Shown one piece after another: positions 1-64,000 of a stretch of DNA of 64,000 bases (position 1 is its first letter; the number at the start of each line of letters is the position of its first letter). Source of the stretch: Candidatus Anstonellales archaeon. GTDB taxonomy: Archaea > Micrarchaeota > Micrarchaeia > Anstonellales > J096. The position numbers and the translations under genes are program-made. Where the stretch lies: the NCBI GenBank assembly GCA_038890615.1, contig JAWAFI010000001.1:494629-558628 (forward strand), written 5' to 3'. Under the pieces are notes generated by a model. It was not told the DNA's origin. It searched no databases and worked only from the letters and a program-made list of their open reading frames with translations.

Positions 1-2560
1 AGCCGAACTCCTTTTTCAGCAGAGGAATGGCGCTCTTTATCAGCTCTTCTTCCTCTTCTTTTGTTGCCCTTGTGGGGCTCCTTGCTATCCGTTGGGCGAT
101 TTTGGCATCCTCAATCTTAACCTCCCCCATTGCCTTCATCCCCTTCTCAGCTGCAAGGTTGGCAAGCTGCCTTTTCCATCCCCCTGCAACTCCAAGCCTT
201 ATTAGCGCTGGCTTCTTCCCTGTTATCTCAATTACTTTCTGCACATCCTTTAAGAGCTCTTTTATTGCCTCTTCGTTTTCAATTGCCTTCTGGTCAACCT
301 CTTCTGCATTGGGCCAAGTTGCGGAGCAAACTGATGCCCCTTTCACAATACCTTTCTTGCGCAGGTTGGCCCATACAATCTCAGCAGTGAACGGCGCAAA
401 TGGGCTTATGGCAACGCTCCATTTAGCCAGAAATTCTCCTAAGTTGGGCTTCTTCTTCCTCCTCTCATACCACCTCAGCTCGCTGTAAACCTCGTAGAAA
501 AGCTTCTGGAGGGCATCCCTGTATTCAAAGGATTCCATGTTTTTCTCTGCCCCTGCAATAGCCCTGTTAAGCACGCTGTATATATACCTGTCAATGCTGT
601 CCTTTTCTGAAACCCGCGCTTTTTTGCTTAGCTTTATGAAGTAAGAAAGCCTTTCCTTTATGCCTGCTGCATCAGGCCCGCTGAAGTTTGCGTCATCCTC
701 AAGAGTTGCGCTGCCAACTGCAGCTATCCTTATGCTGTCAGCGCCGTATCCCTTTACAGCCTTCCTTAAAGGCAGTATGTTGCCTAAGCTCTTGCTCATC
801 TTCTTGCCATCCATTAGCACAAAGCCATTGCTTACAATCTGCTTTGGCCAGTGCTCCTTCCCAAAGACTGCAACATGGTTGAATACAAAGAAAGGCAGGT
901 GGTTCATTAATAGGTCTGAGGCGCTGTGCCTTGAGTCAACAGGGTACCAATAAAGGAATTCCTTCCTCATCCCTTCCCACCCTGGCTTCCCTTCTCCCTT
1001 GCCTAGCATTACATAGTCAAAAAGCTGGTCGTCCACTTCCTTAAGGTCAATATCTTTTATCAGATGGGCTATTGTGTAGTAAGCCATGTATATTGTTGAA
1101 TCAGAAAGGGCGTCAATCATCTTCTTCCTGTCGAATATGAAGCGCGTTCCCAACCCGCTGCTCCTTGTTACTGGCTTTTCCCTAAGCCAATCTATTGCGT
1201 ATTCCATCCTTTTCCTTGCATTTTCAGGCACAACCCTCATCTCTGCAAAGCACTCCTTTGCTGCCTTTTTCCATTCAGGGTTGGCATAATCTATGAACCA
1301 CTGGTCCTCAAATACCTTTACTATTGCCTTTTCCCCGCACCTGCATTGCACAGGAGAGGCAAGCACATACGCCTTGAGCGCCTTGCCTTCATTGAGAAGC
1401 TTATCCTTTACATAATCCCTTGCCTCCTCAACAGGCATACCTTCCATCCCTTTCACTAACATCTTTCCCTGCTTCAGCTCCTTCATATAAACCTCTTTTG
1501 TAAGTGCCTCAAGCCTTTCATCTGCGCTTGATGCTATCCCCTGCCTTCCCACTTCCTTTGCGCAGTCAATAGGGCTTTCTATTATCTTTATTGGCTCAAT
1601 CCCAAGCCCTGCTTCCTTGAGCGCTGCATAGTCATATGGCGCATGGGCAGGCACGCTCATCACTGCTCCAGTGCCCCACTCAGGGTCTACAAAAGGCGCG
1701 CTGAAAGCCCTTACAATGTTGCCAAGAGGGCTCCTGAACTCCTGCTCTACAAGCTCCTTTCCGCTAACCTTCCCGACAACTTTAACCTCAAGCTGGCCCT
1801 CAAGGTTCTTCACTGCTTTCTCCGCAACTATATACTTCTTCCCATTGACCTCAACAACAGCGTAATCCTCTGCTTCCTTTACCCAGAGGTTTGTAACCCC
1901 GTAAATGGTTTCAGGCCTGTACGTTGATGCAAGCAAAGCCCCTTGCTTTGTTTCAAAGCTAATGAGCACAACCTCTTCCAGCTCTGGGTCAACATCCCCC
2001 TTTGTGTCATGTGCGCTTAGCACATTCCTGTCCTTTGGGCAGTAGGCAAGGGGGTATTTCCCTTTCTTAAGGTAGCCCTTCTCAGCAAGCTTCCTGAACT
2101 GCCATTCTATAAACCTGTTGAACCTCTTGTCAGATGTGTAGAACTTTCTCCTCCAGTCTATGCTGTATCCTATCTCATGCATTCCTTTCTCTATCTCCTT
2201 TGAGAAATACTTGACAAGCTTCTTTGGGTCTGTAAGCTTGGGGAAAAGCGCTTCTTCAATCCCAAATATATCCTTGAATATCCTAAGAAGCTCATGGTCC
2301 TTTTCCTTAACCCTTTTTGCCATTGCCAATATTGGAGTGCCTGTTACATGGAAGCCCATAGGGAAAAGCACATTGTACCCCTTTGCCCTAAGATAGCGAG
2401 CATATATGTCTGTTATGGTATAAGTCCTTCCATGCCCTATGTGCTGCGGTGAGTTTGGGTATGGAAATGCTGCAGTTATGAGCTTTTTTGGCCTGCTGTC
2501 TGGTATTGCCTCAAAAAGGCCCATTGATGCCCATGCGCGCATTACGCTTTTTTCATTCAT
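1..2560 (-). CDS. leuS: Leucine--tRNA ligase, archaeal type (3' end beyond window start)
   Basis: Absent from ORF track (no stop in window). Manual translation from ATG 2560: MNEKSVMRAW...TAAFPYPNSPQHIGHGRTY...FPMGFHVTGTP; MDGKKMSKSLGN near 780-815. Confidence 0.97.
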   Translation of the reverse strand, partial: MNEKSVMRAWASMGLFEAIPDSRPKKLITAAFPYPNSPQHIGHGRTYTITDIYARYLRAKGYNVLFPMGFHVTGTPILAMAKRVKEKDHELLRIFKDIFGIEEALFPKLTDPKKLVKYFSKEIEKGMHEIGYSIDWRRKFYTSDKRFNRFIEWQFRKLAEKGYLKKGKYPLAYCPKDRNVLSAHDTKGDVDPELEEVVLISFETKQGALLASTYRPETIYGVTNLWVKEAEDYAVVEVNGKKYIVAEKAVKNLEGQLEVKVVGKVSGKELVEQEFRSPLGNIVRAFSAPFVDPEWGTGAVMSVPAHAPYDYAALKEAGLGIEPIKIIESPIDCAKEVGRQGIASSADERLEALTKEVYMKELKQGKMLVKGMEGMPVEEARDYVKDKLLNEGKALKAYVLASPVQCRCGEKAIVKVFEDQWFIDYANPEWKKAAKECFAEMRVVPENARKRMEYAIDWLREKPVTRSSGLGTRFIFDRKKMIDALSDSTIYMAYYTIAHLIKDIDLKEVDDQLFDYVMLGKGEGKPGWEGMRKEFLYWYPVDSRHSASDLLMNHLPFFVFNHVAVFGKEHWPKQIVSNGFVLMDGKKMSKSLGNILPLRKAVKGYGADSIRIAAVGSATLEDDANFSGPDAAGIKERLSYFIKLSKKARVSEKDSIDRYIYSVLNRAIAGAEKNMESFEYRDALQKLFYEVYSELRWYERRKKKPNLGEFLAKWSVAISPFAPFTAEIVWANLRKKGIVKGASVCSATWPNAEEVDQKAIENEEAIKELLKDVQKVIEITGKKPALIRLGVAGGWKRQLANLAAEKGMKAMGEVKIEDAKIAQRIARSPTRATKEEEEELIKSAIPLLKKEFG

Positions 2561-2581
2561 GGAAATTCCATAAGGGCTAAC

Positions 2582-2589
2582 TTTAAATA
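2582..2589. promoter_or_regulatory. Putative shared TATA box (TTTAAATA) for divergent leuS and membrane-protein array
   Basis: TTTAAA core 21 nt from leuS ATG (2560) and 25 nt from ATG 2613. Confidence 0.6.
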
Positions 2590-2612
2590 CTTTGCCTGTG
2601 CTTTCTCTATTG

Positions 2613-3848
2613 ATGCCTTTGCTTATGCAGGCGCTTGCGCCTCCGATTAACGAAGTTACAATTGCAGCGTTCCTGCTATCTTTCTCAATAGTGGTCGCTT
2701 ACTACCTTCTAGACAAGGCATGGGAGGCTTTAAGAGGGGGAGCAGGAGCTACCTCTCCATTTACTATACCTGCCAAGAGGGAGATGAATGAATTCTTCGT
2801 AACGGTGCTCATATTCGCATTCTTCAGCATCTTGGTCTTCCTGATGGATACTGTTGTTTCTGCTTTTGTATGCGGCTCAACCACCGGCTGCAATGTGATA
2901 GAGATTGCGCATTTCTATTTGATAAGGCTTCAGGCGCTCCTTGTTAGCCAGTTCACCATAACATACCTTACTGAAACTGTTTTCGGCTTCTTTGGCTACT
3001 TAGGAGTAGGCGGCAAGCCAGACATCCTTTCATTTGTGCCATTTGGCTACAACTTAGCCCCTTTTGCTCCTCTTGGGCTCCCAACAAGCCTCCTGCTTAG
3101 GATAATAGATTTAATAGAAATGGAGCTTGGGGCAACGGTTACTAAGGTTATACTGCTTTACATAATATCCTTTGCAGTTCCTTACCACTTGCTTCCTTTG
3201 GGGTTCTTCATGCGTGCAATACCCTTTACAAGGAAAACAGGGAGCATGGTAATAGCTCTTTGCATCTCTGCGTATTTCGTATACCCTTTCAGCGTAATAT
3301 ACGGAACTTCGCTGGTTGTTGACTATATGAATGCAGAATCTCCATCAACGCTTTACCAAATATACGATGCTACTGCAAGCATGATGGGCAGCTTTCTCAA
3401 TCTTTTCTCAGGATGGACTTATAATACAGAGTTCTTCACTTCGCTAAACACCAACATAAAAGCATGGGAAGGGGCGCTTCAGGATTATGGAAATGCAATA
3501 ACTAACCCTGCTGACCCTGTTGGGAGCAGGGAAGGGGGGCTTGCAACAAAATACCAGCTTGAGTACGAAGACAAGCTTGGCGCTGCAGCAAGCGACCCTG
3601 CTTACTCAATAGGGATAGGGGTTTTAGGCCTTTTCCTTTCAATCCTCGCCAGGCCACTCTTAGTGGTTGAGCTTGTAACAGGGTTCTACAGGATGGTGGT
3701 GGTGCTGGGTATATACACCGCTCTCCAGTTTACAGGTGTGGTTGCGAGCACCTTTTTCGAGATTGTGCTTACAATAACTGCTTTCAGGGCAATCTCAGAG
3801 CTTCTCAGCGGAGAGATGGCGCTTTTTGGGATGGGGAGGCTGACTTGA
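2613..3848 (+). CDS. Polytopic membrane protein, array paralog 1 (CedA/VirB6-like?)
   Basis: Multiple hydrophobic helices; AKREMNEFF, LPLGFFMRAIPFTRKTGSMVIA, C-term GMGRLT; start placed at ATG 2613 (track uses TTG 2592). Confidence 0.8.
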   Translation: MPLLMQALAPPINEVTIAAFLLSFSIVVAYYLLDKAWEALRGGAGATSPFTIPAKREMNEFFVTVLIFAFFSILVFLMDTVVSAFVCGSTTGCNVIEIAHFYLIRLQALLVSQFTITYLTETVFGFFGYLGVGGKPDILSFVPFGYNLAPFAPLGLPTSLLLRIIDLIEMELGATVTKVILLYIISFAVPYHLLPLGFFMRAIPFTRKTGSMVIALCISAYFVYPFSVIYGTSLVVDYMNAESPSTLYQIYDATASMMGSFLNLFSGWTYNTEFFTSLNTNIKAWEGALQDYGNAITNPADPVGSREGGLATKYQLEYEDKLGAAASDPAYSIGIGVLGLFLSILARPLLVVELVTGFYRMVVVLGIYTALQFTGVVASTFFEIVLTITAFRAISELLSGEMALFGMGRLT

Positions 3849-4832
3849 ATGTTCGAGGTTTTCATCGCAGCAGCAGCGCTCCTGATGGTTGCATACATAG
3901 CAGTGCTCTACATGGCTGGCTCCTTTATGCAGAAGCCAGAATGGCACGCAATGGCAAAGGACCAGCTAAGGGAGCTTTTCCTAGCCTGCCTAATAACTAT
4001 GTCAGCAGGCGCCATGATATCAATATGCAACTACCTTGGGATAATATGGCTCCAAAGCTACTTCCCTAGCTACTCCATAGTGCAGAATGACCTTGGCAAG
4101 ACAACCTCTGCCCAGCTTGAGCAAATAATATTCAAATCCCTCATACCTATGATAGCGCGCATAGGTAGCATAGACATGCTCACTACAACCGCATCAAGCT
4201 ACTATGCAGCAGCAGGCCCGGGAAAGTGGAGGTTTGACTTCAAGGTTTTCAATGCAGCAGGGGACAGGTTCCTGCAGATAATAGGTATACTTGAGTTCAC
4301 TCTTTCAATAACGCTTGCAAGCCTTTTCATACAATCAGCAGTTCTTGACATGGCTTACCAGGTTTCAATGGAGATAATGCTCCCTTTGGGTGCTGTGCTG
4401 TTGTTCTTCCCAGTGCTAAGGAAGTCAGGGAAATTTATAGTAGCATTAGCAATAGCGTATGGCTTCTTTGCGCCATTCATATACAGCATGACGCTTGCAT
4501 CCATAGGGGATTTTTTCGCAATGAAGTCAGCTTCGAGCCCTGCAATCAATATACCATTCATAGGAGCATATGACTTTTGGGACATCTACTCAACCCCATT
4601 TATAAGGATAAGTGAGCCCTTCCTGATTTTTCTCCCAACAGGCCATGTTTTTGTGCTTGTATACTCAAACCTGTTCGCAGAAGCCGGAAAAGTGCTTTTC
4701 ATAACAGTGCTTTGCCCTGCCTTGGTTTCAATAATAACAGTTTCAACAATAAGGCCGCTTGCTGATTTCATAGAGGCGCAGTCGTTTTTGATAGACACAA
4801 GGATGATATCTGGGCCAAGCATAGGTGGTTGA
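3849..4832 (+). CDS. Polytopic membrane protein, array paralog 2
   Basis: AKDQLRELF; LPLGAVLLFFPVLRKSGKFIVA; abuts paralog 1 stop. Confidence 0.8.
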   Translation: MFEVFIAAAALLMVAYIAVLYMAGSFMQKPEWHAMAKDQLRELFLACLITMSAGAMISICNYLGIIWLQSYFPSYSIVQNDLGKTTSAQLEQIIFKSLIPMIARIGSIDMLTTTASSYYAAAGPGKWRFDFKVFNAAGDRFLQIIGILEFTLSITLASLFIQSAVLDMAYQVSMEIMLPLGAVLLFFPVLRKSGKFIVALAIAYGFFAPFIYSMTLASIGDFFAMKSASSPAINIPFIGAYDFWDIYSTPFIRISEPFLIFLPTGHVFVLVYSNLFAEAGKVLFITVLCPALVSIITVSTIRPLADFIEAQSFLIDTRMISGPSIGG

Positions 4833-6092
4833 ATGCCAGCGCAGCCGTACATTGAATTTGTTTTGCAGGCATACCAGAACTACCTGCCTTTAGCCCCTCC
4901 TTTGATCCTCCTGTCGCTTGGGCTCATAGCGCTTACCCAAGCAGTAGGGAGGTTCTTGAACATGAACCAGCTCATTGTGTGGGGCAAGCTTGAGCTTTTT
5001 GAGCTTTTCTTCTCTGCTTTTATACTCCTCATATTCCCATTTGCCCTTGGCTCCATGAATGAGATAGCAGCTACGGTAATTACTTCTCTTCCATATGGGC
5101 CAGACATATGCCCAAATGCCCAGCAGGCAACAATACCCTGCCACATAGCTTATGCAAAGCAGTTCCTGAATTCAATGTTCATAGAGCTCGACTATGTAAT
5201 TTTCAGGCAGCTTGCTTGGTATTCTGTTATAAGCTTGCTCACAAACACAGAGATTTCCTTGGAGGTTGGGATGATATCAAAGCCATGGGCGCCTTTCATG
5301 ATTTTCCATGCCAAAGAGCTAATAATAAGGGACACAGTGCAGCATATGTTTACATTCATGCTGGCTTTAAAGGTCATTGAGAACACCTTTGCTTTCATAT
5401 CCCTTTTCTTTTTCCCGCTAATGCTCATAGGTGGGGTTTTGCTCAGGATACTAAAGTATACAAGGAGGCTTGGTGGCCTGCTAATAGCAATAGCGCTGGT
5501 GTCGCATTACATAACCCCAATACCTTTCATAGTGGGCGGCATGCTTTACAACCAGTACAGGATAGACCAAGGCTTGCCGTACAGTGACTTAAAACCAGTG
5601 CTCTACAAAGCCAAAACAACCTCTTCCACAGGGGTGCCGGCAATACTTGACTTAAAAGACAATGACATTTATGATAGCTGGAAGAAAAGCTACGAGTCGC
5701 AATCGCAGGGCCAGGCGATTGATTACACAACAAGCAATATGCAATACCAGCTTAAAGATAATTTGGTCATAGAGCCATACGTTGACCCACATGATGCTTC
5801 TTCAGTGTCTTCAGGAATAGCATCATTTCTACTTGAAGCAATTTCATTCACAAAATACCTGAGCTTGTACGTTTTCACAGCAGGCTTCGGGCAGGGCGAA
5901 TCTATAGTAGACTTCATATATGGGATTGACTTAGTTAAAAAAGGAGGCGCCCTTGATGTAAGCGGTACAGTGCTGGCGTATGTTTTCTTCTTTACATTCA
6001 TTTCACTACTCTCATCAATAGCTGCAGTAAGGAGCCTTTCAGAGACATTTGGCGGGGATTCAGAGATAGCAGGGCTTACGAGGCTGATATGA
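4833..6092 (+). CDS. Polytopic membrane protein, array paralog 3
   Basis: WGKLELFELF; GGVLLRILKYTRRLGGLLIA; C-term GLTRLI. Confidence 0.8.
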   Translation: MPAQPYIEFVLQAYQNYLPLAPPLILLSLGLIALTQAVGRFLNMNQLIVWGKLELFELFFSAFILLIFPFALGSMNEIAATVITSLPYGPDICPNAQQATIPCHIAYAKQFLNSMFIELDYVIFRQLAWYSVISLLTNTEISLEVGMISKPWAPFMIFHAKELIIRDTVQHMFTFMLALKVIENTFAFISLFFFPLMLIGGVLLRILKYTRRLGGLLIAIALVSHYITPIPFIVGGMLYNQYRIDQGLPYSDLKPVLYKAKTTSSTGVPAILDLKDNDIYDSWKKSYESQSQGQAIDYTTSNMQYQLKDNLVIEPYVDPHDASSVSSGIASFLLEAISFTKYLSLYVFTAGFGQGESIVDFIYGIDLVKKGGALDVSGTVLAYVFFFTFISLLSSIAAVRSLSETFGGDSEIAGLTRLI

Positions 6093-7276
6093 TGAGGCTA
6101 ATGCACCTAATCCTCCTTCTTCTCTTGCCTGCCCTCTCAGCACAGCAGACAAACAACATACAAGAAATAACATCAAGCACCATTGATGAGAAGGCATGGA
6201 GCCAAACAATAGAGAGCCACTTGCTTCTCCAGATAATAACAAACAACTGCCAGGCAGGGCCGAGCCTTGACATGCACAGCCAATTCTTGACGCTTTCAGC
6301 AGCTGTTTTGATCACTATGCTTTCGCTGCTAATATTCCTATACTTGCTCTCTTACATAACCGATTCTGTTACAATCAGGAGCGTTGTGCAGTACGAGTTT
6401 TACTCTGTGTTCATGACAACCTTCCTCCTTTTCGCCCTTCTTGAAGTCCTTTACCTTACAATCAACCCGGTTTATGAGAAGCTTGGCATACAGGAGAAGG
6501 CATTCAGCTACTCCAACAAGATAGTTGTGAGGCTTTTCACTACGCTTGGCGCTTTCAGCGGCACCTCTTTAGTGTTAAGCGCAATAGAATCCTTAAGGAT
6601 AAGCATAAGCTTCAGGATTGTGCCTTTCTCTTTCTCAGCATCTTCATTCGTGAAGCCCATGACTGACTCTGTTGGCTTCATATCCCAGCTAACCAGCTTG
6701 GCAGTTACAGAATGGCTTGTCAAGGCAGCGCTGCTGTGCCTGATGTTCAATTACTCTTTCCCTCTGCTCATACCCATTGGGCTCTTCCTTAGGGCCATAC
6801 CAATATTCAGGGGGGCAGGCAACTCAATAATAGCAGCATCACTTGGGTTCTTCTTCATATTCCCGCTTCTTCTTGCAGTAAACGATGACATAGATGCCAA
6901 GATGTCGCTTATACTGCGCGAGAGGGAGACAATGGACAGGGCAGTGGCAGTAGTAAAGGATGTCGCAGGGGATTCTGCATTCTCAGTAAACAACGCAACA
7001 GGGGAGGAGCTTTCTGGCTGGCTGGAGAAACTCTACAACCTGCTTTTCAGGGCTATATTTTTCCCTTCGCAGCAAACTCCTATCGACCAAGGGGGCATAT
7101 GGCTCTGGGAAAAGGTGTTCTACCCTCTTTTCATACTGCGCTTTGTGTATTACTTCTTTGTTCTCAGCGCCATATTCCCGTTTATAAACATTTCAGTGCT
7201 AATAGCTGCAATAAAGGAGATAGGCCAGTGGCTTGATGCTGATGTAAAGCTTGATGTTTTCATGAGGTTGATATAG
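6089..7276 (+). CDS. Polytopic membrane protein with N-terminal signal peptide, array paralog 4
   Basis: Signal-like MMRLMHLILLLLLPALSA; VQYEFYSVF; IPIGLFLRAIPIFRGAGNSIIA; C-term FMRLI. Confidence 0.8.
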   Translation: MMRLMHLILLLLLPALSAQQTNNIQEITSSTIDEKAWSQTIESHLLLQIITNNCQAGPSLDMHSQFLTLSAAVLITMLSLLIFLYLLSYITDSVTIRSVVQYEFYSVFMTTFLLFALLEVLYLTINPVYEKLGIQEKAFSYSNKIVVRLFTTLGAFSGTSLVLSAIESLRISISFRIVPFSFSASSFVKPMTDSVGFISQLTSLAVTEWLVKAALLCLMFNYSFPLLIPIGLFLRAIPIFRGAGNSIIAASLGFFFIFPLLLAVNDDIDAKMSLILRERETMDRAVAVVKDVAGDSAFSVNNATGEELSGWLEKLYNLLFRAIFFPSQQTPIDQGGIWLWEKVFYPLFILRFVYYFFVLSAIFPFINISVLIAAIKEIGQWLDADVKLDVFMRLI

Positions 7277-8500
7277 ATGGCATCGCTTGCAGAATTACAA
7301 GGCACTTTGCTTGCCCAGCTCATGCCTGCCTATGCAGCCCTCTACAATTACGAGCCGCTTGCTCAGTCGCAGGTATGCGGCGACCCTGCTGGCTTTGTGA
7401 ATTCCCTTATGCCCCCTGTTGGGGAGGTCCTGCTCCTTTCAGTGGCTATAATTGTTTTCCTATACCTGCTTTCAAGGATCCTGGCAAACCCAATGCTGGA
7501 ATCATACGTGAAGCTTGAGCTCCAAGAGATTCTCATAACCTGCCTTATATTCATATTCTTTGGGCTGATGATACCTATCCCATGCGTTCCTGCATCTTTC
7601 CTTAGCGTGCCCCCGGCTTATTCATCGAACACAATGATTCTTGATGGAGCTGTCTACCTTTCAGAGGTAGGGTCAAACTACCTGCTGCTCGGCTACTTCT
7701 TCTCAACGCTTATGTATTACATAATATCCTTTTACTCTGTAATAATAAACGCTGCGCCCCTTGTTGGGACAGTAGTTGCGCCATTGCAGGGGCTTTCAGC
7801 AGTAATATCCCCTGTGTTCTCAACAGTTGCCACTACCTTAGGCACTGGCGTAGTAATAAACTTCGCCTACCTGCTATTCTATGATTTCATGACCTACTCT
7901 TTCTTGAAGGCAATGCTACCTATAGGGCTCTTGCTGAGGTGCTTCACGATCACAAAGAAGGCAGGGAGCGCAATAATAGCGCTCTGCCTTTCATTCTATG
8001 TGCTGTTCCCATTCCTGCTTACTTTGGAGCATTCCATTGTAATGAACTCAGGCTATGGAAATTCATTAAACATGATACTTAGGAACGTCTGGTCAACTAC
8101 TAAATATGTAAGTGATGCAATAATACCCGGCCCATCTAAGCTTGAGCCAGGAGAGGAGCTTAAAGAATGGATAGAAAAAGGCGCCAATCCAATAATCTAT
8201 GGCCTTGGGACCGCTCCTTTCCTTGCGACATTTGTTTTCCAGTTTGTTGCTGCCCTTGGCTTTATGCCAATAACAAAGCTGATAGCCCCTGCAGTGCTTG
8301 GCCAATGGATGGCATCAATAGTTGCAATACCTGCGCACATGATTGCTGCGGAGATGCTTATAACCACTTCAGTGTACGTTTTCATCAACTCAGTGATATT
8401 CCCTGCACTAAACACGCTCGTGCTCGTTGGCGCTGCGGCATCCTTTGCCCAGCTGCTAGGAGTTCAGCTTGATGTTTCAAACCTTACGAGGCTGATATGA
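7277..8500 (+). CDS. Polytopic membrane protein, array paralog 5
   Basis: VKLELQEIL; LPIGLLLRCFTITKKAGSAIIA; C-term NLTRLI. Confidence 0.8.
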   Translation: MASLAELQGTLLAQLMPAYAALYNYEPLAQSQVCGDPAGFVNSLMPPVGEVLLLSVAIIVFLYLLSRILANPMLESYVKLELQEILITCLIFIFFGLMIPIPCVPASFLSVPPAYSSNTMILDGAVYLSEVGSNYLLLGYFFSTLMYYIISFYSVIINAAPLVGTVVAPLQGLSAVISPVFSTVATTLGTGVVINFAYLLFYDFMTYSFLKAMLPIGLLLRCFTITKKAGSAIIALCLSFYVLFPFLLTLEHSIVMNSGYGNSLNMILRNVWSTTKYVSDAIIPGPSKLEPGEELKEWIEKGANPIIYGLGTAPFLATFVFQFVAALGFMPITKLIAPAVLGQWMASIVAIPAHMIAAEMLITTSVYVFINSVIFPALNTLVLVGAAASFAQLLGVQLDVSNLTRLI

Positions 8501-9480
8501 TGCTGATGATCTGGCTCAACATTTCGATTGCAATAATAGCGACGATTTTCATAGCCTCCCTCTTAGTATATATGATAGGGAAGGGGTTTATGATCCCCCA
8601 GCTGGAGTCCATTGCAAAGAAGGAAATGATATATGTGGTCTCCACTGTGCTCCTGCTCATATTCATAGAGTTGCTAGTGGTAGAGCTTGAAGGAATGCTA
8701 GTGGCAATAATGGAGCCATACATAACACAGCTTCTTGCTGTATACGGCCAGCCAGCCCCTTCAGGCCAGCTTACGCTCATAGACATGAGCATAATGTTTA
8801 TGGGAGGCCCATACAACTGCCTTGTGACTAAAATACTTCCGCCAGTGGCAGCGCTTGCATCCGACTTAAGCACAATATTCAAGGCAAAGGTTGAGGTTCC
8901 AATGCCCAACCCAAGCGGCTTTGGCGGGGTGGGGAACATCCTTGACCTCCTAAATTACTTCATAGGTGCATCTGTTGTTTTTGTTCTTGCTTATTTCTTC
9001 CTTACAAACCTATTGCTGCTTTTCAAGCACCTTTCACTTCCATTGTTCATCCCGCTTGGCATAATATTAAGGGCATTTTCACCTACAAGGGGAGCAGGTG
9101 CATACATACTTGCCTTTTCAATAGTAGGTTACTTTGTAATGCCTCTTACGTACTCCATAATTTCCCTTATATTGGGGATTTCTTTTGGCGCAGCAGGGAT
9201 TTGCCAGCCAATAGACATACCACCCTACCTCCTTATGACGCTGAATTCAGGCAGCCCGCAGACAGAAGCAGAGCAGATGGCCATAAGGACTCTCCAGTCA
9301 TCAGGGGTGATGAGCAATGTGGCAGATTCAATAGATAAGATAATAATGGGGCTCTTCATGTACCTCTGCTCAATACCTTTCATAACCCTTACCGTAGGTC
9401 TTACAACAGTCCTTTTCCTTTCTGCTGTGTTTGGGATAAACCTGCCTGAGGTAGGAAGGGGGCTAGTGAAGCTTATTTGA
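8497..9480 (+). CDS. Polytopic membrane protein, array paralog 6
   Basis: AKKEMIYVV; IPLGIILRAFSPTRGAGAYILA; C-term GLVKLI. Confidence 0.8.
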   Translation: MMLMIWLNISIAIIATIFIASLLVYMIGKGFMIPQLESIAKKEMIYVVSTVLLLIFIELLVVELEGMLVAIMEPYITQLLAVYGQPAPSGQLTLIDMSIMFMGGPYNCLVTKILPPVAALASDLSTIFKAKVEVPMPNPSGFGGVGNILDLLNYFIGASVVFVLAYFFLTNLLLLFKHLSLPLFIPLGIILRAFSPTRGAGAYILAFSIVGYFVMPLTYSIISLILGISFGAAGICQPIDIPPYLLMTLNSGSPQTEAEQMAIRTLQSSGVMSNVADSIDKIIMGLFMYLCSIPFITLTVGLTTVLFLSAVFGINLPEVGRGLVKLI

Positions 9481-9539
9481 GCCCAGCGAAACATTTAAAA
9501 ATATTGGCGACTATGCTTTTCCAGCTAAAGGTGTTTTCT

Positions 9540-10811
9540 ATGGCGAAAAAGGAGCACTTAAATGTAGTGTTCATTGGACATGTTGATGCAGGCAAGTCAA
9601 CAACAGTGGGAAGGATGCTGCTTGACACAGGTAAGATAAGCCAGCAGGTTATAGACAAGCTGAGGGAAGAGGCAGAGAGGCTCGGAAAAGCAACATTTGA
9701 ATTTGCTTTCTTGATGGACACCCTTAAGGAGGAGAGGGAAAGGGGTGTTACCATTGATGTTTCTCACCAAGAGTTTGAGACAGACAAGTTTTACATAACC
9801 ATTATAGATGCCCCTGGCCACAGGGACTTCGTAAAGAATATGATAACAGGCACTAGCCAAGCAGATGCTGCAGTGCTAGTGGTTTCTGCAAAAGACGGGG
9901 TGCAGCCCCAGACAAAGGAGCACGCCTTCTTGGCGAAAGTTCTTGGGGTAAACCAGCTCATAGTGCTTATGAACAAGATGGACGCAGTTGATTACAAAGA
10001 AGATGTGTACAAGAAGGTTAAGGCAGAGGTAGAGGCGCTCCTAAAGTCTATAGGGTATGACCCAAGCAAGGTGCCTTTTGTTGCAGGCTCCTCTTTTGCA
10101 GGGGAGAACATAGGAAAGCCAGGCACCAAGATGCCATGGTACAAGGGGCCAACGCTTTATCAGGCGCTTGATTCACTTTCAGTTCCTGTTGCACCGGTTG
10201 ACAAGCCCCTTAGGATACCAGTGGAGGATGTCCTTACCATTACTGGCCATGGAACTGTAATTGTAGGAAGGGTTGAGACAGGCAGGCTCAAGCCAGGCGA
10301 CAACATAGTAATAAACCCAGGAGGGATTAAAACAGACGTAAAGAGAATAGAGATGCACCACCAGGAGCTAAAGGAAGCAGTTGCAGGAGACAATATAGGG
10401 TTTAATGTGAAAGGGGTTGATAAGGGTGCAATAAAAAGAGGGTTTGTGGTAGGAGCTCCAGGGGCAGAGCCTACAGTTGCAGAGGAATTCACAGCCCAGA
10501 TAGTTGTGCTTAACCACCCAACTGCCATAAGCGTTGGCTACACCCCTGTATTCCATGTCAGGACAGCACAGTTCCCTGCAACAATAGTTGAGATACTGGA
10601 AAAGAAGGATCCTAAGTCAGGCGAAGTGCTGCAGAAGAACCCAGACCACATAAAAACAGGGGATGCAGCTGTAATAAGGGTGAAGCCTCTTAAGAGCGTA
10701 GTTGTTGAAAAGTTCCAGCAGTTCCCTGGGCTAGGAAGGTTTGCCATAAGGGATATGGGCCAGACTGTTGCAGCAGGCATAGTTTTGGATGTAAAGCCAA
10801 AGCAACAGTGA
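9540..10811 (+). CDS. tuf: Translation elongation factor EF-1alpha
   Basis: MAKKEHLNVVFIGHVDAGKST, ERERGVTI, DAPGHRDF, NKMD. Confidence 0.99.
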   Translation: MAKKEHLNVVFIGHVDAGKSTTVGRMLLDTGKISQQVIDKLREEAERLGKATFEFAFLMDTLKEERERGVTIDVSHQEFETDKFYITIIDAPGHRDFVKNMITGTSQADAAVLVVSAKDGVQPQTKEHAFLAKVLGVNQLIVLMNKMDAVDYKEDVYKKVKAEVEALLKSIGYDPSKVPFVAGSSFAGENIGKPGTKMPWYKGPTLYQALDSLSVPVAPVDKPLRIPVEDVLTITGHGTVIVGRVETGRLKPGDNIVINPGGIKTDVKRIEMHHQELKEAVAGDNIGFNVKGVDKGAIKRGFVVGAPGAEPTVAEEFTAQIVVLNHPTAISVGYTPVFHVRTAQFPATIVEILEKKDPKSGEVLQKNPDHIKTGDAAVIRVKPLKSVVVEKFQQFPGLGRFAIRDMGQTVAAGIVLDVKPKQQ

Positions 10812-10815
10812 TGGG

Positions 10816-11121
10816 ATGAGCCAGGCAAGGATACTCCTTACAGGAGAGAGCCCAAAAGACATTGAGAGCGTAATATCCCAGATAGTTGAGATAGCAAAGG
10901 CCCTTGACATGAAAGTCAAGGGCCCTGTCGCGCTTCCAAGGAAGAAGCTTAAAATTGTGACAAGGAGGACTCCTTGCGGTGACGGCTCAGACACCTACGA
11001 GACATGGGAGAAGAGGCTTTCCAAAAGGTTCATAGATGTAGAAGGAAGCGAGAAGGTAATAAAGCAGATACTCAGGGTTAAGGTGCCAGAGGGCGTTTTC
11101 GTAAAGATACTGCTTAAATAA
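10816..11121 (+). CDS. rps10: 30S ribosomal protein uS10
   Basis: KGPVALP, RRTPCGDGSDTYETWE; follows tuf. Confidence 0.97.
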   Translation: MSQARILLTGESPKDIESVISQIVEIAKALDMKVKGPVALPRKKLKIVTRRTPCGDGSDTYETWEKRLSKRFIDVEGSEKVIKQILRVKVPEGVFVKILLK

Positions 11122-11284
11122 ATTGCTCTCTTCTTGTTTTCTCCCAGGTTTTCAAGAAGTCCTTAAATCGCTTTTTGTCAGTTTCTTTCCAAGGAGCCAG
11201 ATCAACTGCATCATATAAGCTCACACCTTTTTCTTCAGCTATTTCTGTTAGCTTTGCAAATGCCTGGCCTGGGGGATTGCACAA
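11114..11284 (-). CDS. Possible small protein or gene remnant (56 aa)
   Basis: Manual translation from TTG: LCNPPGQAFAKLTEIAEEKGVSLYDAVDLAPWKETDKKRFKDFLKTWEKTRREQFI; no ATG. Confidence 0.35.
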   Translation of the reverse strand: MCNPPGQAFAKLTEIAEEKGVSLYDAVDLAPWKETDKKRFKDFLKTWEKTRREQFI

Positions 11285-11330
11285 TATACCGACAACATAG
11301 ATTTATTAATATTAAGCTTTAATCAAATAT

Positions 11331-12122
11331 ATGGGTATTTTTTGGAAAAAAAATAAGAAAGAGGAAAATCAAAAGCCAAGAAGGAAACCTTTCAATACCT
11401 TTCAGGTTTCAGAGAAAATCCCTACAGAAGAAGAACTCAAAGAGGAATTTAGGGGGCTTTACAGCTTTATACTACTAGAAAGAGTTAGGGCTAGAAATTT
11501 GTCAGATCCAGCTGTAACAAAGGAAGCAATTGAGAGGGCAAGGGAAGGAATAGAAAACTTCCCTTCTTCAGAATCATCCGCTAAGCACATCTCATCTTCA
11601 TTCAAGCTGCTTTATGAATATACTGAGAAACTCCCTCACTATCTTTCCAATGCTGATTTGCTTGCCATCTTAAGCTGCATCTTGGCTTACAAAAAACACC
11701 TATTATCCTCAGATAATGGCGAAGAGCACAAAAAAGTTATTTCTTTGATAGAGCTTATTCTCAAAAGGATGGGCAAATTGTTTTTAGAAAGAAGCAAAGA
11801 TTGGAAGCTAACAAGGAGGATAGGGCAAAATCCTGACATAGAAAAGGTGAATAAATTGCTTTCTTGCCAACTTGAGCTTATTCCTCAGAAAAGCATGCCT
11901 ACTGACTTTAATGTAAGCAAACAAAACTTAGAGAAGGTTTTTGGTGCGCTTGAGCGCTCAGCAGAGATATCAGCTCAGCTGCTAAGCATGCCAGAAGAAG
12001 AGCTAAGCAAGGACAGCAAAGGATATGGGGAATCATTAGGCCTTATTTCAGAAATATTTTTAAGGGCCTCCAATGCCTTTTCTCGGTATAAAATATCTGA
12101 GGTAATCCAAAAGCATTTTTAA
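11331..12122 (+). CDS. Hypothetical helical protein
   Basis: 263-aa ORF with K-rich N-terminus; AT-rich TATA-like region upstream. Confidence 0.7.
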   Translation: MGIFWKKNKKEENQKPRRKPFNTFQVSEKIPTEEELKEEFRGLYSFILLERVRARNLSDPAVTKEAIERAREGIENFPSSESSAKHISSSFKLLYEYTEKLPHYLSNADLLAILSCILAYKKHLLSSDNGEEHKKVISLIELILKRMGKLFLERSKDWKLTRRIGQNPDIEKVNKLLSCQLELIPQKSMPTDFNVSKQNLEKVFGALERSAEISAQLLSMPEEELSKDSKGYGESLGLISEIFLRASNAFSRYKISEVIQKHF

Positions 12123-12153
12123 CCTTGCTTTCTTAACTAAAACGGGTGGTTTT

Positions 12154-12315
12154 ATGGAGAAGGTGTATGGAAAGCTAATCTTCAACGATGGCAACAATAT
12201 CTCTATGCGCGAAGGGGAGATATCCTTTGGCAACGAAGCCTTCGTTAAAGTAGAATCCAACGGAAAGGTTGAGTGGATAAACACCCGCTCTGTTGTAAGG
12301 ATAGAAAAGCTCTAA
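12154..12315 (+). CDS. Small beta-rich protein (53 aa), Sm/Hfq/SH3-barrel-like
   Basis: Manual translation MEKVYGKLIFNDGNNISMREGEISFGNEAFVKVESNGKVEWINTRSVVRIEKL; SD-like GGTGGT upstream; below track length cutoff. Confidence 0.7.
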   Translation: MEKVYGKLIFNDGNNISMREGEISFGNEAFVKVESNGKVEWINTRSVVRIEKL

Positions 12316-12333
12316 ATAGGAGGAAAGGGAAAA

Positions 12334-12933
12334 ATGAGGTACAGCGCAACGCTCTTAGGGCTAATAGCATTCTGCTTCCTGCTCCAGCTCTTGATTCCAG
12401 GGCTTACAGAGGCGCTTTATTTTGAGCCATCCAAGGTCTTCTCAGAACCGTGGAGATGGATAAGCAGCATGTTCCTCCATGGGGGGTTCATGCACATATT
12501 CTTAAATGGTTTTGCTCTGCTCATGTTCGGGCCCATAGTAGAAAGGAAGCTTTCAGCCAGCCAGTTCTTGGCTCTTTATTTTGCCTCAGGCATAGCTGGC
12601 TCCCTCTTTTATTACCTAAGCATAGTTGCAGGGATAATCCCTCCTATCCCTGCGTTGGGGGCAAGCGGAGCAATATATGGCATTCTCGGCGCAGCAGCAG
12701 TCCTTTTTCCAGATATGGTAGTGTATACATACTTTGTCCCATTAAGGATGAGATATGCAGCAATCCTATGGGCTTTCTTAGCCCTAATAGGCTCTTTTGA
12801 TGCAGGCTCTGGAATTGCCAGCGCAGCCCATCTTGGGGGCCTTGTAGTAGGCTACCTTATGGCTAAGCACTACAAAAGTAAGGAGGATGACCTCATTTAT
12901 TTTTACCAAGAAATTCCGCCAGAAGTGCTTTAG
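12334..12933 (+). CDS. Rhomboid intramembrane serine protease
   Basis: WR, HxxxxHxxxN, GASG, AHLGG. Confidence 0.96.
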   Translation: MRYSATLLGLIAFCFLLQLLIPGLTEALYFEPSKVFSEPWRWISSMFLHGGFMHIFLNGFALLMFGPIVERKLSASQFLALYFASGIAGSLFYYLSIVAGIIPPIPALGASGAIYGILGAAAVLFPDMVVYTYFVPLRMRYAAILWAFLALIGSFDAGSGIASAAHLGGLVVGYLMAKHYKSKEDDLIYFYQEIPPEVL

Positions 12934-13384
12934 CTTTTTTGCTCATCCTCTTTTTTGCGTATTCCTCAAATTCTCTCTCAACCCTGTATTCGTGTGCTTG
13001 GAGCACCATGTCCAAAAGGTTCATGTCCCTTACAAACTTGGCAAGCTTTGTCTTGCCTTCCCTATATTCTTTCATCAGCTTAACCCCATCCTTGCCAATC
13101 AGGGGCTCAATCTCCTTTTCTGCCTTCCTTTCAAGCGAGTCCTTCTCCTTGCTTTTTGCGTCAAAAGGTGTTATGTCGCCTGTGATTGCCTCTGCCAAGT
13201 CATGCAGAAGGGCCATTTCCACTGCCTTCTCTCTGTTTGCCTTAAACTCCTTTGCAAATGCATAGCAGAGGACTGCAGTGCTGAAAGAGTGGTCTGCAAT
13301 GCTCTCAACCTCTGCCTTTATGTGCCTGGTCCACCCTCTTCTCTCTGTTTTCTTAAGGGCTAAGATTATTTTCCAGATGCTCAT
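12893..13384 (-). CDS. HD-domain phosphohydrolase (YfbR/HDDC2-like 5'-deoxynucleotidase)
   Basis: LKKTERRGW, ESIADHS, LLHDLAEAITGDI; ATGA overlap with RuBisCO stop. Confidence 0.92.
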   Translation of the reverse strand: MSIWKIILALKKTERRGWTRHIKAEVESIADHSFSTAVLCYAFAKEFKANREKAVEMALLHDLAEAITGDITPFDAKSKEKDSLERKAEKEIEPLIGKDGVKLMKEYREGKTKLAKFVRDMNLLDMVLQAHEYRVEREFEEYAKKRMSKKAKALLAEFLGKNK

Positions 13385-14646
13385 ATTTTCTTGTGCCAAA
13401 GGTAGTACACCTGCTTCCCTCCCCATTTTTCGAGTGCAACTGCAAGCTCCTTGCATTCCTTTGCCTTTTCCTTAAGTGTTATGCCTTCTGCCACTGCATC
13501 TACTGCTGCCCTCATTGCTTTAGCCCCTGCTTCTGTGCCTTGCGGATGGCCATGCACCCCTCCCCCTCCTTGGAAAACAAAATCAGTTGAGTTGAAGGCA
13601 TTCACAACATCATAAACCTTGGTTGGATATAGGCCTCCTGAGGCAACAGGGAAAACTGGCTTTATGCCATTCTTCCTTTCAACCAAAGAGGAGTATTGTT
13701 TCCTTACTTCTTCTTTATTAGCATGCATCTTTCCTGCACCATGGTCTATATGGAGCTGGTCAACCCCCATTAGCCTGAATATCTTCGCCCAAACATGCAT
13801 CTTTACCATATTGCCCCCTCCTTCTGTGAATACACCATGCATAGCCCTGTGAGCATGGATTGGCAGTATGTTTTGGTCCCTTACCATCTGCACTGCAGAG
13901 AAGCCGCAGGTGAAGAGGTCAAGCATAATCATGTTGCCTCCATGCTCCTTAACGAAATCTGCCCTTTTCAGCATCACATCTGCATTTGCTGTTATGTTAG
14001 GGGAGTAAAGCTTTTTCTCCCCTGTTTCTTCCTCTGCCCTGTCAAGCGCCTCCAATGTCTTCACAACCCTTTCCTCAAACTTGCAGAACTTCTGGTCTGT
14101 AAGGTTCTCATCATCCTTTACGAAGTCAATGCCTCCTCTCCATGCCATCTCTGCCACTTCTGCGAATTTCTTTGCGCTAAGCCCAAGCTTTGGCTTTATT
14201 ATAGTGCCAACATGGGGCCTCCTGCTCTTCGTTGTCCCAAGATACCTTCTAATCCCTTCCATCCCTTCCTTTGGGCCAGGGAACTTTTTTTCGTACTTTT
14301 GGGGCAAATAGATGTCATCAAGCACAAGCCAATCTGCCTCTTTAACCCCAAAGACATTGCCAGAAATAGATGATAGCAGCTGAGGGATGCTTCTTTTCTC
14401 AAAGAGCCCAATAGGATATGCTATAGCCATGCTCACTACGCCCTTTTCCTTCCTCAGCTTGAAGACCTTTGCTCCAAACTTTTCTACAATCTGCCTTGAA
14501 GATGTCCATACCTCTGTCCATGTCCCCACTGAGCTTTCTGCTGCTATAATCTCTGCTATCTTTTCAGCAGGCTGGGAGCTCTTAGCCCTGAAGAAAACCA
14601 CCAGATGCTCATCATCCGGCTCAAAACCAAGCTTTATGTAGCCCAT
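13381..14646 (-). CDS. rbcL: RuBisCO large subunit, form III-type
   Basis: AAESSVGTW, SGNVFG, GTIIKPKLGL, DFVKDDENL, HAHRAMHG, LH..GAGKM, PVASGG, GGGVHGHP. Confidence 0.93.
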   Translation of the reverse strand: MGYIKLGFEPDDEHLVVFFRAKSSQPAEKIAEIIAAESSVGTWTEVWTSSRQIVEKFGAKVFKLRKEKGVVSMAIAYPIGLFEKRSIPQLLSSISGNVFGVKEADWLVLDDIYLPQKYEKKFPGPKEGMEGIRRYLGTTKSRRPHVGTIIKPKLGLSAKKFAEVAEMAWRGGIDFVKDDENLTDQKFCKFEERVVKTLEALDRAEEETGEKKLYSPNITANADVMLKRADFVKEHGGNMIMLDLFTCGFSAVQMVRDQNILPIHAHRAMHGVFTEGGGNMVKMHVWAKIFRLMGVDQLHIDHGAGKMHANKEEVRKQYSSLVERKNGIKPVFPVASGGLYPTKVYDVVNAFNSTDFVFQGGGGVHGHPQGTEAGAKAMRAAVDAVAEGITLKEKAKECKELAVALEKWGGKQVYYLWHKKI

Positions 14647-14696
14647 AATTACCCCTATTGCTTTTGAACTTCAATTATTAAAAAGATTATTAAGCA

Positions 14697-15905
14697 CTAG
14701 CCAGTTATTAAAGGCTTAAGGAGCCTTAATATCTGGGGCCTTCCAGCCACAACCTTGGCAACTACTGGCGCATAGTCCCCTTTCATAACCAAGTCAAGCT
14801 CAGGGGCTCCAATCTCTCCTATTATGTGGTTAAGGTCATCATCGCTTATGTGCTCAAGCACCTTTCTCAGCCTTAGCCTCTTCTCATACTTCTTACCTGC
14901 TGTTTCTTTCCACGCCCTCTCATATTCTCTGAGGAGGTTGGCAGAGAAGTCCTTCTTTTCAAATGCTTTTGCAGCAGTAGAGGCAGCAAGAACCCCTGCC
15001 TCCATTGCCATTGCTATCCCCCCGCCATGTATTGGGTCCACCTGCCTTGCAGCAGTGCCTATCACCATAAAGTTGTCCTTTACAAATTCATCAAGCAAAC
15101 CCCCTACGCTTATCACACCTCCAAAATCTTCCAATGTTGAAGCATCCCTTAGCTGGGGATGGTTTTCTATGAACCTGTCAAGCAAGGGCTTTGGAGCAGC
15201 CCCAGGAATGCCACCTAGCTTTTTCCACTTGTCAAGCATAGCCCCTATGCCTATGCCAACGTTTGCCTTCCTGCTTGCCTTAGGGAATATCCAAACATAG
15301 CCTCTCGGTGCTATTTCATTGCCAAAGTATAACTCTATTAAATTCTCGTGGTCATATGGCTTCATCTCGTATTCATAGCAGGTGTCAACATCATATAGCC
15401 TTGCCACTGCCTTAAACCCTGCTTTCCTTGCTAGCCATGCCTCCATTCCTTCAGCAGAAACAATGAGCTTGGCCCTTATCTCATCTTCTTTTTCATTGTG
15501 CCTTATCTTTACCCCTGCAATCTTTCCATTTTCTTTTATCAATTCATAAGCCTCTGTATACATCCTTACCTTTGCGCCAGCATCTATTGCAAGCTCTGCT
15601 AGCCACTTGTCAAAGAAGCGCCTCTCCAAAACCCATCCTTTGGTGTCTTTTCCTTTCCATACAATTGATTTCCCATTAGGTGCGACAACTTTCGCCCCTA
15701 CTATTTCAGTGGAGTAGACCTGCTTTGGCAAATCAAGCCCTTCTTTTATCACCTCCCTTTCGCCCAGCCCTTCACCGCACCTTACAGGTATGCCGACATC
15801 TTTCCTCTTGTCAACCACTATTACCCCAAGCCCGCTCTTTGCAGCAACCCTTGCAAAAGTGGAGCCAGCAGGCCCTGCCCCTATTACTACTATGTCAGCC
15901 TCCAT
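14697..15905 (-). CDS. Digeranylgeranylglycerophospholipid (geranylgeranyl) reductase
   Basis: GAGPAGS, RCGEG, PRGYVWIFP, DPIHGGGI. Confidence 0.93.
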   Translation of the reverse strand: MEADIVVIGAGPAGSTFARVAAKSGLGVIVVDKRKDVGIPVRCGEGLGEREVIKEGLDLPKQVYSTEIVGAKVVAPNGKSIVWKGKDTKGWVLERRFFDKWLAELAIDAGAKVRMYTEAYELIKENGKIAGVKIRHNEKEDEIRAKLIVSAEGMEAWLARKAGFKAVARLYDVDTCYEYEMKPYDHENLIELYFGNEIAPRGYVWIFPKASRKANVGIGIGAMLDKWKKLGGIPGAAPKPLLDRFIENHPQLRDASTLEDFGGVISVGGLLDEFVKDNFMVIGTAARQVDPIHGGGIAMAMEAGVLAASTAAKAFEKKDFSANLLREYERAWKETAGKKYEKRLRLRKVLEHISDDDLNHIIGEIGAPELDLVMKGDYAPVVAKVVAGRPQILRLLKPLITG

Positions 15906-15907
15906 AA

Positions 15908-16126
15908 TCACACCTGCAAGTCCTTTTCCCCTAGCTCCTTGATGCTCTTTACCCCTTTGTGCATTGTTATTACATTGGCAGGGCAGGCCTTTACGCAAAG
16001 CCCGCAGTCAGTGCATTTTTCAGGGATTATTTTCATCCTGTTGCCTGAATAGACTATTGCCTGCGTTGGGCATACTGCTGAGCATCCAACACACACTATG
16101 CAAGCATCATGCTTAATAGTTATCAT
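15908..16126 (-). CDS. 2x[4Fe-4S] ferredoxin, probable electron donor of GGR
   Basis: Two CxxCxxCxxxCP motifs; 2 nt upstream of GGR. Confidence 0.93.
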   Translation of the reverse strand: MITIKHDACIVCVGCSAVCPTQAIVYSGNRMKIIPEKCTDCGLCVKACPANVITMHKGVKSIKELGEKDLQV

Positions 16127-16174
16127 GAGGTAGATTCTGCCAAATGTTTTTAAATGGTTTGCCTATTCCCTTCT

Positions 16175-18484
16175 ATGGCAGAAAAGGGCCTAACACTTAA
16201 GCAGGTTGAGCAGAGCAGGGAAAGGCACGGAAGGAATATAATTGAGGAGAGGCAGAAGACGCTGCTCCACTTCATTGCAGACCAGTTCAGGAATACTGTG
16301 CTCTATCTGCTCATTGCAGCAGTTGCCATCTCGTTCTTTATAGGCGAGGAGCTTGAGGCAATAGGGATAGGTGCTGCAATAGTTCTTACCATTGCCTTTG
16401 GAACTTACCTTGAGTACACAGCAGACAGGAGCGTTAGGGAGCTAAAAAAGTACATGGCAGAAGAGGTTGTTGTGATTAGGGATGGCAAGAGGCAGCTCAT
16501 AAAGGCAGAGGAGCTGGTAGTTGGGGATGCAGTGCTTATGGAGGAAGGGCAGAGGGTAGCAGCTGACATGAAGCTCATTAGCGGCTTTGTTGAGGCTGAT
16601 GAATCACTGCTTACCGGGGAATCAAAGCCAGTTGAGAAGAAGAAAGGCGACCTTCTTTTTTCTGGGAGCAGGATAGTAGAGGGCTCAGGCACAGCTCTTG
16701 TAACTGCTGTAGGCCCTAAGAGCTCTGCAGGAAGGATTGCAGGTAGCTTAGGCAGCCTTGAGAAAGAGAAGACAAACATAGAGGCAATGCTAGAGGATTT
16801 GGGCAGGAAGATAAGCTATTTTGGCATAGCAGTGATGCTTTTTACAATATTTATATCACTGCTTGCTGGGAAGCCAATTGAGCAGGCTTTTTTATTCTCT
16901 ATAGCTCTTGCAGTCGCGGTAGTTCCAGAAGGGCTCGTTACAGTTCTAACAATTGTGCTTGCCTTAGGCGTTAGGGAGATGGCAAACCACATGGCCCTTG
17001 TGAAAAAGATGAGGGCAGTTGAGGAGATAGGGCACATCACAGCGCTTGTTACTGACAAGACAGGTACGCTCACCTATGGAAAGATGAAGCTTGCTGCATT
17101 CATAGCGAATGGGAAAAGGTATCCCCCTGCTGAAATCCCGCAGGAATGGAAAGAAGCAATTGCTGCATGCACACAGGTAGAGGAGACAGACAAGGGCCTT
17201 GTTGGCAATGAGACAGACAGGGCAATAGTAGAAGGACTGGGAATAAGCCTTAAGGGGATAAAGAAAAGCGTTGTCCTATTGCGACCTTTCAGCAGCACAA
17301 CCCGCTCAATGTCAGTCAAGTATAAAGGCAGGGTAATCACAAAAGGGGCCCCAGAGTCAGTTGGGATAAATGCCTCTGATTATGAATCATTAGGCAGGGT
17401 GCTTGGGATAAAATACGGCAGAAAGGAAGGCATAATAATACTTGAGGATCCAATAAGGGAGCAGGCCCCAGAAGCAGTGCGCAAGCTCCAGCAGGGAGGG
17501 GTAAAGGTAATAGTAGTGACAGGTGACGCATTAGGGACCGCCTCTGCTGTTGCAGACAAGGTAGGCATTTCGGGTAAGGCCGTGCTTTGGGAGGATATAA
17601 GAAGGATGGATGATGAAAAGCTTGCTGAGCGCTTGGGCTCAATAGGCGTTATTGCAAGGTGCCCCCCAGAAGGGAAGCTAAGGGTAGTTGAGGCACTGCT
17701 TAGGGCAGGTGAGAGGGTGGCTGTATCTGGAGATGGAGTTAATGATGCGCTTGCTCTTAAGAGGGCAAATGTTTCGCTTGTGATGGGAAGCACAGGGACT
17801 GCAGTGAGCAAAGAGATAGCGGACATAGTCCTCCTTGATGACAACATGAGCACCATAGAGGGAGCAGTGAATTATGGCAAGCTCGTTTACAGGAATGTGC
17901 TTAATTTCATAAGGTTCCAACTAACCACCAATGTTGCGCTTGTGGCTTTCATACTGCTTTCATTCTTCTTTTCCCAGAATTACCCCCTTACTGCTCTCCA
18001 GTTGCTTTTCATAAACATAATAGTTGACGGCCCTCCTGCACTTGCGCTTGGGTTTGAAAGGTCAGAGGCAATAACAGAGAAGCCTAAGCTTGACAGGAAG
18101 CTAGCAAGGAGCATAATCCTAGCCGGCCTCTTCATGGCCATCCTTTCTTTCATATGGCACGCCATCGCCCCTTATGAAAAGAAGATTACCTACGCATTCT
18201 TGAGCATTGCCTCTCTCCAGCTTTTCCATGCATTCAATTGCAGGTCAATGAAGAAAAGCTTTTATGAGGGCTCCAACAATGTGCTGCTAACCACATTTGT
18301 TGTTATAATGGTTGTTTTAGTGCTTACCTTGTTCGATCCTATTGCTCCTTTCTTCTCCACAGTTCAGCTTTCTCTGCAGGAGATTGCGCTTATATTCATT
18401 TCCTCAACTGCAGTGCTCGGCTATGGCGAGATAGAGAAGCTTTTCCTTAACAAAAATCAAGGAAGCAGCGAAGCCAGCGGGTAG
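16175..18484 (+). CDS. Cation-transporting P-type ATPase (type II, Ca2+-like), compact
   Basis: TGES, VPEGL, DKTGTLT, KGAPE, TGD, GDGVND, DGPPA. Confidence 0.95.
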   Translation: MAEKGLTLKQVEQSRERHGRNIIEERQKTLLHFIADQFRNTVLYLLIAAVAISFFIGEELEAIGIGAAIVLTIAFGTYLEYTADRSVRELKKYMAEEVVVIRDGKRQLIKAEELVVGDAVLMEEGQRVAADMKLISGFVEADESLLTGESKPVEKKKGDLLFSGSRIVEGSGTALVTAVGPKSSAGRIAGSLGSLEKEKTNIEAMLEDLGRKISYFGIAVMLFTIFISLLAGKPIEQAFLFSIALAVAVVPEGLVTVLTIVLALGVREMANHMALVKKMRAVEEIGHITALVTDKTGTLTYGKMKLAAFIANGKRYPPAEIPQEWKEAIAACTQVEETDKGLVGNETDRAIVEGLGISLKGIKKSVVLLRPFSSTTRSMSVKYKGRVITKGAPESVGINASDYESLGRVLGIKYGRKEGIIILEDPIREQAPEAVRKLQQGGVKVIVVTGDALGTASAVADKVGISGKAVLWEDIRRMDDEKLAERLGSIGVIARCPPEGKLRVVEALLRAGERVAVSGDGVNDALALKRANVSLVMGSTGTAVSKEIADIVLLDDNMSTIEGAVNYGKLVYRNVLNFIRFQLTTNVALVAFILLSFFFSQNYPLTALQLLFINIIVDGPPALALGFERSEAITEKPKLDRKLARSIILAGLFMAILSFIWHAIAPYEKKITYAFLSIASLQLFHAFNCRSMKKSFYEGSNNVLLTTFVVIMVVLVLTLFDPIAPFFSTVQLSLQEIALIFISSTAVLGYGEIEKLFLNKNQGSSEASG

Positions 18485-19548
18485 CCTTCTAATTTCCACC
18501 GTTTTTCCTTGAGCCATTCCTTACCGAGCCTTACTATCAGCGCGTGGAATTCCTTGTAGAGCTTAGCATTGCGCGGCAGGGCAGATACGAAGAGCCATGC
18601 GTAGTCATCATAGGTTTTTCTCTTTATGCCATGCACCTCAAGCATCCTCCTTGTATAAGCATCAACAACAAAGTACGGCTTTCCATAAGCATACAAGAGG
18701 ATGGAGTCAGCAGTCTCAGGCCCAACCCCTTCCAGGGCAAGGAGCTCTTCCCTTCCTGCGCTTCTCCTATGCGCTAGGAAAAACCTTGCTATCTTTTTTA
18801 TCCGCTTTGCTTTCTGCCTGTAGTAGCCAGAGCTTCTTATTGCTTCCTCTACTGCTTTTAGCTTAGCATTTGCAAGCTTTTCAGGCCTCAGCAGGTCAAC
18901 TCTTTTTAGCTCTGCTATCGCCTTTTCTACATTGGACCATGCAGTATTCTGTGTTAGAATTGCCCCAACCATCACCTCAAACCTTGTTTTTGCAGGCCAC
19001 CATCCCTGAGGGCCATAATAGGAAAAAAGAACCTTGTAAGCATTCCTAACAAAGGCCTTTTCTCGCACGCTTTCTTTCAGCTCTTTGCTCCAATCAACCT
19101 TTTCGCCCCTGCCTGCCTTGAACATTTTAATCACTTTTTTTGCTGCTTCCTTTGCGCTTATTCCTGTAGTGTCAACCTCAATCGCTTTTGCATAATTCTG
19201 CTTTGCTTTAAGAAAGCAGTAGTCAAGCATCTCTGCTTCAACGTTGATCTCAACCTTTTTAACGCTGTAGCCCCTTTCCCTAAGCCTTCTCCTGAGTTCA
19301 TCAGGATGGCACCTCAATACAACAGCTGTTTTTTCCCCAAAGTTGGCTTCGCACAAAACATGCCCTTCCTTGACACCTTCAAGCCTCTTCATTGATTTCC
19401 TAAGGGCTTCTACGCTAACCTCCCCTTTTTTGATAAGCCCTGCTTTTTTTGCAACATCTGCGCTGCTTATGTAACTTTGCCCAAGGGCCTTTGCAACCTC
19501 TTTTGTCACTGAGGTTTTACCTGTCCCAACTGAGCCGGTTATTATCAT
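18457..19548 (-). CDS. Fusion of Fap7/AK6-type adenylate kinase and HhH-GPD endonuclease III-like domain
   Basis: N-half GSVGTGKTS, EGH, LRCHPDELRRRLRERGY; C-half WWPAKTRFEVMVGAILTQNT, LEGVGPETADSILLY, VVDAYTRR. Confidence 0.88.
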   Translation of the reverse strand: MIITGSVGTGKTSVTKEVAKALGQSYISSADVAKKAGLIKKGEVSVEALRKSMKRLEGVKEGHVLCEANFGEKTAVVLRCHPDELRRRLRERGYSVKKVEINVEAEMLDYCFLKAKQNYAKAIEVDTTGISAKEAAKKVIKMFKAGRGEKVDWSKELKESVREKAFVRNAYKVLFSYYGPQGWWPAKTRFEVMVGAILTQNTAWSNVEKAIAELKRVDLLRPEKLANAKLKAVEEAIRSSGYYRQKAKRIKKIARFFLAHRRSAGREELLALEGVGPETADSILLYAYGKPYFVVDAYTRRMLEVHGIKRKTYDDYAWLFVSALPRNAKLYKEFHALIVRLGKEWLKEKRWKLEGYPLASLLP

Positions 19549-19865
19549 ATGAACCTTGTCCCGCAAGAAGGGCATTGGGTTAGGTAGGCCTCGCTCCTGT
19601 AGCCGCAGATAGGGCATACATAAATGCTCCTTGTCTTGTACCTTTCTGCTGCGAAATCATACTTGCACTTCTTGCACCTTTCTGCATCAAGCTCATTCAG
19701 CTCCTTGCAGTTTGGGCACCTCAATTTGAACATAGTGCTTATATGCGTTCCGCACTTTGGGCACCTTTTCATGTCCAATGTTATTGCTGTGCCGCAATCA
19801 GGGCATTTGTAGGTCTTGCCCTTTTTTGGCAGAATAAAATCAAATAGACCTTCTAAAAGCCCCAT
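19545..19865 (-). CDS. Multi zinc-ribbon protein
   Basis: Six CxxC motifs (three ribbons). Confidence 0.85.
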   Translation of the reverse strand: MGLLEGLFDFILPKKGKTYKCPDCGTAITLDMKRCPKCGTHISTMFKLRCPNCKELNELDAERCKKCKYDFAAERYKTRSIYVCPICGYRSEAYLTQCPSCGTRFI

Positions 19866-20856
19866 AAAGCGCTCCTAAAAGTATGAATGCAGCCCCGCAG
19901 GCAGGCGATGTGCCTTCAGTAGAGCTTGTTCCCCCACTAGTACCTGTTCCGCTACCCCCTCCACTGCCTCCTGTGCTTCCTGTGCCCCCATTGCCTGTGC
20001 CTCCTCCTATTATGCCACCAATCCCTTGGCACTTTTCATTATAAGAAGCAACTGCATTGCTTAGTGTTGAAAAATCAGACTCCTGCACTGTGCCTGCCTT
20101 TATCCTTGTCCTTATCTCGCTTTCCAAAGAGGAATCGAATTGATTGTTGCAATCCTGCTGCTTTGTCTGCATTATGCTCTCAAAGCGCTGCCAGTTGCCA
20201 ACGCAGGCATCAACTTCACTGCTGTAAGTGGCAAGCCTACCTTCTATGTTGGTAACTGCAGAGAATCCCTCTTGAAGCTTGCATTGGGCAACCATGTCTT
20301 CTATGTTTATAAGCTCTGCCTTTATGCCATCAAGGTGGTCGAGTGCATTGCATTCTTTGTTTTTGCCCTTCTGCTCTATCTTTGAGATCTCACCCCTTGC
20401 TTTTGCAACCTTCTGGAGTATCTGCTGCTCAAGCGCTGTTGCCCAGTGCTCAAAACTTAAGGAGAATGTTTTTAGATACTGATACTGCCCTTCCTCAACT
20501 TTAAGCTGTATCAAGTCTGAGCTGTAAGTGCCATTGCCTTTCCCTCCAAGCTTCAGTGGAAGAACTAGGTTGCATGTTTTTCCTGAAGCCCCTACTGTGC
20601 AGAGGAGCTTGTATTCCCCCCATTCTTCCAAGTAAGTATCGTATAGCCGGTAATACACAGGAGTTGACTTCCCAGGAGAGCTGAACTGGAGCCCAACATC
20701 TATTGTTGCAGGCCCTCCGTTGTCAGCGCAGTTGTTCACCAATGCATTTCCAGTGCCGCCGCTTGTCCCAAGTATTTTCAAAGTTACCTCCATTGGGAAC
20801 CCTGTTTGGGAATAAGCCAAAGAGAACAAAAGAACCAAGGCAAGCATTTTTTTCAT
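19840..20856 (-). CDS. Secreted surface protein with G/S/T linker and CGP-CTERM-like anchor
   Basis: Signal peptide MKKMLALVLLFSLAYS; GGTGNGGTGSTGGSGGG linker; CGAAFILLGALYGAFRR tail. Confidence 0.8.
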   Translation of the reverse strand: MKKMLALVLLFSLAYSQTGFPMEVTLKILGTSGGTGNALVNNCADNGGPATIDVGLQFSSPGKSTPVYYRLYDTYLEEWGEYKLLCTVGASGKTCNLVLPLKLGGKGNGTYSSDLIQLKVEEGQYQYLKTFSLSFEHWATALEQQILQKVAKARGEISKIEQKGKNKECNALDHLDGIKAELINIEDMVAQCKLQEGFSAVTNIEGRLATYSSEVDACVGNWQRFESIMQTKQQDCNNQFDSSLESEIRTRIKAGTVQESDFSTLSNAVASYNEKCQGIGGIIGGGTGNGGTGSTGGSGGGSGTGTSGGTSSTEGTSPACGAAFILLGALYGAFRRSI

Positions 20857-20889
20857 GCGTATTATTAAAAAAAGAGTATTAAATAGCTT

Positions 20890-21498
20890 ATGCTTGCAGC
20901 GCTTTTTTCAGGAGGCAAGGACAGCACGCTTGCAGCGATATGGGCAACAATGCAGGGCTTTGATGTCACGCTAATTACTATAAAGCCAAAGCCTTACTCA
21001 ATGCTTTTCCACCATCCAAACCTCCATCTAACTCCTATCCAGGCGAAACTCATGGGGCTTAAGCACAAGTTTGTTGCTTCCAAAGGGAAGGATGAAGAAG
21101 CCCTTAAGAAAGCACTGAAAGGCTTTGAAGGGGTTGTTTCAGGAGCAATAGAAAGCGAGTACCAGCGCAGGATAATAGAGGAAATTGCAGAAGGGCTTGG
21201 AATTCCTTCCTATGCTCCTCTCTGGCACAAGGGCGTCCTTGAAGACGTGAGTAGCCACATGGAGGCTTATGTTTCTGCAGTAAGCGCAGATGGCTTAGGC
21301 AAGGAATGCCTAGCAAAAAAGTTTCCAGTGAATAGCCTTCCCAAAGGGGTCCACCCTGCGTTTGAAGGAGGGGAAGGGGAAACCTTAGTATGCTATGCGC
21401 CCTTGTTTTCAAAGCGCATAGTGGTTGGCAAGTGGAGGATAGAGTGGGATGGCATAAGGGGGGTTGCCTCTGCTGAAAAGTGGCATCTTCTGCCTTAG
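20890..21498 (+). CDS. Diphthine--ammonia ligase (Dph6/MJ0570 family)
   Basis: SGGKDS, MLFHHPN, GAIESEYQ, APLW, EGGEGET. Confidence 0.9.
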   Translation: MLAALFSGGKDSTLAAIWATMQGFDVTLITIKPKPYSMLFHHPNLHLTPIQAKLMGLKHKFVASKGKDEEALKKALKGFEGVVSGAIESEYQRRIIEEIAEGLGIPSYAPLWHKGVLEDVSSHMEAYVSAVSADGLGKECLAKKFPVNSLPKGVHPAFEGGEGETLVCYAPLFSKRIVVGKWRIEWDGIRGVASAEKWHLLP

Positions 21499-21565
21499 CC
21501 AGAAAAATCTTTTGTGGAAAAAGTTAAAAGATATGTTTTTAAAAAGAAGGAACGAGTTTATACAC

Positions 21566-23035
21566 ATGGAGCAAGCTAGCAAGGATGAGAAAAGGCAAAC
21601 CACAAAGCCCTCAGCCAAGAGCTTTTTTAAAAAGGCGAAGAAGGTTGCTGCGGTTGCCATGTTTTCCTCGTTTATTTTGAGCTTTGCTTCCTTTAGTTGC
21701 TTAAATTATTTATTGCATGAGGACAGGGCCGGGAAAAAAAGGTACGAAAGGATAGTCGCTGAAAGAGAGAAAAGATTGGACGAAAAATGGTTTGCAGAGA
21801 TCAGCGAAGGCAGGATTCCAAAAGAGCTTGCAAAGGCAAGCATAGAGATTGATGAAGTTGGGCAAAGGTACCAGCTTGAGGGCATAATAAAGTCCTACAC
21901 AAGCTCTGTTGACCTGAAAAATGCTGAGTCGCCGGAGATCTTTATAGAGCTAAAAGAAAAAGGGGAAACAAAGCTTGTTACGCTTAAGGATGCCAAAGAG
22001 ATGGAGGGCTCCATTAACGCAAGGTTGGAAGCACAGATAGAGGAAACCCGCTCATTGTTGGGCTACATTAAAAAATTAAAGGAAGAAGGGAAATACAAAG
22101 AAGCAGAAGAGGCCTTTGTAAGGCTTTCAGATTACCAGAAGGAGATCGACAAAAATGTTGAGGAATTAAAAAAATTTGAATATATATACAACCAATTCCT
22201 GAAGGTCTTTGACGCTTTGGATTTGCTTTTCTCCACTCCGTGCAGCTTTATGGATGGGTTATCATGGGGGCATTTTGTTATCGCAAGGTCTCCGAAGTTT
22301 GTGCTAAGCTTTGATGAAGAAAAAGATGAGCTTACAGGAAAGTTTAGGACTGCCTCTGCGCATGAAAACGAGGTTATAAGGATAAACATAAAATTCTTTG
22401 AGGAGAAGTCGGATGAGCCCTTTAATCTTGCATCTGTAATCGTTCACGAAGCAGCCCACCTATATTTCGACTACGGCCAAATAAATGAGAAGAAGCACCC
22501 TTATTCAGCGCTTGCAAAAACAAAGCTGAAAATATTAGAATGGGACCTAAACCTTTTCGGAGGGCTATACAATCTTTTTGGAAATAAGGAAATCTCAGAT
22601 AGAACCGAAGAAGCTTATTCAAGCATCCTTTCTGAGTCAAAAAGGATTGATGAGGACAGCTCTGTTTTGGTAAGCGCCAGGTACATGGAGATGCGTACAA
22701 CCTACATAGAAAAGCTTTTCTTCAGGGATTTTACAAAGAACTATGAAATTCCTCCTGAAAAGCTTGATTGCCTGTTTGCTTACGAAAAAATTCGCTATCC
22801 TGTGCACAAGAAGAAGGAAGCAGATTTTCTGATTTTCCTGAATTCATTGGAAGAAATTAGGGGTCTTTCTTTTTTGGCTGCTCTGAATTTTTGCTTCCTA
22901 TGGATTTTCATTTTAGCGGCTGAGCGCGTAAACAGCTTCTACCAATTAATAAAAGAGCTTATGGGCGCTGGAAAATCTGGGATTAAGCAGAGTGGCAACT
23001 CTCTTGAAGAGAAGTCAAAGGAGCAAGGGCCATAA
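21566..23035 (+). CDS. Membrane-anchored hypothetical protein with HEXXH zinc-peptidase motif
   Basis: TM helices near both termini; LASVIVHEAAHL; downstream Glu (TEE). Confidence 0.65.
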   Translation: MEQASKDEKRQTTKPSAKSFFKKAKKVAAVAMFSSFILSFASFSCLNYLLHEDRAGKKRYERIVAEREKRLDEKWFAEISEGRIPKELAKASIEIDEVGQRYQLEGIIKSYTSSVDLKNAESPEIFIELKEKGETKLVTLKDAKEMEGSINARLEAQIEETRSLLGYIKKLKEEGKYKEAEEAFVRLSDYQKEIDKNVEELKKFEYIYNQFLKVFDALDLLFSTPCSFMDGLSWGHFVIARSPKFVLSFDEEKDELTGKFRTASAHENEVIRINIKFFEEKSDEPFNLASVIVHEAAHLYFDYGQINEKKHPYSALAKTKLKILEWDLNLFGGLYNLFGNKEISDRTEEAYSSILSESKRIDEDSSVLVSARYMEMRTTYIEKLFFRDFTKNYEIPPEKLDCLFAYEKIRYPVHKKKEADFLIFLNSLEEIRGLSFLAALNFCFLWIFILAAERVNSFYQLIKELMGAGKSGIKQSGNSLEEKSKEQGP

Positions 23036-23072
23036 GGGAGGTAAAGCAATAAATCCCTTTGCATAGTATATT

Positions 23073-23624
23073 ATGGCGCTCAGGTTCCTTGCTGATGAGA
23101 TGCTCAAGAAATTGGCCAAGTGGCTTAGGGTTTTTGGGGTTAATATAGAATATGATTTTGTAGTTGGAAAAACTGATAGGGAGATCATAGAATACGCTAG
23201 GAAGAAAAGATTAATATTTCTTACAAAGGACATGAGGCTGGAGCCCTCTCTTAGGAAAAGAAAGATAAGGCATTTTCTAGTCCACTTCAATGATATAGAT
23301 GACCAGATTGCAGATGTGCTCAGTGCCTTTGGCATAAAGCCTGACTTAAATAAGACAAGGTGCCCGTTCTGCAATGGCATTTTGTACATTACCAAAAAAG
23401 CAAGGGAATCAGAGGCGCCAGCAGGTGTTAGAAAGAAGAGGAGAAAGTTTTGGAGATGCAGGAAATGCAAAAAGGTTTATTGGAAAGGGGGGCACTGGAA
23501 AAACATAGAAAGGAGGATAAGGAAGGTGCGCACAAGATTAGCCACCAACAGCCTCAAACCTTCTGAGCCCAAAGTTCCACATGAGCGCAAGGAGCAAGGT
23601 GCTAAGCAGGGCCATCACAGCTGA
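23073..23624 (+). CDS. Mut7-C RNase (PIN-fold) domain protein
   Basis: RFLADEMLKKLAKWLR, LTKD, RCPFCNG, CRKCKKVYWKGGHW. Confidence 0.93.
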   Translation: MALRFLADEMLKKLAKWLRVFGVNIEYDFVVGKTDREIIEYARKKRLIFLTKDMRLEPSLRKRKIRHFLVHFNDIDDQIADVLSAFGIKPDLNKTRCPFCNGILYITKKARESEAPAGVRKKRRKFWRCRKCKKVYWKGGHWKNIERRIRKVRTRLATNSLKPSEPKVPHERKEQGAKQGHHS

Positions 23625-24308
23625 TGGAAGAAGGGGGCCGCAGTCATTGCTTATGAGCGCTTCAACAGGCAGCGCAGCAACAAAGGCAATCGGTATTATG
23701 AAAGAGAAGAGCACCTGGAATGCTCCCTTGAGGTCGCCAAGGGGCATGTTGCCATACCTAACGAGCGCCCATCCAACCCTCATCAGCGGCTTTGCGACCT
23801 TGTCAAATACAAGGTAAGTGGCAAGCATTATATTTAGCAGGTTGAACATTATTAAAGCGCCAAGGAGTATCATTACTAAAAAGCAGGCAGTAATCTCCAC
23901 TCCTGTGTAGGCGGCGAATGAAAATAGCGCAATCGCGTTAAGCATAAACTGTATTATTCCATAAGGAAACAGGTTCAGGCCGTACATGTAGAAAAGCGGG
24001 TGCAGTGGCTTTGTAAGAATGTTTGAAAGCAGCTTCCTACCTTCCTTCTCAAACCATATCCATATGTCCCAGTATCCCAGCGCATCCATAAATGCAAACA
24101 TCATGCTGTAGGACATTGAAAGAATGGTCAGGTATTCAAAGCTCCACCCTGAAAGAAGGTTTTTTCCCCCTCCTGTGACAACATACCACATCGCAGGTGT
24201 TATGAAAACCCCTATAAGAAGGGTCATTACAGAGTAAACAAGCTCTATGCGGTACTGTTCATACCTTTTCAGGGAATTCAAAAGGAAACGGTAGGCTATT
24301 TTAATCAT
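23538..24308 (-). CDS. ABC-2 type transporter permease
   Basis: Six TM; ILTKPLHP; GLRRFEAVGG; operon with ATPase. Confidence 0.88.
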   Translation of the reverse strand: MIKIAYRFLLNSLKRYEQYRIELVYSVMTLLIGVFITPAMWYVVTGGGKNLLSGWSFEYLTILSMSYSMMFAFMDALGYWDIWIWFEKEGRKLLSNILTKPLHPLFYMYGLNLFPYGIIQFMLNAIALFSFAAYTGVEITACFLVMILLGALIMFNLLNIMLATYLVFDKVAKPLMRVGWALVRYGNMPLGDLKGAFQVLFSFIIPIAFVAALPVEALISNDCGPLLPSAVMALLSTLLLALMWNFGLRRFEAVGG

Positions 24309-25046
24309 TTATCCACCCTGCGCCTCAAACACTTTCCATCCTTTATTGTGGAGCACAAAGCCTGCAGAGCCTATAACTAAGCTCCATGCCGCCAGGGCAA
24401 CGTAGGACTCTACCGGGAGATACCCATGGAGAACTGCCTCAACCAAAAAGAAGCCCTTGTGCACAAAAGGGGTTAGTGAAAGGATGCCAAGCATTGCAGG
24501 GGCTGCGAGATATAGCGGGAACATCCTCCCTCCAGTGAGGAGGTCGCTGAACCAGACAACGACCCTTATGCCCCATGTTGTGTGCGTGAAGAAGGTAAAA
24601 CCGCTTATGAGATATGCCAACGAAGCCTCAAGCATCAATGCAAAAGGCACTGAGACAATAAGCACAGGTATACTTACCCATATGCCTAGCATGTGGAGCG
24701 CTAAAATTCCAACTGCAGCTCCGCTCAGGTAGGGGAGTGCCATTTCACCCAAATCATAGGAAAGCCTGAAAAGGAAAGCGTCAACAGGCTTGGCAAACTG
24801 CACATCCCAACCTTTCCTAATTGCTGTCTGATAGTTGGAGCTTATGGTGTTGTATATGTCCCCTGTAGGGAGAAGCAGGTTGACCACTATGAAGTATGGA
24901 AGGAAGTCGCTACTCGTAAGAAGCCTCCATATTGCGTAAAGAACAACTATGCTTATTAAATAGTAAAGCAGGTCACCCACTATACCTTCTCTGTACTCAA
25001 GGTTTTCCTTAACACCCGCTATGAAAGCCCCTATATACCTTCTCAT
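24309..25046 (-). CDS. ABC-2 type transporter permease
   Basis: LEYR, KPVD, GGRMFPL, FEAQGG. Confidence 0.88.
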   Translation of the reverse strand: MRRYIGAFIAGVKENLEYREGIVGDLLYYLISIVVLYAIWRLLTSSDFLPYFIVVNLLLPTGDIYNTISSNYQTAIRKGWDVQFAKPVDAFLFRLSYDLGEMALPYLSGAAVGILALHMLGIWVSIPVLIVSVPFALMLEASLAYLISGFTFFTHTTWGIRVVVWFSDLLTGGRMFPLYLAAPAMLGILSLTPFVHKGFFLVEAVLHGYLPVESYVALAAWSLVIGSAGFVLHNKGWKVFEAQGG

Positions 25047-26011
25047 CTGTTACCCTTGTATATCTTTTTCACAATCTCCTCAAGCTCTGGCTCCCTTACG
25101 CTTAACGACTTCAGCTCATATGCTTTCATTAGCATGTTTAAAGCATCAATCTCCCTTGTTTTTTGCACCTTCCCTGCCACAACATGCCCATTTAGCCTCA
25201 GTCCATACTTTTTTCCAAGCTTAAGTGCTGCCTTGCTGTCTTTTTGCGAGAGCGTTACTGCCTCTATGTCAACGGTGTTCTCAAATTTTCTCTTCAGTTC
25301 TTTTGTTGGCCCATCCCAAACAATTGAGCCTTCCTTTAGCACTATGCTCCTTTTGCACATGAGCTCTATCTCGCTAAGGTTGTGGGTGGTCATGATTATG
25401 GTAACCCCTTCCCTTCTGTTTATGCTTAAGAGGAAGTCCTGCACAGACTCCTTGACAACTGCATCAAGCCCTATTGTTGGCTCATCAAGGAAAACTACCT
25501 TGGGCTTGTGGAGGAAAATACACCCAATCTCTGCCCTCATCCTCTGCCCGAGCGAAAGCTTTCTTACTGGAACTTCATAGAGCTCATCAAGCCCGAGCAT
25601 CTTGCCGAAGAACTTTACCCTTTGGTCAAATAAAGAGTCGCTCAACCCGTAGATGTCCTTCATAAGCAGGTACGAATCAATTACTTTTATGTCAAAAACA
25701 AGGTTTGAGCGGTTGCCGAAGAGGACCCCTATGCGCCTCAGGTATTCTGCCTTTCTCTTCCAAGGTATTTCACCAAGCACCTTTGCTTCCCCTGCATCAG
25801 CAACAAGAACCCCTGAAAGGATTTTGACAAGCGTTGTTTTTCCAGAGCCGTTGGCGCCTATGAGGCCCACGAACTCCCCCTTTTCAACAGAGAAGCTTAT
25901 GCCCTTGAGCGCCTCCATCTTCTTCCATCTGTTGAACAAGCCCAACAATCCTTGCTTGCCTGATGGGACGTTGTAGTATTTTCTTAGCCCTCTTATGTTA
26001 ATTACTTGCAT
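25043..26011 (-). CDS. ABC transporter ATP-binding protein
   Basis: GANGSGKTT, LSLGQ, FLDEPTIGLD. Confidence 0.96.
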   Translation of the reverse strand: MQVINIRGLRKYYNVPSGKQGLLGLFNRWKKMEALKGISFSVEKGEFVGLIGANGSGKTTLVKILSGVLVADAGEAKVLGEIPWKRKAEYLRRIGVLFGNRSNLVFDIKVIDSYLLMKDIYGLSDSLFDQRVKFFGKMLGLDELYEVPVRKLSLGQRMRAEIGCIFLHKPKVVFLDEPTIGLDAVVKESVQDFLLSINRREGVTIIMTTHNLSEIELMCKRSIVLKEGSIVWDGPTKELKRKFENTVDIEAVTLSQKDSKAALKLGKKYGLRLNGHVVAGKVQKTREIDALNMLMKAYELKSLSVREPELEEIVKKIYKGNR

Positions 26012-26057
26012 TAACATACTTCATAGCAAATATTAATATTCTTTGCCACTTAGTTTT

Positions 26058-26366
26058 ATGAAGCATTCTATTGTTTATATAACCACGGATTCTGAAAAGG
26101 AGGCAGAGAAAATAGCAAAGCTCCTTTTGCGCAGAAGGCTTATTGCGTGCGCCAACATCTTCCCTTGCAAGAGCTTCTTCTGGTGGAACAATAGGATCGC
26201 CAAGCAGAAGGAGTTTATTTTGATATGCAAAACAGAGAATTCCAAGCTTAGTCGAATAAGGGAAGAGGTTAAGAAGGCCCACAACTATGAAATACCTTGC
26301 ATCTCAGCAATAGGTTTTTATCCAAACAAAGAGTATGGGCAGTGGCTTGAAAAGCAGCTCAAATAA
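26058..26366 (+). CDS. cutA: Divalent-cation tolerance protein CutA
   Basis: LIACANIFP, HNYEIPCI. Confidence 0.93.
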   Translation: MKHSIVYITTDSEKEAEKIAKLLLRRRLIACANIFPCKSFFWWNNRIAKQKEFILICKTENSKLSRIREEVKKAHNYEIPCISAIGFYPNKEYGQWLEKQLK

Positions 26367-27294
26367 GCTTTCTTTCTAAAGTGCTGTCCTTCCTTTGCAG
26401 AAGCACAACCCTTGAGGGCTCGTGCTCATCAACAACCCTGTAACTGCTTAGCATCTCAAGCTTCTGCGCCCATTCCCTTACTTCGCTGTGCTCCGGGGAA
26501 TTATCCCTTCTTAGCCTTTCCCTTGATTGGCCCAAGACCATGTAGGATTTTACTTCAACAAAATCAGCCCTGCTCATATCCACCAGCTTTGCGAATTCAT
26601 CTATGTAAGCATCATTCCATCCTTTTATCAATGTTATCCTTATCACCCTGCGCACAGGAAGCTCAATTGAAAGGGTTTTAAGCAGCCTCTGCCAGCCATC
26701 AGGGTATACAGAGCGGTTTATAAGCTTGAAAAGTTTTTCATTTGGTGCGCTTAGCGATATGTAAAGCTGGGAAGGCATCTCCTCAAGCTTTGCAAGCTTT
26801 TCCGGCTCCATTCCGTTTGTAACTACAAAGATTGTTTTTGCCCCCCTTCGCTTGAGCTCCTTTATCAGCGCCCCGAGCTTTGAGTAGAGAAGGGGCTCTC
26901 CAGAAAGGCTTATTGCCCAGTGCTCAGGGAACTCACAGTAAGCTTCTTTGAAAATTTTTTCATTCGTATCTTTGTTGCCACCATACCCAGAAAGAAGGTT
27001 CTTCCTTCCTGCAAGGGCTCCTTCTATAATGACATCCGGCTCATCCTCCTCAAACTCGCTTAGCTTCATCCACTCCATTGGCCGCCAGCAGTAGATGCAG
27101 TTGTTTTGGCAATATGCAACAGCAGGGCTAATCTCAGCGCACCTATGGCTTTTTATATTATAGAATTTCTGCTTGTAGCAATAGCCTTTCCCTGTTATGG
27201 CTTTCTTTGTCCAGAGGCACACGCTTACCCCGCTGCTTTTCCCTATTAGCCTGTATATGCTTTGGAATTTCTTCCTTGTTCGCTCATCCATCAT
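26359..27294 (-). CDS. taw1: 4-demethylwyosine synthase (radical SAM)
   Basis: CYKQKFYNIKSHRC, CQNNCIYCWRP, AISLSGEP. Confidence 0.95.
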   Translation of the reverse strand: MMDERTRKKFQSIYRLIGKSSGVSVCLWTKKAITGKGYCYKQKFYNIKSHRCAEISPAVAYCQNNCIYCWRPMEWMKLSEFEEDEPDVIIEGALAGRKNLLSGYGGNKDTNEKIFKEAYCEFPEHWAISLSGEPLLYSKLGALIKELKRRGAKTIFVVTNGMEPEKLAKLEEMPSQLYISLSAPNEKLFKLINRSVYPDGWQRLLKTLSIELPVRRVIRITLIKGWNDAYIDEFAKLVDMSRADFVEVKSYMVLGQSRERLRRDNSPEHSEVREWAQKLEMLSSYRVVDEHEPSRVVLLQRKDSTLERKLI

Positions 27295-27920
27295 AGCTTC
27301 CTGAATTTCACTTCTATCTTGCTTCCAACATCTATTATTGCGCACCTTAGCTTCATTGCAGGGGGTAGGTTCACGCAAAGCGTTTCGCCGACCTTTTTCT
27401 TTCCCTCAATCTCGTGCACGTGGCCGAAGAGCGCAAGGCTGGGCTTCCTTAGGTCTATTATCTTGCGCACGCTCCTGCTGCCAGCATGAATGTCATCTAC
27501 CTCATCAAGCACCCCAAATGGAGGGCTGTGGAGCACTAGGATGCTTTCCTCGCTTATGGGCAGGTTCTTCATCTGCCTGTATATCTCCTCTTCACTTAGC
27601 TCCCCTACGGTGTTGTAAGGCGTTGGGCTTGAATAGCCGAACCCAACGAAGCTTAAGCCCTTAATCTTCATTTCCTTGTTGTGGAGCAGTGCATTATGGC
27701 GCTTTGCGATCTCAAGTATTGCAGGAGGGTCGTTGTTGCCAGGCACGAATAAGCAGTTTTCTGCTGTTTCAAAGAACTCCTCCGCGAAATCAGGAGGCCC
27801 GTTGTTTGTTAAGTCACCGCATACTACAGCGTAATCGTAGTCTTTTCCTGCCTTCCATCTGCCAATTCTCTTTATGACTTGCTCCTCTGCATGTATGTCT
27901 GCAAGGGCAAGTAGCTTCAT
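27291..27920 (-). CDS. Calcineurin-like metallophosphoesterase
   Basis: ADIH, GD, GNND, HSPP, GHVHE. Confidence 0.93.
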   Translation of the reverse strand: MKLLALADIHAEEQVIKRIGRWKAGKDYDYAVVCGDLTNNGPPDFAEEFFETAENCLFVPGNNDPPAILEIAKRHNALLHNKEMKIKGLSFVGFGYSSPTPYNTVGELSEEEIYRQMKNLPISEESILVLHSPPFGVLDEVDDIHAGSRSVRKIIDLRKPSLALFGHVHEIEGKKKVGETLCVNLPPAMKLRCAIIDVGSKIEVKFRKL

Positions 27921-28738
27921 TCCCTCAGCTCCTTGAACCTTTCCTGCAGAGCAGCATTAAGCTTGTCTGCAATATAAGCTCCTTTGTATGCGTCTGCCTT
28001 TGCTGCTATTGCTATCTTGGCAGCAACTGCCCTTGCCATCTTTCCTTTGTTGCTCCTTTTAACCATGCTTACAAAGGGGTGGTTGAAAATGACACCGTGC
28101 TTCGGCGGGTTGCCCCTTTTATTGTTCCTAAGGAAAGTGAAAAGCGCGTTCTCTGCGCCAAGAAGCTGGATAGTGCTTGCAGGCATCACCGCAAGCTTTT
28201 CCAGGGAGCCTGCTATGCTTATGAGCTGGGCTGCGATTGCTGGAGTAGCAACCTCTGAAACGTTCGGCGCCAATGCCTTCATTAGTTTTTCCATGTAAGC
28301 CTGAAGCTCCTGCTTTTTCTGCTTTATAAACAAAGTAGTATTCGCAACGCTCCTTATTGCTTCAAGGTCCTCAGGGCTTAGGTCTATGCCCATGCTGCTC
28401 TTCCTTTCCTTTCCATCGAGAACGAACTCAAGGTATTTGTCCTTGTCAAGCTTGAGCTCAGGGTAATAGAGCGAATACATTTCGGTGAGGCGCTCAAAAA
28501 GCATCGTCTCAATCTGGTTGTGCTCACCCACTGCCCTGCTAAGGTAGTTTATAAGGAAGCTCCTTGTCCTTATCTCTTCCTTTGCCTTTTCCTTTGCCTT
28601 CTTTATCCACTGCTGCCTCTTGTCCCTTCCTTCTTTATTATGTTTCCACGCTAGTCTTTCATCTGCCCAAGAAGGCCTGCTGCCCCTTTCCCTAAATCTT
28701 TTATTTCTTCCTTTTTTCCATCGGTCTTTCTTCCCCAT
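27917..28738 (-). CDS. nop5: C/D-box sRNP scaffold Nop5 (Nop56/58), N-terminally reduced
   Basis: YYPEL, APN, PASTIQLLGAENALF, PKHGVIF, GKMARAVAAK. Confidence 0.92.
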   Translation of the reverse strand: MGKKDRWKKGRNKRFRERGSRPSWADERLAWKHNKEGRDKRQQWIKKAKEKAKEEIRTRSFLINYLSRAVGEHNQIETMLFERLTEMYSLYYPELKLDKDKYLEFVLDGKERKSSMGIDLSPEDLEAIRSVANTTLFIKQKKQELQAYMEKLMKALAPNVSEVATPAIAAQLISIAGSLEKLAVMPASTIQLLGAENALFTFLRNNKRGNPPKHGVIFNHPFVSMVKRSNKGKMARAVAAKIAIAAKADAYKGAYIADKLNAALQERFKELRE

Positions 28739-28837
28739 TGAAAACACCTTAATTGAGCCTGCCAAAAAGGCACTATAAGGTATGGTGCATTTATTTTAAA
28801 TAGCTTGCCATAGGACTTATGGTAAAGAGGTGGTTTA

Positions 28838-29848
28838 TTGGAGGGCTCAGGGAAAGCTGGCTATAAAATATGCGAGAGGCTTTATGGGGATAAAGCTGAA
28901 TTTATATGCGGAGGGCTCTTTTCAGGTGTTGAGCAAAAATTGGATGCTTTGCTAAGAAGCATTGATTTTGAATGGAGCTCCTTCAACTTTGAGACCATAA
29001 TACCTAACTCAGTAATGATTAAAGAGGAGGAATTCTTGCATATTTCAAAAAAGAGCATAAAGGCTGAGCTCAACGAATACATCTCTTCGCTTATAGAGGA
29101 AAAAGCAGGGAAGGAAAGGAGTATAGAGATGCCTGATGTCTTCCTATCCCTCAATTTTAGGAATGGCAGGTTTAAGGCAAGGCCTGCGCCTCTTTACATC
29201 TTTGGCAGGTATAAAAAAGAGGCAGGGATTGCTCAAAGCAGATGGATTTCCCCTGATGGGAGCTATAAACACCCTTCTGTAGAAGAATTAGTAGGGGAAA
29301 GGGCTAAGGTGCTATTCAATGGCAAGGGATACAAGCTCCATGCTTCTGGAAGGGAGGACATAGATGCTAGGAACACAGCAGGTAGGCCTTTTGTGCTTGA
29401 GTTGAGTGAAGCACGCAAAAGGAAGAATCCAGAGATGCTTAATGGGGTGTTTGGTGGGGTTGAAATATCTGACGCAAAGTTCCTGCCGTTCAGCGCAGTA
29501 ACCCTTGTTTCTGATTCCCACTTTGACAAAACATACAAGGCAAAGCTAGACCAGAGCGTTGAGCCATTTTCCTTTGAGAACATAGCCATAGCCCAAAAGA
29601 CTCCAGAAAGGGTGAAGCATAGGAGGGCTGACATCATAAGGGAGAGGGTTGTGTTCAATGCCCGCTCGGTTGGGCCTGATGAGGTTGAGATAACAGCAGA
29701 GGCAGGCACTTACATAAAAGAATTCATAAGCGGGGACGGGGGGCGCACAACACCCTCCCTATCCGAGCTTCTCGGCAGGCAGCTAAGGTGCACTGCGCTT
29801 GAGGTTGTGCGCATAGAAGATGATTTCCTAAGGCACTTGGGGCTTTGA
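28838..29848 (+). CDS. pus10: tRNA pseudouridine(54/55) synthase Pus10
   Basis: HASGREDIDAR, GRPF, QKTPERVKHRRA, AGTYIKEFISGDGGRTTPS. Confidence 0.95.
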   Translation: MEGSGKAGYKICERLYGDKAEFICGGLFSGVEQKLDALLRSIDFEWSSFNFETIIPNSVMIKEEEFLHISKKSIKAELNEYISSLIEEKAGKERSIEMPDVFLSLNFRNGRFKARPAPLYIFGRYKKEAGIAQSRWISPDGSYKHPSVEELVGERAKVLFNGKGYKLHASGREDIDARNTAGRPFVLELSEARKRKNPEMLNGVFGGVEISDAKFLPFSAVTLVSDSHFDKTYKAKLDQSVEPFSFENIAIAQKTPERVKHRRADIIRERVVFNARSVGPDEVEITAEAGTYIKEFISGDGGRTTPSLSELLGRQLRCTALEVVRIEDDFLRHLGL

Positions 29849-29890
29849 TTCCTGCGAAGCTATTTAAACACCCTCTAACAAAATCCTAAC

Positions 29891-30709
29891 ATGCTTGACA
29901 TACTTATACAACATGTGGCGATGCCTTTCGAGGAGGTAAGAATAGTGCTTTCCCTGCTCATGATAGGGGCAGGGGCCTACTTTGACATAAAGCAGGATAG
30001 GGAGATACCTGACATGCTTGTGTACGGCTCGTTGGCTGTTTCAGCCCTAATGGCCTTGCTCCTTCCTTTTGAGCTTCTTTTATATGCAGCAGTTGTTGCC
30101 TTGCTGGTTGGGGTTTTTGGCTACATGGCTTATAAATCAGGGCAGCTTGGAAGCGCTGATGTCTTGATGTTTGTTGCGCTCTGCCTTATGCTTCCAATAC
30201 ATCCTTCATTCCTAAGCATGCCTGTCAACGTGCCATTCTTTTTCAGCGCATACATTTTCGCAAGCGTGCTTTTCATACTTTATCAGTTAATTTCAATAGT
30301 CCCAGTAATATTAGAAGATCCTTCTAATGCAAAAAAGGAGGCTCTTATAATCCTAGTACCATACCTAATCTTCGTTTATTTCTACTTCACGACCCCAATA
30401 TTCTCATTTGCCTACTTCATGCTTTTTACCTTGGTAGTGCTCTTTGCAGTGTTCTTCTATGCCTACAAGGACCAGATAATGAAATCCTTTGTTGTTGAAA
30501 TACCGCTGAGTAAGGCAGAGGAAGAGGTTGCTGCAGCAGAATACCTAAGCGTAAAGGTGAACAGGGTGATAACAAAGGATGATATAGAGCTCCTGAAGAA
30601 GAAAAGGATAAAGAAAGTGAAGATATACAAGTATGCGCCTTTCCTTCCCTTCCTTTTTGCAGGCGTGGTGCTTGGCCTCCTAATAAGTCCTCTTTCCTTC
30701 ATGTATTAA
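29891..30709 (+). CDS. Prepilin/preflagellin peptidase (A24 family)
   Basis: YFDIKQDREIPD, GSAD, C-terminal PFLPFL; multi-TM. Confidence 0.85.
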   Translation: MLDILIQHVAMPFEEVRIVLSLLMIGAGAYFDIKQDREIPDMLVYGSLAVSALMALLLPFELLLYAAVVALLVGVFGYMAYKSGQLGSADVLMFVALCLMLPIHPSFLSMPVNVPFFFSAYIFASVLFILYQLISIVPVILEDPSNAKKEALIILVPYLIFVYFYFTTPIFSFAYFMLFTLVVLFAVFFYAYKDQIMKSFVVEIPLSKAEEEVAAAEYLSVKVNRVITKDDIELLKKKRIKKVKIYKYAPFLPFLFAGVVLGLLISPLSFMY

Positions 30710-30764
30710 GCAAGCTTACCCACCCTGCTATGCACCACATTTTTAACCTTTTCCTTATAAAATT

Positions 30765-33026
30765 ATGGCAGCTTTGTTTAAGATGGGGTGGTTGGCAATC
30801 TCATTATTGCTCCTCATAGGCTCTGCGAACAGCAGCGGCTGTACTATAAGCCCAAGCTCTGCATCTCTCTTTTATGGAGAAACCAAAGAATTTAGCATAA
30901 CGTGCTCAGCAGGTGATTGCAGCAGCGTGCTTTCTGAGCCCTTCACAATAGAAACACCCCATTCATTTTCCGCTCGCCTTATCATACCATACGGTAAGTT
31001 CTCCCTTACAACCTCTCCAACAGGCCAAGGAGAGGATTCTGGCATAGTGAAAGCAAAAGCAACTGCCGAGAACGGCTCAGCAGTGGAATGCACTGCCAAC
31101 GTTTCAATAACCGACACAAAAAACATAACGTGCAGCCTATACGATTTATGGCTCAGCAAAGGAGTAACTACAACAGAAGAGGTTCAATGTTTTGAGTGCA
31201 TTGCTGGCCAATGCCGCCCTGTTTTTGGCGGCTGCCAAGAGGCAGTTTCAAAGCCTTTTGCATGGGTCATTAAGCCCAACTCTAATGGAATATCATTAAC
31301 ACCACTCGACAACTACAATACAGAGGTTGAGATTACTGCAACAGAGGACGTAGGGGAGGATAGGATAATTGAGGCGAGCAGCAGGGACATAGACAACAAC
31401 TTAGTGTCATGCTCAGCAACGATACACCAGTACAGGGAGAGAGTTGAGAAGTGCATGGTTATGCCCATCTCCTACTCCTTGCTTTCCCAAACCCCTTCTG
31501 TAACCTATGGAACAAGATGCGTTGATCCCTCTGGGCTTATAAAAGAGTGCGATAAAGGCCACAGCATAAGGGCAATAGGCCTTTCTTCCCAAAGCTCCCA
31601 GCAGATAACGCTGCCGTTGGTTGAGCTGAACAAAAGGCCGATAGGGGGCTATCTTATAGTTGCAGAAGATGGAGAATGCTCCTCTTACTTCCATCCTATA
31701 ATAGCTGCACCTTTGCCCAACCTAAAGTTCAAGCCGCAATGCACAAAGGACGAGGATTGCAGCAAAGGCAAATGCATTGACGGACTCTGCAGGTTTGAGC
31801 AGTGCAGCATCAAGCCAATAGAAAGGGGCTCTGTAAAATTCTGCTACGAGCAAGAAGGATGCACTCCTACAATCCATTCTTCAACCATGGATAAATTTCT
31901 CATGGTTCCTCTATTTTACACAATAAAGGGCGACAAAGTTTACATCTTAGAAGTTGGTGGTGGTCCACAATCGCGCATAGGTGTTATGGACATATCAGAC
32001 CCAGCCAACCCTAAGCTCCTTTATCAAACCTCACTGCTTAGCTGCGGGGATAGTAAAACGATGGTTGGAATGAGTAGTGTCTCAAATGATAATAAGATAG
32101 CTTTTTTCAATAGGTGTGGCAATCATATAATGATTTATGATACAAGCTCATTTAGAGAATGTGCAGGGGCTCTTCTTGGTCTAATAGTTAGGCCTGAGAT
32201 CGTAAAACTTCAATCAGGAAGATACATATTTGGAGACCTTTTTTACCTTTCAGCTAATGATGAGGCTATACAAGATATGGAGAAGATAGGTATAGATTAT
32301 GATTATTGTAGGCCTACATCAATATTTTCAAGCTCAGGCGGTCCAACTAGTTCATCACCAAAGACAGAATCACCAGGGGCTATTGATATAAAGCGGCCAC
32401 CATATGGCATGGTAAGAGCATTTGAATATAATGGGCGCACTTACCTCCTTGCACTTGCTTATTCTAATTCTCGTAATGATCCAGATGCAGATGGAGCTAT
32501 AGGGCTTTACGATATAACAGATTTTTCCCCATTTTCTAACTCACCGCATCTAGGAATAATAAAAATTTTTGACAAAAAAGAATTCAAGATGGTTGCTACT
32601 ACTGCATCAGCTGTGCGTGATGGAAAGATTTATGTAATGGCCCAAAAACAGCAAGGTGATTATGGTTATAGGCTTTATGTGTTTGACATGAATGGCAATG
32701 AATTGGCTGGCTCCTTAGATTATTGGGATAGCATTCCGTATCTGTTAAGTGTAGATAGCAAATATGCTTATGTATCTTTTATAAGTTCAATACCCATAAA
32801 AATAATTGAATTGGAAACTATGAAGACCATTCCTCTTCCAGATAGATTTGCTCAACACGCTGTACAGGAAGGCTATACTCCCTCTATTACTTATTACCTT
32901 ATAGGTAGAGAAAAGAACAACAAGCACTATTTCTTAGTGCCTATATTTTATAAAAATAATGATGGCACACTCTTCTCTACTGTATACACCTCTTTTGAGC
33001 TGGTTGAGGAATGCATTTACATTTAA
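30765..33026 (+). CDS. Large secreted cysteine-rich protein (Ig-like repeats plus probable beta-propeller)
   Basis: Signal peptide; many Cys; CTKDEDCSKGKCIDGLC module; VMDISDPANPKL (LVIVD-like). Confidence 0.7.
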   Translation: MAALFKMGWLAISLLLLIGSANSSGCTISPSSASLFYGETKEFSITCSAGDCSSVLSEPFTIETPHSFSARLIIPYGKFSLTTSPTGQGEDSGIVKAKATAENGSAVECTANVSITDTKNITCSLYDLWLSKGVTTTEEVQCFECIAGQCRPVFGGCQEAVSKPFAWVIKPNSNGISLTPLDNYNTEVEITATEDVGEDRIIEASSRDIDNNLVSCSATIHQYRERVEKCMVMPISYSLLSQTPSVTYGTRCVDPSGLIKECDKGHSIRAIGLSSQSSQQITLPLVELNKRPIGGYLIVAEDGECSSYFHPIIAAPLPNLKFKPQCTKDEDCSKGKCIDGLCRFEQCSIKPIERGSVKFCYEQEGCTPTIHSSTMDKFLMVPLFYTIKGDKVYILEVGGGPQSRIGVMDISDPANPKLLYQTSLLSCGDSKTMVGMSSVSNDNKIAFFNRCGNHIMIYDTSSFRECAGALLGLIVRPEIVKLQSGRYIFGDLFYLSANDEAIQDMEKIGIDYDYCRPTSIFSSSGGPTSSSPKTESPGAIDIKRPPYGMVRAFEYNGRTYLLALAYSNSRNDPDADGAIGLYDITDFSPFSNSPHLGIIKIFDKKEFKMVATTASAVRDGKIYVMAQKQQGDYGYRLYVFDMNGNELAGSLDYWDSIPYLLSVDSKYAYVSFISSIPIKIIELETMKTIPLPDRFAQHAVQEGYTPSITYYLIGREKNNKHYFLVPIFYKNNDGTLFSTVYTSFELVEECIYI

Positions 33027-33094
33027 GTGAGCACTGGCATCAACCCCTTCAGCCCTTTTTAAACAAAGCAATTCAAAAGATTAAGGCGATCAGC

Positions 33095-33358
33095 ATGATA
33101 GAGGACGAGCTTGTTCATTGGTGGAAGGACGAGCAGGGAGGATACAAGAAAACCTTTGTTAGGATAGAGAGCGACCCCCCACGGGAAGAGAATGGGTTTC
33201 CTAGGGATGGATTCATCTACTTAAAAGTTGTCAATGGTGAGCAATCAGCATTCATAAAGCTCAGCGTCGGCGAAGCCCTGTACCTTTCAGCCCAGCTTGA
33301 GCACATTTCGAAGATGATGCTCTACCAGAAGAGGCAGCTTTGGAATTCAAAGTTTTAG
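33095..33358 (+). CDS. Small hypothetical protein (beta-sheet plus helix; possibly PC4/Whirly-like)
   Basis: 87 aa from ATG 33095 with TATA-like TTTTTAAA upstream; 3' overlap with convergent tRNA thiolase. Confidence 0.65.
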   Translation: MIEDELVHWWKDEQGGYKKTFVRIESDPPREENGFPRDGFIYLKVVNGEQSAFIKLSVGEALYLSAQLEHISKMMLYQKRQLWNSKF

Positions 33359-34232
33359 TCATTTTGCAGAACATACAGAGCTCATTGTTGGTCGGCTCGC
33401 CGCATTTTTTGCATTTTGAGATGCTTGAATGCTCAGTTGGCTTCATCCGTTCAGCTATGCTCTCAAATGATCGTGCCATCCTTAGCTTTGTGCCAGGGAA
33501 TTTTTCCTCAAGCCTGTTTAGCTCCTCCCTTATGTACTTTCGCATCCCCAAATATGAGTATGGGCATTCTGCAAGGTGGCACTCAATGCCCTTGACCAAG
33601 GCGTATATTGCTACCTCCCTTTCAGGAATGTTCATTAATGGCCTTATGCGCGGTATGAAGCCTTCATCACTTACTGAAGGGTAAAAGAAGCGCACTGCCC
33701 TGTCTGGCTCGTTCCTCGTAAGGTTTAGCATCAGCGTCTGCACAACATCATCAAGGTTGTGGCCTATTGCTATCTTCGTTGCCCCAATTTCCTTTGCTCC
33801 TTTGTTTAAGAGATATCTCCTCACAACCCCGCAGTAGGAACACGCTTCCTTGTACCTCTGGTCCACTGTCTCTGCAAAGCTGCTTGCCTTTATTATTTTC
33901 AGCGTGACCCCTATCCTCCTGCATAGCTTCCTAAGCTCTGCAATGCTCTTGTCTCTATAGCCCTTTATACCTTCGTCAATGCATAGCGCAACAACCTCAA
34001 AAGGCATTTTTTTGGTGAGCTTCTTAAGGATGTAAAGCATTACTGAGCTGTCCTTCCCTCCAGAAACGCCTACAGCTACTATATCACCTTTCCTTATCAT
34101 TGAATGCTCCCGGATAGTGCTGAAAACCCTTTTTTCAAAATAACCAGTAAAATGCCTCTCGCAAAGGCTTTGCCCTGTGTAAAGAAGGTTTATTATTGCC
34201 CTTTTCCCGCACCTTGAGCACTCAGCCACCAT
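33261..34232 (-). CDS. tRNA 2-thiolation protein (NcsA/TtuA family)
   Basis: CSRC...CERHF, SGGKDS, CSYCGVVRR, GHNLDD, CPY, C-terminal zinc finger. Confidence 0.95.
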   Translation of the reverse strand: MVAECSRCGKRAIINLLYTGQSLCERHFTGYFEKRVFSTIREHSMIRKGDIVAVGVSGGKDSSVMLYILKKLTKKMPFEVVALCIDEGIKGYRDKSIAELRKLCRRIGVTLKIIKASSFAETVDQRYKEACSYCGVVRRYLLNKGAKEIGATKIAIGHNLDDVVQTLMLNLTRNEPDRAVRFFYPSVSDEGFIPRIRPLMNIPEREVAIYALVKGIECHLAECPYSYLGMRKYIREELNRLEEKFPGTKLRMARSFESIAERMKPTEHSSISKCKKCGEPTNNELCMFCKMTKTLNSKAASSGRASSSKCAQAGLKGTGLRRR

Positions 34233-34410
34233 AAACCACCTTGATTATCTCAACCTTATCCCCTTCACCAACCTTCTCATCATCTGTGGCTAATTTTCCA
34301 TTGACCTTGACTATGTGCTCCTCCCTACTAAGCCCTAACTTCTGCATCAGCTGGAGCACGCTTCCCCTGAACCTCAGCTTCCTTTTCTTTCCGTCAACAC
34401 TGGCAATCAT
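34222..34410 (-). CDS. Ubiquitin-like sulfur carrier (SAMP2/ThiS-like)
   Basis: 62 aa ending VYGG; coupled to the thiolase. Confidence 0.93.
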   Translation of the reverse strand: MIASVDGKKRKLRFRGSVLQLMQKLGLSREEHIVKVNGKLATDDEKVGEGDKVEIIKVVYGG

Positions 34411-34444
34411 AACCCTTTTATTCCTATCAGTGTTTTAAATCCTT

Positions 34445-35593
34445 ATGAAAATTCTTGGAATTGCAGGAAGGGAGATAATCAATTCGAGGGGGAAAGCTGC
34501 TTTTGAGGCAGAGATAATTACAGATGAAGGCATTTTCAGGGGCGCAGCCCCAAGCGGGGCTTCAACAGGTAGGAATGAAGCAGTTGAGAAAAGGGATGGT
34601 GGCAGAAGATGGGCAGGCAGCGGCTTCATGGGCTCGCTTTCAAGGCTTAAGCAAATTGGCAAAAAGCTAGTTGGCAAGGAATTCAGGACTTTAAATGAGT
34701 TTGACAGCGCCCTCATAAAAATTGATGGCACAAAGGGCAAGTCAAGGCTGGGCTCTGAATTGACAACTGCGCTGTCAGCTGCATTCTTCAAGGCGCAATG
34801 CCCAAAGCCAAAAAAGATGCCGATACCTATGTTCAACATAATAAATGGAGGGGTGCATGGGGGGAGTGGGTTGGCAATACAGGAGTTCATGGCAGTGCCT
34901 CAGGAGAAGACATTCAAGGAGGCAGTGGTTGCAGGCTGTGAGATATATACAGAGCTCAGAAAAGCAATAGAGAAGAAATACGGAAGGGGCGCAACAGGGG
35001 TAGGCGATGAAGGCGGGTTCATACCTCCTTTGAGAAACAGCAGCCAGGCGCTTGACTTGATTTGCTCAAGCGCAGAGGAAGCTGGAAGGAGGTTTAAGAT
35101 AGCGCTTGATGCTGCTGCCAACTCCTTTTTTTCAAAGGGCAATTACTTAATTGATGGCAAGAAGCTTTCGCCTGAATCCCTTCTTGAGCATTATAGAGGT
35201 ATAATTTCGAGCTACCCTGTAATGAGCATTGAGGACCCTTTTGCAGAAGGGCATGAAGAATTCTTTGGAAAGCTTAACAATAGCATAAAAGTTATTGGGG
35301 ATGACATTACAGTCACTTCAAAGAGGCTTATAATAAAGAACTCCAAGAACATAAGCGGGGTGATAATAAAAATCAACCAAGTAGGCACAGTGACAGAAGC
35401 AATAGAGGCAGTTAGGGCTGCGAAGCAGAGTGGCATTTTTACAGTCGTAAGCCACCGCTCTGGAGAAACAGAGGACCTCACAATATCCTTGCTGAGCGCA
35501 TGGCTCCCCTCTGACTACATAAAGAGCGGAGCCCCTGCCAGGGAAAGGGCTGCCAAGTACAACGAGCTGATAAGGCTGGAAGAATGCTTGTAA
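34445..35593 (+). CDS. eno: Enolase (compact)
   Basis: PSGASTG, QEFM, GDEGGF, SIEDPF, GDD, KINQVG, SHRSGETED. Confidence 0.96.
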   Translation: MKILGIAGREIINSRGKAAFEAEIITDEGIFRGAAPSGASTGRNEAVEKRDGGRRWAGSGFMGSLSRLKQIGKKLVGKEFRTLNEFDSALIKIDGTKGKSRLGSELTTALSAAFFKAQCPKPKKMPIPMFNIINGGVHGGSGLAIQEFMAVPQEKTFKEAVVAGCEIYTELRKAIEKKYGRGATGVGDEGGFIPPLRNSSQALDLICSSAEEAGRRFKIALDAAANSFFSKGNYLIDGKKLSPESLLEHYRGIISSYPVMSIEDPFAEGHEEFFGKLNNSIKVIGDDITVTSKRLIIKNSKNISGVIIKINQVGTVTEAIEAVRAAKQSGIFTVVSHRSGETEDLTISLLSAWLPSDYIKSGAPARERAAKYNELIRLEECL

Positions 35594-35916
35594 CGCTTTT
35601 CCAGTATATAATCTACATAGCAATATTCTTTTTGAGCTTCGAGCTCCCAAAGCAGGGGCTTGGGGCTATTGGGGGATTGACAATGCTCTACGCATTCCTT
35701 GAGCTCACAAAGCTTGGGGGCAAGCAGGAGTTTAAGGAAAGCGACTACCTTAAAGACATTTTTGCTTCGTTCTTCTTTCCAGTGCTCCTTTTCCTGCTTT
35801 ATCCAAAATCCTTATTCCCGGCGCTCTGCCTTGCTGCGCTTGCGCTGATAAGGGTTGGCTCCCTTTCAGCCCGCATTCTGCTCTATGCAAAGCCTGGGCG
35901 GAGTAAGAAAGGCTAA
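35584..35916 (+). CDS. Small membrane protein
   Basis: 110 aa, about four hydrophobic segments. Confidence 0.65.
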   Translation: MLVTLFQYIIYIAIFFLSFELPKQGLGAIGGLTMLYAFLELTKLGGKQEFKESDYLKDIFASFFFPVLLFLLYPKSLFPALCLAALALIRVGSLSARILLYAKPGRSKKG

Positions 35917-35987
35917 TCTAGAATTTGATTAATGCAAATGAGCCGCATGAATGGAAAGGATTTTAAAAACCTCATATATATACCATC

Positions 35988-36752
35988 ATGCTGTTCCTCC
36001 TCGCGCTTCTGATAACAAACCCTGTTGCGATGCAGGTTGATTCAGGGGACATAGTTGACCTAGGGCAGATAGGGCCAGGCCAAACGCTGGCTATCGAGAT
36101 AAACCCTATTGTTTCAGAAGGCGGCAAGCTCGGCAAAGGCGGCCGCTATGACATTGCCTATGCAGAGCAGCTTCCTGAAGGTTGGAAATCCGAGCCAAGC
36201 AAGCTCCTTTCAAACCCATTGCAGGTGCTGGTTAAATCAGCTCCTGATGCTCAAGATGGTGTTTATTATTTCAGGGTGGTAGCGCAGGACGAGGGAAATG
36301 CAGAAGGGCTAGGTACATTCGGCTTCAGCGGCAAGGTGCGCATTACAAGAGACATACTTGCTGCCTATGTTGACAAGCAAGCCATGGATGTTGGTGTTGG
36401 GCAGCCAGCAAGGTTTTACATAACCATAGAGAACAAGGGCTCTGCAGGTGATACATTTGTGATACGCGCAGAAGGCCTTGATTCGGTACTGCAGAGGGTA
36501 GTCTATGTGCCTCCGCGCACGCCCAAGAAGGTGAGCTATGAGATAACCCTAAAGGAGCAGGAATCGCTCAACATCCCTGTTAAAGTAAGCTCTTATTCTT
36601 CCCCAGAGATAAGCACCTCAATGGTCCTTTCTGTTTCAGCAAAGCCTGACATTATCGCAGATTACAAGGCATGTGGAAACGGGCTTATGCTAATGCCTTT
36701 TGTGGAGCAGCCAGTATGCTCCTTTGCAGCGTTCATTTCCAACTTCCTGTAA
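35988..36752 (+). CDS. Secreted protein with two Ig-like domains
   Basis: Short signal; LPEGW, DAQDGVY, ITIENKGSAGDTF. Confidence 0.7.
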   Translation: MLFLLALLITNPVAMQVDSGDIVDLGQIGPGQTLAIEINPIVSEGGKLGKGGRYDIAYAEQLPEGWKSEPSKLLSNPLQVLVKSAPDAQDGVYYFRVVAQDEGNAEGLGTFGFSGKVRITRDILAAYVDKQAMDVGVGQPARFYITIENKGSAGDTFVIRAEGLDSVLQRVVYVPPRTPKKVSYEITLKEQESLNIPVKVSSYSSPEISTSMVLSVSAKPDIIADYKACGNGLMLMPFVEQPVCSFAAFISNFL

Positions 36753-36779
36753 GTTATTTAAACAGGTGCAATAACTATC

Positions 36780-37214
36780 ATGGACTGCGAAATATGTGGT
36801 TCTCCGGGGGCTAGGTTTGAAATATATATAGAAGGCGCTCGGCTAACAGTATGCAAGGCATGCAGGGGCGACAAGCCGGTGTTCTCAGCCTCATATAGAG
36901 CAGGCGATGTGAAGAGGGAAAGGCCAGAAGAGGAGGTTGTTGAGGACTACGGCAAAATCATATCAGGCGCAAGGGAAAAGGCAGGAATGGCATTGGAGGA
37001 TGTTGGCAAAAAGCTTGGCATAAGCGTGCCATACCTAAATAAGATTGAGAAGCAGCAGCTGCTACCTGATGAGAAGACAATGGAGAAGCTGGAGAAATTC
37101 TTCAAGATAAAGCTTAAGCAGAAGGCAGTGCCGCCAACATTCCAGAAAGGGGAAAAGGGCTCGATTACCATTGCTGATGTGGCAGAGGTGGAAGATGGGA
37201 GTGGACATAAGTAG
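36780..37214 (+). CDS. Archaeal multiprotein bridging factor aMBF1
   Basis: CEICG...VCKAC zinc ribbon plus HTH. Confidence 0.92.
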   Translation: MDCEICGSPGARFEIYIEGARLTVCKACRGDKPVFSASYRAGDVKRERPEEEVVEDYGKIISGAREKAGMALEDVGKKLGISVPYLNKIEKQQLLPDEKTMEKLEKFFKIKLKQKAVPPTFQKGEKGSITIADVAEVEDGSGHK

Positions 37215-38226
37215 CGTAATAACCCCTAGGCAGATATCATTCCTTGATTTGAATGGGAAGAAGGTAGGGATTGATGCATTCAATACGCTCTACCAGTTCC
37301 TTTCCTCAATAAGGCAGGAAGACGGCACCCCGCTCCAAGACATGAAAGGCAATGTAACTTCCCATCTTGCAGGCATACTTTACAGGACAGCACGCTTCTT
37401 TGAGTTTGGGGTGCTTCCAGTTTATGTCTTTGATGGCGAGAAAACGCCTTTTAAGATAAAGGAGATTGAAAGGAGGGCAGAGCAGAAGAGGCTTGCAGAG
37501 GAAAGGCTAAGGAAGGCAATTGAGGAAGAGAGGGTTGAGGAGGTAGGGAGGTATGCAAAGGCAGTAATTAAGCTTGACAAGCAGAAGATTTCTGAGAGCA
37601 AGGAGCTCATATCTTCATTGGGAATACCTGTAGTAACTGCTATGTTTGAAGGCGAGGCAGAGGCGGCTTCAATGGCTTCAAAGGGGCTTATTGATGGAGT
37701 CGCTTCGCAGGACTACGATGCCTTGGTATTCGGGGCTCCAGTGCTCTACAGGAACTTGACGCTTAACGAAAGGAGAAGGGTTGGAGGGAGGGAGATAACA
37801 GTAAGGCCTGAAATGCTTATCCAGAGTGAAGTGCTCAAGCAGCTTGGCATAACCAAGGAAAAGCTAGTTTGGCTTGCGCTGCTCATAGGCACTGATTTCA
37901 ACCAGGGCATTACAGGGGTAGGCGCTAAGAAAGGGCTTGCGCTTGTTAAAAGCGTCCAAAGCTTCAACGAATTGAAAACTATTGTGGCAGAGAAGTATAA
38001 GCAGGAGTTTGAGGATTACATAGATGAGGTGGCTGAGTTCTTCCTGAACCCACCTGTTCACAGCGATTACTCAATAAAGTGGTCCAAGCCAGACAAAGGG
38101 AAGGTCTTCTCAATACTTTGCAAGGAGCACGATTTTTCAGAGGAAAGGGTGGCTAAGGTGCTTGAGAGGATGGAATCTGCATATGAGAAGAGGATAATGC
38201 AGAGAAGGATAGACAGCTGGTTTTAG
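37195..38226 (+). CDS. fen: Flap endonuclease 1
   Basis: MGVDI, DAFNTLYQFLSSIRQ, EGEAEA, SQDYD, GTDFN, PIP box QRRIDSWF. Confidence 0.98.
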   Translation: MGVDISSVITPRQISFLDLNGKKVGIDAFNTLYQFLSSIRQEDGTPLQDMKGNVTSHLAGILYRTARFFEFGVLPVYVFDGEKTPFKIKEIERRAEQKRLAEERLRKAIEEERVEEVGRYAKAVIKLDKQKISESKELISSLGIPVVTAMFEGEAEAASMASKGLIDGVASQDYDALVFGAPVLYRNLTLNERRRVGGREITVRPEMLIQSEVLKQLGITKEKLVWLALLIGTDFNQGITGVGAKKGLALVKSVQSFNELKTIVAEKYKQEFEDYIDEVAEFFLNPPVHSDYSIKWSKPDKGKVFSILCKEHDFSEERVAKVLERMESAYEKRIMQRRIDSWF

Positions 38227-38232
38227 CCATTT

Positions 38233-38469
38233 TTAATCCTTAAGCAAACCATCAAGTTCTTCTGCAAGCGCCTTTATGTCCTTTGCGCCTTTAACAACTA
38301 TCCTTCCGCTTTCATATACTGTTATTGCGCAGTCCTTGTAGAATGCGAAAACAGCCACAGGCAGCTGGGCGAATACCTCTATCTTTTTGCACGCCTTCTT
38401 TAGGTCGATGTGCCTTCCAAGCATTATTTCATAAGTATTGCTTGATGAGCACACTTCGTTAATCTCCAA
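38233..38469 (-). CDS. Small protein, TBP-like fold suspected
   Basis: ITVYESGRIVVKG; overlaps the E1 gene end. Confidence 0.6.
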   Translation of the reverse strand: MEINEVCSSSNTYEIMLGRHIDLKKACKKIEVFAQLPVAVFAFYKDCAITVYESGRIVVKGAKDIKALAEELDGLLKD

Positions 38470-39145
38470 GCTTTACCACCTCAGTGAGCTTCCTGCTAAA
38501 AGGCCTTACTATCAAGAGCTCCCCTTCCTTGAGCGAAGTTTTTCCTAAGAGAAAGTTTATTGCCTGCTGCGCCTGTATTGCCCCGGTTATGATTGCTGCT
38601 CCTGTGAAAATTGAGGTACATTTCCTATATTTTGAAAATATGTGCTTGCTAAGCCTCTTCCCTCTGCTTGGAAGCATGAAAGTTTTTTCAATATTCTTGC
38701 CTTTCATGAGCCCAACTATGCCCATGCCTTTCCCTGCAGCCCCGTAGCAGGCCATTCTACTTCCTATGATCCTGCCGTTCTTTGCCTTCTGGTAGGCGCT
38801 GTCGCTGCATTCCAAATATATGTCCGCCTTGACATAGCGGAAAGGCTCTGAAAATGCCTTGACATTAGCCCATTTGTTTATTGCAAGTATCCTTTCCTTT
38901 ACAACTCCTGCCTTTGGCTTCCCCAACGTTTCAAATGTTGCTCCTATCTGCCTGTTTATGTTTGTGATCTCTACCTTGTCAGGGTCAAAGAGCAGGAAAT
39001 TTCCAATGCCTGCCCTTGCCAATACCTCTGCTGCTATGCTGCCCAGCCCGCCAAGCCCTGCTATGGCGACAGAGCTTTTGCAGAGCTTGCGCTGCTCGCT
39101 TTCTGTTATTGCGCCTATGTTCCTTTCAAATATATGAAACTTCAT
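38459..39145 (-). CDS. ThiF/MoeB/UbaA-family E1-like adenylyltransferase
   Basis: GLGGLGS, DPDKVEITNINRQ, GKPKA. Confidence 0.92.
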   Translation of the reverse strand: MKFHIFERNIGAITESEQRKLCKSSVAIAGLGGLGSIAAEVLARAGIGNFLLFDPDKVEITNINRQIGATFETLGKPKAGVVKERILAINKWANVKAFSEPFRYVKADIYLECSDSAYQKAKNGRIIGSRMACYGAAGKGMGIVGLMKGKNIEKTFMLPSRGKRLSKHIFSKYRKCTSIFTGAAIITGAIQAQQAINFLLGKTSLKEGELLIVRPFSRKLTEVVKLGD

Positions 39146-39872
39146 AGCCAAACTCATTTGCCATCCTTTCTATAAATGCTTTTTGCCTGCCGCTTACGCC
39201 TTTCTCTACGGCAACCCCTGCTGTTTTCCCTACAACCTTGTCAACTGCCTGCCTGAATGTGTCTTCACGCAGTGAGTCAATGCTGTACTTTGGGAGCATG
39301 TGTCCGAAGCAGATCCCTTTTTCAAGAGCAAGCGCAGTGAATTTTGGGGCATAGTGGCCTCCTCCAATGCCAAAAAAGCTCTCTTCTTCTTCAACATCCA
39401 GCGATTTGACTACTGCCTTTGCCACTATCTCTGCGAGCGCCCTTTCCCTCCATTGTGCTTCTGTTGAGCCGATCTCATAAAATGTTATGGGCATTTCCAC
39501 TGTTGGGCCGTGGTGGTCCACCTCGTAACTAACGCTTACTGAGAGACCCCTTGCCCTTGCTTCCCTATCCATTGCTTCCAGAGCCCTTTTCATCCTTGCA
39601 GGGCTTGCGATGCTCAACGTCCTTGGCTCGCCACCAAACTCATTGCCCTCCCAATTGCCAGGGGTGTGCACTGTGAGTGTAGGCCTGTTGCTTTCTGACC
39701 TATGCGGGCTTAACACTATGCATTCATCCCCCTTTGCCTTTATGTTGAGCACGCTTTTCACTTCTTGCCCTTCTATCCTTATCCGCTCTGTTTCTTTAAA
39801 CCCAATGTCAAGAAGAGCCTTTGCAATGTTCCTGCTTGCCTCCTCTTTAATTGTGTACAAGATGTAAAGCAT
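39126..39872 (-). CDS. dtdA: D-aminoacyl-tRNA deacylase (archaeal DTD2)
   Basis: SPHRSE, LTVHTPGN, EVDHHGP, EIGS, GGGHYAP. Confidence 0.94.
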   Translation of the reverse strand: MLYILYTIKEEASRNIAKALLDIGFKETERIRIEGQEVKSVLNIKAKGDECIVLSPHRSESNRPTLTVHTPGNWEGNEFGGEPRTLSIASPARMKRALEAMDREARARGLSVSVSYEVDHHGPTVEMPITFYEIGSTEAQWRERALAEIVAKAVVKSLDVEEEESFFGIGGGHYAPKFTALALEKGICFGHMLPKYSIDSLREDTFRQAVDKVVGKTAGVAVEKGVSGRQKAFIERMANEFGYEVSYI

Positions 39873-39920
39873 CAAAAAGATATATGAAAAATAATTTAAA
39901 TGTTATTGCAATATATGCTT

Positions 39921-40214
39921 ATGGAAAGAGAATCCCTAAACCGGGTAGCCCTTCTCTTCAAGGTGCTGGGGAGCGAGCTGAGGCTTAACATTCTTCTCCT
40001 TCTTGGCAAAGGCCCTGCAAGCGTTGGCAAGATAGTGAAGCACTGCGGGCAGGAGCAGAGCCTTGTTTCGCACAACCTGAGCATGCTCAGGAGGCTCAAC
40101 ATGGTCCATGACCTGAAGAAAGGGAGAAGCAGGTTTTACAGGGTTGACCCTAAGATGTGGAAAATCGTTCAGGAGGTAATAAAGCCTGCGCTTCTATTCG
40201 GGAAGAACCTTTGA
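39921..40214 (+). CDS. ArsR/SmtB-family transcriptional regulator
   Basis: FKVLGSELRLNIL, QSLVSHNLSML, GRSRFY. Confidence 0.92.
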   Translation: MERESLNRVALLFKVLGSELRLNILLLLGKGPASVGKIVKHCGQEQSLVSHNLSMLRRLNMVHDLKKGRSRFYRVDPKMWKIVQEVIKPALLFGKNL

Positions 40215-40733
40215 AGCCAGTATGTTGAAAAGGGGGCCAAGGTAGTAGGTAGAGGCGTTGCCAGCCAAGAACCCGGTTATGAGCCTAACTAGGTTTGAGC
40301 TTTCATAAAGCCCTATGAACTGCAGACCTCCATCAATTGCAAGGGGGGCTATTGCTGCAATGTAAAGCCAAACCTCTGGCACTTCCTTCCTTCTCCACTC
40401 CCCTGCAATCAGCAGTGCAAATGCAGAAACTAGCATCCCTGTGTATATCCCCACGTCCCTTGAGCAAATAGGGAACTTGTAGCCCACTTTCCCATTTTTT
40501 ATTACCTCTATTGTCCTCGCCCCCTCAAGCACTGAGCTATCTTCTGTGCAATCCTCAACTGATGAGCCGAACAAGCAATAGGAGCGTGAGTTGAGCTCAT
40601 GGCAGAAAAGCTTGTAGAATCCATATATGCCCCTAACATCTACACCCCGCTGCGCCATGAAGGGTGAGGCAATTGCCAAGGCTACGAATGCAAAAAGAGC
40701 TGCAAAGAAAAGCAGAAATCCTAAGCCCCTCAT
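40194..40733 (-). CDS. DUF2085-family membrane protein
   Basis: FCHE..RS, PICSRDVGIY, IDGGLQ, SSNLVRLITG. Confidence 0.88.
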   Translation of the reverse strand: MRGLGFLLFFAALFAFVALAIASPFMAQRGVDVRGIYGFYKLFCHELNSRSYCLFGSSVEDCTEDSSVLEGARTIEVIKNGKVGYKFPICSRDVGIYTGMLVSAFALLIAGEWRRKEVPEVWLYIAAIAPLAIDGGLQFIGLYESSNLVRLITGFLAGNASTYYLGPLFNILASKVLPE

Positions 40734-41206
40734 TTTATCCTCTCTCTTTTGGTTTCTTCTTTCATCCAAGGATAGACAATCCATTTGCTCGCTTTGTTTG
40801 CGTAGTAATGAGGTTTTATTGATGAGCTTTGCTTGTAGTCAATCACTGCTACCCTGATTTCCTTTGCGCCTCTCCTCTTTATATGGTCTATTGCAACCTG
40901 CATGCTCATCCCTGTGTCCACTATGTCATCAACAACCAGCACCTTTTTGCCCTTCACATCAATGTTGAGAGGCTGAACTATCTTCGGGAAACCTATTGTT
41001 TTGCCTGCGCCTTTATAGAAGACCACCCTCATTATCCCTATGTTGCTGTTGCCGAGCTTATCTGAAAGCAGGCGCACAGGCACCAGCCCTCCGCGCGATA
41101 TGCCAACCAACACATCAGGCTCAAAATCCTTTTTTATCATATCCCCAAGCTTTGCACAGGATTTCTCTACGCTGCTCCATGTTATGTAAGAAAATTTTAT
41201 TGCCAT
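40730..41206 (-). CDS. Purine phosphoribosyltransferase (type I PRTase)
   Basis: ISRGGLVP, VLVVDDIVDTG, WIVYPW. Confidence 0.93.
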   Translation of the reverse strand: MAIKFSYITWSSVEKSCAKLGDMIKKDFEPDVLVGISRGGLVPVRLLSDKLGNSNIGIMRVVFYKGAGKTIGFPKIVQPLNIDVKGKKVLVVDDIVDTGMSMQVAIDHIKRRGAKEIRVAVIDYKQSSSIKPHYYANKASKWIVYPWMKEETKRERIK

Positions 41207-41231
41207 TATTATACAGCCTTTTTTTTAATTA

Positions 41232-41639
41232 TTAAGGCACAAGGTTTCCTGGCAGAAGAATATAAACCAAGAGGGCAGAGCCAATTATTGCGATCGCATA
41301 GCCTACATTGAACCACTTTGCCGCAACCTCTTTCTTGAGAAGAGCAGTTTTACCTGCCCTCGCAGAGAAGGAGACAACCATTGCGCCCAAAAGCAAAATG
41401 AAAACAGAAACCCACAGCCACGGTATCCATGCTGGATTCTCCTGAGACGCTCCGTAAGGGCTGAATAGCAGCATGTAAGCCACCCCAAGCACTGAAATAA
41501 CAAAAATTACTATTCCCGCAAGCGCAATTGCCTGCTTGCCCTTTACTATTCCTAACACCTCTCCGTACTTTAAGTATGAGGCAAGAAGTGCAGAGCCTAC
41601 TGCAAGTGCAGCGCAGACCCAAAAAAGCCACACAATCAT
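41232..41639 (-). CDS. Four-TM membrane protein
   Basis: Hydrophobic ORF; ATG 41639 lies 21 nt from TTTAAA at 41661. Confidence 0.65.
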   Translation of the reverse strand: MIVWLFWVCAALAVGSALLASYLKYGEVLGIVKGKQAIALAGIVIFVISVLGVAYMLLFSPYGASQENPAWIPWLWVSVFILLLGAMVVSFSARAGKTALLKKEVAAKWFNVGYAIAIIGSALLVYILLPGNLVP

Positions 41640-41688
41640 GCTCAGCAAAGGCAAAATACATTTAAATCCCTTTTGCCCTTTCCCTATA

Positions 41689-41784
41689 AGCCTCCTTAGC
41701 TCAGCGGCAGAGCGCTCGCCTCGTATTCTCTAAGCGAGGCTCTGGGAAAGCGAGAGGTCGTGGGTTCAATCCCCACAGGAGGCT
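41689..41784 (+). tRNA. tRNA-Thr(CGT) with 23-nt intron at 37/38 (41726-41748)
   Basis: Acceptor GCCTCCT/AGGAGGC, D stem GCTC/GAGC, anticodon stem CTCGC/GCGAG, T arm GTGGG-TTCAATC-CCCAC. Confidence 0.93.
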
Positions 41785-41829
41785 ATTTAAAAACAAACCC
41801 TTAAAAATACCTTTAGACAACATAATATA

Positions 41830-42852
41830 ATGGCAGATTTCAAAGAGGCTTTGGATGCAACAAAGCAGGAGAAGCTTTGGCACAGGAAATGCTTCACCCA
41901 ACGCTACCTTTCATCTTACACCTTAAAGCCTGAGGACAGGTACAAGAACCATATTGATTCCTACTTGGATGTAATGGGCTCTTTCTGCAGCAATGCGCTC
42001 ATGAAATTTGACCCCCCTGTAATGAGGGCGCACCTTCTTTCAAGTACTAAATACCCTCTTGAAACGATAATGGAGCTTTTCTCAGTAATAGACCAGAACG
42101 AAGAAACAATGGAAAAGATTGCAGAATGCCTTTTTACAGTTTACCAAGTGCATGGAAGGCTAACAGGGCTTGTAGGGCCTGGCCAGCATGAAAACCTCAA
42201 GAATGTATTGCTTGAGGTGGTTAAGTATACAACTGAAATTTTCACCGAGAAGCCGTTGTTCCTCTCGCTTGCAAAGAATGGCCTGCAGGTTAGCGGAGTC
42301 ATTCCTGATTTCCTGGCTTCAAGCCCAACGCTAGTTTTTGACATGCTGCCAACATTCCATCCATTTATAGGCAGCAACAGCATCCTTACAATGACCTCCT
42401 ACACTAGGGAGGAATATACGCTTATGCGAGACATAAACAGGTTCAGGGTTCATGAAGATTACCTCATATATGAAATACCACAGGAGCTCAGGAGGCCTCT
42501 TGTGGACAGGGACATGCTTATCTATATAAAAGAGAGGAAGCCAGCTATCGTGCTTGATTATGTATGCTATATTAAGCACATGTCAAACCACTTCTTGGTA
42601 ATGAAAGGGATAGGGAGGCCTCTGCGGCACAAGGAATTCGCTGAGAAGTATGTGCAGGATTTCTTGATAACCGCAAAGAAGGCGCTTTCAGAGCTGGGCA
42701 TAGAAGGACCTATTTCTGCGGCCAACATAGCTATTTCATCAAATGGAGCGGTAGTGCTTACTAACTTCTCCTCATTCACTGCAACTTCTAAGGAAGCAAT
42801 TTCAGAAATAGCAAAGATAGCTCTGAAGGGCAAGCCAGTTGATATCAAGTAG
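41830..42852 (+). CDS. Hypothetical protein with possible degenerate kinase-like C-terminal domain
   Basis: LVMKGIGRPL...LSELGIEGPISAANIAISSNGAVVLTNFS. Confidence 0.6.
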   Translation: MADFKEALDATKQEKLWHRKCFTQRYLSSYTLKPEDRYKNHIDSYLDVMGSFCSNALMKFDPPVMRAHLLSSTKYPLETIMELFSVIDQNEETMEKIAECLFTVYQVHGRLTGLVGPGQHENLKNVLLEVVKYTTEIFTEKPLFLSLAKNGLQVSGVIPDFLASSPTLVFDMLPTFHPFIGSNSILTMTSYTREEYTLMRDINRFRVHEDYLIYEIPQELRRPLVDRDMLIYIKERKPAIVLDYVCYIKHMSNHFLVMKGIGRPLRHKEFAEKYVQDFLITAKKALSELGIEGPISAANIAISSNGAVVLTNFSSFTATSKEAISEIAKIALKGKPVDIK

Positions 42853-42883
42853 CCTTTTAATCCTTGGCTTGCTTATACCATTG

Positions 42884-43852
42884 ATGATACTTATTATAGC
42901 TGAGGGGCTGGGATTCGGCCACCTAAGGAGGATGGAGCGGCTCCGCTCATATTTTGAGAAAAAAGGAGAGGAATGCCTCCTTCTCACAGACACCAAAATG
43001 GAGGGTGAGGCAGACGCTGACTTCCTCCCGATATCAGTGCCAATACACATAGAGAAAAACCAGATTCGCCTTGGCACAACTATGCTTGAGATAATGAAGA
43101 AGAGCAATCCCCTTACTATAAACAAGATATACAACTATGTAAAGAGACATAACCCCGAGAAAGTGATAGTTGACACAAACCTTTTCTCCCTTGCAGCTCT
43201 AACCCTTCTAAGGAAGCCGGTTTACTATGTTACCAACAACAACGATTTGTCTGTCTTCACAAGCAATGGAATCCTTGACCAAGGCTCAAACCTGCTCGTT
43301 TCCCTTATAGAATCAAGGTCGCAAAGGGTTTTTGTGCCTGATTTCCCACATCCATTCTCGGTATGCGAATACAACCTTGAGATAAAGAATTCAAGCAAAT
43401 ATCTGTTTGTTGGACCTATGGTTGAAAGGAGTGCCTCTCGGAAGGCAAAAGGGAGAGCCCTTTTCTCTTTTGGGAAGGAATCCCACCACTACTCTAAATT
43501 CCTTTCTATGAAAACTTCCTTCAAGAAGGTTCTTCCTGATGCTGAAGACCCTTATGCAGCAGAAGTGGTAGTAAGCCATGGAGGCCATACAACAATAATG
43601 GAGTCGCTTTCAAAAGGCATTCCTATGGTGCTCCTTCCTTTCACAAACTACGGGGAGCGCGTCAACAACGCCAAGAAGGCTGTTGAGATGGGGGTTGCAG
43701 TATCAGCAAACCCAGCAGTGCTTTCTGAACAGGGGTTGGAAATGGCGATAGAGAAAGCAGCCTCGCTTGCCCCCAATGCCTCAATATTTAAAAAGAAAGC
43801 AGGAGAAATGGACCCATACAAGGCAATATACGAAGAGGTTTTTGGAGCATGA
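42884..43852 (+). CDS. GT-B glycosyltransferase (GT28/MJ1255-like)
   Basis: EGLGFGH, VVSHGGHTTIMESL, GERVNNA. Confidence 0.9.
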   Translation: MILIIAEGLGFGHLRRMERLRSYFEKKGEECLLLTDTKMEGEADADFLPISVPIHIEKNQIRLGTTMLEIMKKSNPLTINKIYNYVKRHNPEKVIVDTNLFSLAALTLLRKPVYYVTNNNDLSVFTSNGILDQGSNLLVSLIESRSQRVFVPDFPHPFSVCEYNLEIKNSSKYLFVGPMVERSASRKAKGRALFSFGKESHHYSKFLSMKTSFKKVLPDAEDPYAAEVVVSHGGHTTIMESLSKGIPMVLLPFTNYGERVNNAKKAVEMGVAVSANPAVLSEQGLEMAIEKAASLAPNASIFKKKAGEMDPYKAIYEEVFGA

Positions 43853-44265
43853 AGGGAGACCTCGCAATGGAAACAATAATCAGGCTGGTTGTAATAATAG
43901 TAGTTACAACAGTAGTGATCCAGCTCATAATAAGCTGGTACAATGAGATAAAGGGCACCTCATTCCCTTCGCTTGTTGCGCAGCCAAAGCAGGAGGTTTC
44001 TATTGTGAGGGGGAGGATAAGCGACCCTGTGCTTGAGGGGCTTGTCAAGAACTGCTATGACCGCTTCCAGGTTGAGGCGCCTCAGCATGTTGTAGAGGAC
44101 TGCTACGTTGTGCAGTCTGATGGGCTTTTGCTTTACACAGTTAGTGCTGACTTTGTTGAGAAGGTCCAAACCAAGCATAAAATAAGTGTTGTGATAGGTG
44201 ACCTCAATAAAGACACTGCAATAATTTCCTACAACGTTGCCACTAATTCAGTGGTGATAAAGTAA
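43849..44265 (+). CDS. Type IV pilin-like protein with class III signal peptide
   Basis: MKG/DLAMETIIRLVVIIVV: KG cleavage site, Glu at +5, hydrophobic helix. Confidence 0.72.
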   Translation: MKGDLAMETIIRLVVIIVVTTVVIQLIISWYNEIKGTSFPSLVAQPKQEVSIVRGRISDPVLEGLVKNCYDRFQVEAPQHVVEDCYVVQSDGLLLYTVSADFVEKVQTKHKISVVIGDLNKDTAIISYNVATNSVVIK

Positions 44266-44627
44266 TGGTGGAGTGGGAAGCAGTCGGCACGATAGTGGTT
44301 TTCGTAGTGCTTATAAATGTAATAATCCTCTACCTCCAATCAGTTGAGCCCCCTTATTTCAGGCCCATCTCAAGCCTCCATAAATGCTACACAGGGGAGG
44401 TTGCAAAGAAGGAGTTCATAGGCTCGCTCATTTCTGGCTGTGCAGGAAACTACACGCTTTCAGAGCCAGTGAGCTATTACGAGATAGAGGAGGCAGCGAA
44501 CTACACAGGCATGACAGCTGCCCTTGACAGGGAGTGCATCTCAAAGGCTGACATAGTTGTTTCAAAGCCAATACTTAATGGGAAGGTAAGCGCCATAGAA
44601 TTTGAGGGGCAAATCAAGGTGTGCTAG
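44265..44627 (+). CDS. Small N-terminally anchored protein
   Basis: N-terminal TM, four Cys; 1-nt overlap with pilin-like gene. Confidence 0.6.
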   Translation: MVEWEAVGTIVVFVVLINVIILYLQSVEPPYFRPISSLHKCYTGEVAKKEFIGSLISGCAGNYTLSEPVSYYEIEEAANYTGMTAALDRECISKADIVVSKPILNGKVSAIEFEGQIKVC

Positions 44628-45141
44628 TTGTTATATTGCTCCTTATTATCTTTCTTATCTTTGCCTCTATCTCCCTTTTGTCTGCATCAGAAACTTCTGG
44701 GCTCCTCTTTATTACCTTCTCGTAGAATTGCGAGACAAGCTTTATTGTCTTCTGCTTGTCAAGCGCATAAGCCTTTTTAATATAATCCTTTGAGCGCGGG
44801 TCATTCATGAAAAGCAGGCAGACGAATGCAACAAAGCAGGAATCCACATTCTCCTCTATAGCATTGCCTTCCAAGGCATGCTTATAGGCAGTTTTTATCT
44901 TTCCTAGCTTAAGGGCTAAATAGGCCATGCCGTTTGTGTACTTTACGCTCCTCTTAAGTGCATTAGCCCTTTGGAAGTATTCCATAGCCCTTCCATTCTC
45001 TTCTAGAAGCATTGCGCTAAGCCCCATAAGATACCACATCTCTGGGTGCTCATTCCTCTTTACCTCCTCTGCAAGCATGTCCAGGGCATCGCGTAGCTTC
45101 CCCTCGTCTATTAGCTGCCTTGCCTTTTCTAGTGGGTCCAT
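44614..45141 (-). CDS. TPR-repeat protein
   Basis: PEMWYLMGLSA...AMEYFQRA. Confidence 0.8.
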   Translation of the reverse strand: MDPLEKARQLIDEGKLRDALDMLAEEVKRNEHPEMWYLMGLSAMLLEENGRAMEYFQRANALKRSVKYTNGMAYLALKLGKIKTAYKHALEGNAIEENVDSCFVAFVCLLFMNDPRSKDYIKKAYALDKQKTIKLVSQFYEKVIKRSPEVSDADKREIEAKIRKIIRSNITTSTP

Positions 45142-45237
45142 TGCTATCCTTTATTAGCCACCATTTTTAAACCTTCCCGCCCATAACTCACAAGGGAAAG
45201 AAAACCTTTATAAACAAAAGCCCACACTTAATATAAT

Positions 45238-45483
45238 ATGCCAAAAAATGTGCAGGCGCCAACTACTGAAATGCAGAAAATAGAGGAAGAAAAGAAAGTG
45301 CAGCCAAAAGAAGGAGTGCCTGTGAAAGTTCCGCATGAGTATCAAGGGACAGATGCCCCTGTTGTGGTAAATGCATTAGATTGGCTAGGAAAGTCAGGTG
45401 TTGAAAGCCAACCTTCACCGTTGCTTGCTTCAAAGAATTTAACTTGGACACTGCGGGAACTGGAAAGGGAAAGCCTCGCTTAA
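45238..45483 (+). CDS. Small hypothetical protein
   Basis: 81 aa; TTTATAAA box upstream. Confidence 0.55.
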   Translation: MPKNVQAPTTEMQKIEEEKKVQPKEGVPVKVPHEYQGTDAPVVVNALDWLGKSGVESQPSPLLASKNLTWTLRELERESLA

Positions 45484-45507
45484 TTTTATAAACAGCTTGT
45501 TATTATA

Positions 45508-46713
45508 ATGCGCGTCGTTGCTGATTTGCACATCCATTCCCCCTATTCAAGAGCCACCAGCCATGCGCTTACTTTGGAAGGCATTGCAGAGGCAGCGCGC
45601 TGGAAGGGTATAAACCTAATAGCAACAGGCGACTTCACCCATCCAGAGTGGATGGCGCGCATAAGGAAAGAGCTTGAAGAGGACGGCTCAGGGTTGCTTA
45701 AGGGCTATGGGATGAATTTCATACTTAGCGCTGAGGTTTGCTGTGTTTTTGAGGTGAAGGGTAAGATAAGGAAGGTGCATGTTATTGTGCTTATGCCCTC
45801 AATAGAGGAGGCTTTGCACTTTATAGACAGCTTGGCTCCTGCTGACCTGAAGGCAGATGGGAGGCCTACGCTCATGATAAGCCCATCTGAATTGGTTGAC
45901 AGGGCTGTTGCTTCATCAGAGCGCGCTATGATAATACCAGCGCACATATGGACTCCTTGGTATTCCTTGTTTGGCTCTGTTTTCGGGGTTGATTCGCTGA
46001 AGGAGGCATTTGACAAGCCTCAACATATAACTGCTTTTGAGACAGGGTTAAGCTCTGATCCAGCCATGAACTGGATGCTGAGCTGGATGGACAGCTTTTC
46101 TTTAGTCAGCAACAGCGACGCCCACAGCCGGGACAAAATAGGCAGGGAAGCGAATGTGCTTGACTTGCCAGAGGCAACTTACGATGCGCTTCATTATGCA
46201 ATAAAGACTAAGAAGGGCTTCCTTAAGACATTTGAGTTCTTTCCAGAGGAGGGTAAATACCACTTAGATGGCCACAGGGAGTGCAAGGTGCGCCTTACAC
46301 CTGAGGAAACCAAAAAGCTCAAGGGAATATGCCCAGTGTGCGGGAAAAGGCTCACAAGGGGGGTTCTCAATAGGGTATATGAGCTCAGCGACAGGCCCTA
46401 TGGCTACAAGCCGCAGTCAGCAGTGCCTTTCCAGCGCATAATACCTCTCAAGGAGCTCCTGCTCTCAATAGGTTTCAAGGAGAAGGGCGCAGCAGAGCTC
46501 TGCTCCTCAATCTCTTCTTATTTCAACGGAGAGCTGAATATATATGAAGCTTCTGATGAGCAGATCAAGCTTGCAGTGCCCCCAAAGGTGGCTGGGGCAA
46601 TAATAAAGGTTAAAAATGAAAGGGTGAAATGGTATGCTGGCTATGATGGCTTGTTTGGAAGCTTTGAGCTCGAGCCAGACAACACATTGGGAAGGTGGCT
46701 GAATGAACAATGA
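45508..46713 (+). CDS. Endonuclease Q-family PHP nuclease
   Basis: DLHIHSPYS, GDFTHP, PAHIWTPW, SNSDAHS, GKYH, CPVCG. Confidence 0.93.
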   Translation: MRVVADLHIHSPYSRATSHALTLEGIAEAARWKGINLIATGDFTHPEWMARIRKELEEDGSGLLKGYGMNFILSAEVCCVFEVKGKIRKVHVIVLMPSIEEALHFIDSLAPADLKADGRPTLMISPSELVDRAVASSERAMIIPAHIWTPWYSLFGSVFGVDSLKEAFDKPQHITAFETGLSSDPAMNWMLSWMDSFSLVSNSDAHSRDKIGREANVLDLPEATYDALHYAIKTKKGFLKTFEFFPEEGKYHLDGHRECKVRLTPEETKKLKGICPVCGKRLTRGVLNRVYELSDRPYGYKPQSAVPFQRIIPLKELLLSIGFKEKGAAELCSSISSYFNGELNIYEASDEQIKLAVPPKVAGAIIKVKNERVKWYAGYDGLFGSFELEPDNTLGRWLNEQ

Positions 46714-48148
46714 AAGAAGGGCTGAAAGGCTCATTGAGATTGCAAAGGTAAGGGGGTTGTTTTTCCCCAGCAATGAGGTTTACTCTGGGTTTGCGGGCTT
46801 CTTTGACTATGGTCCTGCTGGCTTCCTAATAAAAGACAGGATCATTGCAAAGTGGAGGGAGCTTTTCATCAGGGCCCATTCTTTCCACTTGGTGGAAACC
46901 TCTGTATTGCACCCTCGCGATGTTGTTGACGCTTCTGGGCATTTAAGCCATTTCACAGACCCTATTGCCGCCTGCAAGAAGTGCGGAAAGAAGGCAAGGG
47001 CTGACCACCTGCTTCAGGAGCAGGGGATCACCACTTCTTTAGCAGAAGGGGTTAAGGTTGCAAGATGCCCGTGGTGCGGCTCGCAGGGTTTTGAGCTTAA
47101 GGAGTTCAATCTGATGCTTACTACTGGTGTGGGAGGAGATTATGACCAAGGTTTTATGAGGCCTGAGACTGCGCAGGGAATATTCATAGATTTCATAACG
47201 CTCTTCAAGATGAGGAGGAAGCTGCCGCTTGGGATTGGGCAATATGGCAAGGTGTACAGGAATGAGATTTCCCCAAGGAATTCCCTTGCAAGGATAAGGG
47301 AATTTTCGCAGATGGAGCTTGAGTATTTTTTTGACCCCCAGAACCCAATAATAGAGCAGTGCCATGACCTTTCGAATGTAAAGATGCGCTTTGTGTTTGC
47401 AGATGGGAGCGCAGCAGAGGTCACGATGGCTGATTTAGAAAAAAAGGGCTACACAGAGATAATGGCCTACTTCCTTGCATTGCAATGGCTTTTTTACAAG
47501 GAGATAGGCATTGATGAGAAAAGGATGCGCCTAAGGGAGCTTACAGCTGATGAAAGAGCTCACTACTCCTCAAAGAGTGTTGACATGGAGGTTGAGACCT
47601 CCTTTGGAGTTCTTGAGACAATAAGCAATGCTGACAGGTCTGATTTTGACCTTTCTTCCCATCAAAAGAAGAGCGGCAAGAGCTTTGAGGTCACTGATGA
47701 GAAAGGGAGGGCATTTATCCCGCATGTTTTTGAGGTTTCTATAGGTGTTGACAGGACGTTGTTGGCAGTGCTTGACCATTCCTTTGTTGAGAAATCAGAG
47801 AAGAAGGAATGGGATTGGTTTAATCTCCCGCCTGCTATTGCGCCTTACCAGTGCGCTGTATATCCTCTCATGAAAAAAGATGGTTTGGCAGAGAAGGCAA
47901 AGGGCATAGCGCTTGGGTTGAGCAAAACAATGGATGTTGTTTATGATGAGGCAGGGAGCATAGGCAAGAGGTATGCAAGGGCTGATGAGATAGGGATACC
48001 TTATGCGCTTACAATAGATTACCAAACCCTTGAGGATGACACTATAACTATAAGGTTCAGGAATGACGGGACACAGATAAGGATAAGAGCAAGCGACGCA
48101 GGAGCCAAGATAGCTGACCTACTTAAGCAGGGAAAGGTTAGCGCCTAG
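46703..48148 (+). CDS. glyS: Glycine--tRNA ligase (alpha2 type)
   Basis: FDYGP, RPETAQGIF, RNEISPR, REFSQME, GSIGKRYARADEIG. Confidence 0.97.
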   Translation: MNNERRAERLIEIAKVRGLFFPSNEVYSGFAGFFDYGPAGFLIKDRIIAKWRELFIRAHSFHLVETSVLHPRDVVDASGHLSHFTDPIAACKKCGKKARADHLLQEQGITTSLAEGVKVARCPWCGSQGFELKEFNLMLTTGVGGDYDQGFMRPETAQGIFIDFITLFKMRRKLPLGIGQYGKVYRNEISPRNSLARIREFSQMELEYFFDPQNPIIEQCHDLSNVKMRFVFADGSAAEVTMADLEKKGYTEIMAYFLALQWLFYKEIGIDEKRMRLRELTADERAHYSSKSVDMEVETSFGVLETISNADRSDFDLSSHQKKSGKSFEVTDEKGRAFIPHVFEVSIGVDRTLLAVLDHSFVEKSEKKEWDWFNLPPAIAPYQCAVYPLMKKDGLAEKAKGIALGLSKTMDVVYDEAGSIGKRYARADEIGIPYALTIDYQTLEDDTITIRFRNDGTQIRIRASDAGAKIADLLKQGKVSA

Positions 48149-48527
48149 AGAAAATCTCCTCAACTTCCTTGAGCTGATTCTTTGACGGCTTTATTGCAAG
48201 GTTTGTCATTCCTTTTTCCTTGCCAACAATGTACATTGTCTCCAGCTCTATTCCTCTATTTGCTATCTTCCTTGCAACCTTTGCAAGCTCACCAGGCCTG
48301 TCTTGGAGAGAAAGCACAATGACCTCTGCATCCTCTACTGTTACAGGCATATTTTTCAGCGCTTTCTTTGAAGTCTCAATATCAGCAGTCAGAAGCCTAA
48401 GGTATGCATTGTTTCCTATTGCATATGTGCTTATTGAATCAATATTTATCCCGCTGCTCCCCAAAGCTTCTGCAACCCGAGCCATCACCTCTACACTATT
48501 TTCCCCCTTCACAGTCAGCTCTTTCAT
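48138..48527 (-). CDS. Tandem ACT-domain protein
   Basis: GINIDSI, DRPGELAKVA. Confidence 0.88.
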   Translation of the reverse strand: MKELTVKGENSVEVMARVAEALGSSGINIDSISTYAIGNNAYLRLLTADIETSKKALKNMPVTVEDAEVIVLSLQDRPGELAKVARKIANRGIELETMYIVGKEKGMTNLAIKPSKNQLKEVEEIFSRR

Positions 48528-49463
48528 GCGCTTCAGCATGTAATTTTTTAGCTTCCTTTATTAAAAAGCTTTTTGGCGAAGCATTGTTTCTAAACAGCCA
48601 AATATTTTTCAAACAATTTTCCTGCTGTTTTTTGTCACAACTTCTCAGCGAATCCTGTAGATTTGAATTTATTACTTCCTCCGCACCTATCCCTGCTTTT
48701 TCCGTCATCTTCTTCAAAGTACTTATATCCATACTAGCAATGTATTCTCTTAACATACTGGTTAGCCCTTCATCATCTGAAATGAATTCTTGCAAAGTCT
48801 TGCCATCCTTTGTCTTCAAAAAAGGATTGGCCCCTGCCTTCATAAGTGTTTCTACAGCCTTTCGACGTCTGGACTCACGAGACCTAGCAGCCTTCATCAG
48901 CGCCGTCTCTCCATAATTATCCTGCAGATCAAGCTTAGCACCAGCCCTTATCAGCAAGTCCAAAGCATCATTATTGCCTTCATTAGCAGCCCATATCAAA
49001 GCAGTATTGTAGAATTATCCCTTGTATTAATGTCAATACCTAATGCTATAAAATTTGTAGCCTCCTCTAAATCTCCAGAATTATCTACAGATCCAATAAA
49101 CTCTTCAGCAACATCTTTCATTTCATCCCTGCTCATTAACCTAACCTTCTCCTCATTCATTCTCTTAAGCTTCCCAAACTCTTCTTCATCCTCCTTCCCT
49201 CCCTTAACCGCCCTAACAACTCTTTCTACAACCTCTTCTCTTTTAAGCCTCTTTTGGTTCTTAAGCTCGTTAAAGCCCGTAATTAATTTTTCCATCATAT
49301 ACCTAAGTTCTTCTTCCTTCCTCTCCAACACCTCTAACTTTTTATAGATATGTTTTAATATTATTTCAGTATCATTCTCATTTTTTCCTATCTTCTTCCA
49401 ACACCTTTTTACTTTCAATCAACTTACTCTTTTTTCTTCTTCATTTTCCTTCTCAACTGCCAT
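48496..49463 (-). pseudogene. Disrupted ankyrin-repeat gene
   Basis: ATG 49463 MAVEKENEEEKRVS then in-frame TGA at 49419-49421; frameshift near 49010 inside the first ankyrin repeat joins track ORFs 48996-49418 and 48496-48999. Confidence 0.8.
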
Positions 49464-49480
49464 AGATTATATTCCTAACA

Positions 49481-50782
49481 TTATTTTTTAATACTTCTAC
49501 AAAACCACTCAACCAACCTTCCAGCCCTTTTATCACAGTTCCTTAATACGATCCTTAAAGAAGCATTTATCATTTCTTCCTCCTCTTCATTAAGCCCCTT
49601 TCCTTTATCTATTTTATCTAATACACTGTTAACATCTTCTATATATTCTCTCAACATCTCTTCAATTTCTTTATCCTCATCTACTTGCAAATTCAGATAA
49701 TAAGCAGTTCTTCCAATATCATCTCTAATAAAAGGATCAGCCCCTGCCTTAATAAGGGTCTTCACTACTTCCTTATGCTTTCTAGCAACAGCCCACATTA
49801 AAGGAGTCCATCTACCATCATTATCCTGCAAATCCAAATTTGCCCCTGCCTTTATCAGCATCTCAACAATCTTCTCATGCCCGTTCTCAGCAGCATACAT
49901 CAAAGCCGTAAAACCTAAATACGAAGTAGCGTTTACATCAGCCCCTGCCTTTATCAGCATCTCAACAATCTTCTCATGCCCACTCCAAGAAGCAATCATC
50001 AACATTGTTATTCCATCACTTTTATAGTTAACATTTACTACATCAATAAGCTCGTCAATAAGCTCTGTGCACCCCCTCGCAGCGGCCCACATAAAAGCCC
50101 TCTCAAGCCCCTGGGGCTTTTCTCCCTCTTTTCTCCCTCTTTCCTTCCACTTTCTTACATCTTCTATTACTTCTTCAACCCTTTTTCTTTCTCTTTTTTC
50201 TAAAATCTTCTTAATTTTTTCATTCTTTGTACATTCATAAGCAGGTGTATGGTCTCTACATATAAAAGGATCAGCCCCTGCCTTTATCAGCATCTCAACA
50301 ATCTTCTCATGCCCGTTCTCAGCAGCCACTATCAATGCCGTCAATTCATATTTTTTATTCTGAAAATCTACATCAGCCCCTGCCTTTATCAGCACCTCAA
50401 CAACCCCCCCATGCCCCTTATCAGCAGCCATCATCAGCGCCGTCCATCCGTCATTATCCTTCACATTCACATCCGCCCCTTCCAACACCAACTTTACTAT
50501 CCTTTCTAAAGAAATCTTCTCCTTTTCCTTTCTGCATTCATTAATCAATTCCTCCCCAAGCCTCTCAGCCCTCCTCTTATCTTCCCCTTTCCTTTCCCTG
50601 TTAATCCTCCTAAGCTCCTCAAAAGCCTCTTCATCTTCTTTCCTACTCCTAACAGCCTCCAAAACCCTCCTAAATACCTCCTTATCGCTTAGCCTCCTCT
50701 CCTCTTTCATCCCTTCCCCAGCAGCCTCTTTTTTCCCTCCTTTGCTATCAAACCCCTCCTTCTCTTTATCCTTAACCTCCAT
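49481..50782 (-). CDS. Ankyrin-repeat protein
   Basis: Repeated GxTALMxAAxxGHxxIVxxLIKAGAD units. Confidence 0.95.
   Translation of the reverse strand: MEVKDKEKEGFDSKGGKKEAAGEGMKEERRLSDKEVFRRVLEAVRSRKEDEEAFEELRRINRERKGEDKRRAERLGEELINECRKEKEKISLERIVKLVLEGADVNVKDNDGWTALMMAADKGHGGVVEVLIKAGADVDFQNKKYELTALIVAAENGHEKIVEMLIKAGADPFICRDHTPAYECTKNEKIKKILEKRERKRVEEVIEDVRKWKERGRKEGEKPQGLERAFMWAAARGCTELIDELIDVVNVNYKSDGITMLMIASWSGHEKIVEMLIKAGADVNATSYLGFTALMYAAENGHEKIVEMLIKAGANLDLQDNDGRWTPLMWAVARKHKEVVKTLIKAGADPFIRDDIGRTAYYLNLQVDEDKEIEEMLREYIEDVNSVLDKIDKGKGLNEEEEEMINASLRIVLRNCDKRAGRLVEWFCRSIKK
49842..50314. repeat. Exact 41-bp intragenic repeat, three copies
   Basis: GCCCCTGCCTTTATCAGCATCTCAACAATCTTCTCATGCCC at 49842, 49941, 50274; degenerate copies at 50376 and 51121. 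Confidence 0.9.
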
Positions 50783-51577
50783 AATTTAACTTTCTTCCAA
50801 TCACTTTTTAACCCTAACTGCCCAGCAATTCCAAAATCAATCCCTTTGCTTTCTCCTTATTGCATTCCTTAAGCCCAAACCTCAGTTCAGCCTCCCTTTC
50901 CATCCTCTTCTTAACTCCTTCATCCATATTATCAACCAAGCCTTTCAAAAAACTCTTAGTTTTTTCATCTCCAGCCAAGTCCATTGCTGTTTTTCCTTCA
51001 TTATTTTTCAAAAAAAGATTTGCGCCATTTTCAATCAGCAGATTAAGAACTCCTTTTTGGTTACCATCAGCAGCCCACATCAGCGCTGTCCATCCTTTAT
51101 TGTCCTGCACATTCACATCAGCCCCTGCCTTTATCAGCATCTTTACAATCTTTTCCTGCACATCATTCCAGACAGCCTGTATCAGCGCAGTCCTTCCATA
51201 AAAATTATCCTGCAAATTCACATCCGCCCCTTCCAACACCAACTTTACTATCCTTTCTAAATTTACCATCTTTTCTGAAAAAACAAATATTATCCTTTTG
51301 CATTCATTAATCAATTCCTCCCCAAGCCTTTCAGCCCTCCTCTTATCTTCCCCTTTCCTTTCCCTGTTAATCCTCCTAAGCTCCTCAAAAGCCTCCTTAT
51401 CCTCCCTCCCACTCCTAACAGCCTCCAAAACCCTCCTAAATACCTCTTCCTCGCTTAGCCTCCTCTCCTCTTTCATCCCTTCCCCAGCAGCCTCTTTTTT
51501 CCCTCCTTTGCTACCAAACTTTTTCTTATCTTTATCCTTAACCTCCATAATTTAACTTTCCTCCAAGCACTTTTTAA
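50533..51577. repeat. About 280-bp near-identical direct repeat (50533-50811 and 51299-51577) covering promoter and 5' part of two ankyrin genes
   Basis: Visual alignment; partial third copy near 63876-63945. Confidence 0.9.
50814..51548 (-). CDS. Ankyrin-repeat protein
   Basis: GRTALIQA, GWTALMWAA, GKTAMDLA; N-terminus near-identical to 49481-50782. Confidence 0.95.
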   Translation of the reverse strand: MEVKDKDKKKFGSKGGKKEAAGEGMKEERRLSEEEVFRRVLEAVRSGREDKEAFEELRRINRERKGEDKRRAERLGEELINECKRIIFVFSEKMVNLERIVKLVLEGADVNLQDNFYGRTALIQAVWNDVQEKIVKMLIKAGADVNVQDNKGWTALMWAADGNQKGVLNLLIENGANLFLKNNEGKTAMDLAGDEKTKSFLKGLVDNMDEGVKKRMEREAELRFGLKECNKEKAKGLILELLGS

Positions 51578-51685
51578 TAATATAATATTTATTTAATTAC
51601 CAACAGCTTTGTTTTAATCTTCTAACGATTTAAGTAATTTTAAGTTGTTATAACATTAGTCATTTTCCCTTCTCACAATACAAAA

Positions 51686-51769
51686 TGCAGGGGGTGGGAT
51701 TCGAACCCACGAAGCCACTAAGGCACAGGATCTTAAGTCCTGCGCGTTAGGCCACTCCGCCACCCCTGC
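51686..51769 (-). tRNA. tRNA-Leu(TAA)
   Basis: GCAGGGG/CCCCTGC acceptor, CAGGA-CTTAAGA-TCCTG, long variable arm, GTGGG-TTCGAAT-CCCAC. Confidence 0.96.
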
Positions 51770-51775
51770 GCTTTG

Positions 51776-52288
51776 TCACTCAACTGAGATGGCCATTATG
51801 AAAGTAGAGTAGTATTTCCCATCTTTAAAATACCAGTCCTTAAGTTCAGCTATTTTGTTAAAACCAAGTGATCTGTAAAGGGATAGGGCCCTTTCATTTG
51901 CTTCTACAACACTAAGCCATATGTTCTTAGGCCTGAAAGCTTCCTTTGCCTTTGAAATGGTATATTCCAGCAGAGCTTTCCCTATTCCCTTGCCCCGGTG
52001 TTCCTTTCTAACCAATACCCCAAGCGATACATTGCGGCTTTCCCTGCCTGCCCCTTTCCTTGCCTCGCATATGCCCGCTATTTCCCCATTAAGCACTGCA
52101 ACATAAACCAAATTGTTTCCTGCAAGTATATTGTCTATCATTTTCCTGTACCATACAAGCTCCTCTTCGTAGCTGAATTCCCTGTCATAGAGTATGAAGT
52201 CGCCGCCTTTAATAGAGCTGTTGTAAAGATGGCGCAACCCCTCTATGTCGCTGATTTCTTCAAGAGGCTTTATTATTACTTCTTCCAT
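51776..52288 (-). CDS. GNAT-family N-acetyltransferase
   Basis: VRKEHRGKGIGKAL, NERALSLYRSLGF. Confidence 0.93.
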   Translation of the reverse strand: MEEVIIKPLEEISDIEGLRHLYNSSIKGGDFILYDREFSYEEELVWYRKMIDNILAGNNLVYVAVLNGEIAGICEARKGAGRESRNVSLGVLVRKEHRGKGIGKALLEYTISKAKEAFRPKNIWLSVVEANERALSLYRSLGFNKIAELKDWYFKDGKYYSTFIMAISVE

Positions 52289-52836
52289 GATGAAAACTCT
52301 TCAGAAAAGGAGTTACAGTCCTTCTTTATCTCATTAAGGGCTGCAAGCAGAAGCTTCCTAGGCTTGTGCTGGTAGAAGGTTTCAACATAGAACTTATAGC
52401 CATCTTTAGTTTTCTCATAGGTTGCAAGGCCTGGCTGGAATTTGGCATGCTCTTCCCCTTTCCCCACCCTTGCTTTCAGCTCAGCCCTTAATACCTGCCC
52501 TTCTTTCAGCCTTATTATAGGAATCTCCTTGAGTGCTGGCTCTGCATCCCCTTTTATGTCTGCGCTTGTAACAACAACAGGGCCTTGCACATCTATTGTT
52601 GAGGTCGCCTCATATTTTTCTGAAATTGGGTACCTTGTCTTGAGAGGTATAAGCCCTATGCGGTGCGAGATATACTCCTCAAACATTGAAGATGAATTCT
52701 CGTAAAATATAACTTCATCAAAAGCAAGCACCGGCACTTTTGCCATTATGTATTTCCTAAGCAGGTTCGCGAAATGCACTGGTGCATCAACAGCGAAGGA
52801 TATGCTCTTTTCATCCTCTTTTTCAATCGCGATCAT
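52276..52836 (-). CDS. rpo3: RNA polymerase subunit Rpo3 (D)
   Basis: [32 protein letters not shown]. Confidence 0.95.
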
Positions 52837-53213
52837 ACTCTCCTTCCCCTTCTTCCTCCTTTCCTTCTCATTGAGTCAGTGGGCAATGGAGTCACATCCT
52901 CTATCCTCCTTATCTTCATCCCCATCCTTGCAATCATCCTTATTGCTGCCTGTGCTCCTGGGCCAGGGGTTTTGGCTCTGTTGCCCCCTACCCCCCTAAC
53001 CTTTATGTCAACTGCTTCTATGCCTTTTTCGCGCAGGGCCTGCACTATCTTTGAAGCCGCCTGCATTGCAGCATAAGGCCCGCCTTCCTCCCTTGCTGAT
53101 TTTACCATCATTCCCCCGCTTGACCAAGCAAGTGTTTCAGAGCCTGTCGAATCTGTTGCTGTGAGAATGGTGTCGTTCCTAGATGAATATATGTGCAATA
53201 CTGCAAACCTCAT
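52833..53213 (-). CDS. rps11: 30S ribosomal protein uS11
   Basis: [28 protein letters not shown]. Confidence 0.98.
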
Positions 53214-53785
53214 GCTGCCACCCCGACCTCATTTTCATCTCTTTGCCCCTCTGCTTTATTATCCTTTGGCTGCATCGGTGCTTCAGGCTTTGGCCCTTCT
53301 GGCATCTTGTAGGGCTTAAAAAGCTTTATCGAATCCTCTTGGTCTTTTCTAACCAAGTAGCCTGGGGCTGTAAGCCTCCTTCCGCCAACCTCAATAAAGC
53401 CGTGGGTTATGAGCTGCCTTGCCTGCAGAATACTCTTTGCTATGCCTTTCTTATAGACAAGCGTCTGGAGCCTCCTTTCTAAGAAATGCTCAGTGGTTAG
53501 CGAAAGCACATCATCCAAGCTCGCGTTTGGCTGGAGTATTCCCAGCCTGTTGAGCTTTCCAATTATGAGCTCCTGATTCTTCCTTTTCTTTTCTTCAGGA
53601 AGTGAAAGCGATTCTCTTGCTACTGTCCTTACTTTCCTAAGCTCTGTGGCTGCCTTCCATATCTCCGTCATGTTCTTAAGGCCATACTTTTCCTTGAGCT
53701 CGCTCTCTTTGGTTATCCTATCACTGTCCCAAATTTTTTTGGGTGCCTTGTATTTTTTCTTGAGTTTTCTTGGGTCCCCCATCAT
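53210..53785 (-). CDS. rps4: 30S ribosomal protein uS4
   Basis: [26 protein letters not shown]. Confidence 0.97.
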
Positions 53786-54444
53786 TACACCTTCTTTTCA
53801 GCTTGTTTAGCAGGAGCTGCTGAAGATCCTGATGCTGGTCCACTTGGCTTCCCAGCTGCTGCACTCTGCGCTGCCTTGATAGTTCCCTTTAGGACGCCAA
53901 CAGCCCCTCCCTTCCTTCCAGTGTTCTTAGTTCTTTGCCCCCTTACCTTCTGGCCGTGAGCATGCCTATAGCCCCTCCATGTATATTCATTTTTCTCCCT
54001 TTCAATATCCTGCCTGATTGAGAATATAAGGTCATCTCCTGTTAGGTGCTTGTCTTCTCCTGTCTCAAAATCCTTCCTCCTATTAAGCAGATATGGCGGA
54101 AGGTTGTCTCCTATTGATGCAAGCACCTTATCCACCTTCTCAACCTCTTCCTCATTCAGATAACCTACCTTCCTGTACGGATCAAGGTTAAGCTTGTTTT
54201 TGAGCACCTTTGAAAGGTAAAATGAAGTGTTGTAGCCTATCCCATAGACCTTTGAAAGCCCTTTCCACAAGGGCAACTCACCATCTACATCTACATTCCC
54301 TACGCGTATAATACCCCTGAAATCAGGGTCGTCAGCCCTCTTTTTCACAGGAGCTTTTGCATGCTTTTCTGCCTTCTCCTTTTTAGAGGCTTCTTTCTGC
54401 TCCTTTTCCTTTTGTTCTGGCTTGCTGTCTGACTTTTTTACCAT
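53785..54444 (-). CDS. rps13: 30S ribosomal protein uS13 with terminal extensions
   Basis: LNRRKD, WRGYRH, KVRGQRT. Confidence 0.97.
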   Translation of the reverse strand: MVKKSDSKPEQKEKEQKEASKKEKAEKHAKAPVKKRADDPDFRGIIRVGNVDVDGELPLWKGLSKVYGIGYNTSFYLSKVLKNKLNLDPYRKVGYLNEEEVEKVDKVLASIGDNLPPYLLNRRKDFETGEDKHLTGDDLIFSIRQDIEREKNEYTWRGYRHAHGQKVRGQRTKNTGRKGGAVGVLKGTIKAAQSAAAGKPSGPASGSSAAPAKQAEKKV

Positions 54445-54460
54445 TCAACCACCGTTAAAG

Positions 54461-54554
54461 CGCCGGGGATGGGATTTGAACCCATAAACCCTTGCGGGCA
54501 CACGCTCTCTTGCATACTCCAGGCGTGCGCACTACCAGATTATGCGACCCCGGC
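54461..54554 (-). tRNA. tRNA-Ser(GGA) with 10-nt intron (54507-54516)
   Basis: GCCGGGG/CCCCGGC acceptor, CACGC-CTGGAG[TATGCAAGAG]A-GCGTG, long variable arm; upstream of rps13. Confidence 0.92.
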
Positions 54555-54570
54555 ATTTTTAAATATTTGC

Positions 54571-54891
54571 TCACTCATTCTTCTTCTCTGGCCTTAGCTT
54601 CAGGCTGGACAGCACATCCCTAAGCTCATCCATGCCGCTCAGCTTCTCAAGGAGCTTCTTTGCCTTGCTCAAGACCCCCTGCACGCCAAGCTGCTTGTAA
54701 AGAGGGTAAAGGAGAAGCAAAAGCTCCACTACCCCCCTCTTTGTGAATCCCCTGCTCTTCCACTCATTTATGAACGACTTGGTAGCAGAATTGCTTAGGA
54801 ATTCATCCATGCTTACTTCTGAAACCTCGTCTGGCTTCTTCTGCACTTCTGCCATCTCATCGTCTCTATATGTTGGTCCTATAACCACCAA
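54571..54891 (-). CDS. Hypothetical protein
   Basis: 106-aa ORF in a co-oriented gene run. Confidence 0.6.
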   Translation of the reverse strand: MVVIGPTYRDDEMAEVQKKPDEVSEVSMDEFLSNSATKSFINEWKSRGFTKRGVVELLLLLYPLYKQLGVQGVLSKAKKLLEKLSGMDELRDVLSSLKLRPEKKNE

Positions 54892-54897
54892 AACACC

Positions 54898-55377
54898 TTA
54901 TCTCTTATATCCTATCTGCTTTAAAAAGTGTTTCCTTTCGCCTTTTTCACTCTCATTCTCTGTTCCTAAAGGAGAGCCGCCATCAGCAACACCGAGTATT
55001 GCCCTGCCATCCCCTGCTTTTGCCAATATTACAGAAAAAGGGTTTGCGGTTGCTGCATAAATAGAAGTCACCTCGCTTACTGCTTTCAGCCGGTTAAGCA
55101 CATTCACTGGGAATCCCTTTGTCAACACCACAACAAAGCTATGGCCTGCTCCTATCTTCTGCGCATATTCCACTGCAAGCTTTATGGCTTTCTCATCATT
55201 TCCATCGTATCGTATTAGCCTTGGGCCTGATGCCTCGCAAAAAGCAACCCCAAAGCTTACTGCCCCTGATTCCACAAGGGTTTCATATATGTCCTCAACG
55301 CTCTTTATGAAGTGGGTGCCCCCAACTATCACATTTGTTCCCTTCTCAGGGATTATTTTTACCTCCTCCAGCTCCAT
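54898..55377 (-). CDS. Adenosine-specific kinase / AMP-binding protein (DUF355 family)
   Basis: HFIKSVED, AFCEASG, GAGHSF, ATANP, IGYKR. Confidence 0.9.
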   Translation of the reverse strand: MELEEVKIIPEKGTNVIVGGTHFIKSVEDIYETLVESGAVSFGVAFCEASGPRLIRYDGNDEKAIKLAVEYAQKIGAGHSFVVVLTKGFPVNVLNRLKAVSEVTSIYAATANPFSVILAKAGDGRAILGVADGGSPLGTENESEKGERKHFLKQIGYKR

Positions 55378-55381
55378 TGCA

Positions 55382-55912
55382 TCACCTTATCTTCTTAAGT
55401 ATCTTGCTTGATTTCAGATAATGCGGCTTTACCTTTTTTTTAAGCATTACTATCTTCACTCCTTTAGGCTTGATGAATGGCTTCTGGTCATAACCATATA
55501 CAATCACATCAGGCTTAACGATTTTTAGCATATCAGAAGGGTTTTTCTTGCCCATTAGGGCTATGTCTACTGGCTTTAGAGCACCAACTAGCTCTGCCCT
55601 TTCTTTCTGGCTGTGGAGAGGCTCCCTTCCCTTGCCCCTTATGAATGATTCCTTTGCAATTGAAACAACCAGAACATCCCCATATTTCTTTGCCTCCTTT
55701 AGAGTAAATAGATGGCCTGCGTGTATGATGTCAAAAACACCCCCGGTAAGCACAACCTTTATCAACTTTCTAAATTCTTTCTTTAGCTTGCATGAACCCT
55801 TTCTGCAGCAGAGCATTTTCCTTTCAGTTGGGCTTAGATTGCGCAGGTCTCTTTCCTTGATGCCTTTTAAGGAGAGAATATAAAGCTTCTTCGCAATCTC
55901 TTTTTTGCTCAT
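55382..55912 (-). CDS. ribL: Cytidylyltransferase-family protein, likely FAD synthase
   Basis: GGVFDIIHAGH, KPDVIVYGYDQ, SSKI. Confidence 0.8.
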   Translation of the reverse strand: MSKKEIAKKLYILSLKGIKERDLRNLSPTERKMLCCRKGSCKLKKEFRKLIKVVLTGGVFDIIHAGHLFTLKEAKKYGDVLVVSIAKESFIRGKGREPLHSQKERAELVGALKPVDIALMGKKNPSDMLKIVKPDVIVYGYDQKPFIKPKGVKIVMLKKKVKPHYLKSSKILKKIR

Positions 55913-57189
55913 GGGTAGAGCCTCGTAATCGTCCTTGGGAATGGTATTGCATCTCTTATATGGTTCAGCCCTGCCATCCACTTTAAGGTTCTCTCTATGC
56001 CCATGCCAAACCCAGAATGGGGCACGCTGCCATACCTGCGCAAATCTATGTACCATGAGTAAGAGGAAACGTCTAGCTTCAGCTCCTTTATCCTTTGGTT
56101 GAGCTCATTAAGGTCCCATATCCTCTCGCTTCCTCCTATTATCTCTCCGTGGCCTCTTGGTGCAAGCATATCAGCGCAAAGGGCTCTTCCCTTCCTTTCA
56201 GGATCCTCGCGCATATAGAATGCCTTTATTTCTTTTGGAAATCCCACAACGAATATAGGCTTTGTGCGGTCTCCTGTTAGAAGAGCCTCCTCATCAGAGC
56301 CGAAATCCTCCCCTTCCTTCATCTTTCCTCCCTTTCTGTTCACCTCCTCAACTGCATCAGAGTAATCAAGCCTTTCAAACGGTGCTCTCACCTCTTTGAG
56401 TTCATCTGGATTCCCCCCTGCAAGGATTATTTCCTCGCTATGCTTTAGCAGATTCTGGGCTATGTACTCAACTAAGCGCTCCTGTATTTCCATATTTTCC
56501 TTCTGGTGCACGAAAGCCGCCTCTGGCTCTAAATGCCAGAATTCAGTAAGGTGCCTTGTTGTCCTGCTCTTTTCAGCCCTGAAAGAAGGGGCAAGGGTGT
56601 AAACTCTCTCAAGCGAAAATATAGCTGCCTCTGCGTAAAGCTGGCTGCTTTGGGTAAGGTAGGCCTTCCTTCCAAAATAATCAAGCTCAAACATGTCAGA
56701 GCCGCCTTCTGCGCCTGAGATTGTAAGCATAGGTGGATCTACTTTGTAGAAGCCCTCTTTCCTAAGGAATTCCTCAGCATAGTTCAAAAGGTGGTGGCGG
56801 AGCTTGAGCACTGAAGCCATTCTGCGAGAGCGGAGCCAGAGGTGGCGCACATCAAGCAAAAACTCATCGCTTTGGTCTTTTGTAATTGGGTATACCTCCC
56901 CCTTTGATATCAAGGAGTAAGACCTCACCCTTAGCTCAGCTCCTCCAGGAGCCCTCTTGTCTTCTGCAACAATGCCTCTCAACTCTGCTGAGCTTTCTAT
57001 ATAAGAATCTTCAGCATCCTTCCAGCTCCTTTCATCAACTTCATTCCTCCTCACAACAGCCTGCATTATTCCTGTAGAATCTCGGATTACCACAAAGCAT
57101 ACATCCCCTGAGCTCCTGTGCCTGTAGACCCAACCCCTTATTTCAACTTCTTTGCCTACCTGTGAAAGCGCATCCTTTATCTTCATCAT
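55909..57189 (-). CDS. asnS: Asparagine--tRNA ligase
   Basis: RGWVYR, RHLWLRS, AYLTQSSQLY, FRAEKSRTTRHLTEFW, LRRYGSVPHSGFG. Confidence 0.95.
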   Translation of the reverse strand: MMKIKDALSQVGKEVEIRGWVYRHRSSGDVCFVVIRDSTGIMQAVVRRNEVDERSWKDAEDSYIESSAELRGIVAEDKRAPGGAELRVRSYSLISKGEVYPITKDQSDEFLLDVRHLWLRSRRMASVLKLRHHLLNYAEEFLRKEGFYKVDPPMLTISGAEGGSDMFELDYFGRKAYLTQSSQLYAEAAIFSLERVYTLAPSFRAEKSRTTRHLTEFWHLEPEAAFVHQKENMEIQERLVEYIAQNLLKHSEEIILAGGNPDELKEVRAPFERLDYSDAVEEVNRKGGKMKEGEDFGSDEEALLTGDRTKPIFVVGFPKEIKAFYMREDPERKGRALCADMLAPRGHGEIIGGSERIWDLNELNQRIKELKLDVSSYSWYIDLRRYGSVPHSGFGMGIERTLKWMAGLNHIRDAIPFPRTITRLYP

Positions 57190-58235
57190 TTTATCAACCC
57201 TTTCTTCTTGTATTCCTCTACTCTTTGGGCAAGCTGGCCTTTTAGAATATAATGGGCTTTCCTGAATTGCTTGAGGTTTCTTGAGCCAGTGAGAAAAGCC
57301 ATTCCTTTCATCTGTTTCTCCCATTCTTCAACTAACGCAGGAAGATTGTTGGAAAGGCATGCCAGAAGGAATGGCCGGGCTGTGCCTGCAACCTCTGCTC
57401 CCAAAAGCACTGCTTTCATTGCATCAATGCCGTTCCTTATCCCTCCGCTGCCTATGAGCTTCCCTGTGCCTTTGCACATTATAATGGCATCAGCAGTTGG
57501 GATGCCAAACTCCTCAAAACCACTAAGGCCCCCGCGAAGCATCTCAACCTTGCTCCAAGAGGTTCCTCCTGCTCCAGAAACATCAACGTATTCAGCGCCT
57601 GCCTCAAAAAGCTTTAGAGCTACCTCTCTGCTGATGCCTCCCCCAACCTCCTTTACAACAACCCTAACCTTAGATGCAATCCTTTTTATTGCATGAAGGA
57701 CCCCTGAAAAATCCCTGTCTCCTTCTGGCTGGACATATTCTTGCATTGGGTTTATGTGGATTGCCAAAGCATCTGCCTCAACCTTGCTTACCAAGGACTC
57801 TATCTGGGAGATTGAATACTTTTTGAGCTGGAAGGCGCCAATGTTTGCAAGCAGGGGTATTTTAGGGGCGACATCCCTAACATAGTAGGTTTTGAAAAGC
57901 TCGGGCTTTTCTATCATGGCGCGCTGGCTCCCGAGCCCCATTGCAAGGCCTTTTCTCTCTGCTACTTCTGCTATGGATTTGTTTATCCTTTCTGCATCGC
58001 CATACCCTCCTGTCATCCCTGTAATTAGAAGCGGAAGCTTCAACTTCTTTCCTAGAAAATTGGTTGATAGGTCAACTGAATCTGCGTTAAGCTCAGGAAG
58101 GGCATTGTAGAGCACAAGAACATCTTCAAAGCCAGCACTGCTAGAGTATTCTACATCCTGCTTCGCCACTAACTCAACATGTTGCTTTTTCCTTGATTCT
58201 GTGTTGCCTGTTTTTATTTTAGCCAATGAAACCAC
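57186..58235 (-). CDS. fni: Type 2 isopentenyl-diphosphate isomerase
   Basis: RKKQHV, GMTGG, GSQR, HINPMQE..QPEGD, KEVG, GGTSW. Confidence 0.96.
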   Translation of the reverse strand: MVSLAKIKTGNTESRKKQHVELVAKQDVEYSSSAGFEDVLVLYNALPELNADSVDLSTNFLGKKLKLPLLITGMTGGYGDAERINKSIAEVAERKGLAMGLGSQRAMIEKPELFKTYYVRDVAPKIPLLANIGAFQLKKYSISQIESLVSKVEADALAIHINPMQEYVQPEGDRDFSGVLHAIKRIASKVRVVVKEVGGGISREVALKLFEAGAEYVDVSGAGGTSWSKVEMLRGGLSGFEEFGIPTADAIIMCKGTGKLIGSGGIRNGIDAMKAVLLGAEVAGTARPFLLACLSNNLPALVEEWEKQMKGMAFLTGSRNLKQFRKAHYILKGQLAQRVEEYKKKGLIK

Positions 58236-59001
58236 CTATTGCTGCGTAGCCAACAACTGCGCTTTTATCTCCGCTTGCTTCTGCAGAGGTCGTGTAGCTT
58301 ATGAGTTCAGGGGTATAACCGCTTAGCTTGCACATCTCTATAAACGTTAGGATTCCTCCATAACCGCACATGCTCCACCCTTCCCTTAACCCTTTTATAA
58401 AACCAACTGAATCTTTTTTCAGTATGCAATCTATTGCACGCTGGTCTATCTCCTTAGCCGTCCTTTCAGGAAGGTAATGGGTAAAGTCAGTGCTGAAAAC
58501 CACTGGCAGCCCAAGCTTAGTGAGGGCTTCTGCTAGCTCTTTGGCGACCATTGGGCTTTGGTTTAATAGGCAGATGTTTATTGCCTTTGAATTTCCTTGC
58601 AGGTGAATGCGTATAGGGTGCTGAACTTCTAGGGAATGCTCGTTCCTGTGGGCAAGCTCATCCTTTTTCAGAATCTTGCAAAAAGAGAGAAGCTTCTCCC
58701 CTGCTTCTTCGTTATAGAAGGCTGTGCCGTTTGGAAGGCTCCAGTCCATTGTAGAAAGAGCTACATCTAAGCCGTAGCCAGAATGATTAGGCCCTACCAC
58801 TACATAAGGGCCTTGCCTAAGGGCTATATGGGCCGCCATTGCTGTTTTGCCTGAATAAACATAGCCAGCATGAGGCGCAATGATTATCTCTGCTTTCCCT
58901 TGCTTTTCTTTAAGCACTGACGATTCAAACGAGGCAAGCATTGCCTCCAGATCTTCCTTAACCTCAGGGTAAAAGTAGCCAGCAACATGAGGCTCGCGCA
59001 T
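58219..59001 (-). CDS. MEMO1-family protein (AmmeMemoRadiSam protein B)
   Basis: AGYFYP, PHAGYVYSG, GPNH, EHSLEV, DFTHY, CG, VVGY. Confidence 0.94.
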   Translation of the reverse strand: MREPHVAGYFYPEVKEDLEAMLASFESSVLKEKQGKAEIIIAPHAGYVYSGKTAMAAHIALRQGPYVVVGPNHSGYGLDVALSTMDWSLPNGTAFYNEEAGEKLLSFCKILKKDELAHRNEHSLEVQHPIRIHLQGNSKAINICLLNQSPMVAKELAEALTKLGLPVVFSTDFTHYLPERTAKEIDQRAIDCILKKDSVGFIKGLREGWSMCGYGGILTFIEMCKLSGYTPELISYTTSAEASGDKSAVVGYAAIGGFIG

Positions 59002-59086
59002 GCCCTAAATAAGGAGGGGGAATTTAAAACTATGCCGTTTGACAAGGTTTTTCTTTGGCATTGCATCTAAACTTATAAAAATCAGC

Positions 59087-59995
59087 TTAAAGGTTCACCT
59101 TAAGGTTCAGCTCCTTCTTGAGCTCCCTGTAGCGGTTCCTTATAGTTACTTCTGTTACGCCTGCTATGTCAGCTACCTCTTTCTGCGTCTTCTTTTCCCC
59201 TGTCATTGCAGAGGCTATGTAGATGGCAGCAGCCGCCACCCCTGTTGGGCCCCTGCCTGAAATGAGGCCCCTCTTTATGGCTTTGGAAAGTATGTCCTTA
59301 GCAAGTTTTTGCGCTTCCCCAGAAGCTTTAAGCATAGTGCCAAACTTTGAGACATAATGCACCGGGTTGCTTAGAGGAACATCAACATCAAGCTGCTCCT
59401 TTACATAGCGGTAGGCCCTTCCAATCTCCTTCTTTTCTATACCTGAGATCTTTGCTATTTCTTCCAAAGTCCTTGGCATTCCATTCATCCTGCAAACCAA
59501 GTAGATCACTGCTGCAACAACGCTTTCAATGAGCCTTCCCCTTATAAGCTCTTTCTCAACTATCTTCCTGTAGAGAAGGGCTGCACTCTCTTTCATAGAA
59601 TCAGGGAACCCAAGGGTTGTAGCCACCCTGTCCATCTCAGCTAGTGCCAATGAAAGGTTCCTTTCCATAGAGGTGCTTATTGAAACCCTCTTGTGCCACT
59701 TCCTTATCCTTTGCAGCTGAGCCTGCTTTGAAGAGGATATCCTTCCGCCCCTTATGTCCCTGTTGTACTGGTCTATTTCAGTCACAAGGCGCTTGTGGGG
59801 GCTTGAATACTTTATAGGCCCGCCTCCCCTTACCTTCTTTTCCCTCTGCTCAGAGTCAAAAGCCCTCCACTCAGGGCCAAGGTCCTCTATGTTCTCCTCA
59901 ATTATGAGGCCGCATTTCCTGCAAACTAGCTCTCCAAGCTCAGAATCTATGGCAAGGTTTTCACTCTTGCACTCAGGGCATTTTCTTGATTTCAT
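59087..59995 (-). CDS. tfb: Transcription initiation factor IIB
   Basis: CPEC..VCRKCG, GPEWRAF, ERNL, GRGP, VTEVTIRNRY. Confidence 0.98.
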   Translation of the reverse strand: MKSRKCPECKSENLAIDSELGELVCRKCGLIIEENIEDLGPEWRAFDSEQREKKVRGGGPIKYSSPHKRLVTEIDQYNRDIRGGRISSSKQAQLQRIRKWHKRVSISTSMERNLSLALAEMDRVATTLGFPDSMKESAALLYRKIVEKELIRGRLIESVVAAVIYLVCRMNGMPRTLEEIAKISGIEKKEIGRAYRYVKEQLDVDVPLSNPVHYVSKFGTMLKASGEAQKLAKDILSKAIKRGLISGRGPTGVAAAAIYIASAMTGEKKTQKEVADIAGVTEVTIRNRYRELKKELNLKVNL

Positions 59996-60126
59996 CCGAC
60001 CACCTAAAGAAAGATTTTTAAAAGTTTCGCTTATGTTAAGCTACCGAAAAGTTTAAAAGCCTTTTCTATGCTCGCAAACTTTCTGCTCAAAGCAACATTT
60101 TTAAAATAATGAATGAAAATTGCATT

Positions 60127-60729
60127 ATGGTCAAAAAGATATTGAAAAATCAGCCAGAAGAAACATTTTCCAAATGCGATAAAAAGGAAAAGATCTACCA
60201 TAAAGGGCCTGATGAATGGTATAGCTTTGAAGCGTATTTGAAGAGAATAGAGGATATTGTGAAATCTAAAAGCTTTGAAACTTTGAAAAACGAAAAAGAA
60301 TTAAAAGAACTTCTTGAGGCTCTGAATAGCCCATATGTGAAGATAAGGGAAACCGCAGCAAAGGGCCTCTTTGATGCAGCTAAAAAGATCAAACTGAATA
60401 AAAAGGTTCTTATGCCTATAATCTTGGCTATTGATGACAACGACAGCAATGTTAGAAGCACTTTAAGGGCTATAATTGAGTTTGCATTGGAAAACAAATA
60501 CACTGTTCAGAGCTGCATAAAGGAAATTGGCGAAACACTCAACTCTGATAATGTAAACGTAAAGAGAAAGGCGATAAAGACGCTTGATAGGCTGCTAAAG
60601 GAAGGCATTAGCGTAGATTCTGCAATCCCTTATGTTATGAGGGTTAGCAAAGATGAGGATGAAGATTCAGAAATAAGATACTTTGCCAAGAAGATTCTGC
60701 TAAGGTGGGAAGAATCAAATACCCTATGA
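60127..60729 (+). CDS. HEAT-repeat protein
   Basis: Repeated D..VR..A..L units. Confidence 0.8.
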   Translation: MVKKILKNQPEETFSKCDKKEKIYHKGPDEWYSFEAYLKRIEDIVKSKSFETLKNEKELKELLEALNSPYVKIRETAAKGLFDAAKKIKLNKKVLMPIILAIDDNDSNVRSTLRAIIEFALENKYTVQSCIKEIGETLNSDNVNVKRKAIKTLDRLLKEGISVDSAIPYVMRVSKDEDEDSEIRYFAKKILLRWEESNTL

Positions 60730-60740
60730 AACCAACCAAT

Positions 60741-62111
60741 TTAAGATTGGCTCAACATGTAGTTAATAAAACTATAAACCTTTTTGTCGCATCTCTCTAG
60801 CAAACGATGTAAAGCAACTTTCCAAACTTTCATTTCTTGTTCAGTTAGCTCCCCCCCTTTCTCTGCTTTTTCAATTATTTTCTCTAACTTTTCTTCATAA
60901 TCTTTTAACATCTTCTTTATTTCTTCATTATCTGCCAAATCATAAGCATTCTTTCCCTTATAATCAACAGCAAAGGGATTGGCTCCTTCTTCAAGCAGCA
61001 GCTCAACTGTATCTTTAGCCTTAAGGGAAACAGCGCACAAAATAGGGGTGGATTTATCCTTATCCCTAACCTCCAAATCAGCCCCTTTTTCCAATAACAT
61101 TTTAACTGCCTCAACTGGGTTTGGCTGGCAACAGCCTACAGCTTGACATAACAAAGGCCTCCCATCACTTGTTTTTATGTTCACATCAGCCCCTGCTTCC
61201 ACAAGAAGCTTGATTAGAGGAAGTTCAGCTCTACAACAGCCAAAGGCATAGCACAAGGCTCTATTTCCACGGTTATTCTTGGTATTTACATCAGCTCCAG
61301 CATTTAGGAGGGTCTCAACAATTTTCTCATTGCTTGCAGAAGTAGTCAGAATCAATGGGGTTGAACCATCAGAAGATTTAACGTTAACATTAGCACCATC
61401 ATCTATGAGCCTCTTAACCAACTTCAGCTTCTCCTCATAGCTTGCGTTGAGAAGAACGCTCTCTAGATTAGGCCTTTTTCCAACCCTCCCTGCTTTTTCC
61501 CACCTTTCTATCTCCTCCAACCTTTCTTCCTCAGCCTTCTTTTAAATCTTTTTTACATAACCATCGTTAGCAAATTTATATGCTCTTCGCCATTGGTTAT
61601 TTATAATAAAAGGATCAGCTCCAGCATTTAGGAGAACTGAGACAGTTTCCCTATTACCATTCCAAGCAGCATGCATCAGCGCAGTCTGTCCATATTTATC
61701 CTGCAAATCTACTTGAACCCCCAGCTTAATTAGAAGTTTAACCACCTCAATATAACCATGCTCAGCAACATGCATCAATGCACTTTTTCCTTCCTCATCC
61801 TCAACGTTTATATCAGCCCCCTCTAATATCAACCTTAAAAACTTTTCAAAATCCATCTCTTCTTTCTTGCACTCCTCCAAAAGTTCTTTGCCAAGCATTT
61901 TCCCCTTTTCCTTGTTCCTCTCATTGAGGCTCTTGAGCTCCTCAAAAACTTTATCTCCTTTACCTCTATTAAGAGCCTTTAAAAACCTCTGAATGAGCCT
62001 TTCATAATTTATCACCCTATCCTCCTTAAGGATTCGCTTAAAAACCATGCATACTTTTTTAATGGAACCTCCCTCTTCTTTCTCTTCATCCTTTTTCTTT
62101 TCAACCCCCAT
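60741..62111 (-). pseudogene. Ankyrin-repeat gene split by a single in-frame TAA (61542-61544)
   Basis: Track ORFs 61542-62111 and 60741-61520 are in one frame: YVKKI*KKAEEERLEEIERW. Confidence 0.85.
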
Positions 62112-62206
62112 AATTGATTGTTTCTTATGCTTGTTTATAATAGTTTCAGTTGAAAATGAAACCAGATAGTTTTTAAAAACTTAATATTAATGAGGTATAG
62201 GTTATT

Positions 62207-63307
62207 ATGAATACAAAGGAGTTAGAAAGGCTTGTAGCACTCACTTTTGATTCTGACCCCAAGGTAAGGAAGGAAGCAGCGATAAAGCTAGGTGACCAGG
62301 ATGACCCTATTGCAAGCTTCGCGCTAATAGAGCTTACAACTGACAAGGATAAAGAAGTAAGGGAGACGGCAAAAAGATTGCTAGAGGAAAGAAAAAAGAA
62401 AGAGCCCGAGTTGCTTTCCTTTGCTGATATCTTTGAAGCAGGAGCAAAAAAAGAAGAAAAGGAAGAGATTCCTGTTACCCAGCCAGCTTTAGCCACTGAT
62501 GGAAGCAAAGAGATTGATGAGGAAAAGAAGAAAAAAATGTTGCTTTCCCCTATTGAGAGGATGTTTGAGAGAAAGTTTGGAAAGGAGAAGGCTGAGGTAG
62601 TGAAGAAGAAGCTTATGCCCTCAATAGAGAGGGTTTACGAAAAGAATATAGAAGGAGGCAAGAAGAAGGAGGAAAAGAGGGGATTCCTCCAGCAGTTCAT
62701 AAATGATTATTTCTCGGTAGTTGAGGAAGAGGAAAGCAAGAATATTGAAGAACCAGAGGAAGAAGGAATTCACAAGGTTGAACTTGACGAGATAGGCTTC
62801 AAGGAAACTGATGAATTAGTGTACAACCCAGAAGAGCAAGACTCTTCAATTAAAGGGGCAAGCATTGATGAGGCGATCTTCAACCACTTTTATAACATAG
62901 CTGTTGAGGCTAACGGGAGCGCTGTTGTGAAACACGCGCTTTACAAAGAGATGAAATCAAAGATAGACTTGGCATTCAGCATGATAGAGAAGGAGAGGAA
63001 GAAGGTGCAAAGCCTTTCTGACTTAAGGAAGGGGATGAGGAGCTTCACCTCTGAAACCCTTCATGTCAAAAAAGTTGGGAAAGGTGTATTCAGGAAATCA
63101 AAAAGGGCAGAACCACAAGAATACGTTAGGATTGAGGTTGAAGATGAAAAGGGAGGAAGCGCAGTGATTTATGTTTTTGACAAAGACGTAAGCGCAGTTA
63201 AAGAAGGAATGAAGATAGTTGTGGAGAGAGCTCCGGTTAAGGAATTCAACGGTGAGAATTCAATCCATATTAGCAAAAGCAAAGGAAGCCTTTATATAGT
63301 GGTTTAA
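62207..63307 (+). CDS. HEAT-repeat plus C-terminal SSB/RPA-like OB-fold protein
   Basis: DSDPKVRKEAA / DKDKEVRETA; SLSDLRKGM...VEDEKG...VKEGMKIVVERAPVKEFNG. Confidence 0.72.
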   Translation: MNTKELERLVALTFDSDPKVRKEAAIKLGDQDDPIASFALIELTTDKDKEVRETAKRLLEERKKKEPELLSFADIFEAGAKKEEKEEIPVTQPALATDGSKEIDEEKKKKMLLSPIERMFERKFGKEKAEVVKKKLMPSIERVYEKNIEGGKKKEEKRGFLQQFINDYFSVVEEEESKNIEEPEEEGIHKVELDEIGFKETDELVYNPEEQDSSIKGASIDEAIFNHFYNIAVEANGSAVVKHALYKEMKSKIDLAFSMIEKERKKVQSLSDLRKGMRSFTSETLHVKKVGKGVFRKSKRAEPQEYVRIEVEDEKGGSAVIYVFDKDVSAVKEGMKIVVERAPVKEFNGENSIHISKSKGSLYIVV

Positions 63308-63321
63308 GTTCTATTTTTTCC

Positions 63322-64000
63322 TTAAATAATATTTTCCAAAATTTTTACAGCCCTTTTATCGCACTCCTTTAATGTAAAGCGTAGGGCCAAACCTTTCATC
63401 TTTTCTTCCTTTTCATCCAATATTTTCCCTTTATCTATTTTATCCAATATAATCTCTGCAGTATGCTTAGCCAACATCTCTTTTGTGTCTTTGCTTCTAG
63501 CCCAATCCATTGCTGTTTTTCCTTGATTGTCTTCCAAAAAAGGGTTTGCCCCATATTTAAGTAATCGTTCTACAATCTTTTTATTATCTTCCCCAACAGC
63601 CTCAATCAAAGCTGTATACCCAAAAGTATAACTCTGCAGGTCCAGATTAGCACCACATTTGCAAAGAATTTCCACAATTTCATTATAGTTATAAAAAGAA
63701 GCATTAATCAAAGCTGTATGCCCATTTTTATCCTCCTGCAAATTTAGATTTGCCCCTTCTAAAATCAGCTTTACAACTTTTTCAACTGAAGCATCCCTAT
63801 ACCTGTCACACTCTTCTATCAGCTCTTTTCCAATCATATTGCTCCTTTCCTCTCCAATCTCTTCCCTCTTTTCCTTGTTAATCCTCCTAAGCTCCTCAAA
63901 AGCCTCCTTATCCTCCTTCCCGCTCCTAACACTCTCCAAAACCCTCTTAATAACAAAATCCTCCCCCATCCTTTCCTCCTTTAAACCACTCCTCTCAATT
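63322..64000 (-). CDS. Ankyrin-repeat protein (5' end probably beyond window)
   Basis: GHTALINA, GYTALIEA, GKTAMDWA; frame stays open upstream of ATG 63969 (IERSGLKEER). Confidence 0.9.
   Translation of the reverse strand, partial: IERSGLKEERMGEDFVIKRVLESVRSGKEDKEAFEELRRINKEKREEIGEERSNMIGKELIEECDRYRDASVEKVVKLILEGANLNLQEDKNGHTALINASFYNYNEIVEILCKCGANLDLQSYTFGYTALIEAVGEDNKKIVERLLKYGANPFLEDNQGKTAMDWARSKDTKEMLAKHTAEIILDKIDKGKILDEKEEKMKGLALRFTLKECDKRAVKILENII

Follow-up and report, generated by a model that had tools for sequence, protein, structure and literature searches.

Organization of the six-gene array

The window analysed here, a stretch of 64,000 nucleotides from a Candidatus Anstonellales archaeon, a tiny, host-dependent member of the Micrarchaeota, carries six consecutive membrane-protein genes and the following features.

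1..2560, minus strand: class-I tRNA synthetase with a HIGH motif (leuS of the original prediction, a putative name)
2582..2589: TATA-like box TTTAAATA, halfway between the starts of two divergent genes, the synthetase gene (2560, minus) and gene A (2613, plus)
2613..3848, plus strand: gene A, subunit 1, CedA/VirB6-like membrane protein, 411 aa; position-1 clade 22/22, support 0.92
3849..4832, plus strand: gene B, subunit 2, 327 aa; without the R/K-L-I tail
4833..6092, plus strand: gene C, subunit 3, 419 aa; position-3 clade 22/22, support 0.98
6089..7276, plus strand: gene D, subunit 4, 395 aa; main position-4 clade 16/22, with a weak support of 0.57
7277..8500, plus strand: gene E, subunit 5, 407 aa; position-5 clade 21/22
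8497..9480, plus strand: gene F, subunit 6, 327 aa; tail GRGLxKLI, as is usual at position 6
9494..9501: TATA-like box TTTAAAAA of tuf itself
9540..10811, plus strand: EF-1alpha (tuf), outside the system

The coordinates and junctions agree with those originally predicted: A/B, B/C and D/E meet with a 0 nt gap, while C/D and E/F share an ATGA overlap. Contigs of run X1, from which this DNA may derive, span the stretch in two pieces with zero differences. Each array protein has five to eight hydropathy segments, and gene D has an additional hydrophobic, signal-like N-terminus. The K/Q-x-E motifs described earlier are present in all six translations, as are the RL(I/T) or KLI tails in five, gene B being the exception. 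Pairwise identity among the six is 17–28%, and their claimed mutual homology is above chance in all 15 pairs (z 3.2–11.2 against 200 window-shuffles); the weakest pair is C/D, whose score is attained by 4 of the 200 shuffles.

The TTTAAATA box lies about 26 nt from the start of the tRNA-synthetase gene and from that of gene A, a spacing that fits archaeal leaderless promoters; it may possibly act as one bidirectional promoter for both genes. A sigma-70 and terminator scan, of a type unsuited to archaea, stayed at chance level. The array was thought to be fixed between leuS and tuf, and this does not hold among relatives, where a leuS homologue adjoins 6 of 25 arrays and tuf none of the 25. The context is not that of a mobile element: the flanks are housekeeping genes, the GC content of the array (43–47%) is that of the remaining window, and the family is widespread in the phylum. 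As predicted, no VirB4-like ATPase was found in the window.

Relationship to CedA and VirB6

Pfam and NCBIfam searches returned no match for the six proteins, and TrbL and TrbL_2 gave none for any of them at E≤1. The resemblance to CedA suggested in the original prediction is now computed. Profile–profile alignment (hhalign) of CedA with the array family gives a probability of 92.0% (E 6.6e-7, 174 columns), and the shuffled, reversed and other-membrane-protein controls are negative. Against 30 full-length CedA homologues, the family HMM reaches up to 37.7 bits (median 8.5; 11 of 30 at 15 or more), with control maxima of 1.0 for 30 reversed sequences, 6.2 for 300 shuffled sequences and 6.0 for 51 other membrane ORFs of this genome. 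In the opposite direction, the top three matches of the CedA HMM in the six-frame set of the whole genome are array-family members, and the CedA profile matches gene E with an E-value of 1.6e-4. The motifs are collinear between the array family and CedA, C-terminal helix included. Family-HMM matches occur in two of five Sulfolobales genomes, all within cedA, and in none of the other three. The curated CedA model NF041796 has no match in this genome at E≤10; its cut-off is passed by just 4 of 61 long crenarchaeal CedA homologues. On this sequence evidence, the array proteins are homologous to the membrane core of crenarchaeal CedA, and they are very likely channel subunits of the Ced/VirB6 type. 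An unrelated helical membrane family with a compositional likeness to CedA and VirB6 would account for the lack of matches in Pfam, NCBIfam and Foldseek; however, this explanation is largely refuted by the negative controls, the collinear motifs and the operons, which also contain a pilin and a split CedB, and is hardly tenable.

The predicted fold of gene E is an all-helical bundle (pLDDT 82.8). Searched against 48,161 chains, it ranks the VirB5/VirB6 stalk of R388 first and DotA–IcmX second. The R388 match (Z 7.9, rmsd 6.8, 252 of 261 residues aligned) ties with unrelated helical proteins and does not reach the threshold of about 13 that applies to helical bundles. Chain 7o3v_F is presumably TrwI, not TrwJ. 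A structure search of the Atlas returned four VirB6/TrbL clusters in ten rows (TM 0.37–0.41 by query), Foldseek found no match in the PDB at E≤0.001, and the family profile, run against PDB sequences, gave nothing under E 0.36. A VirB6-like fold, in line with the original prediction, is the best match, but a Z of 7.9 is not decisive by itself.

Conservation of the six positions and partner genes

The number and order of the genes are constant, with exactly six in all 25 relatives' arrays examined, and the intergenic distance is 15 nt or less at 93 of 100 array junctions. In a tree of 22 arrays the genes cluster by array position, with 6 position changes (minimum 5) versus a mean of 84 and a minimum of 72 in 500 shuffles. 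The R/K-L-I tail is absent from 21 of the 22 position-2 proteins, and for five genomes from other families the position is assignable only in part. Because the genes cluster by position, the array is a set of six ancient, non-equivalent subunits. This genome holds 13 family copies: the six described here, a split set of five plus one and a single gene; the broken second array retains all six position types. We consider it likely that the six proteins form one hetero-oligomer. Alternatively, the six could form separate homo-oligomeric channels or pilus bases, one per protein, that share a motor and serve, for instance, different hosts or conditions. The single-copy version in its compact operon implies that one subunit type can probably suffice, and PMC8035066 poses the same homo- or hetero-oligomer question for five RvhB6 paralogues. 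However, the invariant number and order, the tight junctions, the position-specific tails and the 5+1 set that keeps all types fit a fixed stoichiometry better, making six separate channels improbable.

The profile search finds the family in 135 of 151 Micrarchaeota genomes, a phylum-wide distribution that bears out the claimed vertical inheritance. Among other DPANN, the family was not found in five single genomes or in the 151 genomes of G237's phylum, and 2 of 81 genomes of G234's phylum gave short, marginal matches, in a search that also misses CedA in three of five Sulfolobales. A homologue search with the compact-copy alignment returned five close matches only. Plasmid pNOB8 carries no family member, its ATPase as a query led to no chromosomal loci, and a plasmid search with the ATPase gave distant matches only (best rows 23–28% identity).

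The partner genes lie elsewhere in the genome. Motor and pilin genes are absent near this array, and the genome encodes two VirB2-like pilins and two VirB4/CedB-like ATPases away from it. The top NCBIfam match of both ATPases is CedB (NF041017), below cut-off. Each ATPase, together with its upstream gene X, constitutes a split CedB, with a membrane-anchored N-half of 250–290 aa and an ATPase of 480–525 aa; X matches the CedB N-terminus with a probability of 98.2% (E 2.7e-14), versus 0.1% for CedD-like N-termini. All 41 genomes from the family and the order encode the ATPase. At 5 of the 25 arrays, the six genes, two X genes and the ATPase form one operon, with the motor genes directly after the six, and the single-copy family member sits in a compact operon of pilin, family gene, X and ATPase. 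The pilins match PF18895 in 12 of 16 cases and TrbC/VirB2 in 6 of 16, this genome's copy being below cut-off. Their profile matches neither CedA1 (E 3.7 or worse) nor the family profile, N-terminus included, and the reported CedA1-like N-terminus of CedA was not reproduced. A search for a CedD/VirD4-like ATPase (NF053655) in this genome, which is 94% complete, returned only HerA and the two CedB-like ATPases, all below cut-off. We take the third, HerA-like ATPase (C1:98066-99571) to be the repair HerA because a NurA-like gene adjoins it. Two further observations are recorded here. An Atlas cluster carries the name 'CedA1 domain' (23% of members), with scores of 0.89 and 0.92, and serves as a lead only. 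In the ARM-1 proteome (PMC11329633), the 56.5 kDa 'HerA' BCS90994 is followed by proteins of 12.6 and 15.1 kDa, a succession of sizes like that in the ATPase module and likewise a lead only.

A candidate Ced-type channel

In Sulfolobales and Desulfurococcales, the Ced system consists of CedA, CedE, CedA1, CedB and CedD, and Ted is its Thermoproteales counterpart. Like Ced, the Micrarchaeota system is chromosomal and combines a CedA-homologous membrane protein with a small pilin, encoded directly upstream in the compact operon, and a CedB-homologous motor including the N-terminal domain, here as two adjacent genes. Ced has one or two channel proteins, for which PMC11868833 suggests a CedA–CedE hetero-oligomer, whereas Micrarchaeota have six fixed paralogues. 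Other differences are that CedB is divided and, next to six-gene arrays, has its N-half in duplicate, that the pilin is nearer to VirB2 profiles of bacteria than to CedA1, that CedD was not found, that further conserved genes follow the ATPase and that a genome can have as many as three channel sets. VirB6/TrbL (TrwI of R388, PDB 7o3v) and DotA are the best fold matches, but Pfam TrbL does not match, and the R388 protein is a homopentamer on a mobile plasmid, unlike an array with housekeeping neighbours and ordinary GC. Rickettsiales, likewise host-dependent cells, have four to five strongly diverged RvhB6 paralogues, of which some carry large extensions (PMC8035066); RvhB6 belongs to a bacterial diderm T4SS and is an analogue by description. 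The T4SSs of Patescibacteria, which are ultra-small epibionts, are similarly domesticated and mostly relaxase-less and include homologues of VirB2, VirB4 and VirB6; however, they are of the MPF-FATA type, and no fixed six-gene VirB6 set was found described in the accessible part of PMC12102498.

The original prediction as a whole is partly supported. As the best explanation, we tentatively propose that the array encodes a hetero-oligomeric, probably six-membered Ced-type channel that likely imports DNA. The six CedA homologues would co-assemble, probably in one copy each, into a membrane channel and pilus base. A ring is suggested by analogy, since the VirB6 ring of R388 sets the pilus symmetry. 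The machine would be chromosomal and Ced/type-IV-secretion-like, most likely importing DNA from contacting cells. The array may share the ATPase at G000:C5:15789-17363 (G000 being this genome), since two six-gene sets and a single copy stand against just two such ATPases. The variable loops would point outward and contact partner cells, and incoming DNA might serve repair or supply nucleotides. That the main cargo is imported DNA is an evenly balanced call. Among the points against a six-part DNA-import channel, CedD, essential for DNA import in Sulfolobus (PMC11823120), was not found; VirB6 of R388 is a pentamer, not a hexamer (PMC9259494); and this array has no motor or pilin nearby.

The same hetero-oligomeric VirB6-like machine could serve host attachment or protein export to the host, as proposed for relaxase-less Patescibacteria T4SSs and in Rickettsiales. 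CedD was not found, and the variable loops, Ig-like inserts and neighbours of 1000–1640 aa at several arrays look adhesive. This genome has 59 ankyrin-profile matches, and some bacteria use ankyrin proteins as T4SS effectors. Ankyrin proteins as a conserved cargo were rejected, ankyrin genes not being found in 19 of 41 genomes, all with the ATPase. In one Patescibacteria epibiont with a relaxase-less T4SS, virB6 is essential (PMC12102498). However, the channel and the motor N-half are closest to DNA-importing Ced among the archaeal families tested, and we regard attachment or export as unlikely. A broader reading is somewhat unlikely: an obligate hetero-hexameric VirB6-type channel that would be the host-contact conduit of most Micrarchaeota, either drawing in DNA or nucleotides from the host or delivering effectors, a second six-gene set having been added in this taxonomic order for other partners.

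At DPANN–host contacts, cryo-ET shows tubes and a docking barrel (PMC11329633). The proposed ring could be the symbiont-side dock and inlet for host-made metabolite nanotubes, for example the 21-nm barrel in the ARM-1 envelope, whose proteins may be the symbiont's (PMC11329633), and the prevalence of the family in Micrarchaeota would suit this role. However, the stalk of R388 measures 9.2 nm across (PMC9259494), far below 21 nm, pilins are part of the system itself, and nothing computed here ties the array genes to the barrel; a dock is improbable.

Our literature search, which left preprint supplementary files aside, found no published description of the six-gene system, nor was a hetero-hexameric symmetry or subunit plan found described for T4SSs. 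For the Ced-type channel proposed here, the question of DPANN–host exchange would gain a concrete machine, in which six channel subunits join a pilin and a split CedB. It is kept in about nine of ten sampled Micrarchaeota genomes, and existing co-cultures allow testing. Ced-like systems would now reach beyond crenarchaea. Finally, the array may serve as a clear example in which a secretion channel changed from a homo-oligomer to six fixed subunits, a matter that is relevant to the RvhB6 paralogues of Rickettsiales.

The six-gene array and its conservation

The six tandem genes A–F lie on the forward strand at 2613–9480, where they had been predicted; three of their junctions are gaps of 0 nt and two are ATGA overlaps, as described. 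The source genome (G000; 846 kb, 94% complete) contains the window at C1:494629–558628, and the closest named relatives of the window genes are Micrarchaeota. The six proteins show pairwise identities of 17–28%, and their proposed mutual homology is confirmed by all-vs-all alignment, in which 15 of 15 pairs exceed window-shuffled controls (z 3.2–11.2). Pfam and NCBIfam assign no family to any of the six. One element ahead of gene A is seen in the sequence:

2582–2589, TTTAAATA box, some 26 nt away from each of two starts, that of the divergent tRNA-synthetase gene and that of gene A

This box may be a promoter common to the tRNA-synthetase gene and gene A. The original prediction had the array fixed between leuS and tuf, which does not hold: a leuS homologue adjoins 6/25 arrays, and tuf lies next to 0/25. 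Exactly six tandem members occur in 20/20 regions fetched from 19 genomes, regions chosen around listed matches and thus biased to arrays, not to any gene number; in one (L086) the contig ends directly past the sixth gene. In two other families, each of five single-contig genomes carries one array of six plus one single copy. The synteny survey across relatives bears out the proposed set of six, with that number in 25/25 arrays.

Order is conserved together with number. The 144-protein tree groups its members by array position: positions 1, 2 and 3 are each recovered in 22/22, position 5 in 21/22 and position 6 in 21/21, while the position-4 clade reaches only 16/22 with weak support. Array position changes six times on the tree (minimum five), compared with an average of 84 over 500 shuffles within arrays, and in 128/131 cases the best match from another array sits at the corresponding position. 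The five genomes of other families lie outside this tree, and profiles place their positions only in part. Position 2 is without the R/K-L-I tail in 21/22 arrays; thus, the odd C-terminal end of gene B is a subunit trait.

A profile built on the six matches 2,488 cluster representatives. With G000 counted, profile search finds the family in 40/41 genomes of the same family and order and in 135/151 genomes of the phylum, the latter tally also taking in the unpublished genome G061, of which the other results are independent. The profile gives zero matches in some families and, in two other DPANN phyla, two marginal matches in 81 genomes and none in 151.

Five ankyrin-repeat genes with charged N-termini also occupy the window (49484–51548, 60741–62111 and 63322–63969), and they account for the GC-skew dip at 49–52 kb. 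Ank_2 matches number 59 in G000 and 73–99 in three relatives, with none in 19/41 genomes, a lineage-specific expansion that is unusual in a small archaeal genome. HEAT-repeat-like proteins are encoded at 62207–63307 of the window (the domain-scanned copy) and at C5:9397–10811.

Relationship to CedA and possible likeness to VirB6

The CedA reference comprised 30 loci from Sulfolobales-order genomes, 27 of which were aligned for profile–profile comparison. This alignment matches the family profile at 92.0% (E 6.6e-7), substantiating the suspected CedA likeness, and the compact single copy at 77.4%. The motif KWGPxLIxD aligns with AWAKxELxE and LGILLxSxPFRIGRxAGAxLIA with LPxGxxLRxFxxTRxxGGxLIA, and beyond a long insert the alignment continues as far as the C-terminal helix. 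Family–CedA scores rise to 37.7 bits versus at most 6.2 bits for reversed, shuffled and unrelated-membrane controls; match strength is uneven (median 8.5 bits). The curated CedA model has no match in G000. Most CedA homologues of the Sulfolobales order (G186, G228 and loci L111–L135) are 440–560-aa forms, and these long forms share the plan of the Micrarchaeota family, in that a large soluble insert precedes their last helix.

For the anticipated structural likeness to VirB6/TrbL, the top-ranked match is suggestive rather than decisive. The gene E model is all helical (pLDDT 82.8) and has no Foldseek match. Exhaustive alignment against 48,161 chains ranks first the R388 plasmid stalk chain 7o3v_F (Z 7.9, rmsd 6.8, 252/261 residues) and second DotA–IcmX (Z 7.5); since these Z values lie within the common helical-bundle range, it is rank and coverage that point to a possible VirB6-like fold. 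Four VirB6/TrbL clusters are among the structure neighbours in the Atlas (TM 0.37–0.41).

Further copies, pilins and motor

G000 has 13 family members: the window array, a second set split 5+1 and the 299-aa compact copy.

Channel, pilin and motor genes of G000 outside the window
C5:25463–32269, second set, positions 1–5, five members, assigned by tree
C3:83057–84166, second set, position 6, alone and away from the other five, assigned by tree
C1:230613–231512, compact copy, 299 aa
C3:84199–84561, second pilin gene
C5:14975–17363, second X–ATPase pair

In the compact-copy operon an 85-aa hairpin is followed by the family member, by gene X (253 aa, membrane-anchored) and by the ATPase. Around its orthologues, in short loci with about 1.5 kb of flank, a pilin is present in 16/30, X in 18/30 and the ATPase in 16/30; the hairpin proteins match T4SS_pilin in 12/16 cases and TrbC/VirB2 in 6/16. 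X corresponds to the N-terminal part of CedB, matching four CedB sequences at 98.2% (E 2.7e-14), and together with the ATPase it forms a split CedB; the comparison with CedD-like proteins was negative. No CedD was found in G000.

The genome search for a partner VirB4/CedB-like ATPase and pilins thus yielded two X–ATPase pairs and two pilin genes. The C5 ATPase has a match in 41/41 genomes, the top copies being 56–71% identical, and in 5/25 arrays (L087, L092, L095, L097, L099) two X genes and the ATPase come straight after the six, and pilin genes lie upstream. The motor absent from the window thus exists, and in relatives it shares an operon with six-gene arrays.

Downstream of the C5 ATPase (C5:17365–21101) lie conserved 149-aa two-TM, 239-aa coiled-coil and 872-aa membrane-anchored proteins, none with a known family; a paralogue of the coiled-coil protein follows the other ATPase. 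The last 100 aa of the ATPase form a separate gene in some relatives. The position-3 member of the second set (C5:27648–30188; 846 aa in total) bears an N-terminal Ig-like (He_PIG) insert, and inserts in other arrays occur at different positions.

A long operon at C3:69275–83060, in the same orientation as the lone position-6 gene, encodes a Cys-rich protein of 1162 aa, some ten small proteins with prepilin-like N-termini (zero Pfam matches for the three scanned), a T2SSE ATPase and a T2SSF-like membrane protein. This type IV pilus locus next to a position-6 gene recalls the Ups–Ced pairing. In the window, a prepilin-peptidase-like (A24) gene at 29891–30709 (+), slightly below the Pfam cut-off, is followed by a gene for a 753-aa protein without a family.

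Assembly and cargo

R388 VirB6 forms a ring with the symmetry of the pilus and is a proposed pilin recruiter, as described in part of PMC9259494. In Sulfolobales, according to excerpts of PMC9905601, PMC11823120 and PMC11868833, CedA, CedA1, CedB and CedD import DNA, and a CedA–CedE hetero-oligomer is suggested. An ancestor of the single-copy form would have duplicated to give six subunits of one ring, which the split CedB may power. The whole six-set would have been duplicated again in this taxonomic order, with the C5 ATPase probably serving the two sets alike.

A literature search pairing DPANN, Micrarchaeota or Microcaldota with VirB6, VirB4, Ced, CedA, CedB, T4SS or pilin, with subscription papers mostly outside its scope, found no description among the papers listed, and 'VirB' and 'Ced' are absent from the main text of PMC11329633. 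As far as this literature shows, the six-gene channel system would be a previously undescribed form of the Ced/T4SS type.

Attachment or protein export is a strong rival for its function, favoured by the missing CedD, the adhesin-like inserts in family members and a parallel in Patescibacteria (a portion of PMC12102498). DNA import is our best guess for the cargo, because both channel and motor match the Ced system. Archaeal RuBisCO forms act in nucleoside salvage. A RuBisCO large chain is encoded in the window at 13381–14646 (−), and its presence would fit DNA as food.
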